Positions 1 through 64,000 of a stretch of DNA of 64,000 nt are shown in pieces. The notes below the pieces were generated by a model, which was given only the letters and a program-made list of their open reading frames with translations, ran no database searches and was not told the origin of the DNA. The stretch's first letter is position 1. Each line of letters opens with the position of its first letter. Source of the stretch: Dudresnaya verticillata (taxonomy: Eukaryota); contig OZ374558.1 of NCBI GenBank assembly GCA_977862235.1, positions 2,604,001 to 2,668,000 on the forward strand, in the 5' to 3' direction. The position numbers and the translations under genes were made by a program.

Positions 1-753
1 GTGGGCAAGTGTGGATTCTGCAAGTCCACGCGGGACTGCAAGGGGAAGCTGGTGTGCAAAGCAGGGACGGGGCGTTCGAAGCGGGCAAGGTGCGCAGAGC
101 CGATGGGTGAAGGTAAGCGTTGTCATGATCCGTGCTGGGCATGCAAGAGGGGTCTTAGGTGTAATGGGAAGACATGCGAGCGCCCGCGAGTGCCGTTTTG
201 TGGAAAGTGCCGACGTACTAAGGACTGCTCGTCTGGGATGGTGTGCAAATTCGCGAGGAGGGGTGACCCGTGGGGACGTTGCGCGAAGCGTATGGATGTC
301 GGTAAGAGCTGTCGTGACCTGTGCTGGGCGTGCAAGGGCGGGCTGTTTTGTAAGAATGGCAAGGTCTGCAGCAAGCGTGGAGAGAAATGTGCGTGGTGCT
401 CGAAGCACTGGCATTGCAAGCAGGGTCTTCGTTGCAAGAAGAAGCCCGGAGCTAAGGAAGGGAAGTGTGCGCAGCCGCGGGGCGAGGGGTCTCCTTGCCA
501 TGATGACTGCTGGACGTGTAAACACAGGCTGGAGTGCAGGAACGGCAAGGTATGCAAGCCACCGCGCAAGGGCCAGTGCGGACATTGCAAGGTTGATGAC
601 GACTGCAAGGGGAAGCTTGTTTGCAAGGTGAAGGGTAAATTTGGGAAGTGTGCGAAGCCGAACGGTGTTGGTAAGCCGTGTCGTGATCCGTGCTGGGCGT
701 GTGAGAAACACCTTGTGTGCAACAAGTGGGGCAAGTGTGCGTACCCGTATTAG
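1..753 (+). CDS. Secreted Cys-rich cationic repeat protein, copy 1 (5' end outside window)
   Basis: Identical to the C-terminal 250 codons of the copies below. Confidence 0.9.
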   Translation: MGKCGFCKSTRDCKGKLVCKAGTGRSKRARCAEPMGEGKRCHDPCWACKRGLRCNGKTCERPRVPFCGKCRRTKDCSSGMVCKFARRGDPWGRCAKRMDVGKSCRDLCWACKGGLFCKNGKVCSKRGEKCAWCSKHWHCKQGLRCKKKPGAKEGKCAQPRGEGSPCHDDCWTCKHRLECRNGKVCKPPRKGQCGHCKVDDDCKGKLVCKVKGKFGKCAKPNGVGKPCRDPCWACEKHLVCNKWGKCAYPY

Positions 754-976
754 GTAATGAATCGGGTTGCGAGAGATAGGGGAAGGTAATTTGTTTACGA
801 GATGCTTCACTGCTAGGAACCTTGTGTGAGCATGGAGTGAGCGAATCTGATATACCTTGCGCACTATTAGAAATGAGGGCTACCTGGTCTGTTAGAAGAC
901 GGGTTTGAGCAGACATTGCAGCGTTTGCAAACGCCTAGTCTTGATAAAGAAACTTCAGTACGCAGCGTGTACGCAG

Positions 977-980
<4 letters not shown>

Positions 981-1034
<54 letters not shown>
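981..1034. repeat. (GA)n microsatellite in each array unit
   Basis: 27, 27, 28 and 20 units at 981-1034, 4073-4126, 7169-7224 and 10267-10306. Confidence 0.95.
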
Positions 1035-1038
<4 letters not shown>

Positions 1039-1849
1039 AGAGAAAGCGGATCTCGTGTTTTGTCAACGGAGCTCAATTTGTTAAACGGGCAATAGGCGTT
1101 TATGCAGAGGAAAGACTACATTACATACGTGTTAAGCGGAAAGACCGGAGGGTCAACGCGTCGGCACGAATCGGAGCTTCGGGCTGCTCAGTCAGACTTT
1201 GGCCAAATCATTCAATGCAACGTACTGCAACGAAGCACTATGGTGCGCCTGTTCATTTTCGTAAAGTCTCTCGCAAGCTTGTTTTGAGATGAGCAGTTCC
1301 GCTCACCGTAGCTCGCCTCAAAAGTCGATAACGAGCGATCTCGCCCGGAGTCAAGAAGACCAGGGCCAGGAATGAGCATCATCACCCCTGGCGCACATGA
1401 GCGATGCGAGGAGAGAAGCTGCTGACACGCCAAGTTCCTACAATCAATTTATTTTCGTAAGGGTGCGGTTGTGCGGACAGTCGTTGCATTGCTATCAAAC
1501 ATCACCTCTTTACCTCGGCCCACAGCCATAAAGACAAAGGCCGTGCCACCAGTCGTTGTCTCCCAATAGTGCAATGGAGCTGAATTGCACTGCGTACGCC
1601 TCAAGCTCGCTGACACGGATCGCTTCTTAGTGAATCGATGCGACCAGGAATGGCCTTTGCCGCGCCAGCACCGGTCAAAGATGGCACAAATGAGGACGCT
1701 ATCGATTCGTCATGTCATGTACAGTCAATGCAATTCAGGGCTGGCTCCGAGGAGGCATCTGGACGCGGAATCGACACGACTTGGAATGCAACTGCCGGCG
1801 CCGCAGTCGCCCTCATCTTGATATCGAAGTGACGCCTCCGCGAGAAGGG

Positions 1850-1855
1850 TATAAA
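1850..1855 (+). promoter_or_regulatory. Candidate TATA box of the Cys-rich gene (also 4942-4947 and 8040-8045)
   Basis: TATAAA about 140 bp upstream of the ATG in every unit. Confidence 0.5.
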
Positions 1856-1985
1856 GACTGGTCCTCTCCGAGCCGTAACCACAACGTCTTCCCCGCAAGC
1901 GCGCAAAGCAACGCGAAGCAATCGCCGCGAAACAAATTCGCAGCAGCTCACCGGCATATTGCTTCTACCTCATCTCGCTGATCTC

Positions 1986-3845
1986 ATGATGAGTCGGCGC
2001 TTTGCCTGGGCGGTTCTGCCGTTCACACTGGTGCTGCTACTGCAGTTCTTGCAACTAGCCAACGCCGGTGATGCGGTCGCCAATGTTGAAGCTGTGCGTG
2101 CTGGTGTTCAAGTAGATGTCGGTGCCGGTGGTGGTAAGCCGAACACAAACAAGGAGGCTTCCGAAAACCCAAATGTGGCTTCCGTCCATCTCCACAACGA
2201 GGGAGGCGATGAAGAGCCTGTCGTCGACGAGGGCGATGAGGAAGAAGATGAGCTGGAAGAGAAGATGATCGGCGACGTGGAACACCTTGAAGAGGATGAG
2301 GATGAAGACGTCGAGGACGATGAGGAAGATGAGATCGAGGGTGTGTTGCAAGATGGAGAAGGCAGTTTAGAAGAAGTTGCCGACCGTGAGGATGACGACG
2401 ACGAATTGTCTGAAGATTCTGTGGACGAGGAGGACGTTGATGATCTCCTTGATGATGAGAGTGTGCATAATGACGAGGATACGCTGGCCGAAGAGATCGA
2501 CACTGGCCTCATGGAAGAGGATAGCGAGGAAGGCGGAGAAGAGAAGCCGGATATTGTGGACGAATCTTCGAAAGGATGGAGGGGATGGCGCCGAGAGTGC
2601 CGGAGGTGCCATTTCTCGTCACAATGCAGGCGCGGTCTGAAGTGCTGGCGTAGGAAATGTGTGATCAACAATGCGAGGTTAAGGTTGCGTTGCTTCCGAA
2701 ACCACTGCCAGCGGTGTTCCAGGACGCATCACTGCCGACCCGGGCTCACGTGCCGGTGGGGAAAGTGTATTGTCAACAAGCCCGGCCATTCGCATCGCTG
2801 CTTCCGCCCTCCCCCGCGTCCAAGGAGCTACTATAAGGCTGACTGCGTACGGTGTTCGGCGAGTAACGAGTGCAGGAGCCGACGTTGTTTCCGGGCCGGA
2901 ACGAGGTGGGCGCGTTGTGCGAGAGACGTCTGGTGGTACAGAAAGTGCTTTCTGAAGAAGGAGTGCGCACCGTGCAAGTTGAGCAAGGAGTGTAAGAGTG
3001 GAAAGTGCTGGAAAAAGCGTTGTGTGAATGTGAGGAAGGTGCGCGGTAGGAAGATTACGGATCCTACTTCACTGCGCAAGTGCTTTGGGCAGGTGGGCAA
3101 GTGTGGATTCTGCAAGTCCACGCGGGACTGCAAGGGGAAGCTGGTGTGCAAAGCAGGGACGGGGCGTTCGAAGCGGGCAAGGTGCGCAGAGCCGATGGGT
3201 GAAGGTAAGCGTTGTCATGATCCGTGCTGGGCATGCAAGAGGGGTCTTAGGTGTAATGGGAAGACATGCGAGCGCCCGCGAGTGCCGTTTTGTGGAAAGT
3301 GCCGACGTACTAAGGACTGCTCGTCTGGGATGGTGTGCAAATTCGCGAGGAGGGGTGACCCGTGGGGACGTTGCGCGAAGCGTATGGATGTCGGTAAGAG
3401 CTGTCGTGACCTGTGCTGGGCGTGCAAGGGCGGGCTGTTTTGTAAGAATGGCAAGGTCTGCAGCAAGCGTGGAGAGAAATGTGCGTGGTGCTCGAAGCAC
3501 TGGCATTGCAAGCAGGGTCTTCGTTGCAAGAAGAAGCCCGGAGCTAAGGAAGGGAAGTGTGCGCAGCCGCGGGGCGAGGGGTCTCCTTGCCATGATGACT
3601 GCTGGACGTGTAAACACAGGCTGGAGTGCAGGAACGGCAAGGTATGCAAGCCACCGCGCAAGGGCCAGTGCGGACATTGCAAGGTTGATGACGACTGCAA
3701 GGGGAAGCTTGTTTGCAAGGTGAAGGGTAAATTTGGGAAGTGTGCGAAGCCGAACGGTGTTGGTAAGCCGTGTCGTGATCCGTGCTGGGCGTGTGAGAAA
3801 CACCTTGTGTGCAACAAGTGGGGCAAGTGTGCGTACCCGTATTAG
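1986..3845 (+). CDS. Secreted Cys-rich cationic repeat protein with acidic N-terminal segment, copy 2
   Basis: Intronless ORF: hydrophobic signal peptide (MSRRFAWAVLPFTLVLLLQFLQLANA), D/E-rich segment, four 6-Cys repeats ending R/K-C-F, four 10-Cys repeats. This copy has ATGATG at 1986/1989. Confidence 0.92.
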   Translation: MMSRRFAWAVLPFTLVLLLQFLQLANAGDAVANVEAVRAGVQVDVGAGGGKPNTNKEASENPNVASVHLHNEGGDEEPVVDEGDEEEDELEEKMIGDVEHLEEDEDEDVEDDEEDEIEGVLQDGEGSLEEVADREDDDDELSEDSVDEEDVDDLLDDESVHNDEDTLAEEIDTGLMEEDSEEGGEEKPDIVDESSKGWRGWRRECRRCHFSSQCRRGLKCWRRKCVINNARLRLRCFRNHCQRCSRTHHCRPGLTCRWGKCIVNKPGHSHRCFRPPPRPRSYYKADCVRCSASNECRSRRCFRAGTRWARCARDVWWYRKCFLKKECAPCKLSKECKSGKCWKKRCVNVRKVRGRKITDPTSLRKCFGQVGKCGFCKSTRDCKGKLVCKAGTGRSKRARCAEPMGEGKRCHDPCWACKRGLRCNGKTCERPRVPFCGKCRRTKDCSSGMVCKFARRGDPWGRCAKRMDVGKSCRDLCWACKGGLFCKNGKVCSKRGEKCAWCSKHWHCKQGLRCKKKPGAKEGKCAQPRGEGSPCHDDCWTCKHRLECRNGKVCKPPRKGQCGHCKVDDDCKGKLVCKVKGKFGKCAKPNGVGKPCRDPCWACEKHLVCNKWGKCAYPY

Positions 3846-4068
3846 GTAATGAATCGGGTTGCGAGAGATAGGGGAAGGTAATTTGTTTACGAGATGCTTC
3901 ACTGCTAGGAACCTTGTGTGAGCATGGAGTGAGCGAATCTGATATACCTTGCGCACTATTAGAAATGAGGGCTACCTGGTCTGTTAGAAGACGGGTTTGA
4001 GCAGACATTGCAGCGTTTGCAAACGCCTAGTCTTGATAAAGAAACTTCAGTACGCAGCGTGTACGCAG

Positions 4069-4130
<62 letters not shown>

Positions 4131-5084
4131 AGAGAAAGCGGATCTCGTGTTTTGTCAACGGAGCTCAATTTGTTAAACGGGCAATAGGCGTTTATGCAGA
4201 GGAAAGACTACATTACATACGTGTTAAGCGGAAAGACCGGAGGGTCAACGCGTCGGCACGAATCGGAGCTTCGGGCTGCTCAGTCAGACTTTGGCCAAAT
4301 CATTCAATGCAACGTACTGCAACGAAGCACTATGGTGCGCCTGTTCATTTTCGTAAAGTCTCTCGCAAGCTTGTTTTGAGATGAGCAGTTCCGCTCACCG
4401 TAGCTCGCCTCAAAAGTCGATAACGAGCGATCTCGCCCGGAGTCAAGAAGACCAGGGCCAGGAATGAGCATCATCACCCCTGGCGCACATGAGCGATGCG
4501 AGGAGAGAAGCTGCTGACACGCCAAGTTCCTACAATCAATTTATTTTCGTAAGGGTGCGGTTGTGCGGACAGTCGTTGCATTGCTATCAAACATCACCTC
4601 TTTACCTCGGCCCACAGCCATAAAGACAAAGGCCGTGCCACCAGTCGTTGTCTCCCAATAGTGCAATGGAGCTGAATTGCACTGCGTACGCCTCAAGCTC
4701 GCTGACACGGATCGCTTCTTAGTGAATCGATGCGACCAGGAATGGCCTTTGCCGCGCCAGCACCGGTCAAAGATGGCACAAATGAGGACGCTATCGATTC
4801 GTCATGTCATGTACAGTCAATGCAATTCAGGGCTGGCTCCGAGGAGGCATCTGGACGCGGAATCGACACGACTTGGAATGCAACTGCCGGCGCCGCAGTC
4901 GCCCTCATCTTGATATCGAAGTGACGCCTCCGCGAGAAGGGTATAAAGACTGGTCCTCTCCGAGCCGTAACCACAACGTCTTCCCCGCAAGCGCGCAAAG
5001 CAACGCGAAGCAATCGCCGCGAAACAAATTCGCAGCAGCTCACCGGCATATTGCTTCTACCTCATCTCGCTGATCTCAAACACG

Positions 5085-6941
5085 ATGAGTCGGCGCTTTG
5101 CCTGGGCGGTTCTGCCGTTCACACTGGTGCTGCTACTGCAGTTCTTGCAACTAGCCAACGCCGGTGATGCGGTCGCCAATGTTGAAGCTGTGCGTGCTGG
5201 TGTTCAAGTAGATGTCGGTGCCGGTGGTGGTAAGCCGAACACAAACAAGGAGGCTTCCGAAAACCCAAATGTGGCTTCCGTCCATCTCCACAACGAGGGA
5301 GGCGATGAAGAGCCTGTCGTCGACGAGGGCGATGAGGAAGAAGATGAGCTGGAAGAGAAGATGATCGGCGACGTGGAACACCTTGAAGAGGATGAGGATG
5401 AAGACGTCGAGGACGATGAGGAAGATGAGATCGAGGGTGTGTTGCAAGATGGAGAAGGCAGTTTAGAAGAAGTTGCCGACCGTGAGGATGACGACGACGA
5501 ATTGTCTGAAGATTCTGTGGACGAGGAGGACGTTGATGATCTCCTTGATGATGAGAGTGTGCATAATGACGAGGATACGCTGGCCGAAGAGATCGACACT
5601 GGCCTCATGGAAGAGGATAGCGAGGAAGGCGGAGAAGAGAAGCCGGATATTGTGGACGAATCTTCGAAAGGATGGAGGGGATGGCGCCGAGAGTGCCGGA
5701 GGTGCCATTTCTCGTCACAATGCAGGCGCGGTCTGAAGTGCTGGCGTAGGAAATGTGTGATCAACAATGCGAGGTTAAGGTTGCGTTGCTTCCGAAACCA
5801 CTGCCAGCGGTGTTCCAGGACGCATCACTGCCGACCCGGGCTCACGTGCCGGTGGGGAAAGTGTATTGTCAACAAGCCCGGCCATTCGCATCGCTGCTTC
5901 CGCCCTCCCCCGCGTCCAAGGAGCTACTATAAGGCTGACTGCGTACGGTGTTCGGCGAGTAACGAGTGCAGGAGCCGACGTTGTTTCCGGGCCGGAACGA
6001 GGTGGGCGCGTTGTGCGAGAGACGTCTGGTGGTACAGAAAGTGCTTTCTGAAGAAGGAGTGCGCACCGTGCAAGTTGAGCAAGGAGTGTAAGAGTGGAAA
6101 GTGCTGGAAAAAGCGTTGTGTGAATGTGAGGAAGGTGCGCGGTAGGAAGATTACGGATCCTACTTCACTGCGCAAGTGCTTTGGGCAGGTGGGCAAGTGT
6201 GGATTCTGCAAGTCCACGCGGGACTGCAAGGGGAAGCTGGTGTGCAAAGCAGGGACGGGGCGTTCGAAGCGGGCAAGGTGCGCAGAGCCGATGGGTGAAG
6301 GTAAGCGTTGTCATGATCCGTGCTGGGCATGCAAGAGGGGTCTTAGGTGTAATGGGAAGACATGCGAGCGCCCGCGAGTGCCGTTTTGTGGAAAGTGCCG
6401 ACGTACTAAGGACTGCTCGTCTGGGATGGTGTGCAAATTCGCGAGGAGGGGTGACCCGTGGGGACGTTGCGCGAAGCGTATGGATGTCGGTAAGAGCTGT
6501 CGTGACCTGTGCTGGGCGTGCAAGGGCGGGCTGTTTTGTAAGAATGGCAAGGTCTGCAGCAAGCGTGGAGAGAAATGTGCGTGGTGCTCGAAGCACTGGC
6601 ATTGCAAGCAGGGTCTTCGTTGCAAGAAGAAGCCCGGAGCTAAGGAAGGGAAGTGTGCGCAGCCGCGGGGCGAGGGGTCTCCTTGCCATGATGACTGCTG
6701 GACGTGTAAACACAGGCTGGAGTGCAGGAACGGCAAGGTATGCAAGCCACCGCGCAAGGGCCAGTGCGGACATTGCAAGGTTGATGACGACTGCAAGGGG
6801 AAGCTTGTTTGCAAGGTGAAGGGTAAATTTGGGAAGTGTGCGAAGCCGAACGGTGTTGGTAAGCCGTGTCGTGATCCGTGCTGGGCGTGTGAGAAACACC
6901 TTGTGTGCAACAAGTGGGGCAAGTGTGCGTACCCGTATTAG
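5085..6941 (+). CDS. Secreted Cys-rich cationic repeat protein, copy 3 (618 aa)
   Basis: Same protein as copy 2. Confidence 0.92.
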   Translation: MSRRFAWAVLPFTLVLLLQFLQLANAGDAVANVEAVRAGVQVDVGAGGGKPNTNKEASENPNVASVHLHNEGGDEEPVVDEGDEEEDELEEKMIGDVEHLEEDEDEDVEDDEEDEIEGVLQDGEGSLEEVADREDDDDELSEDSVDEEDVDDLLDDESVHNDEDTLAEEIDTGLMEEDSEEGGEEKPDIVDESSKGWRGWRRECRRCHFSSQCRRGLKCWRRKCVINNARLRLRCFRNHCQRCSRTHHCRPGLTCRWGKCIVNKPGHSHRCFRPPPRPRSYYKADCVRCSASNECRSRRCFRAGTRWARCARDVWWYRKCFLKKECAPCKLSKECKSGKCWKKRCVNVRKVRGRKITDPTSLRKCFGQVGKCGFCKSTRDCKGKLVCKAGTGRSKRARCAEPMGEGKRCHDPCWACKRGLRCNGKTCERPRVPFCGKCRRTKDCSSGMVCKFARRGDPWGRCAKRMDVGKSCRDLCWACKGGLFCKNGKVCSKRGEKCAWCSKHWHCKQGLRCKKKPGAKEGKCAQPRGEGSPCHDDCWTCKHRLECRNGKVCKPPRKGQCGHCKVDDDCKGKLVCKVKGKFGKCAKPNGVGKPCRDPCWACEKHLVCNKWGKCAYPY

Positions 6942-7164
6942 GTAATGAATCGGGTTGCGAGAGATAGGGGAAGGTAATTTGTTTACGAGATGCTTCACTG
7001 CTAGGAACCTTGTGTGAGCATGGAGTGAGCGAATCTGATATACCTTGCGCACTATTAGAAATGAGGGCTACCTGGTCTGTTAGAAGACGGGTTTGAGCAG
7101 ACATTGCAGCGTTTGCAAACGCCTAGTCTTGATAAAGAAACTTCAGTACGCAGCGTGTACGCAG

Positions 7165-7228
<64 letters not shown>

Positions 7229-8182
7229 AGAGAAAGCGGATCTCGTGTTTTGTCAACGGAGCTCAATTTGTTAAACGGGCAATAGGCGTTTATGCAGAGG
7301 AAAGACTACATTACATACGTGTTAAGCGGAAAGACCGGAGGGTCAACGCGTCGGCACGAATCGGAGCTTCGGGCTGCTCAGTCAGACTTTGGCCAAATCA
7401 TTCAATGCAACGTACTGCAACGAAGCACTATGGTGCGCCTGTTCATTTTCGTAAAGTCTCTCGCAAGCTTGTTTTGAGATGAGCAGTTCCGCTCACCGTA
7501 GCTCGCCTCAAAAGTCGATAACGAGCGATCTCGCCCGGAGTCAAGAAGACCAGGGCCAGGAATGAGCATCATCACCCCTGGCGCACATGAGCGATGCGAG
7601 GAGAGAAGCTGCTGACACGCCAAGTTCCTACAATCAATTTATTTTCGTAAGGGTGCGGTTGTGCGGACAGTCGTTGCATTGCTATCAAACATCACCTCTT
7701 TACCTCGGCCCACAGCCATAAAGACAAAGGCCGTGCCACCAGTCGTTGTCTCCCAATAGTGCAATGGAGCTGAATTGCACTGCGTACGCCTCAAGCTCGC
7801 TGACACGGATCGCTTCTTAGTGAATCGATGCGACCAGGAATGGCCTTTGCCGCGCCAGCACCGGTCAAAGATGGCACAAATGAGGACGCTATCGATTCGT
7901 CATGTCATGTACAGTCAATGCAATTCAGGGCTGGCTCCGAGGAGGCATCTGGACGCGGAATCGACACGACTTGGAATGCAACTGCCGGCGCCGCAGTCGC
8001 CCTCATCTTGATATCGAAGTGACGCCTCCGCGAGAAGGGTATAAAGACTGGTCCTCTCCGAGCCGTAACCACAACGTCTTCCCCGCAAGCGCGCAAAGCA
8101 ACGCGAAGCAATCGCCGCGAAACAAATTCGCAGCAGCTCACCGGCATATTGCTTCTACCTCATCTCGCTGATCTCAAACACG

Positions 8183-10039
8183 ATGAGTCGGCGCTTTGCC
8201 TGGGCGGTTCTGCCGTTCACACTGGTGCTGCTACTGCAGTTCTTGCAACTAGCCAACGCCGGTGATGCGGTCGCCAATGTTGAAGCTGTGCGTGCTGGTG
8301 TTCAAGTAGATGTCGGTGCCGGTGGTGGTAAGCCGAACACAAACAAGGAGGCTTCCGAAAACCCAAATGTGGCTTCCGTCCATCTCCACAACGAGGGAGG
8401 CGATGAAGAGCCTGTCGTCGACGAGGGCGATGAGGAAGAAGATGAGCTGGAAGAGAAGATGATCGGCGACGTGGAACACCTTGAAGAGGATGAGGATGAA
8501 GACGTCGAGGACGATGAGGAAGATGAGATCGAGGGTGTGTTGCAAGATGGAGAAGGCAGTTTAGAAGAAGTTGCCGACCGTGAGGATGACGACGACGAAT
8601 TGTCTGAAGATTCTGTGGACGAGGAGGACGTTGATGATCTCCTTGATGATGAGAGTGTGCATAATGACGAGGATACGCTGGCCGAAGAGATCGACACTGG
8701 CCTCATGGAAGAGGATAGCGAGGAAGGCGGAGAAGAGAAGCCGGATATTGTGGACGAATCTTCGAAAGGATGGAGGGGATGGCGCCGAGAGTGCCGGAGG
8801 TGCCATTTCTCGTCACAATGCAGGCGCGGTCTGAAGTGCTGGCGTAGGAAATGTGTGATCAACAATGCGAGGTTAAGGTTGCGTTGCTTCCGAAACCACT
8901 GCCAGCGGTGTTCCAGGACGCATCACTGCCGACCCGGGCTCACGTGCCGGTGGGGAAAGTGTATTGTCAACAAGCCCGGCCATTCGCATCGCTGCTTCCG
9001 CCCTCCCCCGCGTCCAAGGAGCTACTATAAGGCTGACTGCGTACGGTGTTCGGCGAGTAACGAGTGCAGGAGCCGACGTTGTTTCCGGGCCGGAACGAGG
9101 TGGGCGCGTTGTGCGAGAGACGTCTGGTGGTACAGAAAGTGCTTTCTGAAGAAGGAGTGCGCACCGTGCAAGTTGAGCAAGGAGTGTAAGAGTGGGAAGT
9201 GCTGGAAAAAGCGTTGTGTGAATGTGAGGAAGGTGCGCGGTAGGAAGATTACGGATCCTACTTCACTGCGCAAGTGCTTTGGGCAGGTGGGCAAGTGTGG
9301 ATTCTGCAAGTCCACGCGGGACTGCAAGGGGAAGCTGGTGTGCAAAGCAGGGACGGGGCGTTCGAAGCGGGCAAGGTGCGCAGAGCCGATGGGTGAAGGT
9401 AAGCGTTGTCATGATCCGTGCTGGGCATGCAAGAGGGGTCTTAGGTGTAATGGGAAGACATGCGAGCGCCCGCGAGTGCCGTTTTGTGGAAAGTGCCGAC
9501 GTACTAAGGACTGCTCGTCTGGGATGGTGTGCAAATTCGCGAGGAGGGGTGACCCGTGGGGACGTTGCGCGAAGCGTATGGATGTCGGTAAGAGCTGTCG
9601 TGACCTGTGCTGGGCGTGCAAGGGCGGGCTGTTTTGTAAGAATGGCAAGGTCTGCAGCAAGCGTGGAGAGAAATGTGCGTGGTGCTCGAAGCACTGGCAT
9701 TGCAAGCAGGGTCTTCGTTGCAAGAAGAAGCCCGGAGCTAAGGAAGGGAAGTGTGCGCAGCCGCGGGGCGAGGGGTCTCCTTGCCATGATGACTGCTGGA
9801 CGTGTAAACACAGGCTGGAGTGCAGGAACGGCAAGGTATGCAAGCCACCGCGCAAGGGCCAGTGCGGACATTGCAAGGTTGATGACGACTGCAAGGGGAA
9901 GCTTGTTTGCAAGGTGAAGGGTAAATTTGGGAAGTGTGCGAAGCCGAACGGTGTTGGTAAGCCGTGTCGTGATCCGTGCTGGGCGTGTGAGAAACACCTT
10001 GTGTGCAACAAGTGGGGCAAGTGTGCGTACCCGTATTAG
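8183..10039 (+). CDS. Secreted Cys-rich cationic repeat protein, copy 4 (618 aa)
   Basis: Same protein; synonymous GGA>GGG at 9196. Confidence 0.92.
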   Translation: MSRRFAWAVLPFTLVLLLQFLQLANAGDAVANVEAVRAGVQVDVGAGGGKPNTNKEASENPNVASVHLHNEGGDEEPVVDEGDEEEDELEEKMIGDVEHLEEDEDEDVEDDEEDEIEGVLQDGEGSLEEVADREDDDDELSEDSVDEEDVDDLLDDESVHNDEDTLAEEIDTGLMEEDSEEGGEEKPDIVDESSKGWRGWRRECRRCHFSSQCRRGLKCWRRKCVINNARLRLRCFRNHCQRCSRTHHCRPGLTCRWGKCIVNKPGHSHRCFRPPPRPRSYYKADCVRCSASNECRSRRCFRAGTRWARCARDVWWYRKCFLKKECAPCKLSKECKSGKCWKKRCVNVRKVRGRKITDPTSLRKCFGQVGKCGFCKSTRDCKGKLVCKAGTGRSKRARCAEPMGEGKRCHDPCWACKRGLRCNGKTCERPRVPFCGKCRRTKDCSSGMVCKFARRGDPWGRCAKRMDVGKSCRDLCWACKGGLFCKNGKVCSKRGEKCAWCSKHWHCKQGLRCKKKPGAKEGKCAQPRGEGSPCHDDCWTCKHRLECRNGKVCKPPRKGQCGHCKVDDDCKGKLVCKVKGKFGKCAKPNGVGKPCRDPCWACEKHLVCNKWGKCAYPY

Positions 10040-10262
10040 GTAATGAATCGGGTTGCGAGAGATAGGGGAAGGTAATTTGTTTACGAGATGCTTCACTGCT
10101 AGGAACCTTGTGTGAGCATGGAGTGAGCGAATCTGATATACCTTGCGCACTATTAGAAATGAGGGCTACCTGGTCTGTTAGAAGACGGGTTTGAGCAGAC
10201 ATTGCAGCGTTTGCAAACGCCTAGTCTTGATAAAGAAACTTCAGTACGCAGCGTGTACGCAG

Positions 10263-10310
<48 letters not shown>

Positions 10311-10394
10311 AGAGAAAGCGGATCTCGTGTTTTGTCAACGGAGCTCAATTTGTTAAACGGGCAATAGGCGTTTATGCAGAGGAAAGACTACATT

Positions 10395-11620
10395 ACATAC
10401 GTGTTAAGCGGAAAGACCGGAGGGTCAACTGCTTTCCATCTATGCGTTTGGCAATACTGCGCACCCGAAGCGAGTCACTGTGCAGCCCGTACTCCTCATC
10501 ACCTCATCATGTATGTTTCCGCGTTCCACACACGAACTGTCCCATCTCTGAAACCCATCACAACGCTTTCCCCATTCTTTGAAATGGCAGCGCAGCATGC
10601 TTTGATGTTCTCCTCAAAGTTTTCCATTGCGCTTTCGCTTCCACTTCTCAATCCCGCCGCACTGGGGGTTTATTCCAGATCATCTGAGTTCGCCGTTGAG
10701 AGCCAGATTAGCCTGACATATTGCTTGCTCCACTCGCAAAATGTTCGCAACGAACGGCTCATTGTCTTCTTTCCCTCCGCAGCTCTGTATAACCCGCGTT
10801 TCGACGTAGCACGTGTCCATGACTTCGCATAGAACATGCAAAGTCTCAGCACGGGCATCGTTCGTTCCTTTCAGACAAGGTGTTAATGCCATGACCCACG
10901 GCTGTGGTGCTGAATTCTCAACTTCGGAGAGGAACCTCTCTATACATTCATTCGCACGTCCCGAACTTAGTCACGAAGCACGAAGTCTTGCGTATAATTG
11001 GAACCAAGTACAAGGGAGGCTACTTTCGTAGTGCGACCTGCTCATCCGAACAATTTTGCAAAGTTTCTACATCTTCAAGATGTCATTTTCGTCTTGCTTG
11101 TTAGTGACAAACGCATTCCATGGTCCAAAGAGACCCCCTCTTTTGCAACTCGCACCCGTTTCCAACGCTTCAGGAACATCTCCACCTCTTCATCCATTTG
11201 CAGGATTGCATTCATTGTTAACTTGCTCACGATCCATCGCGGGTGTGTAAACAACTTGTACGCTTCTTCCTCCTTCCTAACTTCCAGTAGCATTCTACGC
11301 ATATTCTGTATTGCATACCCGTCCTCTTCAATAGCCGCGGGCCAACAGCTTCCATAAAATACACCCTCTTTGAGATCAGATATATAACCTTCCAGAGTAA
11401 TCTCGAACATCTTTTGCGCTCCTCCGTGACATACGCGGTACACAGCATCCGAAAGCAATAGCAGGAAGAAAGTCAACGACAAGGTCCCGGTGAGTCTTGG
11501 TTTGGAAGTACATCGTAACGGAAGAGTCGATATCCTGGACCATCTCCCATATCTTTGGCGGTGCTCCATATAGAGACCAGCCAAGGAAATCGAACAATCA
11601 GAAGCATATTGCGCACCGTC
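10395..11620 (-). pseudogene. Degenerate STAND (NB-ARC, Apaf-1-like) WD40 gene fragment
   Basis: Manual translation gives WD40 repeats CAAISKNGKSVVMGFRDGTVRVWNAET and HSDSLRVRSIAKRIDGKQL. They follow a helical segment (DGYAIQNMRRMLL...LFTHPRWIVSKL) resembling the Apaf-1-type linker. Several stops and frameshifts. Confidence 0.6.
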
Positions 11621-12745
11621 AATGTTGTCATCATCATTGTCATTGCTTTCCGAATTCAGGGGCTCTGCGCCACTCGTGCGAAGCATGCTCCTGCGAAAAG
11701 GAAGACGGTAGGCAAGCAGCGTCGCTTGCATACAAGCCCAGCGCGTAGTGAGCTTCGCAAAGGGCCCCACCATTCCGCGGTAGAACGAGTCTTGGTGAGC
11801 GCCGCGGAGAGGACACCGCACTCAAGCTAGTGGGGCTTACTCCGGCTGTATTGGAGCGGACCGGGGGCAGAGCTGACGGCGCGGGCAGTGACGGAGGGCC
11901 GCAGGTCGGGATCAGCGAACGTCGGGCTTGGGCGGTGGCAAAGGCGGAGGGCTAACTCGGCTTGTGGCAGAGAGAGTCGACCAGACTTGGATGTGCCGAC
12001 ATTGAGGGAGGTTTTGAAGGTTTCCAGAGCGGATCGACCGCAGAAGGACATGAAGATTCCTTATCGTTGTTCTGTCGTGGCGTGAGGTTTTGCGCTCTGT
12101 CGCGGTGGCCGGTGTGAGCCGGGACCTTGCCTCAGCTCCCGCGAAGGGGATCGCCCACGCACATGTCGGACGCGCTGCGGTCAGGCAGAATGCCAGTCTT
12201 CATGCTCATTCCGTCCCAAGCTGTAACACACAGAATTCCCAGCAGTTTGGCGTGCGAGAACGCGGGCAGCTGATGGACGAGCGTGGGACAATCGTTGCGG
12301 TCAATATCATGGGCGACCGGGATGTACCAACAGAACGTTGTGAAGCGCGGCGAGCGCGAATGCACGAGCGGCAAGCGTGTGCTCTAACTTGAAGATGACA
12401 CAGATCCGTGCCCGTTGTGCGATTACGGTGATGCGTTACGATTGGAAAGGAGTGCAGGCAGGGACCGGCAGTGTCCGGCAGGTAGCGGTCAGCGCGGTAG
12501 AGAAGCGGGGCACGGAGCGACGCCGCGACCGCCGGCGAGAAGCGGCGAGCGGTGCGTCCTGCGCCGGCGGGCCGACGTGAGTGTCATGGCCGGCCGAGTC
12601 GGGCGTCGCGCGACTGTCGTAGGTGGTCAGGGGCGGCGGGGTCGACGCGGAAGGTGGTCGGTAGCGTTGATGAGCTCCATTCTCGGTTGATCGCGACCGG
12701 TCGTAGCGCGAATCCGGATCGGGGTGCCAAGTCGAAAATCGGTGT

Positions 12746-12832
12746 CGTGTCGCCATTGGGCCACTTGGCCCAACGAGAATTGGATCACCGCGTCCCCGTT
12801 GGGCCACTTGGCCCAACGAGAATCGGATCACG
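12746..12832. repeat. Two ~43-bp tandem units, each with the hairpin TTGGGCCA-CT-TGGCCCAA
   Basis: Hairpins at 12756-12773 and 12797-12818. Confidence 0.85.
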
Positions 12833-14509
12833 ACGTGCTCCTTGTCTGCTTGCATACCCGCCATCTCTCCGCGTCCAGAAAGGGAGCCGTCTCGTTGAGC
12901 GGAAAGTCGCAGACGTGGTTTCTCTCCGACCTCTATCAGTCTTTTGCACCATCAACCGCCGACGACTTACCCTCTCTCTAGGCCCTGCAGCCTCCGGGGC
13001 AAACTAGCCTCCCTCTTTGTGCACTCTTCAGCCTCTACAGATACAGTTTCCTCATCTATTTAAAAAAAGCTTGTGTGAGAGACTTTGAGACTTTTCGCAT
13101 ACATTGTGTTGATATAATTTTCCGTATTCCTTCGTGTGTAAAAGGCAGTGAGTGACCTTTTCCGCCTTCATTTGTCGGCAGCCCGGGAAAACTCTTTCGC
13201 TGGTCCCTGTGTGCACCACTCTGGGTCTTTTAAACCTGACGACCGCTGCGGCTACCAACCTTTTACACTTTGTTCTGCTCCTGACCAGTGTCAAACTCCC
13301 AAAACCCGTTTCGCTCCCCGCCCCAACTGTCGAGACTGGGGCCCACTCCTTAACCCTTTCCATACACCCAACTATTCGTGTAGCCTCCATTTCTCGCCCT
13401 ATTCCCTTTCTCGCGTCTTTGGGCTCTAAGGAGTTTTGTAGCGTTGAAAGGGCGTGCGTGGCAGCATTGTTCGGTCTGGAGCCATTAATGGCGGTCTTGA
13501 TGTGCGGCATGAGCGGTTATATGTGGAATGCAGCGGTGCAGAACGCAGGATCCGGCCGATATGAAGAACGACGAGAAGGAGAGGCCCGCTGTAGATGGAG
13601 GTGCACGCAGGCCAAGGGGAACAGATGTCGCCGTCTGGGTGATTGCGATGCAATGGAAGGATTGATGGCCGAGGGTAATCGCAAAAGAACGCACAAACAG
13701 AAGTGCAAAGTGCTTTCACGGAGCAGTGGTGCGAGAACGGTGGTCGTAAGGGTCGAAGCATGAGATGAAGAAGCACAAAGGGGAAGGTTCATGGAAGTCG
13801 GAACGGTGGGAGTGGAGGTGGCGAGAGTCAGAGTCGATCGGGTTGAGGGGGCTTGGCCGGTGATGGGGGAACGGCGTGAGGGAAAGTGATAGCGCCTCAC
13901 GGTTTTCGGTAAGGGAACAAGTCACTGTGAGGGGTAGATATGCAGAGGCATCGTCCACGCGGGATCGCGGTGCACCGGGGCACTTGCCCTGCCGTGGAGC
14001 GCTCAACATGGGCAACGGACGCACCGCAGATCCAAGAGGTGTGGTGCAACCGGCCTGGGAGGCCGGGGGTGGAGGGAGACTTACAAGAATATTCGGAAGA
14101 CGGAGATGGAGAGTCACTGGTGGCTCCTACGACACGATGGTTGCGGGGGATGGAGGTGGGGTCGTCACGTGTTTGGGGCTGGTTGAAGGTTTGGCGCGGG
14201 TGTTAGTCGGCGCGAGCGAACTTGCTCCCGTCGATGATGTGCCACGAGTTCGACAGGACCGGGTTGAGCCCTGCGGTGTAGGCGAGGTGATCTGCGCAGG
14301 TTCGGTCGGTGATGGTCGGTCGCATTTTTCGAGGGTCGAGCGGCTGCGCCAGCCGAGGGCCGGCAAATTACGGTATAAAAGGGGTGCATCACCGCTTCTC
14401 TCTCCGCCTAATCCCTACTGCCACAGCTCTCAGCGCAGCCTACGTCCCAAACGGAAGCACTCTCGTCCCGGGGGCGCCTAACCCCAACACTCTTGTCCTC
14501 TTCCCTTTC

Positions 14510-15822
14510 ATGCTCCGCCCCCCACGCCCCTCCAGCTCCACGTTGCATTCCTCTGTATCCGCTGTCCAACCGGCCCGCCCTTCTCTCACCGCCACCAGGG
14601 GCACTACTCGGGCCGCACTACCGGGCCGCCAGCCCTTCTCCCCTATCCATGCCGCAAAGGCTTTCGTCGCCATCTACTACCGCGTCGCCGCAACCGCCCC
14701 GTATCTGCTTTCGGAGCTCTACAGCTCAAGCTCCGTACTCCACCATGGACACCATGGCCACACATACAGTGCAGTCGGAATGAAAGAAATCGCCTCTCTA
14801 GCCCCTTCTCTCCCGCTTGCCCGCGCTGTGGACATTGCCTCCGTCGCTAACCTCACTGTCCAGCTCACTGGTATGGGAAGCTATCTCATCACTGTTCTGG
14901 GAACTTTCTCAGCCGCTGACGGTCAGACTTCCATCTTCTCTCAAACGTTCATCCTCGAGAAGCAGGGTAATTCGCACGACAAACATCTATATTGCCGCAA
15001 TGACATCTTCATAGATGTTAACAACGCCCTGCCCACGAGCAAACATTCAAATATGGACTTCTTGAAGAAGGCGAAGAAGACGGAGGTGACCTGTGAGAAG
15101 CAGGCACGGACGCACCCAACTGCCACCCAGCGGTCAGCATCACAGCCTCGTGGCGTCCCTCCGGGCCCAGAACGCTTCTAAGAACACTGGCCAGCTCTGA
15201 CAAAGGCTACAGATACCGACATGAATAGCTCACGCCGGTCCCAGTGACCCGCTGTGCGCAGGGTCGAATCGAAGTCTGACCAGGGCCCCGCAAAAGTCCA
15301 GGCCCTCAGCCCCTTACTTCATGATGAGAAATGGGTTAAGCCGGGGAGAGCCCAGGATGCGCGGAAGACTAATTGTGCGCAGTCGTTGACTGGTCGGGTG
15401 TCGGTGAAAAAGACCGGGAGGATGTTGGCTTCCAGCACGGTAACTCGTGTCCCTGGGAGGGCTCAGCCTGAAATTGCTCCGCATAGAAAGCCAGATGCTG
15501 TCTGTATCGCGACAAGGAGTACACAGCAGGCCCCGAAACTGTGGAAACAAGCAGAGCAGGACTCCAAGGCCCAGGTTAGGAATTCTGCTGTCAGTCTTCT
15601 GCGCAGCTTGGGCCATACAGCTATGGAAGACGAAAAGCGTTGTGGCGAGACCTTCGTGAGGAGCTTGGGCAGTATGGGTTTAAGGTTCGCCATGTCGAGG
15701 TGAAGATGCGAAAGAAAATCGCATTTGCTGAGTTCGAGACGAAAGAAGGTGTACGCGCTGCGGTAGCAGCTTGGGCGAATGGTCCGCGTACTGAGGGCAA
15801 GTTCGCGGGCATCCCACTTTAG
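14510..15822 (+). pseudogene. NTF2 plus RRM (G3BP/Rasputin-like) pseudogene
   Basis: NTF2 motifs AKAFVAIYY and FSQTFILE...LYCRNDIF. In-frame stops at 15179 and 15245. RRM (EELGQYG...IAFAEFETKEGVRAAV) is in a shifted frame. TATAAA near 14374. Confidence 0.75.
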
Positions 15823-18047
15823 AGAAGTTATAGGACACTCTCTCGTAGGTTTTGGATAAATGGTAGATCTCTTCACTATGTCCGTGATCAGATACCTAGT
15901 TTATCAGAGGCACTACTCTATGCCTCTATTTATACCCAGCTAGCTAATACCAGGGATACTCTATTACACTTACCTTTTCCTTAACAGCAAAGCATACACG
16001 ATATTCAGGTGATTTCTTATATGACAAGGATGCAATAACTGCTTCTATCAATTTCCACTTGGATGCTTCAGCAAGGAAGCAAGTGTATACAACATATATC
16101 CTGTATCCAAAAAACTAGTAGAGTTGTATTGCAACATTTTTCAGACCACTCAAGGTACGGGAGCAGCGTCCGCACAAGAAATGGAATTCATGAGTCCTCT
16201 TGAAGTCACGCGTGGAGGGTAAGGGCTCGAAGGGAAGATTTCATTGCTTTCGTCTCAATCGGCCGACATCCGCGTACATTGAACTGAACTGAACAGTTCA
16301 CTGTTGCGGACAACACCACGGGTTGATGGTTGTAATGTTTAGTAGCCCTCTAGCGCAGCTCATTTGTGCGACCCTTTCTCCATTGACGCGCAGCTCTGTT
16401 CTTTGCAATGTTTATTCACTGCTCTTCGCCTCGCGCGAAAGAATTCCTGTATCGTTTTGGCGCAAATGAATTGCGCCGAATGTAAACACATTGAGTTTTG
16501 TTCTACTTAACTTTAAAGCTTAAGATTCAAGACATTGCTTCGTCACGCAAAAACCCCTTATTTTTCGCTCGGGGAAGAAGTGCTGTTTGGTTTTAATGAA
16601 AGTTTTGTCCTTCCATGCTGATAAATGCGGACGGAGCGGTATTGAGATCGTCGTGGGACGACGGGCTGCGTGGGGAATGATGAGTGGGCGTTTCCAAACG
16701 GCATCTGAAATGCGTTGCAGCCAACAATAGCGTAGATCGCCGCGGTGCCCCTGCGGGAGCAAACGAACCGCGGCACCCAGATTTACCATGCCCCTTGAAG
16801 AAGTTTTACTTAAAAGAATCTAACAATTCAGGACTCTAAAACTCGAGCAAGTGGACTAGTGTTGTTTGATTTATTAGTCTTTGTGGTCTTTCCTGATGCC
16901 AGGGACTCCATGGAGCTCACAAACTGACCGACAAAGCGAGGCTCTCGTCGTTTTCTCCGTGCGGCAGTATTGGAAGTTCTACTCGAGGCTTCTGTACTAG
17001 AGCAGGTGTGGCAGCTTGGGCAGGTTCTCCAAGGGTCTTTTGAACTTCGGCGTGGTTCACGGGCGGCGCAGCGTTGTGGAGTTGGGCTTGATGAGAACGG
17101 CAGTTTGCATCTGAGTTTGACTGCGGTATTGGAGGAGGCCTGGTGGTGCTAGGGTGGCTTTTAGAGAGCAGCACTGATAAGTTTCAATGCAACTGTGGCG
17201 TGGGAGGAGTGGTTATCTTGCGCACAGGCGGGTTGTTGTGAAGGCGATACGATGCGGGTAGTAGTTGCTGGACGGGCTGAAGTAGAAATGGGACTTCGGC
17301 CGTCTGCTGAGTTGAGAGAAGGATGGTTTCAATTGGCTGCCGCATTCGGCCGTAGCACAACCAATCAGCACCCACCAGCACGGCATCTGCTCTTTTGAGA
17401 GTGCTGATTGGACGGGTTTCGGGCGGAAGGAATTGATCCGGCGGCGCATTTGAAATTCGGCGGAGGGAGCACCCACCACGAAGTGCATGTGCCTGTAACA
17501 TTCCATGCGTTGCGTATGCCTGCTGGGACCCCGACAGGCGCACCACTACCTTGTCGGCCACGCAACGCGAACCGCACAACCCAAGCGCCCCACACTCTCC
17601 CACGCACGTGGCGTAGCAGCCTGCCCCTGCACTGCGCCTCTCCTTCTCCCCAAGGCACTTTGAAAAGAGCAAGACCACAGCGCCGTGTTTCGGCGTTCTT
17701 CCAATTAGATGGCGGTAGGTGGAGCTTCCCCGGACCGGGATGGAGAAATTGTGCAGAACGCGTGTGATGGCGGACCCGTTTAAGTTCAAGAACTGCTGGT
17801 GGCCGAGCTCATCAAGGAGGGTATTGGGGTCTTGGGCGACATCGGGGGCGGTACACAGGAAGGTACAGAGAGGGGGTTGGTAGAAACGACGGACAGCACC
17901 GTGGGCCGTGGAGTACTAGCGAACCGCTCTGAAGCCATCGCGAAGCGAAGGAGAGACCATGTGCGCGGGTCGCAGCGGAGTCAGTGACGTGGGTAGAGCT
18001 TTGGGAGGCAGGAGGGCGAGTCGGGCTATATTATGAGAGAAGCACGG

Positions 18048-18328
18048 CCTGTACCCCGGAAGCTTTTCCCAGCCTTCCCTCTCCGGGTACTAACATAAAC
18101 CGGCCGCATGGGTGCACCACGGTCGAGCTCCTAGTTCTCGATTTAATTCTCACCCGGATATGGCATCTTCTGGTTCTCCCCTAGACGGATCTCAAGGTCT
18201 TCGAGATATCAGAGTTTTTCGCTTCGGGGCACTCAATCAGCATGGGCATGTGACCTGCACAGATGCAGGGCTCCGCGGGTCACGACTGCGGCACATGAAG
18301 CACCTTCGGATTTGATAATTGCACCGCA
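18048..18328 (-). pseudogene. Frameshifted inverted copy of the 3' part of the 22208-22636 zinc-finger ORF
   Basis: Reverse complement aligns by eye to 22451-22734 at roughly 80% identity with indels; retains EDLEIR...KMPYPGE. Confidence 0.8.
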
Positions 18329-18428
18329 GCTGGCTGTGTGAATCACAATCTATTGGGACTTTTTAACAGATTCTGTGCTGACAAGCCCGCTGAGAAACAT
18401 ACTGAACAAACCCCTAATACCTCTGAGT

Positions 18429-20375
18429 CTATCCGTGCTCAGACTCGTTCTTATCCCAACACTCCTTACACGCCCCCTGCAAACAGCGACCGCACATGGC
18501 AGAGCACCCGTTGCAAAATATTCCCATATCCCCGCCGCAGTGCGCCTTGCATCCTAAGCAGACCGGAACTTTGCAGTTCGCGCAATCATTCCGGCATGAC
18601 CAGCATATCTCCCCGCTCTGACAGGCCTGGAACGTTGATGTACAAGGAAAGCGACAGTTCGAACAAACAAGCCGCGAACCGCATCCAACACATCTGTCAC
18701 AATCTATGCAGCAAGTGTTCCTGCAGTGCCTGCATGAGAGCGCACATGTGGTACAGGTTGATCGTTTGCATTTCTCACATTCGGTGAGACATTCCCGGCA
18801 CAGAGCCTCATCACAGCGGGTGCATTTTCCCACGCAATCAACACAGCTTTCCTTTTTGCAATGCTTGCAATTCACCATACACAACATGCAGCATATTCTC
18901 TTGCATTGGAAACACTCTGATGTGTTCTTATGGTACCGACAGATGTTGCAACAAGCACAGCAGCTCAACGTCGATATACCAGTAAGAGGTAAGGCTCGGG
19001 ATTCATTGTTCTCACCTTGAAGGTTATCCCCGCTAATAGCGGCCAGTATTTCTTCTAAACATTCGTCGGTTCTGTTGGCAATATTTCGATGGGCTCGCAG
19101 GCTGTCTCCAACTTCATCTGCTAGATCCTTGCCATCTTGTCGAGAACCTCTCTGACTTTCGCGGGGTACATCATTATATGCCAGTTTGCCCGTTCTCTGC
19201 CTCTCTAGATTGCAATCCGCTGCGCAGCTTCCGCAATGAGCCTGTCCACAAAGAGCACAGGCCGAGATGGTTTTGTAATACTGAGATGCACCGCAGCGGC
19301 CGCATATGGAATACTTCGAAGCAGCATCAGACACCCGCACCTGGTCTACCACAACCTGTAGTCCCTCGGCAGCTTTCATTGCCCTTTCTGGCCTCGCGCG
19401 ATCTGTAAGATGTTTGGAATCGTCTAGGACCTGCCTACCGGGCATTCCGTTCACTTCTACCTGAGAAACATCCACTAGAGCCTGTCCTCTCAGCGCTTCA
19501 TTCATCTCTTTCCGAGAAACATCAACTGGAATATGCTCACTGGTTCCATTCACCTCTGCCCCAGAACCGGGCATAACGGTTCCACCGTGATCTGGCTCGG
19601 GCTGTCCTCTGAGACGAGCAACCAAGCTGCCGGTGCAGTGCGATGGAGATTCTAAATACCGCCCAAGGTCCTTCCATAAGGAGAGACAATCATTCTGGCA
19701 CGGATAGCACTGGGGGGATTGGCAATATTCGCAAAGAGACATGTCTCCTTGGTACAAGGAGTTTTGGCAGCTGTAGCAGGTCAGGAAGTTGGAGGGGTTT
19801 CCAGAGGTCGTTGCGTCGTCACATTGGCGCTCCGGCCGGTTCTTACTCTTATTCAAGCTCTGTTGCTCTTCAGTTTGAATCGGTTGGTAGCCCGGACGCA
19901 CACCGCATGCTTTCAATAGCTTTTTTGACTCCACTGCTGGAGACAAGGGAGCTCCGAAGTCCTCTTGGACATCGTCTGCCGTACGCAGCTGCCGAAGAGC
20001 GGCAGTTTCCAAGCTTCCGCTGCGATGCTGCGGAGTGCTTTTAGGCTCTTGCGAGGTGTTGTTCCGCAAGGTCTCGCAGATGGGGTGAATACGTGCTCGC
20101 TTGCGGGATGTTTGAGCTGGGACCGACGAATGCTCGGCAGGGAGCCTCTGCCTAGGTGCGGAATCCCTTCTTGTTGTCGGTTCAACCTGGGGTCGGCTTG
20201 GTGGCACAGACGCAACGGGGGCTGGCGACTGAGCTACTGCCCGGGGCGGCGGAACAAGAACATCGGAGTGGGGCATCTCCAGATCCGGCATGGTGAGGAA
20301 GGTGTGCCCAGGTGGCGGGCTGAAATGCTCTCGTTTGGGGCTCGCCTCGTCAGGGCTGGCGCTGCTGCGGCACAT
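18429..20375 (-). CDS. Cys-rich zinc-finger protein: FYVE-like CX2C-X11-CX2C-X4-CX2C modules plus a C-terminal CxxC repeat tract
   Basis: 648-aa ORF with disordered N-terminus, modules such as CYSC..CEYC..CYPC and CGRC..CALC..CGSC, and many periodic CxxC pairs. Confidence 0.8.
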   Translation of the reverse strand: MCRSSASPDEASPKREHFSPPPGHTFLTMPDLEMPHSDVLVPPPRAVAQSPAPVASVPPSRPQVEPTTRRDSAPRQRLPAEHSSVPAQTSRKRARIHPICETLRNNTSQEPKSTPQHRSGSLETAALRQLRTADDVQEDFGAPLSPAVESKKLLKACGVRPGYQPIQTEEQQSLNKSKNRPERQCDDATTSGNPSNFLTCYSCQNSLYQGDMSLCEYCQSPQCYPCQNDCLSLWKDLGRYLESPSHCTGSLVARLRGQPEPDHGGTVMPGSGAEVNGTSEHIPVDVSRKEMNEALRGQALVDVSQVEVNGMPGRQVLDDSKHLTDRARPERAMKAAEGLQVVVDQVRVSDAASKYSICGRCGASQYYKTISACALCGQAHCGSCAADCNLERQRTGKLAYNDVPRESQRGSRQDGKDLADEVGDSLRAHRNIANRTDECLEEILAAISGDNLQGENNESRALPLTGISTLSCCACCNICRYHKNTSECFQCKRICCMLCMVNCKHCKKESCVDCVGKCTRCDEALCRECLTECEKCKRSTCTTCALSCRHCRNTCCIDCDRCVGCGSRLVCSNCRFPCTSTFQACQSGEICWSCRNDCANCKVPVCLGCKAHCGGDMGIFCNGCSAMCGRCLQGACKECWDKNESEHG

Positions 20376-22207
20376 GGCAATGCGGGGTTAGGAGGTACTT
20401 GCGACAGGTATGTGCGCACGGCGCTGCTGAATGTGTGAAGGAGGGTAGACGTGGAGGTGGATGGTTGTGAACAGATCGGCGTAGAGAAGGAGGATCGGAT
20501 TGCGGTTTTGAAGAGAAGGGAGTGATGCTTGAGGCGGGGGTTCGGCCGCGGGCGCAGATGGGAAGGTGTTTTCGGCGTGTGCAGAGCGAGAGAAGTATGA
20601 AGGATACAGCCAATCAGGCGCGCGCAGCATGAAATCCGTTTTCGGACTTCTTTCGGACGGCGGAAAGGATCGGCGGTCCATCGCCGCCGCCGCCGCTATA
20701 AAGTGGATAAATGGCGGACGAAGGGAGTGGGTGGGGAGCATTCTATGATGGGCGAGTCGGCGCATACTCGCGGGTTCTGCGAAGCATACTCTTGCTCGGT
20801 GGCGCTTGCCACGCAACGACCGGACTTCGAACTCTCGCAGCTGGGCGCGCGAGAGAAAGAGAGGAAGACAGGATCCGACCATAGGCATAGTCGCTCTCTC
20901 TTTAACTCATTTCTCTTGCAAACTCAGAGATTAGTTCTGGGCCGAGAGAGGCGTCGCACTGCGCGTGGGAAGCGTTTCGGTGCACCGCGCGAAGAAAAGC
21001 GGGCCGAGGAAAGCAACGGGGGTGTTAGAGCAAGTCAACGTGAATTTGAGTGCCAGCGCCGGTGTTAATCTTCGAGGAGGTAGCGGGGGCTCGCCGCGCA
21101 ACTTGAATTTCTGCATGCTAAGAACCAGCCTCCCTACGACAGCAGGTTGAAATGATACAGCCTACTTAGAAAAACCGAAAGCCAAGTGGCACCGTAGCCG
21201 AAGCGGAGCAGTAGTGGCATTGCGTACGGGGAGCACCGCGGGGATTCACCAACCCGTATCTGGTGTAGCAGCACAGGACACGCAGCGAAAGCGGAGAAAC
21301 AACACTTAGACTCATAAACTCCTTCAAGCATTTATGCAGTGAGGATTCCCTCAGTGGCAATATTATTTTGCTTAGCTACCGTCTTGGGGAGGAGGGATGC
21401 AGCAGCGCTTGAGTTTTGATAACAGGCCTGCTACGTCGTCGCGTATGGTGGAAGCGCGTGTCGTATGGTTGTGCGGTCGGCGTTGCGTGCCGAGCACGAT
21501 GGTAGTGCAACGCGTCTGGCTGGCTCACAGCGTGCAGAAGAGACGCAAATACATTCGCTTCGGGGTGGTTTAACCCTCACCTGATGTTGCTGCTGGTAAC
21601 CGTTGTCGCTTCTCGGCTCTGTCCTGACCATTTCTGTGTGCCGACTGCACCGGGGATCAAGCTGTAACAAGCCACTCGGCCCGAAATGCACCCAATTTCG
21701 GATGCCCGTGGTGCGTTCGAGACCCTCTTGTGCTCCGTTCGGTCAACATCGTTCCGCTGCAAACCGTGGGCATCTTGTACCCTCCAGACATACCCGTGAC
21801 AGCGTATGCTCCGGCCCCGTAGAATTTAGAAGCCTATTCTTCCGCCACCACGGCCGTTCCGCCCACAGCCTTCCCACCAGCACTCGCAACCACATCCTCC
21901 CGCGCCCACACACCCAATGCTAGAACAAAAACGCCTTTCCGTCCCGCTTGACGTTTACAGGTCCTCTCACCCCACAGCCACCAACAGCGTGAGACTCTTT
22001 CCTGCATCCCAAATGCAGGTCCCCTTCGGTCTTCCAGTCTGCTACAGACATCACCTCTAGCAATGCTCTGTCCAAAACCAACTCCCCCTCCTGCAACAAT
22101 ATCATATCGCAGCGCCGCACCAGAAATCCTCGGACCTGTTAAGGAATCAGTATGCCGCTACGTACCAGGACCAGCAAACTCCTGCCGGGGCGTGTTCCTC
22201 CGCCAGC

Positions 22208-22636
22208 ATGGTGTTTACTGCGGATTACTGCGGAATGAGGACCAACCCGCCCAAGCCCTCGGCTTGTCAGGGCTCGCACCAGCACCCCACCCGTCACTGC
22301 CTCTGTGAGCTGCAGCGTGCCATCGCATACCCGAAAATGCTCGTCGAAACCCAATTCTTTCAGCCCGTGGTTACCGGCGAACGGCCCTGTCAAGACAAGA
22401 AGAAGCCCAGTCATTGGGAGGGTGGTCGCTTTGGCCACGGGAGCCTCTTTTGCGGTGCAATTGTCAAACTCCGAAGGTGCTTCATGTGCCGCAGAAGTGT
22501 GAGCCGCGGAGCCCAGCATCTTTGCAGGACATGTGCCCATGCTGAGTGCCCCCGGTGTCAAAAGCTCTGCTTTCTCGAAGACGTCGAGATCCGTGTATGG
22601 GAGAACGTGAAGATGCCGTATCCGGGTGAGTATTAA
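22208..22636 (+). CDS. Small zinc-finger ORF (FYVE-like spacing), start uncertain
   Basis: CFMC-X11-CRTC-X4-CPRC; a decayed duplicate exists at 18048-18328. Confidence 0.45.
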   Translation: MVFTADYCGMRTNPPKPSACQGSHQHPTRHCLCELQRAIAYPKMLVETQFFQPVVTGERPCQDKKKPSHWEGGRFGHGSLFCGAIVKLRRCFMCRRSVSRGAQHLCRTCAHAECPRCQKLCFLEDVEIRVWENVKMPYPGEY

Positions 22637-23432
22637 ATCGAGAACTAGGAGCTCGACAGTGTTGGATCCATGCGGCGGTGGGTTTATGCTAGTATCCGGA
22701 GCGGGGAGGGTGGGAAACACTTTCGAGGTACAGGGCGGCGTGTCAACAATCTACGGAACGAGGACGTGAATTTCTGCTGAGAAGCTCATCTTTCTCACTC
22801 GCTCAACTTTGCTAGTTCCGCAAAGTGTTGCAGCAGCCATTCGAAAAGCTGCTGGATACCCCCGTCCGTTCCGGCCGAAGCGCACGCATTGCTCGCGACG
22901 TTAGCAACAGCGAAGGGACGAACCTTTCTTCATCATCGGCATGGATACCTCCAGCGCTGCGGGACTCAGTCGATATGAGGACGTATCTCTCGCGCGGCGC
23001 ACGGCTCGGAATAATGCGACTTTTGCAAAATCGTCAGCCACTGCTGACAGTGCTTTGTGTAAGACGCGCACGCGCGAACGGAACGGATGCGGTTCCGCCG
23101 CAGTGGCAGCTGCGGCTGCTGCAGTAGCCGCACGGTCGACGCCGTTCAGCGGGGGCACTGCTCGCTCCGGCACACAGCGCGCACGCAGCTGCGTGGGAGC
23201 CGCGGCGGAGAGCGCGCGCTCTCCCGCTCCCCGCTTCCCGCTCTCTCGCGCTCTCGCTCTCTCGCTCTCTCGTGCTCTCGTGCTCTCGCGCTCTCGTTCT
23301 CGTCGCTCGCACAGCCGCGCGCGCAAGGAAGGGGGTATCTTACGCGCGTTGTCCAAGACCGTGCGTTTGCGTTTACGTGAAGATGCGTGTGGGCGCTCGC
23401 TGCGTGGCTGCCGGGGGGCACGGCGGGATATG

Positions 23433-23838
23433 CTACACGGCGGCATAGCCCGAATCGCGCGCGAGCGGTGCGTGAAGCATCTTGGAGCGCACGGCGGACG
23501 CGACGAACGACACGAACGAGACGGCGGAGAGCGCGGCGAACACCACGGCCGTCTTGAAGCACGCGGCCGCGGCCTCGTCGAAGTCGCCGTGGTAGCCCAG
23601 GTACGGGTTGTGCGCCTGCAGCGCGAAGCCGAAGGCGAGCATTGCGAGCGCGCCCTGTGCGGTGGGTGTGGGTGTGGGTGTGGGTGTGGGTGTGGGGGAG
23701 AGGGGTTAGTTTGGTGGTGGTGGTGATGGTGGTTGTGGTGGTTGCGGTGGTGGCGGTGCGGCGTTATGGCGCCAATGGCGAGGCATGGCGCGCACGTACC
23801 GCGGCGGTTGTCGCGAAGCAGCACGCGCTTTGGCTCAT
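23433..23838 (-). CDS. RNase kappa / V-ATPase subunit f-like two-TM protein, 86 aa, two exons (23838-23800; 23654-23433)
   Basis: 145-nt intron with GTACGT donor, ACTAAC branch point and CAG acceptor. Spliced product MSQSACCFATTAAGALAMLAFGFALQAHNPYLGYHGDFDEAAAACFKTAVVFAALSAVSF... shows the CC-TM-loop-CF-TM pattern of the family. Confidence 0.75.
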
Positions 23839-23884
23839 GGCGGTGCGGAAGGGCGGGGCGGAAGGGCGGGGCGGAAGGGCGGGT

Positions 23885-23921
<37 letters not shown>

Positions 23922-24456
23922 GCGCTCGGTGGTGCGTTAAGGTGCGTCGGTGCGGCAGCGGCAGTTGCGGTGGCGATGGAGGCGGCGGACCTTGCGCCAG
24001 GCGTTCGGCGCGCAGCGGTTGCGTCAGCGCGGTCACTGTCAGCCGTGCGGGCTGATCGCGATGCGGCGGCGATCGCGATGCGGTGTGTAATGCGCGCGCT
24101 GTAATGCCACGGCGCGGTCCACGGCGCAGCGCACGGCGCGGTCCACGGCGCGCCGCGCCAATTCGCCGCGCGGCAAACTTCGCGCTCCAACCGCACGGGC
24201 CCTCACGTTACCGCGCGCGGACCCGCCCGTCAGGTGCGCTGCTCCGCCCGCCTCCACCGACGCCCAATGCGCAAACCGTTGCGCCGCACCCGCTATCGCG
24301 CACCGCGCACCGCCCCGCCCCGCACCTCAACTTGCGACACAGCCTTACCTGCATCTCATCCCCCTCCACATCCGTCCCCCGTCCCCCGTCCCCCGTCCCC
24401 CGTCCCCCGTCCCCCGTCCCCCGTCGCGCTCCCCTCCCCTCCCCTCCCCCGCCACC

Positions 24457-25848
24457 ATGTCCCTCCTCTCCGACTGCGCCGCGTCGGCCTGGGACCGCGC
24501 CGCCGTCTCCCTGCGCACGACCCCGCCCTCGCTCCTCCCAGCAACCGCCGGCCCCGGCGCGTGGACAGCGCTGCACTTCGTGTGCGCCTCGCCGTCCGCG
24601 CCGCCCTCGCTGCTCTCCGCGCTGCTCTCCGCAGGCGCGCCGCTGCACGCGCGCGCCGCGTCGGGGTCGACCGCGCTGCACCTGTGCGCGTGGCACGGCG
24701 TGCACACGCACGCGTCGGCGCTGCTGTCGGCCGGCGCGGACGCGTCGGCGCGCACGGCGGCCAGCCGCACCCCGCTGCACTTTGCCGCGCGCCGCGGACA
24801 CGCAGACCTGGTGCGCCTGCTGCTGGACGCGGGCGCGCCCGTGGCCGACGTCGATCGCGTCGGCCGCGCCGCGCTGCACTTCGCCGCGGAGGCCGGGCAC
24901 GGGGACGTCGTCGTGCTGCTGCTCCGCTACGAAGCCCCGATGCACCCGGATGATGCCGGACACACCCCGCTCATGCTCGCACGCGCCGCCCAACACCACC
25001 ACGTTGTCCAGCTGCTTGAGGACGCGTTTGGCCACGATGACCAGCACGCCGATCTTGACGTGCAGCACCTCGATGATACCGATCACGGCGCCGAGCACCA
25101 CCGTCTGTCGACCGACCCCCTACCCGACCCGAGCACCGAGCCCGATACAACCGCCAGCCCCGACTCCGACGCCGACCCCAACGGCGACAGCTCCGTCTCC
25201 CCGTGGCTTCCGGCCCGCTTCGTCGCCGCCATGTCCTCCCGCGCAGGCGTACTGCTCGGCTCGCGCTCGTCAAGCGTGTCGCCAATCAAGGCTCCGCCGG
25301 CAGCGAACCCTGCCGCCGCCTCGGCCCCGGCCATCGCCTCGCCCGCCACCCGCGACCTCGACGATAACGTCTCAGACACGCGCACCCCGCCGCCGTCCCC
25401 GCTCTCGTCCTCTCCCTCGCTCTCAGCAACCCTTTCCGCGCTAGTCCCGTCCGATCTAGCCCTCTCTATGTCGGCCTACATCTGCAAGGCCCAGCCGCCC
25501 GCCATCGCCCGTGAGTATGCCGACATCATCCACCGCGCCGTGCACGCCTACCACCTCACCGGCCCGCTCCTGCTCGCCGCCCTCCCCGACCCGCCCACTC
25601 TGGCCCGCGAGCTGCTCGAGTCTGCAGAAGTCCCTCCGCCCCGCGCCCGCAAGGGCGCGCTCTTCCACTCTCTCGTTAACTTCATCGCCGGCGCTCGCGC
25701 CGCACAGTCCGGCACACTCGTTCGACAGTCCACAGCACCGAGCCTCTCGGGGTCAGTCATGCGCAAGGAGGTCTACGCAGCCGTTGGCGCAGGAGTTCTT
25801 TTCAGCTTGCTTGTTCCGCTTGCGCGGAATAGTGGTCAAACCAAGTAG
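24457..25848 (+). CDS. Ankyrin-repeat protein with a SAM-like segment and C-terminal hydrophobic anchor
   Basis: Five ankyrin motifs (WTALHF, STALHL, RTPLHF, RAALHF, HTPLML); EYADIIHRAVHAYHLTGPLLLAAL; terminal VYAAVGAGVLFSLLVPLA; strong GC3 bias. Confidence 0.92.
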   Translation: MSLLSDCAASAWDRAAVSLRTTPPSLLPATAGPGAWTALHFVCASPSAPPSLLSALLSAGAPLHARAASGSTALHLCAWHGVHTHASALLSAGADASARTAASRTPLHFAARRGHADLVRLLLDAGAPVADVDRVGRAALHFAAEAGHGDVVVLLLRYEAPMHPDDAGHTPLMLARAAQHHHVVQLLEDAFGHDDQHADLDVQHLDDTDHGAEHHRLSTDPLPDPSTEPDTTASPDSDADPNGDSSVSPWLPARFVAAMSSRAGVLLGSRSSSVSPIKAPPAANPAAASAPAIASPATRDLDDNVSDTRTPPPSPLSSSPSLSATLSALVPSDLALSMSAYICKAQPPAIAREYADIIHRAVHAYHLTGPLLLAALPDPPTLARELLESAEVPPPRARKGALFHSLVNFIAGARAAQSGTLVRQSTAPSLSGSVMRKEVYAAVGAGVLFSLLVPLARNSGQTK

Positions 25849-27414
25849 ACGGCAGAACAACAAGTTGGAAAATTCTCAACGGTTGCAACTAGTGATAGCT
25901 GTGCACTAGATTGCTCCTCTTTTTCTCTTTCGTTCTGCCCCATTCTCAGAGTGTTCCTTTGCTCTCCTTCAATTTTTTCGTCACCGACCCAGATGTACCT
26001 TGGACACGACACAATGCCGCTGCAGTGCCACGTCTTGTAGAACAACCAAACTAAATAAAAATATTCTTCACACTCTTGCGCTCCCAACCGTCGCGAAAAA
26101 GGTTGGCATTCTGACTATTAGACGAGCGGGACAGTATTATCCAACTTGGAAGCCTGAAGAACTCGAAAGAGAGAGAAAGAGATCTAACCACGACAGCCCT
26201 CCAATCTTGTCCTTCCAGCAAGCACGTGTCGTCGTGTGTACGCCCTTGTTCGTGCCAACGTGGAAACTTTATCGGGGGCTGAAAACGAAATATGGCACGA
26301 AGCAAAACTGCTCACCACGAGCCTCGCCTCCTCATACAGAGTGAGTGGTGTATTCATCTAAAGTTTTAGGTGTGAGGAGAGTCCAACAGGTTTTAAGCAC
26401 ACCACACATGACCCCCCCCCCCCCCCCCCCCCCCCCCCAACACACACATGGAGGGAAGCAGTCAGGAGTGCTGATTTGGATTTGGCAGCGTGTGACACAA
26501 GCGTCAATGTTCATCCGCCCGGTCTCGACTTTTTTAGTATTTCCCGCAAATAAGGCAGGCAATGGCGGAACGGAAGCAAGTTTCGCGTTCCGCATATGAA
26601 TGTGATGAGGCTATTGTGGCTGCAAAAAATCTCGCTCTGGGTATATCAAGCGGTAACATGCTCATTGAAAGTTATTTGTAAACAGTTTTGGTGGTATACT
26701 TTTGCTCTTTCGGTTTCCAGAGCAGCTTGAGGAGCTGCGAAACATTCTGGTACCCTCATGAGTTTAGGAACCATCTCGCCTGGACAGGTGGCGAGGAAGA
26801 GAGTAGAGAGAGTGAGAGACCTTCATTGAATAATAAGAGAGAAGCCCCTTAAGCGCCGAGGCAATTGACGTTATCCCGAATGGGATAGAATTGAGCTTGT
26901 TCTCCACCTTACCGCAAACGTGCCTGAACAGCTGCGCAGACGAGCGGTGTGCATACTACCGATTGCATCTGGTCATGTAGCGTCGATGCGGTGCTGGCAC
27001 GACTTTACTGGCTGCTTCAACGTGGGGCAATCCCCAGACAGTTAATTTGCTCTGCTATCCGTAATTAATGGCCGGTCTGTCACCACAACCTTTATTAATT
27101 TCTTCACAGAAATTTCTTATATCACGGGACGCCTGTCCTGTAATAGTGAGCTTACAGTAGAAGGAGTAACTGCAATAAATGTGACCGAATCACTTGGCAG
27201 ATATTTTCGGCCGTTTTGCAGTTACTCTATTCCCGGCGTGAGTCACGGCGCGCTTACGGCCAAACGGGACTGGAACGGGAGTATTAGTACTGTACTGTAC
27301 GACCTTGTACAGGGTGCTCACCCTCTCCACAACCCCGTTCCAACGCCTCCCCAGCACCATGTCATGCCCGTGACCCGACAGAAGGACTGTGCGAAGCACT
27401 TGCACGTGCGGCGC

Positions 27415-27645
27415 ATGCAGACTACGCAGGCCGTGCTGGCAATGCTCAGTCGCCACCGCTACCGACGCCGCTACCGCAGAGAACTCTTCCGCGCGGCGCT
27501 TTCGTTGGCTGAGCAGGCGAAGGCCCTCAGCTTACGCAACCATCGCACAATTCGAATTGGGTCGATATCATTTGACCCCACGTTTGGGTGTCTATCGGCC
27601 CAGGAGTCCCTCGAGCAGTTCCGGTTCTGTAGGTCCCACATTATT
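27415..27645 (+). pseudogene. N-terminal fragment of a PIF/Harbinger-type transposase
   Basis: LSAQESLEQFRFCRSHI resembles the N-terminal 'ecl..FRF...I' segment of DDE_Tnp_4 proteins; truncated, no catalytic core seen. Confidence 0.45.
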
Positions 27646-28326
27646 GTGGAGCAATGGCCGTACGCGGCTGTAGGGCACCCCCGAGAGTTCGGGCTCGGGA
27701 GGGTAGCTGCACGATCACGCGTGAGTATCTCGTAAACGCAGTGGAAGATCTAGGAAGCAATCCGGCGGCGGACTGTAAACACCGTCGGGTTGTGTGTGGG
27801 CTTGGACGCCAAAAGTAGGTGGAAACACCAGCGACGGGGCGTAGACGCCAAAGGTGAAGGGAGGATGAAGGAATAAGGGAAGGACCGGAAGAAGTGTGCT
27901 GGAGAAGTATAAACGGGGTAAATTAAGGGAGCCGAGCATGGCGCGGGGAGTACCAGCAGGGAGGTGCGCGTAGGGAGCGTCGGGCAGGCGGATGGCACGG
28001 TTTGCGCTAGCCTTAGCCCGCGGTGACGCCGAGCAACGAGCTCGTGGGTCAGGCGAAGGGGAACTCAGATGCAGAGCCCATGACGCTTGGTCGTTCCCTC
28101 GACCCAAGTCGTCGATTTCGGAAGCAATGAGACAGGGCGTGTGACGGACACCTTTGGCGACATGCGCCCACGAACCGGAGTGAATTCCAAAGATTCCGGA
28201 AGGGGCCGTCCCCTGCGCGTTCTTCCACGCTTCTTGAGAACGTGTGGTATAGACGCCATCCGTGAAACGACTCCGTGGCCTACGTGAAAATAATCGAGAA
28301 ATACGAATTTCGAAATGACTCCGTGA

Positions 28327-28524
28327 ATGCGCGCGCCACGATGGCAAACGTATTACAGTGCGCATACTGTGCGCGCGCCACGATGGCATACGCATTACGG
28401 CACGCACGTGATACGAAATCGCTGACACCTCCGGACGAATCCGGAGCCGACTTTGTGATCGCGCGTGCCACGATGGCATTCGCATTACAGTGCGCACCCG
28501 ATACTAAATCGCTGACACCTTCGT
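28327..28524. repeat. Three degenerate direct repeats (CGCGCGCCACGATGGCA...ATTAC), subterminal-repeat-like
   Basis: Cores near 28330, 28372 and 28460; the last two share GATAC.AAATCGCTGACACCT. Confidence 0.8.
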
Positions 28525-28924
28525 GACTTTTCCGTTGTTTCCCGCGCGTAACGGCACCGGGGCCCACGAGACACATGCACCTTCGTATGCATAGCTGGCG
28601 CACTTCGCAACCGCCATCATACGTGAGGCGACCGTTCGTTGGCACCGAGGCCGTTACGAACCATTCGAGTACGAACCGTCTCCCGCGTTGACGCGCATTC
28701 GTGCTCACGTAGTACTACTTAGTAGCCAGTCGTCTGGCACAACCTCCGAGGGTTTCCGGCAAGCGACTAGCGCCCGGACCTCGGAGTCTTCGGTAAACGC
28801 CTGTTTCTTCGAGTTCGGTGTCTTCGTCTTCGTGACCGCGGATACGGTCGAGCCTCGCTTTTGTGGTGAAGTGAGCTGTGGCGCGCATGCGGACCACCGA
28901 CGGCGAGCCAACCGTAACGGGTGA

Positions 28925-29535
28925 TGTGGCAATACGCCACGCTGATGATCTGGCAACGTGTAACCGTGTCGGATGTTGTGCGCATTGCTGTACGCCAGTA
29001 CGCATTGCTGTACAGCAGTGAAGCGCACCAACCATACCGGAGTATTTGTAGTGTTTATTCTCTATTTTTGTGAGTATCTGTACAGTATGTAGAGTAGTGC
29101 GCCAGCCAATGAGAATGCTGCGCATGTCCGTGTCGGAGATTGGGACCAGCAGGGCCGATTCCACCATGGGTCCAGACCACTAGGGTCTGGCCCCCACGGA
29201 CCGGACCGCTCGGTGCCACCCTGACTTGTATATCAGGACGGCACCGCAGCGGCTCCTAAGGTAAACGGATAAGCAACCTTAGCCCAATCCTTTACGGTTT
29301 TCCCCGCGCCGAGCCCGTTGCGGTCTACCACCACCACCGTTACGGAGTCCGTCCCGGCACTTGTACCACCCCCTTGTCTGTTGCTTCCCAATATCCGTCT
29401 CGGTTAGCCGCTAGCTGTTCTCCCGTTACGGTGCGAACTGCTCTACCACCCCGTGAAGGTAGTGTTGCTCTCGTCCGTTAAGGAAAGTCAGGCCAGCTGT
29501 CCGTCTCGGAGTTCGTGGGTTTTCACTACACCACA
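28925..29535 (+). repeat. Putative 5' LTR of element A
   Basis: TGTGG...CCACA inverted termini directly followed by a PBS-like TGG; no second copy to confirm the left edge. Confidence 0.6.
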
Positions 29536-29540
29536 TCTTT

Positions 29541-29558
29541 TGGTCTCCCGACCTAGAA
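29541..29558 (+). promoter_or_regulatory. Primer-binding site, possibly tRNA-Tyr
   Basis: TGGTCTCCCGACCTAGAA is complementary to ...TCGGGAG-A-CCA; implied C1:G72 and A73 are tRNA-Tyr identity elements. Confidence 0.55.
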
Positions 29559-29683
29559 CACCGTCACGGTTGGAAGAAACAGCCGTCGAAATCCGCTACG
29601 GTAGGAATTCGGCTGTAACGACAACCCGTTACGGAATATTGGATAGACAAGCAAGAACAACCGTTGTGTTCCGTTAAGGCATC

Positions 29684-32230
29684 ATGCAGAACGAAGAACA
29701 CGCAGACCCTCCCGTTACCGAACCTAAAGCGGGTGACACTACCCCCGCTGCGCGCAGTCCGCGCAGTGAAGCAGGTGAAATCCGTTCCGGAGTGGAGACC
29801 CCAGAAGACATCCTTAAGGGTGCTGCTGGTAAAGCTCCCCGTTCCCTTGTCGGATCAGACGCCTCGAAGAAGGCAGCTCCGCAACCCAAGCCGGAATCCC
29901 ATCGGGTCCACTGGGTCCTGTCGGAGGTCCTTCCTAGGGTGTTAGAGCATCTCCGATTGGAAGTACAACCTGGAATGGTAAAAGAGGTGGAGATATCCCT
30001 CTCGGAAACTGTTCCGTCTTTGGTTAATTCCTATCTGGAGCAGCACCTTCCTCGGATAGTGCAAGCTTTGATCCTACAGGAAAAGGTTTAGGGGTTTTAG
30101 CTGGAGCAGCACCTTCCTCGGATAGTGCAAGCTTTGATCCTACAGGAAAAGGTGGCCGCCGAGCTCGAGAGCCAGATTGCTCCCGGCATGGCAAGGCCTC
30201 CCGCTACGGAAGCTTTCACTGAGCAACCACCGTTACGGAATGAATTCCCGGTCGAAGGAAGAACGCAGCAGCCGCAACAACCCCCCGTTATGGGATTGCC
30301 GCCGGGCACAGTACCCTCTGGGCCACTGCCACCCGCTCCCGTAACGGATTCTCAACATCAACACGCCCCTACGGGACCAGCACACACTCAGCCACCGTTA
30401 CGGTATTCTCCTGGACACGTAGATGTGCCTACGCCAGGGCGCTATCAGCAAGAGCGCGATACCGTTCCGGTTCGATCAGGTGGAGGTAGCGACCATCTCA
30501 GCGATGCGTCCAGCTCACCCTATCCGAGTCGGAGGACCGGTCGAGGTCGGCATAAACGAGATGCCCGACACTCCCGCTCTGACCCTCCCCGTCGGTCGCA
30601 CATGGGCGACCACACCCAGCGACGACGCCACCAATCCGGTATGGAATCCAATGAGAGCAGCTCAGAGGATAGCCAACACCGCCGCCGCAAGAGGAGAAAC
30701 AGAAGATCGCGGAAACGCGAAAAAAGGCATGACTCCTGTACCTCTACGGATTCGGACTCAGAGAGTTCTTCCGTAACGGATAGAGAGAATAGGCACCGGG
30801 CCAGAAAACACGGTGCCAAATCCGGAAAGGTGAAGGTAATCCGGCCGCTACATGACAAGTTTGTCAAGGCGCTGGACTACCGCACCTACCGATTGGATAA
30901 GAGGAGTAAGACATACGGCTCTAAGTTCTCACAAAACATGAGCCGTATACGGAAGAAACTCGACGTCCAGATGTCGTCCCATACATTCGATGGGACGGAC
31001 CCTATTACCGTCTTAGGATTTCTCGCCAAGTTCCGTGACGGTTGTAACATCAACGGCATCGCCGAGGGGGTTGCCGTCTGGTGCTTCCAGTTTTTCCTTA
31101 AAGGACAGGCCGAAGCCCTTCTACAGGCTAGGCTTGCGGGAGGTACCATGGCGGTTGACGTGGAGCAGGCCGAGATGCTCCGCACATATTCCGAGGTGGT
31201 GAACTTTTTATTGAGAACCTACGCTACGGATGAAGTGATTGCTGAAGCCTATAAGGATGTCAGAAACTTCAGGCAAACATCCGCCCTGACGGAAGAGCAG
31301 TTCTCGAACCAGCTCTGGGCCAAGGCTCTCCGTTGCGGTACAGTATTTTCCGATCGGGCATTGAAGTCACTGTTCGTTGAAGGACTCCTACCGGGTACTC
31401 GTCAACAGATGAGAAATTATCTAGCGACACATTCCCAGTTGGATTATCAGGCCATCACTCGCTATGCGACTGGCCTGGGTCAGTCCCATCGGGCAGCTCG
31501 ACGCCAAACCGTTCCGGCTCACGTCTTTGATGGGCGCACTAAAGCGCGCCCGTCTAAGGTGTTGTCGCTGGATTCCGTATCGGATGTACACTATGAGTCG
31601 CAAGGGAATTTTTCCGCTACGGATAATCAAGTGCTAGCCGTCGAGGGAGGCCACGGTGCCGCTACGGGAACGAGCACGGGGGTTACCTTTTCTACCCCGT
31701 ACTCCTCGCCCCCGCAAAGCGTCCACCCTACTCCGCCCAGGCTTCCACGCGCGCAAGGTCCCCCCTATGGTGGACCTCGCCCGGCTCCTGGCCCCCAACA
31801 GCAGCCGAGTCACCGTTACGGAAATAATACCCACGATGGGCGAGGACAGCAGCAACCAGCACCTCCGCTACGGGATGAGTCGGATCCTCGGGTCCGACGC
31901 CTTTACGGAAGTGGTAACTGTCACATCTGCCTTTCGCCAGAGCACGTTGTTTGTCCCTGGATACATGACTCCGATCGGGTTAGGCTTATGGAAGAGCGCG
32001 AGCGCAACTTCCAGAAGCACTATCCTGTAGGCCGCAGGTTCGTAGTAGGAACCAGTTCGAATCCGCAAGGGAATCGGGGCAGGCCGCATACGCCCCCTCC
32101 GCAACGGAATGCCCCGATACTATCGGTGGAGGACTATGACGGAGTGGAACTCGCAGAATTGCGCGAGCCCATGGAGGCGGATCCGACTGGTGCAACCTTG
32201 AATTCGGAAAACTCAAGGGGGGATGCGTAA
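29684..32230 (+). CDS. gag: Gag of element A, interrupted by a 66-bp in-frame insertion containing a stop
   Basis: ORFs 29684-30091 and 30125-32230 share a frame; capsid-like FDGTDPITVLGFLAKF; knuckle CHICLSPEHVVC. Confidence 0.85.
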
Positions 32231-32260
32231 GGGCGCCGCCATCCCCGCCTCACGGCGTTC
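32206..32260 (+). promoter_or_regulatory. -1 ribosomal frameshift signal: G GAA AAC plus H-type pseudoknot
   Basis: 6-nt spacer; S1 GGGGATG/CATCCCC; S2 GGGCGCCG/CGGCGTTC. The -1 frame is open into the protease. Confidence 0.75.
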
Positions 32261-35200
32261 CACCTCTCGCGAGTGTGGACCCGCCAGGGGATCGGCGAGA
32301 TACCGTTACGGAACTCCCATTGGCTTATCAGACCAATGATACTATCTTCTTTATGCAACATCAAAATTACAAGATGCAAATTACCGTGGGACGGACAGAT
32401 AGCGTGATGATTCCTTTAATCTCCGTCTTGGACTCTGGCGCTGGGCCCAATCTCATTAGTGCCAGGCGCCTTCCGCGCCAATGGCTCCCACTCATACGCC
32501 CAGCAGCCAGTCCTCCATTACGGGATGCGTCTAATCGCGCTATACGCCCTCTTGGTCAGATCCAACTTTTCGTCCGTATCGGAGAGCTCCGTGCTCGCGT
32601 CCATTTTCTAGTGGTCGCGAACTTGGCGGCTCCCTGTATTTTGGGAACTACCTTCATCGACCGCTACGTGAAGGCAATACTCCCTCCGTTACGGAAAGTT
32701 GTTTTTCATCATTACCCACCGGTATCCCTTGTTGGTCAAGCCAAAATTCCGAAGACGGGAACCACTGCAACCCTACAGCCCTCACCTCCTCCTACCGCTA
32801 CGGTTTCTCAGAAAATTCGTTTAGCAAAATCTACCCCTATTCCCCCTATGCCTCAAACCACCGTAACGGTTAATACCCCACGGGTGGGTTATGCTTTCTA
32901 CAAAATCACCCTAAGCCGGCTATTAAGCACCTTACTTTAATGGCTAATGGTATTATGGATGTTGTACCTAACAAACCGTTTCGGATCTGGGTCTCTAATT
33001 TTTCTAACAAGCCGGTACGGTTGCCCAAATCTACTTTCGTGGGCCTCGCTACTGCTGCACCCTCTGCTATTTTTACCGTTGACGGTATACCTCCATTTAA
33101 GGAGGGGGAGGAATTATTCAATCATTTAATTCTAACCCTACCTCCGAAAAGGCCAGCAGCATCTCCCCTCACGACAAGGAACTAAGCAAACCCGTAACGG
33201 AAAATACGAATACTACCGACTGGAAGGATCAAGTCCAGATCGGCACAGAAGAAGCATCGCTCCGCAAACGGATTTTAACCCTACTCGAGGAATATAAGTC
33301 GATGTGGAGTGGCGATCTTGGCAACATTACAGCTGCCAAGCACCGCATCGAGTTAACTCCCGGAGCTAAGCCAGTGTATCAAGCCCCATACCGTGCCGGA
33401 CATAAGCAGCGAGATCTCGAAAAGACAGAAATCGATCGCATGCTTTCCGCTAAGGTAATTGAACCAGCCTCATCGGAGTGGGCCAGCCCCGTGGTTTTCG
33501 TTCCAAAAAAGGACGGCACCATGCGGTTCTGTGTTGACTATAGAAGGCTCAATTCCGTAACGGTTAGGGACTCATATCCCTTGCCCAGGATGGATGAGTG
33601 CATAGATTCCCTTGGGGAAGCTACTGTATTTACCACCCCGGATTGCAATAGCGGATATTGGCAAGTCGAGATTCCGGAAGAGGAAAGGGAAAAAACTACC
33701 TTCACTAGCCATTTTGGCTTATACCGTTTTGGGAGAATGCCATTCGGATTGAAAAATGCACCGGCAACCTTCCAACGGGCAGTGGATATAATCCTTTCTA
33801 CATTTAAATGGCAATTTGCCCTCGTCTATCTAGACGATGTAATTGTCTACTCAAAAACCGTTACGGAACATTTCCACCACCTGAAGGAAGTCCTTACGCT
33901 TTTACGATCCGCTGGGGTAACGTTGAAATTGTCAAAGTGTGACTTCTTCAACGCGTCTGTACAATACCTGGGGCATGTTATCCGTCCCGGAAAATTAGAA
34001 GTGGATAATAGAAATATCCAATCCGTCAAGGAAGCGAAGCCGCCGACAAACCAAACGGAATTGCGATCCTTCTTGGGAATGTGCAACGTGTATCGTCGCT
34101 TTGTACCCAACTTCGCTCGGATTTCAGCTCCGCTAAATAAGAAAATCGGCAAGGGCTCACCCTTTGAGTTTGGAATATTATCCGATACGGAATATGAAGC
34201 CTTCGAGGAACTGAAGAGACGCCTTATCTCTCCACCTATATTGGCTCTACCCCGTCATGGATATAAATATACGTTGGATACTGACGCATGTGACCACCAA
34301 GTCGGCTGTGTCCTTCTGCAGGAACAACCGAATGGCGATCACCTCCCTATTGGATATTGGAGCCGAAGCCTCACCGATGCGGAGAAAAATTATACGACAA
34401 CCGAAAAGGAATGCTTAGCCGTGGTCTGGAGCATGTTAACACTCCGACCCTACCTTTACGGCGACAAGTTTATTCTCCGAACGGATCACGATGCCCTGCG
34501 GTGGATCCTGAACCTCGCAGACTCATCTGGCCGCCTAGCCAGGTGGAGGCTCCGCCTATCGGAATTTGAATTTGAGGTGCAATACCGTCCTGGAATTAAG
34601 CATCAACTCGCCGGATGTCGCGACTCCGAACGGATGGCGGTGACGATAGACCTTTGGATGAAGAGATACCCTGCTTCGTCGCCGAAAATACCGTCGACGG
34701 ATTATATGAGCATGGAGTCTATTTAACCGATTGGGCCACATCACGAGAAACCGCTACGGAAAATAACGTAATATGCGCCGTGGAGCCCACCAGTGGGAGT
34801 GCATCCGCCTCCCCCGACAAGCCCGACGCAATACCATCACGGTTTACTGTAATCCAAGAATCCGACGTTAAGGATGAGACAATTACCAGGGAGGAGTTCC
34901 TCGAAGCGCAAGCCAGAGACCCTTTCTGTCGTCTCAAAGCCGATACGGTAGGCTCCCCTGGATCACAGTTTGACTATGACCGTAACGGATTCTTGGTACG
35001 CAAGTCCCAATTGGATGGCGCTCTACAGAAGGTGGTGCCAAGCGAACTCCGTGGACGGGTATTGTATTTTCCCACTATACCCTGATGTCGGGTCACCCAG
35101 GTGGAATTAAGATGTATTACACACTCCGACAGGATTATTATTGGCCTCATATGGCCAACGATGTATTTGAATCCGTTCGGACATGTCGCTCCTGTGTGAA

Positions 35201-36512
35201 GACAAAGGGAACCCGCTTTCGGAATCAAAGGTTTATGAAACTTTTCCAAGCTAGCGGACCTTTGGAGTTTGTCGCTATCGACATTCTCGGGCCACTTCCG
35301 GAGACAAAACGGGGTTATTTCTACGTCTTGGTAATTACCGATCGGTTCTCTAAGCTAACGCGCTGTATCCCGTTACGGACAAAAACAGCCGTTGTGGTGG
35401 CTAACGCCTTTCTGGACTTTTGAGTATACGCCTACGGCGCACCCCAATTTGTCCTAACCGATAACGGACCGCAGTTTACTGCTAAGTTCTTCGACGCGGT
35501 GTGTTTCTTACTCGGATTCAGGCACCTGCTCACCGCTGCCTACCATCCGCGGACAAATGGGCAAGCTGAGCGATTTAATAAGACAATCTCCCAACGTTTG
35601 CGCCATTACGTCGAGGATCATCACTCCGATTGGGATTTGTACCTGCAACCGTTGACATATGCGTACAACATGCAGGTACACCGTATTACGGAAACAACGC
35701 CATTTGATTTGGTGCTGACACGCCACCCATCGGACATTGTTGTACGAGGGGCTCCTGTCGAACATCAGGAAACCGTTACGGAAGGGCGTATGACCCAAGT
35801 GCTACAGAAGCGGAGCACCATGCGCCGTTTACGGTACGCGCTCCAGACAGCGCGCACGAAGCAGACAGTGGCTCAGCAAAAATCCAAGGCACTGTTTGAC
35901 CGTAAGGTACGCTTTAGGCCCATAATCCGAAGCGGAGATCAAGTCTATGTCGACCGGCCGCCCCATAACTTGCGGCCGGCCGAACGCCGTGAGCGGGACC
36001 GATTGGAAGGCAAACCGGACGATGTGGGCGAAGTGGCTCAGGAAATGAAGAAACTCCCTCCGAGAGCCACGGGGCCTTATGAAGTGGAATCCGCAACGGA
36101 ACATGTCGTTACAATCCGCAAGGAAGGGGTATTAATCCCCGTAAGTATCGATCGCATCACGAAAGTTCCGATCGGAGTTGCGGTTCAGCCGGCACCCTTA
36201 ACAGTTCCGCCTGTCACGCCATCAACCGTCTACGGAGAAGTAGTGCCACATCCAGAAGGTACTACAGTAGTACCTCCTTCTGAAGGTACTACTCCCTCCT
36301 CGACGGAACCACTGCAAGCCGATACGGAATATGTGATCGACAAGATTGTCGGTCACCGCGACGAACCTACTGGGATGACATACAAAGTCCGCTGGTATGG
36401 TTACCCTCCGGACCAAGACACTTTTGAGCCCGCGGAGGAGTTACCGCATAATTTCATCTACCGATATTGGAAGCAAAAGAAAAAGAAATCCGCTAAGGGT
36501 AAGCCACGGTGA
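32206..36512 (+). pseudogene. pol: Pol of element A (protease, RT, RNase H, integrase, chromodomain), frameshifted
   Basis: VLDSGAGPNLI; DCNSGYWQ and YLDD; TDACD; GHPG..CRSC, IDILGP, TDNGPQF, QAERFN; YVIDKIVGHR...YKVRWYGY..DTFEP. Confidence 0.96.
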
Positions 36513-36641
36513 CGTGCTAATCCAACACGTCACTCACCGTAACGGACAGTTGGAATGCTGGGGTGTGAGAACATACAACGTTTATCCAAGCTAAGATCGA
36601 GGCATAATGGAAACCGTTAAGGAGATCGTCGAACTGTAACT

Positions 36642-37340
36642 CTAAGAGTTACGTCGACGCCGTTTCGGAGCAGGGGCAACTGTATCTTCCTCGTTGCTCC
36701 CCTGACCCGTTCGTAAGCCGGGTTCCCCACTCGGATCCGATTGGAATACGCGCTGCGTAGTGTCTCCCAAGACGCGAACCGCACTGTCCATGCGCCGACG
36801 CTGACGACGGACCACCGCGCGGAGATGAATTACCTGTTCCATCAGCCCCTCCGTTAAGGTTAACACTTCCTGAACGGATCCTGGCAATGGGAAGCGCTGC
36901 GTACGGCAAATGCCCCGTAGCACCTGTAACCCACTTTCCGTAGCGGCTAAATGAGCCGGAACCGTAAGGGGGGGATCCTCATCTTCTTGCAACTTCTGAG
37001 GCTCCAACAACAGTCCTCGCGAAATTCGCCGGAGTGATGTTCGTGATGTCTGGGAATGCCTGTGCCGAAATCGCAGGTGTCGCATACGAGTACCGAAATC
37101 CGGATTCCTTCCAATCCTCCATGTAGAAGATCGCAAGCTGCGTGATGCTGGGATTAGATTGTACTGTGCCTCCTTCCCGGGGAACCCAGTTCTATTTAAG
37201 ACTCAGTTTGATTCTAACCTCTACACGTTGCACAAGTCCCGAGTTGAGTTAGGACTCCGCCAGAAAGCCTGGGGCATAATATCAAGACCCGTCGTGGCTA
37301 GCATTCAAGCCTTTGTACCCGCACTTGACAGTCAGTCCTT
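36642..37340 (-). pseudogene. Antisense accessory ORF of element A, function unknown
   Basis: 164-codon open stretch (36642-37136) ending in NLS-like PAPKRRRR; upstream decayed segment YYAPGF...NW. Confidence 0.55.
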
Positions 37341-37479
37341 TTCCAGGGGAAAACTTCTAAGAGAGGATGCTTGTCCAGCCGGGCGAGTTAGTAAGCGCCA
37401 CCATCGGTTCTGATTCTGTCTTATTTCATGCATGTAGTAGAATTATCGAATTTTGAGACCCACATGCGCGCTATCTCGA

Positions 37480-39560
37480 TATAACGGTAAAGTGGCAGCG
37501 TTCATTGGGAATTATAGTGACAAAAGCTCTCGCGTCCTCTCCGTATTCGACAACAGGGCAGGCCTAACCTCATTCGAGCTGGTGCTATTTCATCAGAAGA
37601 GCAAAAGAATATCGCTTCTGTCCGGTTATTCGTGAATCTAACTTCCGCCTCACGACATAAAATAACTACCTTAGGGACCCTTTCCCTGTACGTCCGAATC
37701 GGAAACAGACGAAACCGACGCATGCGATTATCAAGTGGGATGCGCCCTTATGCAGATGGATGAGAACAGTGATAGACACCCCACTGGCTTCTGGAGCCAA
37801 TCTGTAACACAACCTGAGCGTAACTATTCGGCAGGCGAGCAGGAGTGCTTCGCGATCGTATGGGCGGTGCAGATACTGGGACTCTATTTATAACGATCTC
37901 GCTTCGATCTTTATACGGACCATCAAGCTCTGCGCTGGATCATGGGTATGTCTGACGCGTCGGGACGCTTAGCAAAAAATAGAATCCGCCTTTTGGAGTA
38001 TGAATTCACGGTACAGTACTGGACAGGCCGGAAAAATCAGATTGTCGACGCGTTGTCTCCCTTTCCGACGTGGGGATACACTCACACGGAGCCCGACCTC
38101 GAGATACCATGCTTCATAGTTGAAAATGGAAGCCCTCATGGCCGAGGAGCGTCGCTGGAAACATTCAGGCCAACTGGCGTTACTACTCAGGATGAACCAC
38201 TCGAGACGTGGGATATGGAGTCCAATGATGGCTACAGTGGCCTGCACGACGAGTTCCTAATCGACAACACAGCGGAGAAACAAGCTGACGAGGGCATTGT
38301 CTCGCAATTCACGATTAAAGAATTCCTTCGAGAACAGAAGTGAGATCCCTTCTGTCAGCATATACAGAAACGTATTGATACGGGAAATCCCGGATGCTAG
38401 TTGGAAGACAACCGGGGGCTCATAGCCTGCAAATCTTATGTGCATGCGGCCATACAGGTCCTAATACCCGCGACCCTTCGCGAAAGGGTGCTCCACTTGC
38501 CACACTACCCGTCTTTAGATGTCCATCTTGGGGGAATCCGTATGTTTCACAGCCTGCGTCGGCAAGTGTACTGGCTGGATATGGCCTTAGACGTGTATTC
38601 GACCTTTCTAAACTTCCGGCAGTGCGCGAAGGAACGAGTCAAGCTCAGAAAGCATACTTCGTTCCTCAAGCCCTTTCCAGCCACCGCTCCACTGGCGTTC
38701 GTGGCCATCGACATATTGGGTCCACTGACCAAGTCAAGCAAAAGGAATGATTAGGTACTCGTGATCACGGATCGCTTCTTGAATCTGACACGGAATGTTC
38801 CAATTAAGACAATCACATTCTATTCCATTGCGAAGGCATTTTGAAACCACTGGGTCTATGTATACGCTAAACCCCCACCCTATTTATTATCGCACAATGG
38901 TCCCAGTTTGCATCTAAGTTCTTCATGACGGTTTGCAGAATTTTGCGAGTGCGCAATTTGTTCACATCTACTTACCACTCGCCAAGAAACGGCCAGACCG
39001 AGCGTTTTAACCGCATCATTCTGACGGTATTACGACACTTTATCGATGAGAATCAGCGCGACTGGGATGCAATTTCTAACGCATTCACGTTCGCGTAAAA
39101 TATCACGGTGAATAAGACTACGGGGCTGTCCCCTTTTGATTTGGTCATCTCCAATCCACCGACCTCCCTTCCCATGGAGCGATCGGAGACGTTGGATTTT
39201 GTCGACGTACCCGCGAATAATATGAAGAAACGCTTGATTTAGCGGTTTGAACGATTGATGGATACGGTGCTTCCCCGTTTGCGACTCGCGCAGAAACGCT
39301 ACCAAGCTGCCTTCAGTCGAATTGTTCGCCCTGCTAACAGGAATATTCGCGTTGGAATCTGGGACCTTCTAGAGCTCGGGACTCGGGTAAAGGACCCTGC
39401 CGGTGTGTATCGCGATGGTAAGATGTATCCTGAGGCTCTGGACCGATATAAGGTTGTTAATCATGGGACACAGGCGGTCGTCCTCGAAATCAAGGGTGAA
39501 CGGGAATCAGTCTCCCTAGGCCGACTAACATTGACAACGTCGCCGGAACAACAGCTGAAC
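37480..39560 (+). mobile_element. Internally deleted, degenerate Gypsy remnant B (protease joined to RNase H-integrase; RT absent)
   Basis: VLSVFDNRAG followed within about 170 bp by ETDACDYQVGC; then TDHQALRW, FVAIDILGPL, NGQTERFN; many stops. Confidence 0.85.
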
Positions 39561-40007
39561 GCTAGGGGAAATTGTCCCAACATCATGGCAGACAATAAGG
39601 GCAATATCCCGGAAGCGCTCGAGACGGAAACCGGCACACCAGCAGCGGTGCCGCCAGTCGGGGTGAACCCCGCTGACGCGATTCCACCGACAGCTGAGGG
39701 GGGAAATCCTATTGGAACGCCTGGTCAAGTGGCCGATCAACCATCGATGGAGGTCGCTTCGCACGCTACCAGCGCCCATTTGCATGCGAACATGTCTATG
39801 CCCGGATCGTGTCCTATGCCTCCGAATTGTCGCGATAAAAAATTCGCTGGCACCAGTGACCAGCCGCAGAAGATACGTAGTAAACACGGGAAAGCCTCCC
39901 TCACAAACGTAGTGGTAAGATACTACCGTAAGAGGGCATTCCTATTCAACTTGGCAGCAAGGGAAGAGAGCGGCCCGCCAACCTACCTCGAAGGCAAGCC
40001 GTGCAGA

Positions 40008-40522
40008 TGAGAATAAGTGAGCTGCCGGTATGAGGAGATGTAACACTTGGCGCTGCGCCGCACGTCTCCGGGTCTCATTTAAGGAGGTACTGACGTGTAA
40101 TTACACCACACGCATTGTTAGTGCGCCAGCGCGTACGAGTACAGACCAATCCAATATACTGTGGTCGAACAGCAAGCGGAAATTAATCTCGGCTGGGAGA
40201 GGACGCCACCTTGTATATGAGCACGACTCTCGTATTTTCACATTAACAGCTGTTTTCATGCACTCCTAGATTACCTCACCTCCGCAACGAAGAGGGATTA
40301 CCATCTTCTCGCCTATTGCGGGCGACTCGCTCCCACGAAATCCAGTGGCAAACCCACTGGATTTCGTGGGAAGGGTAGGGCACTTTTGGGTAGGGCACGA
40401 CTTGGTCGACGCCATGGCGTATGGTTCCCTTTCCAACTTCCGAGTTGGAGCTCCTTCCCCCAAAGGCACAACTACGGCATATGCTTTGTTAAGTCGTGCA
40501 TGACTTCTCATGGTATCAGAGC
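40008..40522 (+). mobile_element. LTR plus tRNA-iMet PBS of a further element (host of element C)
   Basis: TGAGAA...TTCTCA (40008-40510) followed by TGGTATCAGAGC; left edge could instead be 40031. Confidence 0.65.
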
Positions 40523-40980
40523 TATAAACACTTCCTCCTTGACTTGTTGGGTGCTGTCTTGTTTGTGCTCAATGCGAAGACCTCTGCCCTTTTCTTCCTC
40601 GAGAGAGAAAAGGGCGGAGCTTTTATATTTTATTATGGAGGCGATTGCTCCAAAGCTCCGAGCCTACTCTATGCGTTTGATAAAGAACAGCACTACTGCT
40701 GATTCTAAACGGTATGGATAAAGTAGCTGTTCTATTCGTAAACGGTATCTTCTACAGTAGCCCAAACCGCCATGCCCTCAGACCAACTACCCCCGGGGAC
40801 ATGGTAGTTCAAAACATCTATCTCCGGGGACAGGCTTGAAGATGTTACGTCTTCAACGGAAGAAGTTGTTCCTGCAACGGAACATCTTCTTGGATTAGAG
40901 TAGAGCTGACAATTCTAAATTACATAACAAAAGCTTCAAGTTAGCAAGCCTGTAGTGCCACTTAGCAACGGTTCTCTACA
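40523..40980 (-). repeat. 3' LTR of element C
   Basis: Direct repeat of 45946-46403. Confidence 0.96.
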
Positions 40981-41017
40981 TGGCCCTATACTTGCTAGGG
41001 CGGAGTCCTAGTGTGTA

Positions 41018-44000
41018 TTACTTCTCCTTAATGCCAAGTGCTTTGATTGCCTTTTTTGCAAGACGCTTCTTACGTGTTGTTCGTAGGAAGCGTTCTATGC
41101 GTTGCGGAATGTCTTGATACATTTGCTGCAGCGACTGCCACGTCCAGTCAGTAGCATCAGGCTGCCCTAACTACTGCACGTGAAAGAAAATTCCGTCGGA
41201 CGCCTCGCCGATATCCAGCAATTTCTCGACCATCTCAAACTTAGTCTCGATATGTTCGGCTTGCTTCATCAGATTTTTAGAAACAGGAGCGCCATCCGAG
41301 CTGGCTTTGTAGAGTAGTAGCCTAGCGACGTGAACAATTTCAGTCTTGTTATCCATGAGCCCGGTTACTTCATAAACCATGTCACCAATATTCCTTGAAA
41401 TACGGCGCGGACCCACCCATCGAAACATCATTTTGTGTCCCTTATTCTGCGCTCTGCGCACTAGAACAAAATCTCCAATTGTGAAGCTAGGCGTAACCAG
41501 GTTTGTCTTCTGGTTGTGATACGCTATCTGCCTCTGCCTATTATTGGAGACATTATTAGCCACGTCGCGGTGCATGTCTTCTAAAACATTCTGCAACTTA
41601 TTGATGTTAATGCGTTGATGCACGCGGACTTGACTTATGGGGACTGGTTCTGTTTCTTCTTGGTGTCGCACCAAAAAGTTGATGCGATTGGGTAGTATTC
41701 CGGTCATGACTTCGAGGGGTGTTCTGTACGTCCCATCGATGCGCTTACCTAGGCGCCGGTGTGGAGCCTCATTTAGCGCCATCATAACGGTATCAATAAC
41801 CAGTGGCCAATCTTGTGGCCCAAGCTTGAGTTCTGAGAGTAACGCCGTGCAAGCGGCCTTAATATGTCACATACAAACTTCAATCTACCATTAACCCAAG
41901 GAGAATACGCAACTGTGAACCGGTGCTCAACTTTGTAGATCTTAGCCAAAGTTTCCATAACTTGGTTTTTAAAATGCGACCCCTGGTCCGATACCCAGTA
42001 TTTCATTGCCGTAAATACTCGTATCCACCTTGAAAGCTCTTTCGGCACTGTTTCTGCATCCGCGGCCATACTTGGACATATCCGTAAGTAAGACGAAAGG
42101 TCGTCTCGGATGATGAGGCAGTATGTCAAACCATCTGCGCCAATCCCCATAAATATGAAATCGAAGTGAACAACTTCGTTAGGCTTCATGCCGTGAGGGG
42201 TAATAGATATTGAACGTGGAATGCGGTTTCCACTTTTCCCAATGTTACAGTGCAAACAATTTGATACAAACTCATTCACATCGGCCTCCATACTGTTCCA
42301 TTGGCACAACTCCTTAAGTGTACTCCAGGTCGATTCCACACCTCGATGTCCACCTGCCCCACAATGCGATATTACTAACAACTTCATTTGCAAGTCCACA
42401 TTATTATCAGGTATCCAAATGCGTGTGTTATCTCGTAGTAAACCATCCTTTCCTTTCTTCAATCGTGTAGGAACATTATCTGCGGACTGTTGTGCCTTCA
42501 GTAACATTTCGGGCGACGGCAATTCAAACGTGTTCTCATATGGAGACTGAACAAGGTCCTGGGCCTCTATAGCACGAGTGACACGTCTAGCAAGGTTATG
42601 TTTGCCTCGATAGCCAGCAAACCATCGTGTCATCATGTCGGCAGTATTGTTGCGGCTGCCCTCGACGTGTTCGATTGTATACATAAACCTAGAAAGGTAC
42701 AATGCCCAGAGCTGAACCTTGTTGATTTATATCTTCCAAAGCTTGGTCGTAATGCAACAGGGTTGTATACAAAAAGAAGATTCCTGTGGTCCGTGAACAG
42801 ATGAATATTTGCTTCGCAGGAGAACATGTAATCCATCTTCTCGAAAACTTGATACACAGCATATGCCTCGCGCTCAAAGGTTTTCCAATGCTGCTGCGTT
42901 TCATTAAATGCGGACCCAAGGAAAGCCAAAGGTTGATGCATCTGCTCTTCTATTGGCTTCTCTAAGCCTGATGGGTGGCACTGTGTAACTACCACCGCCC
43001 AGTGTTCATCAGATGCGTCGGTGTGGACGCAAAGAGTCTTTTCTTGATCCCTATGCGCGCGTCTCACCGCATTTTGAAGCTGTTCTTGAAGGTCGTTAAA
43101 GGCTTCAGCGTGCTTTTGGCCCCAAGACAATTTGTAAAGTCGTATGCCCTGTATGGACCGTGAAGTACGCTTTCCCGATTTTGTATGAGCTTCTTCAAGA
43201 ACTGCGCGTAGTGGTGCCACACGAGCAGTAAAGTCGAGAATATATTGCGACATCCATTGTAAACAGTTCAGAAAATGTGACAACTCGGCGCCGTTCTCTG
43301 GAGCGTACGCATTCTTGAGTCCACTCAAACGTCTTGGGTCACAAGTGACACCACCCTTGTCAACCACATACCCACACCATTCTAAGGAAGTGCTGAAAAG
43401 TACAGACTTCTTTGCAGAAATTTTCAGGTTCTTTTCCCTACAGATGGTGAAGAACCTTTCCAGATAGGATATAAGGTCTCTTTCATCCTTGGCATGCACT
43501 GCAAAATCGTCTACCCAAGCCTTGACTGCACCACGAATAGATTGAAAACATGGCTCCAGTCGGGACTTGAAGTTCTGTACTGCGTTCATGCCTCCTTTTA
43601 GTGTTCTCGTAGGCTGGAAAACACCAGAAGGTTTTAGAAAACTGTGGTAATGCTGGCTCTCGGAATGTAGAGGCATCTGCCAGTAACCTGCACAGAAATC
43701 TATACTCGCAAAACAAAAGCTATCTGCGAAGTCCAACAGCTCCGATTGTAAATGTGGCACTGGCCAGGCCATTGGTTGAGTACACTGATTGACCATGCGA
43801 AGGTCGAAAGTTAGCCTGTACGTTTTAGTACCAGGCTTTGGCACTAGTAGCGGTGGGGATTCCCACTCAGCATTTGGGTTCGGGATGGCCATGCCGTATT
43901 CTAAAAGCTTTCCGACAAATCGCTTCATGTAGTCACGCTGTTCAGCAGAATAGCGCCGCGCCTTCGTAATGTAGGCTACAGAAACTGGCTTGATATTGAT

Positions 44001-44879
44001 CCGCATTGGTTCTACTTTTGCTGGGGGACCCGGAACAAGGCGCACACGGAAAACATCCGTATATGCTGCCAGCAGCTTTTCCAATTTCAACTTTCCAGTT
44101 GCGCTCAAACCATTGTCAGAAGCAGTGTCCAACATCTTGTTAAATGCAGTTTTCAACTCTTCGGGTGAGTCCTCTCCAAGCTCAGTGCGTTGTTCGGAAA
44201 GACTATTGGGCACCTCCCCCGTCACTCCCTGGTGGGAATGAAAACGACCAGACGACAAAATGCGGGCGATAGATCCCTCCTGGTACTCATCCTCCATCAG
44301 CAAACCAGCATCAACCTCGCCTTGATATCTGTCGCATGCGGCTTCAAGAGTCTTCCTCGTATTTAATCCAAGGGCTTCTTGGATAGGACGACCGAGTAGT
44401 GGTTCGTCAACTGTGTCTACAGCCACGAGCCATTTTAAGTTTCGAATCAGTAACGCTTTCCCATGGCGGATTCGTAGTTCAATATTTAGTGGGACTTCCC
44501 TGTCACATGCGACATGCATTTTGGCAGCAGAAAGACCGAACGTACGGGCACGGTCGAGCGTTTTCAGCTTCATGGGTGCACGTCGTTGCAACAACTCTTT
44601 GAATATATTTTGTGGCATTAAATTGATGTCAGAACCCTCGTCTGCACACAATCTAGTCGAAACCAATCCAGCGAACACTACACCCATGAGTGTAGAATTG
44701 TTATCCTCAGACTGCTTATGTGTGTCAGACTGAGTATCCGCACAACGTTTAGCCTTCTTGCTTTCCCTTTCGTCTATGAAGGACTGTATTAGTTTGTTTG
44801 CTTCATCTGTGCTCGTCTTAGGGCAATGCAGAACACTACGTGGGTGCTTGATTCCCTTCCGCTTGCAATCTTCATTCAA
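41018..44879 (-). pseudogene. pol: Pol of element C (PR, RT, RH, IN, chromodomain), frameshifted
   Basis: LCADEGSDINLM; IDFCAGYWQ; WVDD; HTDAS; GGHRG..CLHC; SDQGSHFKN; FEMVEKLLD...FFHVQ*LGQPDATDWTW. Confidence 0.93.
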
Positions 44880-45695
44880 GCATAGAAGTTCGCGACGATT
44901 CTGTGGTCCTTTTCCAGACTTAGAAGCTCCAGCTACTTACGTCCATCCTTCTGCGGCTTGCCATTTTTTGAGCCGGACGAGCTTGCCTTCTTTGTTCCCT
45001 TATCATCCTTTTCAACACGCGTCCTGGTAGGTCTGATCTTGCCCTGAATGACAGCCTCTTTGCAAAGTACAGATACATAATCATTGACCTTTTTCTTCAG
45101 TCCAGCTTGAAATTCAAGGTGCTCTGCCATAGCTGCTTTCAGATCAAGGGGTAGACATTTCTTGTATTAGTTTCACTGTCTTCTCAGGATTGCGCTCCCT
45201 GAAAGAAGAATAGCCAACTCCATTCAGTCTTTGAAAAACATCATGGACATATTCCAGTATTCGAGCCTCTGGATCTGAAATGTTCATAGGCATTCTCATG
45301 CCTTTCAGAGCGTCCTGAATTACGGTAGGGTTGAATTCCTTGGCATTGGCTTTGCAAACTATGCTCCTCACCCATTCTTCGATTTGCTCGGACGTGAGAT
45401 CTTCAAACGCGACAGAATTAGCAGTAGAATCCATTCTACCGAGGCTATGCATCGTCATTAGCAGACTCCTATCCACGGAAACCTTGAATGAAGCAACGCT
45501 CAGTCCTGGGGCTTCTTTGCTCTTCTCCTCGACTTCATCTACATATCTTTCCCGCTCCCGTAAGAACGCGGAGACTTTCAGTGGGTCGACACTTCTTAGT
45601 ACAGGATGCTGTACGGGTGCGAACAGCGCACTGGATGTGCCAAAATCCGAGCGCCCTGGCCCGCTCTCAATTCCAGAACGAGTGACCGGTGGCAT
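44880..45695 (-). pseudogene. gag: Gag of element C, frameshifted
   Basis: ORF pieces 45144-45695 and 44933-45130 between the 5' LTR and pol; knuckle-like CLNEDCKRKGIKH..C at the junction. Confidence 0.75.
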
Positions 45696-45945
45696 GATGC
45701 TATTTCAAAAATAACCAAGACGACTGAGAGGTAGTACAACTGCTTCGTAGGTACACCAGTTCCAGTAGATCACAAAACAATCCACTTATAGAAGTACTTG
45801 ACAAGTAGCACTCTTGAACGATAGTAGCACCTGACGGGTACAACGCTTGACAGGTAGAAACACTTGGTAGACAACCTGACAGGCACAAAACTTGACAACA
45901 GCAATAGTAAAGGAAATTGCGTCTCCTGCAGGGAATAGACATTTC

Positions 45946-46403
45946 TATAAACACTTCCACCTTGACTTGTTGGGTGCTGTCTTGTTTGTGCTCAATGCGA
46001 AGACCTCTGCCCTTTTCTTTCTCGAGAGAGAAAAGGGCGGAGCTTTTATATTCTATTACGGAGGCGCTTGCTCCAAAGCTCCTAGCCTACTCTATGCGTT
46101 TGATAAAGAACAGCACTACTGCTGATTCTAAACGGTATGGATAAAGTAGCTGTTCTATTCGTAAACGGTATCTTCTACAGTAGCCCAAACCGCCATGCCC
46201 TCAGACCAACTACCCCCGGGGACGTGGTAGTTCAAAACATCTATCTCCGGGGACAGGCTGGAAGATGTTACGTCTTCAACGGAAGAAGTTGTTCCTGCAA
46301 CGGAACATCTTCTTGGATTAGAGTAGAGCTGACAATTCTAAATTACATAACAAAAGCTTCAAGCTAGTAAGCCTGTAGTGCCACTTGGCAACGGTTATCT
46401 ACA
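45946..46403 (-). repeat. 5' LTR of element C
   Basis: Direct repeat of 40523-40980. Confidence 0.96.
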
Positions 46404-46697
46404 GAGCCGAACTCGCGGCCACCTTTACTACCAACTAGGCATGGGCCTCACTGTACCATAATCATTGCTAATTGACTTAGATGCCTTTACTCGGTCCAAA
46501 CGCGCACACGCGCACACTAATCACTAACACTATCAGGCCTCACGTTGGCGATTGCCATCAACTTGGCAAACGCCCGTCTTCTACAATCGTGACTCCTATT
46601 TTCGTAACTCATGAACAGAAATTAACTTCTCCGCGTCAAAACCGCATTAGATAGTTTTGGACTAAGTGCCCTTAAGGAGTAATTGGAGGGTGAAGAC

Positions 46698-47800
46698 TTA
46701 ATCGTCCTCCGTTAGATCCACAACCTCGTCATCGTCCGCAGTAGCAGGGCGCACGGCGCCGACCAGATGGACTATACGCGGCACTTCGCGGATGATACGA
46801 CGCAGGCGCGGCTGTGTGGCGTCTGTCTCCATAGTAGTTGGGTCCTCTTCGAGCCCCAGCGGCACCATCTTCGTGGCCATCTGGCGACGGTTCACCTGGA
46901 GCCAGCACCCCATTATCTGGGATAGTGACACCCCGAAGTTCCCGGCCTTGATCCATCTCTTCCTCTTTCTGAGCTTCACTACTAGTGGATCCAAGTCCAT
47001 GACGAGCTCTGGTTCGAGGCTCTCCACTCGGAGCCTCCGACGCGGCTCCCAATTGACCTGTACCACTCGCTGGAGGCGCAACAGGGGCAGGCCCGGTAAC
47101 CGTTATATTCGGTGACTCTCTCGCAATAGCCGCTTCTCTTGTTGCAGCTGCTGGTACGCCCAAGCGGGGCAAGCCCGGGAAGTGCGAAATTCGCCGAATG
47201 GGTCTTAGGATCGTGATCCAAGAGGCTCGATTATGGCCGTATCGACCCCGTCCGCAAGGTAATGTACGTTGAGATTCTGGGTGTTCCAGTTGGTTTACAG
47301 TCGCACACCCAACCCGCGTTGGTGGAAGACCTCACTAATCGCGCCGTCATACCGGCTTCGTCCATGGATGAAAGGCGGGGCATACTGACCCAACGGTTGA
47401 ACATCGGTTAAAGCGTTATACGCAGATACCTCTGCGGGCAATTTGGACTCGTGGCAGTTGTTGCAAATCCACCCTTCGATGAATCCAGATCGCAGGCACA
47501 TGCCTTTATCCGCTTCAAGCGAGTTGTGATCCACGGGGACGGTCTTGAGCAGATCCTCGGGAATTTCCGGTACCCATGCCTCGGGGTCGAAATCGACCCA
47601 ATCTCCGCGGCCGAACACCGGGGTAATGATACCCGTGTCTTAGGGCAAGAACCGGTTGCGCTTCGACACTCGTCGCCAAACGACGCGCTCAAAGAAGAGA
47701 AGTAGCGAGTCCAATTCGACGGTATCAGCAGTATTAGCCAAAAATTCAGATGAACCGGTTTCGCGAATTCCCGAGATCGGTTCATCAGCCGAGTTACACC
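46698..47800 (-). pseudogene. Decayed ORF, probably the antisense accessory gene of another Gypsy element
   Basis: Pieces 47295-47618 and 46698-47081 (ends DDDEVVDLTEDD); shares Y..L..YAP.F...NW with the element A antisense ORF; lies before a PPT/LTR-like junction. Confidence 0.5.
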
Positions 47801-48122
47801 ACAATGGTGGAAAGACCCACCGGCATCGAATACGACTCTTCGTAGTAGTCGAAATCCGGTGGGATTTGTGGGTACTTGCTCGTGAACATCTCTGGTGTGA
47901 TTGGGGTTACCTCCTGACTACGAAACGGGACCAAGTACCGGGCGCGATTGTAATACAGTGAAGGGCTTACAGAAGGAGGCCCTCTGCCCTCGTGTATGCG
48001 CCTAAATAGCGATACCTATGGGATGCCAACAAGGACAAGACGGGTAGTCTATGATTGGTCCAAGTGTCACCCTGTACGTCAGTAGCTTAGTATCTTTCTA
48101 TTTATTTTAGAAATAATAGCTT

Positions 48123-48877
48123 AGGATAGGGGGCGTGTATATAGCCCAGTATGAGGGGTGCTGCCTGACAGTCGGAGTACCATATAAGGGTATCTCCCGA
48201 GGCGGTCACTGTACAGTAAAGGTAAGCACCTTCCGGCCCCAACTGCGTCTCCAAGCTATCGGCACTGCAGCACACCTGTCACCCGTCCCCGGTAGACCGC
48301 CCGCCCAGTGAACTACCTTCAGTATCGTGCTTCCAATCAGGTTACGCGCCCTCGTCTACCCTCTGGGTTCCTCCCGCTCTACCACCGCTACCAGGAACCC
48401 GCTCTGTGGCTTTCTCATTGAGTGCCCTCTTTAAGTTCACAAGAGACCTAAAAGGCACTTCCTTACAGCGATGTCGCTGCCGACGCTCAACGCGAGCTGC
48501 CTCGTGGGGAAGAGCTGTCTGAAGCATGTCCAGATGATACTTGGACGTGGTCCAATTGTTTGGAAGGAGCATCCTCGTGTCCAGATGATACTTGTATGTG
48601 GTCCGATTGTTCGGAAGGGCGACCCTTGTGTTGAACGGGAAGTTGTCCCTACCGGTGCGGCTGAAAGGGCGAGGATGGCGACCACAGCCCGGAGTTCGTA
48701 ACCTTGAGCGAGAGCTCTCATGTCTAGGAAAAACTTCTGGTAGCTCATGAAGCTGGCCATCTGCTGGATCCAGGGGACCTCCTACCGCCAACGGGCGCGA
48801 TCCGCATCGAAGGGGAAGGGCCCTGGAGTGGAAATACGGAACATCGTCAGCGACAAGTGGCTCAAGCGTGTATTACA
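48123..48877 (+). repeat. Putative polypurine tract plus 3' LTR
   Basis: AGGATAGGGGGCG then TGTATA (48136) ... TATTACA (48877); internal ~40-bp duplication near 48528-48620; no partner LTR. Confidence 0.4.
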
Positions 48878-50703
48878 GTATTAAAAGCCCTAGCTTCAGC
48901 TCTCTTCCCAACCTGCATGGCGTATCTCATCTCGGTTGGCGCCGTCCAGCGGCTTAGCGTGATGAAGATCCGTACACACTTTCCAATCGCGGCTGGCCAC
49001 TATGTCGACCGGCACGCCTCCCGCAACCACTGCTACCGGCGCGACATGATCGGATGATCCGGCCTGACCGTAGTGGAAGTGCGGATTAGCCGGCATCGCG
49101 ACGATGAGCGCGTGCTCCGATACGTGAAAACGGAACTGAGTTACAGCCCGTAAGTGCTGTCCCTGATATTGGTCGAAGATGAGCCCTTCTACTTGAAGAA
49201 CGTCTACCAGAGGTGGGCAGTGGATATCTGGACCGAAAAGCGAATCCGTAACCATACCTATGGTCTCCTCGCGGGGTTCCGCAGCGGTAAAATGTGTAGT
49301 ATCCCCGTCGGCGGTCGACGCCGCGACCACTACGTCAGTAAGCGCAATTGGTGACATAGCATTGCTGGTCCTCGGTCTCCGCCCTCGCTAACGCCGGCGG
49401 TTCTGGTCTATTATGGCGCCCAGGGGCCGGACCCATCATCGAAGTGGCATTATCCGGTGTGTTCAATGACCAAGACCGAGCAGGTTCTCAAAGTGGAGTT
49501 GTCCTTTCTTAGGCTGCCCACTTTGGTAGGTGGGAAGCAGAACCCTACACCGAGGATGGTAACCACGTTCAAGATGGTCTGCCTATCGCTCGTCTCTTCC
49601 GGCTCTCGAGGACAATAATTGAACATATTCGGATTCTTGGGGTTAATCTCATCTGCGAAGTCAGTATCTTTGCTGGCAACGCCTTGGAGGGGCTACTTAC
49701 CGCTACAGAGAACTTTCAAATGGGAAGCTGGAAAAGTGTGGGTCGCGGGTTGCTTATAACCCTGAGGTGCCCGAAATTGATTTTTACCGTTATGGGAGGC
49801 GTCACCTCGTGGATACCAGTCCGGGTCCCCCCACTGTACTCCTTTGCGTAACCGTATGGTACCCACTGCGGATGTGGTGACATCAAACCAAGCTCTGCGA
49901 GGAACCAGATGGAAGAAGAACAGGAGACATCCACCTATGGAGGTTTTCCAATCGCCCTCGTGAGACCATTGGTGACGCGAAGCGCGCGAGGGCCGCACGT
50001 CCTGGCATTGGGGCGCGTCGAGGTATTCCTGTAGCGAGAGCTGCACCATAGACATCTACGCACCTGCGTGTTGAGAGACCGGAGACACCCGTACGAGAAA
50101 CCCCTGCGGTGATACTAGCGATGGTGATGCCTGTGAATAACTCTGCAAAGACGACCCCAGCAGCGGTGACTAAAAACCCCTGAAGCAGCGGACCCATCTC
50201 AAGCTACCCCGGTAGGTAAATCAAGTGGTCCTTCGGGCACCGTGAGGTTCCTTCGAGTATTGCGCTATCTGGCTCGATTAATCTTAGGGTTGGGCGACTT
50301 CAGGAGGTTTGTCGCGCCGCGAAGGTATCTGTTCCGGAGCCGGAAGAGGATGCTCTCGATGCTGCCCGTGAGTGGGTTTCCAAACAGGCACTCATCAATT
50401 GGTTCCTACGTCAGTTGGCCCAGATGGGGAACTCCCAAGTTAGTCAGTTTAGCAACCACATGTCGGCTGTGGATCCCCTAGGAACCGAATTAGTGACCCT
50501 CGGGGCTTCTCTTTCAAGTATGGTGGCGGCTATGCCGCAGAACGCCGCGCGTTTTGTCACCTTCTTGCAACAATTCCACCCGAGAGGTACTGCGTAAGAG
50601 CGATGTGATGCCGGTGACTCGAGCTAGAGGTGCCCTTGCGCCTCCAACTGAAGCGGCTAATTACCAACTGCGTGACCCGCTGGCTTTGAACCCACAGGAG
50701 TAA

Positions 50704-51660
50704 CTTAAGAAGTTCAACCGCGTCCGGTTACTGCCCAGGATTACAACGACCTTTTGCCTTGAGGGAGGTTCAGTTCTCGACACGTACGGTGGAACGATGA
50801 CAACAGCCATTGCAGCATTGCGGACTGGTCGTTCATGTACCTGCATCGAACAGAATCCCGTTACATTCCGACTTGCACATGAACGGCTCCTGCGTCTCGC
50901 CAAGAACGACTTCTTGCACACAAGAGCCTCGCAAACCTTCTGTGAAGCCAAGCGTGTTCTGATAGCTTCTGCTGACAGCACACAACTGCAGACTACAGAA
51001 GCGGCAACTGTTGCAGACGAGAACGAAAAGGACGGGGGAGGAGGCGACGTTGTGAGTGTAGCTGCGGAGGGTCGCAGGACGACGGAAAAGGAAAGCAGTG
51101 TAGATGAAGTCGTCAACGAATGACTGGAGAAGGCAAGGAGTGTGCTGCGTGAAGCAACAGCTCTTGAAGAGGAGCCAAGCCGGAAAAGAACCAGGGCTGA
51201 CGAAGAGGGTGGCCGTGCACTTTGCGGAGCCGCAGCTCCGCTGCCACTTCCAGATGGCACCCGCCTGGAAATTTGGATGGGAAGTTCCAGAACTCCGTCG
51301 TGACGTCCGATAGACCGACTGTACGCCGCGAAGTCAGCGCGGATCCGGTCGAAGGTGAAAAATGACCGAAACAGTATCTGTTAGATGCTCGTTGAACGGA
51401 TGGAACTTTGGGGGACATTGTATGATAGATGCCGATACCGTATCATGGCAGGTACATCCAATCAATCGCTACGTCCGTCGCCGTCTTTAACAGGATTCCG
51501 GAAGGGAAATGCTCGCGACGTAGAAGATGACATAGGTACATGCAGTGTTACCTAGAGGGGCGATACTCCACACTTTCACAGGAAGAGAGACAGTAGTTGT
51601 TGCAACCGGAGAAGTAGCGCTCTCCGCAGCGTGGCGATAAACTTGCTTTTTGAACTACCA
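50704..51660 (+). pseudogene. C-terminal half of a beta-class N4C/N6A DNA methyltransferase, followed by a possible SET-domain remnant
   Basis: VRLLPRITTTFCLEGGSVLDTYGGTMTTAIAALRTGRSCTCIEQNPVTFRLAHERL matches the SAM-binding segment of N6_N4_Mtase. Catalytic D/SPPY not found. Broken SET-like pieces PLPDGTRLEIWMG, GNARDVE, VVVATGEV, GDKL..NY. Confidence 0.7.
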
Positions 51661-51760
51661 ACCAGTCTCGGGCACTCTGTCAAGGTCGCGTCCTGTCCAT
51701 AGCGATGGTCTGTATCGCAAGATGCGCAGGGCACCATGAGACACGTCTGCAAATCTAGAG

Positions 51761-52170
51761 CAATGGTTGAAGTCGGGATTCTGTTATGGCGATGCGCGAT
51801 ATGCGTGAACTAAATGACGGGGACGCGCGGCACCGTAAGGGCATGAAACACTCAGGTAACCATGGGAGGTAAAGGTTCTGTAGGGGTGACGTCTTGCTAT
51901 TGCATTAGTTGAGTTCGGGATTCTGATCCGGCGATGTGCGTGACCTGAGGGAGACGCGCGGCGCGCCGTAAGAGGATTGAACACTCGTGGAAGTATGGGA
52001 GGTAAAGGCTCTGTAGGGTGACGTCTTGACCTTGCAATGGTTGAGTTCGGGATTCTGTTCCGGCGATGCGCGATATGCGTGAACCAAGAGCGACGTGCGG
52101 GGCGCCGTAAGAGGAAGAAATACTCAGGGAAGCTTGAGAGGTAAAGTTTCTGTAGGGGGCAAGGTCTTGA
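51761..52170. repeat. Three degenerate ~130-140-bp tandem repeats
   Basis: Shared blocks TCGGGATTCTG, CCGTAAG, GAGGTAAAG..CTGTAGGG, GTCTTG. Confidence 0.9.
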
Positions 52171-55100
52171 GGAGGGTGGCCCACCGGATGGCGCGGGGCT
52201 GACAGCGGGACCGGGAGGGCTGCTGGGGAGCTTTGCGGCACTTCAAGGGCGCTACGGGAAAGAAGAGGCACAGGAGTGAGGCGGTAGTAGGGGAATGATG
52301 ACGCGCGCGCAGCGCTCAAGGGGGAACGACAAGGATATCGCGGGATGTGGCGCGGAGAGCAGAAGGTGTCTGCCTGCTGTGCACGAGGGAGCAATGTGGA
52401 GAAGAACGAGGAGATGAGGGAGAGAGGCAACGCAGATACGAGATGGTGATGGTGCGGAGGGGCGCGAAAACGACGGGACGCGAGAACGACGCGTCGCGGG
52501 AACGAGATGGAGACGGCCCAAGGTGGAGAGGGCGCGAGGCGCGCCGCGGCAGCGGAGGTCTTCGGTGCTCGGTGCATGGTGGGGTGGATGGCGCGCACGA
52601 TGACACGGTGGCCCAACGCCCAAGGGAGGGTAAATGTGTCACTGGGTATGGCACAGACGCATGTGCCAGTGGGGGTGATGAAGGGGTACAGTGCTGCGCG
52701 AAAAAACTGGGCGCGCGCGGCGCAAATGCCGACATGGGGCATGGAATGGGGCTTGCCATGGGGCACTTGCGCGGCGGCCTGGTGGGGCGCCGCTGGCATT
52801 TCTGGGCAAGTCTTTCCGGCCCCGCGGGGCGCGGGGCGGCGTGCGGTAATTTCTGGAAAATATTTTCGGAAAGTTTCGGGGGTAATTCGAAACTTTTCAA
52901 GGGTCATATAATGGGTGTGCGGATGGCCATAGCTTTGGAAGGGCTTGACTTGAGAGCAAACGGATTGCACCACTGTTCTTAACTCGCTCTCCCCTTTCGA
53001 ATGTAAGTAAGAAGTAGATTCTGAAGCGGCCGAAATCAGTGTTGTTTGCCACGGCGGATTCAATATTCTGCGGTAGGCAATCATTACCAGTCTTGCTCTC
53101 CAGGTAGTTTGCCGCGGCTCTGAGTTCCGCATTTGGGCCGCCATCGTTCGCGTCGCCGTTGGGCTCTTGATTAGCTTGCGCATTTTCGATCTTCTTGGGG
53201 ACGACGTTCGTATCGGCATCTTCTGTCGCAGCTACTATCTTTCTCCTTCCTTGTGCCAAGGTGAGAGACTTTTTCGTCCAGGAGTGGTTCAGGAAAGTTG
53301 GAAAGTATGGCACGGGTGGAGGAATAGAGCATTGAACCGCACCCTAAAGTATGAGCAGCTGGTTATTACTGATATCTCTTTCAAGCCATCTGGAAGCTGA
53401 AGAATAAGTAACTGTTGAGAACAAGTCAGGATTCTGAGAGTAGAATCACGAGAGAGTTAAGAGTATCTGCATTTGATGTAGCTGAGCTCAGCTGAGCACT
53501 TTAGAGTGAGGCGGTATTCGTGCTGAGTGAAATAGATTGGTTGTGGGATCTAAGGCCTGCGAGGAACAACTTTATGCATGAGAAGGGGCTGAATGTCTCC
53601 TGACCACATGATGAGGGTAGCAGGCTACTCGGACTATTACAGAATGGAAGCGAATGTCTTCAGTATTAATAAACGAGGCGTGAGGCGTGTGGTACTGCCT
53701 TTGTAGGCAGCATGAAGTGGCCGAAACGTTTATACGTCTTCAACCGGAAACATCATCTTGCGGTGTTTGGTTCAATTTAGCTTGATTACCATGTCATCTC
53801 GGGACTCAATTAGAGGCTTATTAAACACACTAATCTCCTCATCACCGCAACTGTGGAGTATCTTCTTCTGACATGCCACCCACGCGACGCCAGATTCTGG
53901 GCTTCTGAAGCCCACTATGAAAGTCGCGTCTATCTCCTACCGTGCTGCCGGGAACAAGATGATCGTCGCCTACACCGTGGCATTTGTTGCGCCGAATATT
54001 ACTCTGTTAACCCGCGCCTGTTGTCCCTGCGTCAACCATACGGGTTGCGATTAACGCGTCCGACGTCCCACCCCCATCCCTTCTGTTTCCCATTTGCACA
54101 GCTCACGACAACTCTTGAAAAGCACCCAACGGCAACACAGACTGCCACAACACCGACAGCAGCACAGAAATGAAACAGAAACAGCCTCTAGTCCCGCGCT
54201 TGTAATAAACGTTAGGCAAGCTGTAGTAGAGGAGTCCCCAATGCACCCCCAGATCACGCAGTCAGCTTTGCTCGCGATGCGAAGACTTCGAGCATGTAAT
54301 GTACAGCACTCTCGTTACATATTGTGTAGCACTGCAGTGAACGTGAGTGATGCAAGCGCTTGAGATCTCCTGGTTTACAAGTCAGAACGCAGGTGCCCCA
54401 GGGTTTTGTTGGACAATAATAGAGCTCTCCCATTCGCTGCTGATTCTGACACTCCCATCCGGAAGTGCGGGTGGTGCAGGGATCCCGAGTCACTCATCAC
54501 TGTGATTCCATTTCAAGGATATGTAACCCGGCACTCAGATGATGCTTTCGTTATAGCTATGTATTATAACACACCGGTAATACTAGTACAAGGGTCGAAT
54601 CGTGGTGAACCGTGCACGGTGCACATGGACAGCGCATAATATCACCAGTCGTTCTGATTCCACTTCACAAGCAGATACTTGCCACAAATCTGTGACCGAC
54701 TGCCTGCAGCCCACACATGTTCCGAAAGCATGCCGGGGGACCAGGCGATATTGCAATTCGGGGACGAAGAAACGCCTCCTTCGAGTGGGTCGGACGACTA
54801 CCGATAGGTAGACCGTTGCTCACTCACTGGCGATTCCGTTTCGCATATGCACACAGAACAGCATATGAGCTTATCTGGAGAGGTTTCAGCAACGACACCA
54901 CTCTAGCGCCCACTGCGTTTTCTTCCCGATATTCTAGTTTTACCGCGCTGCGCTGACCGCCTCCAAAGTCCACTTTCCGCTTTTGACCTCCCAACCTTTC
55001 TTTTCTCACGATCATGCGACGCGTACTCAACAGCGCTATTGACGGCAATTATCCGAGCCAGACGAGGCCCTCACTGCTATCGTGGTACAAAATGCTTCGC

Positions 55101-56399
55101 AGAAGAGAACATCGCACTGGTTTGCGTCAAAGGCCGGTCACTGCCGACCGACATGCCCTATCCGTTATGGGAGGGAACGATTCCCCGGCCAAGACTATCG
55201 GTAAGGAGACGGCGGAGACGGCCGCGGAAGAACCCATTCGCAAACCGGGGGGCGGAAACGCGCCCGCAGTGACCAGCCCTGACACGCAAAGCATGTCAGC
55301 GTCGAAGAAAGTAGTGCTGTTGCTAGATGGAGAGGTGGCAGGTACGGCTGATCCAATGACTCCGGCATCTCCGGAAGAGGCAGATAGTACAGGTGCATTC
55401 AAAGTGAAGATGCATGGAACGTGGTTAAGAGACGTGCAGCGGAAGGAGACATGAATAGTCATCTATAATGTCCGTATTCGGAATGGACACGGGGACAAGA
55501 GGTACATGTATAAGTATCCCGGTATAGAGTCTCCACCCACCACTCTAGCTGGTCTAAATGTGGGTACTCATGTATGGGACAGGGAGCAAGTCCGCACTGT
55601 GAAGCCGCAACCTACAGGCGGTACTGGAGAAGCGAGCGCGGCGACCGGGGAAGTTTGCCCTAGGATAGTAATGGAGCAACCGAGTGGGAGTCAGACTGTT
55701 CATGCCAGGACTTCAACTAAGCGGTCAGAGCGTAGGGGGTCGGGGACGTGCTCGTGAGCGGACAGTGACGAAAAACATCACCCGTACCGGTCAGTATGAT
55801 CCCAGCGATCAGCCACACCGAGGCGGTAATGACCGCACTACTACACCGCCAACAACACCACGTGTTCCGTCTACACCCCCGGCTGCAATAGCAGGTGAGC
55901 CTTCTACAACCCTTGCTGCTGCAGTTGCTCAGACCGCGTTGGTTTATACCCCGTCGTGTCCCACCCGTATGTGTCCACGGCCGTACCGAAACACGGAAGC
56001 TGTGTTATCTGTGTAACTGGGAAGTAATGACGCGGCTCCAAAACCAACTGAAGCTGAACGGGATAAAGGAGATTCCGGGAACGGCGCACAAGAAAACCAT
56101 ACTCCCGTCGATACCACAGCAAAAGGATGTGCGGGGGGTCGTGATCACGCTTCTGAAGAAGAGCATCCCGACGTCGGGACTGCAGACGATGGGGAGGATG
56201 CTGATTCCGACACGCTGGAATGGCACCCCTCCGAAGGGGAGGAGATGGTACTAGAAGGGCGTGGAGGCGGACAGGGTAGTGCTAGGACGAGCCGGAAGAG
56301 GAATTATAGGCATGATGCACGTCCGAAAGGAACACCATTGCGGCATTTGATGGCTGCGAAGAGGAGAAAGATAGTGGAGGTGTTGGAGATGCAGGATAT

Positions 56400-58310
56400 C
56401 TGAAACATTTTCTGCTGCCAAACAAATCAATGCTTCGGGACCATCGAGTCAGTGTAAATCAGGGCTGAGTCACGCAATATGATGGACAAGAATCGCGCGG
56501 AAAGGAAGCGAGACCTCACGGGACTACTGGAACCCAACTCCAACATGTACTTCTTCAGCGGCCGGCCGGTTTGTTACTCATTTCTGGACAAGTATTTCGG
56601 TTTCTCGAGAGACCTGCAGTCGGCAGTGAAGGGAACGAACAAGAGCCGCGAAAGGAAAGGGAGGGAGCTGATAGTTGGTGGTACTTTCACGGAACAGATG
56701 GAGGTGATAACGTCGTTCCTGGAGCGCCTCGCAGAAGTGTCTGGTCATTCGCAACCAGACAAGGCTGAAATCCACCTCCCCTTCTATGAGAAGTTCGCAG
56801 TCTATAACACGTTTGTGACTGAGCACCGCACTCTGTACTCTAACAGAGCAACACCATCACAGAGCTACTTTATAGTATCTGGCTCCGTAGCTGTCCACAG
56901 ATTAAGGTCAGGCGAACTCATCGGTTTGCAAAATGCTCCGAGTGCGAGGAGATCAAAGATCTTCTCGCAAAAGCGGCAACGGATCTAGCGGGAAACGAAG
57001 CGCATCGCGAGCGGCGGACAAGGCACGTGAGAATGGTCATGCAGGAGCGAACAGAATATCGCAAAAGGTGTGAGATGGCTTCGATGTATCCGAAGAACTA
57101 TTTCTCACTCATCATCGACGGTGCTGACCAGTCCGCATTCGGACTGCCACATTTCCACATCAAGGTGAAGGACACACGCGGACACGGAATGAAGGCCAAA
57201 GTAATCGGCGTTTTAGAGCATGGCCAAGTCCCACATCTAAACCTCTTCACGATGACTGCAGAGTCCGAAACAGGGCGCCAACCATGTCATCGAATCTTTG
57301 CATCGCGTATTGATGGCAGGCAGAGACAGGATGCCACTGTAGGTACGTTGTTCCTCCAGGTCCACAATTGTAATAGGGAAAATAAGAACAGGTTTATGTT
57401 TGGCTACTTGGAGTACCTCGTTGCTTTGGGTGTCTTAACGGAAGTGCATGCGACGTTTCTTCCGATCGGTCACACGCACGCCGATATCGATCAAGTTTTC
57501 AGCTGCACTTCGAAGAGATTACCCGTTCGAGACGCCATTATCATGGACGATCTCATGCACGAACTACGGTAATCATACAATCCTCAACCGCGTGTCACGG
57601 AGATGTTGCACATTATAAAGTTCTCCGGATTGTGCAAAGAGACCAGATGCCTTGGGCGTACCGAACCCATTTCAGAATATCGGTACTTTAGGTTCAGTGC
57701 GGAAGGAGCTAAGGACACAGACGCCGGTACGTTTAAGACTCTCTGCGAAGTGAAGAGGGGCTGCAAAGACTCTTGGAAACCGTTACATACGCGAGATGGC
57801 CAGGGGATTCTTATTATTTCCCCCAACCTGCACCGGACTCCACCGACGCCCCGTCGAGCACCGCCAGATAAGCACTAACTAACCAAGCGTATACGATCCG
57901 CCGAGACCATAATCAACTATCACAGTAAGCTGCAGAAGCAGCTGCAGAAGCTGTTGGCACTTCGTGATAGAGTTTACGAGGACCGTGAAGACCCATTCCA
58001 CTGGGCATTGGCGGCTGTGTTTGAGTTGGAAGGGGCTTACAATCCGGATGGGAGGGGCCCTAGTGCACCCTCGGAATCGGGGTCGGACGCTGAGAATATT
58101 GTGGAACGGGACCTCACTTACAGAAATAACAGCTTTGTAGCCGTACTAGGCGACGACTGTACCGAGGGATGCCCGTTCTGGCTTGGGCAGTTGATGAATT
58201 GGGAAAAGGGAAAAGGGCGGGGGGGATAGGTTACCAATTTTCAAGTAGAGTGGTACGAGAGAAGGAGTACTCGAGGGAATACTTTTACCTGGCGTTATCG
58301 GAAGGCGAGA
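56400..58310 (+). pseudogene. Degenerate DDE transposase, Sola-related type
   Basis: SLIIDGADQS..LPHF; LFLQVHNCNRENKNRFMF (catalytic D replaced by H); FLPIGHTHADIDQVFS; stops and frameshifts. Confidence 0.85.
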
Positions 58311-59362
58311 ATAACCGATGCAAATAGACATGTCAAACAGTGGAGCGATACGGTCCCGGGGAAGTCAGTTTTAGTGGAGTTCGCGCGTTTAACCAACTCT
58401 GGAATACCCGTCACGGTGCAGCAAAATATCAGGGAAGCCCTAGAGATGCGAAGGAGAGGCGACCATCCAGAAATGGGTATTCCTGTAGAGGCGGGGGAAC
58501 CAGAAGCGAATGGCGTGGAAAGAAAATAGCTTGGGGTGGGAGGGAGGCGAAGCGGAAAGAAAGTTGTGTCGCTAGCTGCAAAATGGGGTCAAGATTCTGG
58601 GCGATAATTGGGAAAGGGTTAGAGTATATGCATGTAATGCCACGGAACAGGGCGTGCAGGCTAGCCTCATGACGCAGCTGCGTCATGACGCAGCATCTTT
58701 GCTGGGTACACCGGATTGCTTGTACAATCACAGGCGTGTTATAAACAACCTTAATGCCTGCAGCACGCCAAAGAAGTGACCAAAACAGAACCACTGTTCT
58801 CTCTTATGCACTGATACAGCATACAATTTCGGCTTTCTATCAACCACACGGGTTGTGATTAACGCGTCCGACCTGCTAAATCGTACCATGCAAACTTTGG
58901 GTGCGATCACGCCGCGGCACCCGCGGGAGCACCCAAGTGAAGGGATGGTTCTACTCATTACCTCAAGATCTGGCGGCGTGGAGGGTCTCAGGGGCTTTGA
59001 GAACCGCGCTCCGGCCATGGTTGTTGCTCTTCCGCAGGCGCAGAATCCGACACCAATGTTAACAGGAGACGGGACGGGCTACATGACTTGTGAGCGTGTC
59101 CGCGTGATAGTTCAGATGCTTTGTGATCTCGGGCCCTGTTCTGTCCTTTTTTCTGGGGATGAACTAAGGCTTGCAGTCGAAGCAGGCACGGACATGACCG
59201 AGACTGTTTTATATGCCAATGGGAAGACCTAGCAGGGGCTCGCGTTTGCGGTACATGTGCTGGTTCTAGGTCAACATTGACTCAGAGTTTGATCTTGACC
59301 ACATTGCTCTGGTGGCGAAGAAGTCGAGGACAATCGCGAGTATTAATCCGCATACGGATTGA

Positions 59363-59491
<129 letters not shown>

Positions 59492-59772
59492 TGATCGGAG
59501 GGCATTTCTAGCTAGGCATTCCGGACGTATGATGTACCCTGGAAGCCGCCGGTCTTATGTCAAGGTATGAAGCTATACCATTACCTAATTTAAAGGTAAC
59601 CTTGTTTTGGTTTACCAGGACCGCGACAAGCTCAATCTTGCTGTCTATCTGTAAGCATTAAAGACAGCGCCTCCTAATACAACGAGCATGTCAACTACAG
59701 AAAAGTAAACAAAGTCAGACAGTAGAATCTCTAAGTCCCCAGCAGAGTGCTCCACAGAGTAGACAACATCAA

Positions 59773-59812
59773 TCCCGACGGCAGCAACTTGATCAAGTTG
59801 CTGCCGTCGGGA
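59773..59812. repeat. Perfect 40-bp palindrome
   Basis: TCCCGACGGCAGCAACTTGA|TCAAGTTGCTGCCGTCGGGA. Confidence 0.97.
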
Positions 59813-62800
59813 GTCGATTCTGACTTTCACTGCCATACAGTGCTGCGACCGCTACCTGTCTCAGATCTGCAACACGACAGCCTCCGGATATGTATCTTGT
59901 CGAAGGGGACGAAAGTCCTAGCAGCGGTGTATACTAAAATGACCGTTCCATTTAGTCCACAGTATTGCGATGGGCAGGGCTTCCAGCGTCCACGAACAGT
60001 TTGGAAACAAGAGCAATTTGCCCAGTGTCTAACAGCATGAGGATAGGTTGCTCTGTGAACCCACGTTTCTTCAGGGTTACATCCAGACCATCCTCTCGAG
60101 TGCCAATAAGAGAGATGGAATTCATTGTACGTAGCATCCTGAGGGGTGTTTCCGATCCCGTTGGAAGTCTCCTCTGGTCGTTACCGTTCGAAAGAGACGT
60201 TTACAACATGCAAATAGGCAGCTGGCCACAAACGCCTGTACCCATACCAAAAATGTTTTCAGATAAAGGCCCAACGGCTGAGAAAACCATGCCAAGAACC
60301 ATATCGCGTATAGCAGGCATATTCTTGAGGGGTTCGTACAAGTTGATTACGTTGATTTCCTGCTGCAGCAGAAGAGTGTTCCAGGAGCTGTAAACAAACA
60401 CATTACAGCTCTTCACAGCGAAAACAGGACCTACGGCATTATTGTGCATAGTCCCAGAACTGAGCCTGTCGGACATTCAATAGCATTGCGTGCACCAGAA
60501 TGTTTTCTTTGTCCTCGAGGATAGATCTAAAAGCACCAAACGCACATCTAAGTCATCGTACTTGAGCCATAGTTCACATCCCATTGTCACACGCACCGGA
60601 GGATCATACAGATGCCTCCCTGTAGTGTATCAACCGCGCCTTCGGAAACCACAATTTGTTCTGGTAATGACCGGTGCTACGTCTTGCTCCTTGCAAGCAA
60701 GCCGTGCAACTTGTGGCCGCTAGCCCCGTATGACAGCCAGCCGCGGTCGACCTGCCCATTCGGAACGACATCACATCCCTCCAACGCGATGCCCCTTTCG
60801 AAACCCTCTCCATCCACCCGCACGACGTAAGCATAAACACTCGTGCCCTTCTGCCTGCGATCAATGGTAGCTTGTTCAGCCTGGAATTCCGACAAGAACT
60901 TCCCAAATATGGCAGTGCCAGTCGCGAAGCTTACTGACTTCACAAAGCTACCGGCCTCTCCATACCGGCACACGACGACAACAAGCTCCCGATGGCCGGA
61001 GGCGAGAGCACAGAGTCTCTCTCCGACATGATTCTTCCACAGTAGTTCCCCTCCTCCCCGCGTGTTGCGCCCGTAAAGAGACCCAAGCGCAGACAATCCG
61101 ACAAACAGCGATTTACCTGGGACCTCTTAGAAGGCGCCGTCAAAGAGATGCACCAGCCCTTCCTCCCGTGCCCACACATCAGCGTCAGCACCATCTACCC
61201 ACAAGCGACCGCCTGGGGCCGATCTTAAGACTGTCATGGCAAGCCGCCAGGTGAGTACGCCGTTGCCGGTTTCCAGCTCTGCTTGCAAAACGCCTATACT
61301 CTCACTAGTCCCGTTCACTTTGTTTTACGTTACAGCCAGCCCCGTCCATGCGTGCCCAAGAACGTTGGAATCATCTTGGGTGCATGGGCGCCCAACGAAT
61401 TGGACATCATCTGAGCAGACATCGCATCCTCGGCGCCGAGCACACGCGCGCGTCCACGACATACTTCACAACGCACGAACAAGATTGCGAGGCGCATTGC
61501 GCGGTTCCCAACCTAAACAGCGTGATGCACAGTTGCAAACGAGGCATGCTTTGTCTTGACGAGAATTGTTACGCGAGACGAGCAGGACCCGCGGGGGAGG
61601 CGTCGGAGTCTGTGGCGTCTCGAGTGCAGACAGGCTTAATGCAGACGCAATCTGGGTGGATGTGATCGCAGTTGACAGCACGATGGATAGGGACGCGGGC
61701 TGCGCAGGCTACTGCGGTGGCGCGCACGTCAGCAAACACATCACAGTCCGCGACGGGGGGCACGTCAGCGAGCGATTCACAGCGCGGAGCATTTCCGCAG
61801 ATGCGGGCTGGGTCAATGGGCTCGCAGTTGACAGCAGGATGGATAGGGGCCGCTGGAGGTGCTGTTCCGCGACATTGGTGTAGAGGAAGAGGGTTTGAAA
61901 AGAGTGGAGGTGGTACCACCTGATGGTGAGAGATGGCGGTGACCACGAGAAAGGTGCATGCGGTGAGGTTGCGGTAGAGACATGCTCCGCAACAGGCGGG
62001 TGACCACCGGACGGATAGCAGATTAAGTGAGACTTCCGCCGGAGCTATCGGCACACATGGATTTTCTTATAGCTCCCTGACACCGACAGATGCGAGAAAC
62101 TATTTTCCTAGTCTTCCCATTTCGGCGACTATGGGATCTATGTAGCTAACGGACTGCCGCGAGTGTAATTGTCTATTTTCTTAGTATTTCTATTTCCGGA
62201 AACATGGGAGCTATGTAGCTCCCGCGGAGGAGGAAATCAAAAAGCTAAGAAAATAGATATTTCCTTTCTCCAGCACCAATAGCTATTGGCTGATATTCAT
62301 ATTCGTTTCTAGCTTTTCACTTGGGTCCTCCTGCGTTTGCTACTTTTCCCGAGACGTGCATCCTCATCGCTGTCAGCTCGAAGTCATCACCGTACTGCCT
62401 GCGCCGCATCGCCAGGCGGGGCTTCGAAGCCCAGGATGGCATCTCACTGCGCTGCGCGTTTGCAGTGAGAGCGAGCATTTCGCGAAGTCAAACTGGACCT
62501 CCTGTACAGCACATGCCTTACTTCCTTAAAAACATTTCCTGATTGTACTACGGTGTCACTACGCAGGGGCTTGAGGTGAGATAGAGCCCGCCGCGCGCTG
62601 AGACCGATCTCCGGAGGCGGGTTGCCGCGCAGATTTGACAGCTAACCACGACGGTCGCGTTACAGAAGCAGTGAGTTGTTTCCACAGCGTGATGACAGCT
62701 GGGCAGTTTTGGGCACCGAATCGGACTATCGGATAGTGAAGCCATGGGATAATACTGGCACGCCCTTTCCGCTTGCAAAGGGTAAACGCCACTTACTACA

Positions 62801-63240
62801 GAGACATCGAACGTTTGTTCATTAGGGACAAAGCTGCGATCGTCCACGTAGATGTCTAGGCGAAGCGGGTCGCGGGTGGGGTCAGAGGGATCAACAAAGG
62901 GCTATTCCAGGCCAAGTTGGACACCATGATGAAGCGCAACAGTACGAAGCGCAACAGTACGAATATGAAAGGGGAGCATGAGTATATACGCATACGATTC
63001 GCACACACTATTACAGTGATGCCGAGGTGATGGGGTGTTGAAGATGCATGAACAGGACGTGGTGGAGGACAACCAGTGTTTTTCTGTTATCGAGGTGGAT
63101 GCGGAACGCATTACGACTGTGGTGTTGGGTATGCCCTTGTGCAACAGGCTTGCTGCATTTCTATCCCTCGACGTTAAGTGCTACGAACAGTCTCAATGTT
63201 ACTACAGTACAGTAACTTCCCCGTGGATGTCTAGGTCGTG

Positions 63241-63519
63241 CTAATTGGAATCGGAAGAAGGATCTTCTGTGTTGCGATCCTGGCCTCCTCGGATGAAATG
63301 AACGGACCCTTGCAGTTCTTGAACCCGGACGCGGACGTGACGAAGTGTCCTTAACGTACTTCTTCCGAATTCATGCACGAGGTGTCTAACGAAATCAAAT
63401 GCCCTTTGCACTTCGGTTTCTAGCTCACGCACAGTGTTGCGAAGATGGTAGAGTTCAGCACGTAGAAGTGTCAACTCTCGCCGCACATCGTCCATTGTTG
63501 GATTGACAGGAAGCGGCAT
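63241..63519 (-). CDS. Small coiled-coil hypothetical protein (92 aa)
   Basis: Heptad-rich ORF with ATG start and acidic tail; resembles its upstream neighbour. Confidence 0.5.
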   Translation of the reverse strand: MPLPVNPTMDDVRRELTLLRAELYHLRNTVRELETEVQRAFDFVRHLVHEFGRSTLRTLRHVRVRVQELQGSVHFIRGGQDRNTEDPSSDSN

Positions 63520-63543
63520 TGTTTTTTACGAAGTCGTGAAAAA

Positions 63544-63867
63544 TCACATGGAAGCTTGAAAATGATTCTCAATGTCAAAGTCCAGGTCGGGCTCATCTTC
63601 TTCGTTGCGTTGTATCCCCAACGTTTTTTCGATTGACCGCAGCCTTCTTCTAGCACTTCGGGCAGCATGAACGGCGTTTATCACTACTATGGACATTCGG
63701 TCCATAACAGCGGCAACCACAGCCCTCATTCGTTGTCGAGCTCCTTCCACTGCCGTCCTTAATTCTTCCACCTCGCCTCGAATAGCACGCACTTCGGACA
63801 GAAGGAGAGCAGGGTCGAAATCGGAACTTCCACTGCCTTGGTTGCGGCGAGCGTGCATGGATGCCAT
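63544..63867 (-). CDS. Small coiled-coil hypothetical protein (107 aa)
   Basis: Heptad-rich ORF with acidic tail; 24 bp from the next ORF. Confidence 0.5.
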   Translation of the reverse strand: MASMHARRNQGSGSSDFDPALLLSEVRAIRGEVEELRTAVEGARQRMRAVVAAVMDRMSIVVINAVHAARSARRRLRSIEKTLGIQRNEEDEPDLDFDIENHFQASM

Positions 63868-64000
63868 AATTCCTTCCAGCTGGAAATGTGCAGTGGAGCG
63901 TCAGCCGCCCTCGACTGGCAGAATGTACATCCGGTATTGCCCAAAAATAGACGAAGCAGACTTTCATGGCTCTCTATCACAACCCTCTATCATGTTAAGA

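Follow-up and report, generated by a model that had tools for sequence, protein, structure and literature searches.

A decayed Ty3/gypsy LTR retrotransposon in the 64-kb window (the whole stretch of DNA analyzed here) carries 19 exact copies of the quasi-palindrome CCGTWACGG (11 CCGTTACGG and 8 CCGTAACGG), lying between positions 28912 and 36545. We put at about 0.5 the probability that this word is a family tag under selection, to which a putative reader binds all along the element in a VANC-like manner. The observations that support a tag include the enrichment of the word, its confinement to the element within the window, its use of silent and variable positions and the independent variation of its two halves. 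Silent sites and some RT and integrase residues spent on an evenly spaced palindromic tag would imply a strong cis demand over the full length of the element, whereas the textbook retrotransposon life cycle, with its LTR, primer-binding site (PBS), polypurine tract (PPT) and one packaging region, comprises no such demand.

A decayed element and its repeated word

The element (about 28862..36976, forward strand, like all the parts listed below) belongs to the red-algal clade of chromodomain Ty3/gypsy elements (Metaviridae): it shares with them the LTR, PBS, gag, PR-RT-RH-INT order, chromodomain and PPT, its Pfam matches follow the gypsy order (RVT_1, RT_RNaseH, Integrase_H2C2, rve, Chromo), it clusters with a Chondrus crispus protein and the relatives of that protein, and its RT is 75-77% identical to that of Chondrus-type elements, among which is CDF38306.1. 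Unlike them, this copy is broken and without a 3' LTR. The start of the 5' LTR (28862..29535; 12 motif-type sites) was deduced from the terminal inverted repeat TGTGG...CCACA and is uncertain because the LTR is unpaired. There follow (i) the PBS TGGTCTCCCGACCTAG (29541..29556), whose 16 bases are identical in relatives L086, L087, L090 and L091; (ii) gag (29684..32230), delimited from ORFs and 28 Gag homologues and broken near 30090, next to a 56-bp duplication (repeat D16); (iii) pol (32231..36512), delimited from ORFs, Pfam and PDB chromodomains, fragmented by frameshifts and stops and containing nine exact copies of the word, with, in that order, a protease region (51% to the Pol of a relative), RT (33500-33982), RNase H (34184-34567), integrase (35073-35549) and a chromodomain (36330-36473; PF00385, E 4.6e-11, and PDB chromodomains); (iv) the PPT (36966..36975), after which the sequence is unrelated. 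Gag matched no Pfam family and had low-complexity PDB matches only, and the Rfam and tRNA-gene searches returned no matches. Neither a second LTR nor the combination of two LTRs and a target-site duplication was found in the 64-kb window, which we read as the probable mark of a truncated copy. Only about 455 bp separate the pol stop from the PPT, too little to accommodate the antisense accessory ORF that relatives have; the sequence-only reading had invoked the product of an antisense ORF, but the ORF list and homology comparisons revealed none inside the element.

The 19 exact copies that this reading had reported are all present, at 28912, 29337, 29423, 29626, 30230, 30339, 30395, 30771, 31813, 32303, 32686, 32861, 33192, 33555, 33858, 34980, 35370, 35773 and 36537; it had overlooked CCGTGACGG at 31033. 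They are distributed over the LTR (3), leader (1), gag (5), protease region (3), protease-RT spacer (1), RT (2), RNase H-integrase linker (1), integrase (2) and 3' UTR (1), so that 14 of the 19 are inside gag-pol. The assertion that all pol domains are included holds only if variants are counted, RNase H and the chromodomain edge having one-mismatch copies only. It was right that the exact word is absent elsewhere in the window (0 in the other 55.5 kb, including two decayed Ty3/gypsy remnants), and the one-mismatch variants, announced as more than a dozen, amount to 38 in 28.5-37 kb versus 7 in the other 55.5 kb. In the two remnants the density of CC-N5-GG is 2-5 per kb, versus 8-26 in the element. 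CCGTCACGG is also present outside the element, at 58408.

Shuffles of 28862-36976 (300 for each k) gave mean counts of 0.12, 0.14 and 0.78 when 2-mers, 3-mers and 4-mers were preserved, with a maximum of 3. Synonymous permutation of the 6786 coding bases (2000 permutations) gave a mean of 0.45 and a maximum of 4, compared to 13 copies observed. Thus, the enrichment outlives both dinucleotide- and codon-preserving controls, and protein constraint does not explain the copies, as had been claimed. More specifically, the exact word fills 13 of the 16 places that the proteins permit, and the remaining three are each one base off. Motif-compatible peptides are more frequent in Gag (10 versus 2.0; 0-4 in the 28 Gag relatives); in the Pol of the window itself, the word reaches only rank 7 of 512, so its protein footprint is a weak test in relatives. 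That the word is known from a single copy would fit chance, composition, codon bias, tandem duplication or an assembly artefact, but every shuffle falls short by more than one order of magnitude, the flanks of the copies are unrelated to each other, no repeat family includes any copy, and the copies are in frame within domains homologous to relatives, so we regard an origin of this kind, errors in the source sequence apart, as practically negligible.

Anatomy, spacing and a possible reader of the site

The wider site family (28912..36970) comprises 55 CCG-N3-CGG, the core of the word (4-6 expected), 142 CC-N5-GG and 55 sites with at most one mismatch from CCGTWACGG. In the CCG-Nx-CGG series, strong enrichment is seen at a spacer of 3 only (55 versus 5.6), with shoulders at 2 and 4; CC-N5-GG likewise has shoulders at CC-N4-GG and CC-N6-GG. 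Both orientations are common (11:8), the central base is A or T in 19 sites and C or G in 2, and covariation is absent at all 11 distances around the 55 CCG-N3-CGG sites (outer flank 19 paired, 19.8 by permutation). Since the flanks do not covary and the center is almost always A/T, the anatomy of the word suggests a site for a DNA-binding dimer. A second word, CCRATYGG, occurs 11 times in 29953..36744 (starts 29953, 30889, 31350, 31971, 34727, 35007, 35338, 35626, 35999, 36168 and 36737) as CCGATTGG (6), CCGATCGG (4) and CCAATTGG (1), compared to shuffle means of 0.74-0.98 and a maximum of 6. Once CCG-N3-CGG is broken, the element displays no general short hairpins.

From RT to the chromodomain, sites lie about 300 bp apart. 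A series of 11 sites, each with no more than one mismatch, crosses RT, RNase H and integrase (33555..36327; starts 33555, 33858, 34182, 34453, 34751, 34940, 34980, 35370, 35773, 36091 and 36319); its gap CV is 0.35, against 0.87 for random placement (p 0.0003 in one of 9 tests), and its largest gap is 403 bp. When the 19 exact copies are taken by themselves, the evenness of their spacing does not reach significance (p 0.08), and no helical or nucleosome periodicity exists among all site pairs. Site density per kb is 17.8 in the LTR, 27 in the leader, 15.1 in the 3' UTR, 5.0 in RT-RNase H and 4.9 in the integrase core, and 0.5-0.8 in the flanks.

According to the reading that we favor, a homodimeric protein would bind two outward-facing CCG half-sites three bases apart on double-stranded DNA, and the word would have come to occupy nearly every place allowed by the element's proteins. 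The sites, which are not in tandem repeats and for that reason probably arose one by one, would result from point substitution under selection; with one decayed copy in the analysis, selection is deduced from saturation rather than from a comparison of copies. Each bound site may act locally, over some 150-200 bp on either side, in which case sites would be needed along the full length of the element. Locally, the most probable effect would be to protect the integrated copy from host silencing, as VANC proteins protect VANDAL transposons. Candidate readers are the fast-evolving antisense accessory protein of relatives (which would act in trans, this copy being without the ORF), a product of gag or pol, or a host factor that has been co-opted, and the word provides a defined 9-bp probe for fishing out the putative reader. 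The recognition code proposed by the sequence-only reading is partly supported, namely as regards element specificity, independence from protein, codon and dinucleotide constraint, dimer-site anatomy and the difference between sister families; the packaging signal proposed alongside is poorly supported in the form of a hairpin.

The LTR and leader being densest in sites, the reader could instead be a host transcription or chromatin factor, co-opted to give expression in a particular cell state with nothing element-encoded involved. The word contains what we take to be a MYB-type core (CCGTTA/TAACGG), and the second word presumably a CCAAT-like one; the absence of the accessory ORF from this copy points the same way. 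In addition, the same consensus is printed, in dimer-site form, as a predicted transcription-factor motif in Shewanella in the available portion of PMC2532739. However, enhancers do not need an even tiling of pol, no exact copy occurs in the 55.5 kb outside the element, where host genes and other elements lie, the commonest variant, CCGCTACGG, breaks the MYB-type core, and signatures differ between related families. We therefore deem a purely host-driven role improbable.

Folding, strand bias and a single-stranded role

A self-hairpin probability of at least 0.75 was predicted for just 3 of the 19 exact copies. In 60-nt windows, the two strands show the same folding excess relative to synonymous controls (-1.57 and -1.60 kcal/mol); in 90-nt windows, it is larger on the sense strand in 3 of 3 pieces tested. 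This excess remains when the motif codons are fixed, which indicates that something beyond the word shapes the sequence. Moreover, CCGATTGG is found 6 times on the sense strand and its complement 0 times, and A follows 14 of the 19 exact copies, with T preceding only 3. Such strand biases are unexpected for a symmetric DNA site and leave some room for a role at the RNA level.

One such role would be that the word acts single-stranded, its complementary forms pairing between or within genomic RNAs or cDNA strands as a multivalent self-recognition for dimerization, co-packaging or compaction, with the hairpins of relatives as a structural version of the same demand. The two forms of the word are indeed fully complementary to each other (predicted duplex -13.9 kcal/mol), CCGAUCGG pairs with itself at -13.2, and CCGAUUGG does so at -9.0 compared to -1.3 for its complement, the sense strand carrying the pairing-competent form only. 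Consistent with this idea, the covarying stems of L006 bear loops in complementary forms, as would be expected of kissing hairpins, and sense folding excess surpasses antisense by 1.4-2.7 kcal/mol in L006, L062, L063, L083 and L084. On the other hand, one-mismatch variants that give a G-U pair on the sense strand number 4 versus 11 for A-C, the pooled hairpins of relatives have no G-U excess (104 versus 88; A-C 154 versus 118), their GNRA loops are no richer than the complements (4.2x and 4.4x), the high LTR density is equally compatible with DNA regulation, and the predicted accessibility of the copies is ordinary (median probability of being unpaired 0.0008, mean rank 0.44 when set against 9-mers with the same G+C). 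According to the portion of PMC13079385 available, homotypic clustering of RNA can be driven by palindromes in silico, but these have to be accessible, and prediction on long RNA is unreliable. On this evidence, a single-stranded role seems to us rather unlikely.

The packaging signals of ssRNA viruses are dispersed, and retroviral dimerization uses palindromes. The word resembles the former as a set of many short degenerate sites along a genome, and the latter, like the palindrome clustering described in the accessible text of PMC13079385, by its self-complementarity. Yet these systems rely on strand-specific stem-loops or on single accessible palindromes, and the word is neither, being common in both orientations, without stem covariation and not predicted to be accessible. 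The covarying stem on one strand expected of a stem-loop packaging signal was not found around the copies, and a hairpin packaging signal appears poorly supported for the word.

Related elements and known systems

We compared the element with 148 related loci (1.24 Mb; nearest 62% RT identity). The exact word, present 19 times in the 8.1 kb of the element, occurs 6 times in these loci and is enriched in none of the 148. Instead, many of them carry family-specific, strand-symmetric short inverted repeats, with perfect Watson-Crick pairing, a family-specific loop length and pyrimidine-first closing pairs; a search for other motifs in sister families, as the sequence-only reading had advised, thus uncovers different symmetric signatures. 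L006 has the sister word CGASTCG (CGA-S-TCG 17, CGA-W-TCG 0), the restricted center of which parallels the A/T preference of CCGTWACGG. The hairpins of most signature-bearing relatives covary and differ in sequence from one to the next, a pattern for which a dimer that reads sequence does not account; these signatures are a measurable trait in their own right. In two families, the stems diverge at about half the rate of other sites.

A family-specific mutational or repair bias could write symmetric words without selection, either by fold-back copying by the element's reverse transcriptase or by methylation-directed repair, which has been proposed for HIP1. The perfect, strand-symmetric inverted repeats of relatives, with their family-specific loops, fit fold-back copying, and the slower stem divergence could also come from repair. 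Fold-back copying, however, is expected to give covarying arms of any sequence and not one fixed, non-covarying word; loop inversions were seen in 0 of 712 and 2 of 455 differing loops in relatives, the arms are not enriched in runs of adjacent differences and no template-switch signatures were found there. Furthermore, a neutral process does not predict even spacing, and CpG is not depleted in the window. We consider a bias of this kind quite improbable.

Extending the selected-tag reading beyond this element, it is possible, though on balance doubtful, that every red-algal Ty3/gypsy family is covered over its length, LTR to LTR, by a two-fold symmetric mark peculiar to it. Tentatively, the mark would be a fixed word here, CGASTCG hairpins in L006 and sequence-free hairpins of fixed loop length elsewhere. 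Perhaps, as part of the same reading, a protein of each family's own, possibly the antisense accessory protein, reads the mark, discriminates self from other elements and shields the whole copy from silencing. If true, this would give LTR retrotransposons a system for recognizing self and opposing silencing, written in RT and integrase codons at roughly nucleosome-pair spacing, and the word opens a way into transposon control in red algae.

HIP1 in cyanobacteria and the DNA uptake sequences of Pasteurellaceae and Neisseria are genome-wide bacterial words. Like them, CCGTWACGG is short and over-represented within coding regions in every frame, where it biases the choice of codons and residues; unlike them, it is confined, within the window, to one eukaryotic mobile element, and the HIP1 parallel drawn by the sequence-only reading fails on this point. 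Sequence-specific counter-silencing is established for one plant DNA transposon group, with motifs in non-coding repeats. In the accessible text of PMC5735166, VANC21 binds to a family-specific motif of 9 bp, the density of which is important, and the Arabidopsis VANDAL motifs, 9 bp long, are concentrated in one family and scarce in its sister families, whose motifs differ. The same text describes VANDAL as a Mutator-like DNA transposon encoding its binding protein, with non-palindromic motifs that lie mostly in non-coding sequence, share one orientation and have multiplied through tandem repeats, whereas here an LTR retrotransposon copy without the accessory ORF present in many relatives bears a quasi-palindromic word in gag and pol codons, outside tandem repeats and evenly spaced. 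A literature search found no dispersed motif code described for chromodomain Ty3/gypsy elements.

The antisense ORF of relatives, between pol and the 3' LTR, looks nuclear, has a shared core and occurs in families with and without signatures; the tag gives such ORFs a candidate job. It matched no Pfam family above cut-off and had no Foldseek match; its model has a mean pLDDT of 53, the best VIA Z is 5.2, on poorly predicted helices, and Atlas leads are under 0.9 (low recognition). Similar antisense ORFs are described for the plant gypsy elements Grande, RIRE2 and Retand, without a reported link to a DNA motif in the available text of PMC7264820; these lineages are not chromoviruses, according to the Retand abstract. 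DNA-level copies of the family were sought in a metagenome scan (6 of 64 parts; best 80 of 604) and in viral and prokaryote-genome scans, in which no locus exceeded 62% RT identity. In three contaminated bins, the motif pattern was no more frequent than its reversed version used as a control. Viral contigs scanned for paired motifs yielded 120 loci, the top count being 10, in one locally repeated stretch.

A fixed word saturates one element's permitted places and tiles its pol gene

The Ty3/gypsy LTR retrotransposon at 28862–36976 of the window carries RT, RNase H, integrase and chromodomain, and is broken by stops and frameshifts. Its 5′ LTR (~28862 to 29535) is followed by a primer-binding site that is letter-for-letter identical in four relatives; a polypurine tract lies at 36966, with no second LTR after it. 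Named homologues come from Chondrus crispus and Agarophyton chilense, and the RT groups with a Chondrus-type clade in trees (support 0.98; FastTree only, matches shorter than 300 or 380 residues excluded), which points to a red-algal host.

A scan of the window recovered, each in its place, the 19 exact copies of CCGTWACGG (the word) announced by the sequence-only reading, and none in the remaining 55.5 kb, as it had also held; its "more than a dozen" one-mismatch variants proved to be 38 in 28.5–37 kb versus 7 elsewhere in the window. The enrichment persists under dinucleotide-preserving shuffling: with 2-, 3- or 4-mers kept (300 shuffles of 28862–36976 per order), exact copies average 0.12, 0.14 and 0.78, with a maximum of 3. 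Protein constraint does not account for it either, in agreement with the sequence-only reading: synonymous codon permutation over 6786 coding bases gives a mean of 0.45 copies (maximum 4 in 2000) versus the 13 observed. The protein permits the word at 16 places, 13 of which are occupied, the other three being one base off.

The enrichment is real and larger than the sequence-only reading saw, and an artefact is hardly credible. CCG-N3-CGG occurs 55 times versus 5.6 expected, an outlier among all spaced three-base palindromes (spacers 0–15), whose runners-up, CGT-N1-ACG and TCC-N5-GGA, are parts of the same site. A second word, CCRATYGG, is present in 11 copies (shuffle means below 1). With all of these sites masked, CC-N4/5/6-GG still stands at about twice expectation and GG-Nx-CC is not raised. 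The element's residue choice is probably bent by the word as well, because Gag is enriched in motif-compatible peptides (10 versus 2.0; 0–4 in 28 Gag relatives) and because Pol exceeds every homologue in motif-permitting places (6.3 per 1000 residues; maxima 5.8 among 120 and 5.5 among 97 homologues), although a separate footprint test in Pol is weak.

Site density is highest in the leader, LTR and 3′ UTR and lowest in the RT–RNase H region and integrase core. Within this constrained stretch, the 11 sites with at most one mismatch follow each other evenly, every ~300 bp with a largest gap of 403 (CV 0.35 versus 0.87, p 0.0003, one of nine tests; p 0.08 for exact copies alone).

Reading of the site

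We put at about 0.5 the probability that these are selected sites read by a homodimer on double-stranded DNA and acting locally. On this reading, selection would have built the sites one at a time; if each acts locally, the entire element must be covered, and the likeliest benefit to the element would be avoiding silencing. The word is common in both orientations, its centre base in otherwise perfect sites is A/T in 19 cases and C/G in 2, and its half-sites vary independently, no distance at the 55 CCG-N3-CGG sites pairing more than under permutation.

The word might instead serve self-pairing of RNA or cDNA, for dimerisation or packaging, which we consider possible but rather unlikely. In silico, homotypic RNA clustering can be driven by palindromes that are accessible (PMC13079385). 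In folded RNA the accessibility of the copies here does not exceed that of other 9-mers, and a self-hairpin is probable in just 3 of the 19. Folding of the coding sequence is more stable than that of synonymous controls, including those with motif codons held fixed; this excess is equal on both strands in 60-nt windows and, in windows of 90 nt, somewhat higher on the sense strand. Moreover, CCGATTGG occurs on the sense strand only (6 versus 0), and A follows 14 of the 19 exact copies, T preceding 3. This strand bias, flank asymmetry and extra stability disfavour a purely symmetric DNA site.

Signatures of related families

Among 148 related loci of at least 2.5 kb (1.24 Mb; 161 fetched by RT homology), the exact word occurs 6 times. 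As the nearest locus has 62% RT identity, this shows that other families lack the word and does not speak to conservation inside its own, represented by one decayed copy. A family-specific mutational bias is the least probable of the biological alternatives. Two decayed Ty3/gypsy elements nearby in the window, at 37680–39530 (plus strand) and 40522–46244 (minus strand, LTR pair 98% identical), hold no copy.

In keeping with the suggestion to look for different motifs in sister families, many related loci bear another signature, namely perfect 4–5-bp inverted repeats whose sequence varies and whose loop length is characteristic of the subclade. Related red-algal gypsy loci filled with such hairpins over the whole element are L005, L010, L012, L015, L048, L066, L075, L083, L084, L086, L091, L087 and L150; loops are mostly 4 nt, but 3 in L150, 5 in L091 and, centred on CG, 6 in L087. 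The inverted-repeat z reaches at least 6 in 39 of 90 loci, which are not independent, and is at most 3 in 32. The excess persists under synonymous permutation in 16 loci picked for signal, one of which yielded no ORF (pooled 876 versus 310), against 175 versus 201 in eight negative loci. Loops are strand-symmetric, and neither a G-U excess in these repeats nor loop inversions or arm-clustered changes in the stems were found. In two families, divergence in stems is roughly half that at other sites (0.051 versus 0.115; 0.056 versus 0.097); the figures are 0.300 versus 0.322 for a more distant set and 0.111 versus 0.089 for a negative family. One related locus (L006:1–10184) bridges the fixed-word and hairpin kinds of signature: CGA-S-TCG occurs 17 times and CGA-W-TCG never, atop covarying stems, with flanks pairing in 15 and 14 of 17 cases versus 6.9 and 5.0. 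No other locus among the 33 tested has a fixed word that matches the window's in strength. Note that L083–L093 and L150 are eukaryotic gypsy contigs in prokaryote bins labelled Algimonas, Planctomycetota and Robiginitomaculum, most likely algal contamination.

In many relatives a long antisense ORF lies between pol/chromodomain and the 3′ LTR (minus strand; L083:7213–10233, L086:10134–12692, L005:11077–12786, L075:7494–8975 and L063:10221–11738). It has basic tails and a divergent core shared by 43 ORF pieces, from families with and without hairpins. Comparisons gave no known family or fold, and PMC7264820 describes the function of antisense ORFs in plant gypsy elements as unknown. The window's element lacks this ORF. 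That the word is the site of a co-opted host factor seems unlikely, if slightly less so than a mutational bias.

Known systems and surroundings of the element

HIP1, uptake sequences, viral packaging signals and MYB or CCAAT cores are further items of comparison. The system that the word most resembles in its working is VANC/VANDAL of Arabidopsis, in which VANC21 binds a 9-bp motif that is dense in VANDAL21, rare in sister families, and found in non-coding tandem repeats in a single orientation (PMC5735166). Three tested features speak against membership: this copy encodes no reader, the word lies in coding sequence, and it has no tandem-repeat origin. The same word also appears among predicted Shewanella motifs, where it is matched to CueR (PMC2532739). 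A literature search, with thin coverage of subscription papers and possibly of red-algal genome papers and supplements, found nothing relevant on a code of motifs or hairpins dispersed along LTR retrotransposons, whether red-algal or other. The word is a real, strong and unexplained feature of the element.

One-mismatch copies at 28546 and 28651 lie upstream of the inferred LTR start. Inverted repeats with 4- and 6-nt loops are raised at 27000–28860 and 46400–49500, the latter including a weak match to the accessory-ORF profile (47788–47949, E 0.0015); both may be tails of the same host's hairpin-type elements. Inverted repeats of ~180 bp, 85% alike (18103–18283 and 22499–22676), flank a gene whose product is a Cys-rich protein of 650 residues, and the whole is possibly a DNA transposon. 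Finally, 1–10400 is a tandem array of almost identical ~3.1-kb units, every one containing a gene whose protein looks secreted and combines an acidic stretch with ~62-residue repeats rich in Cys, Lys and Arg.
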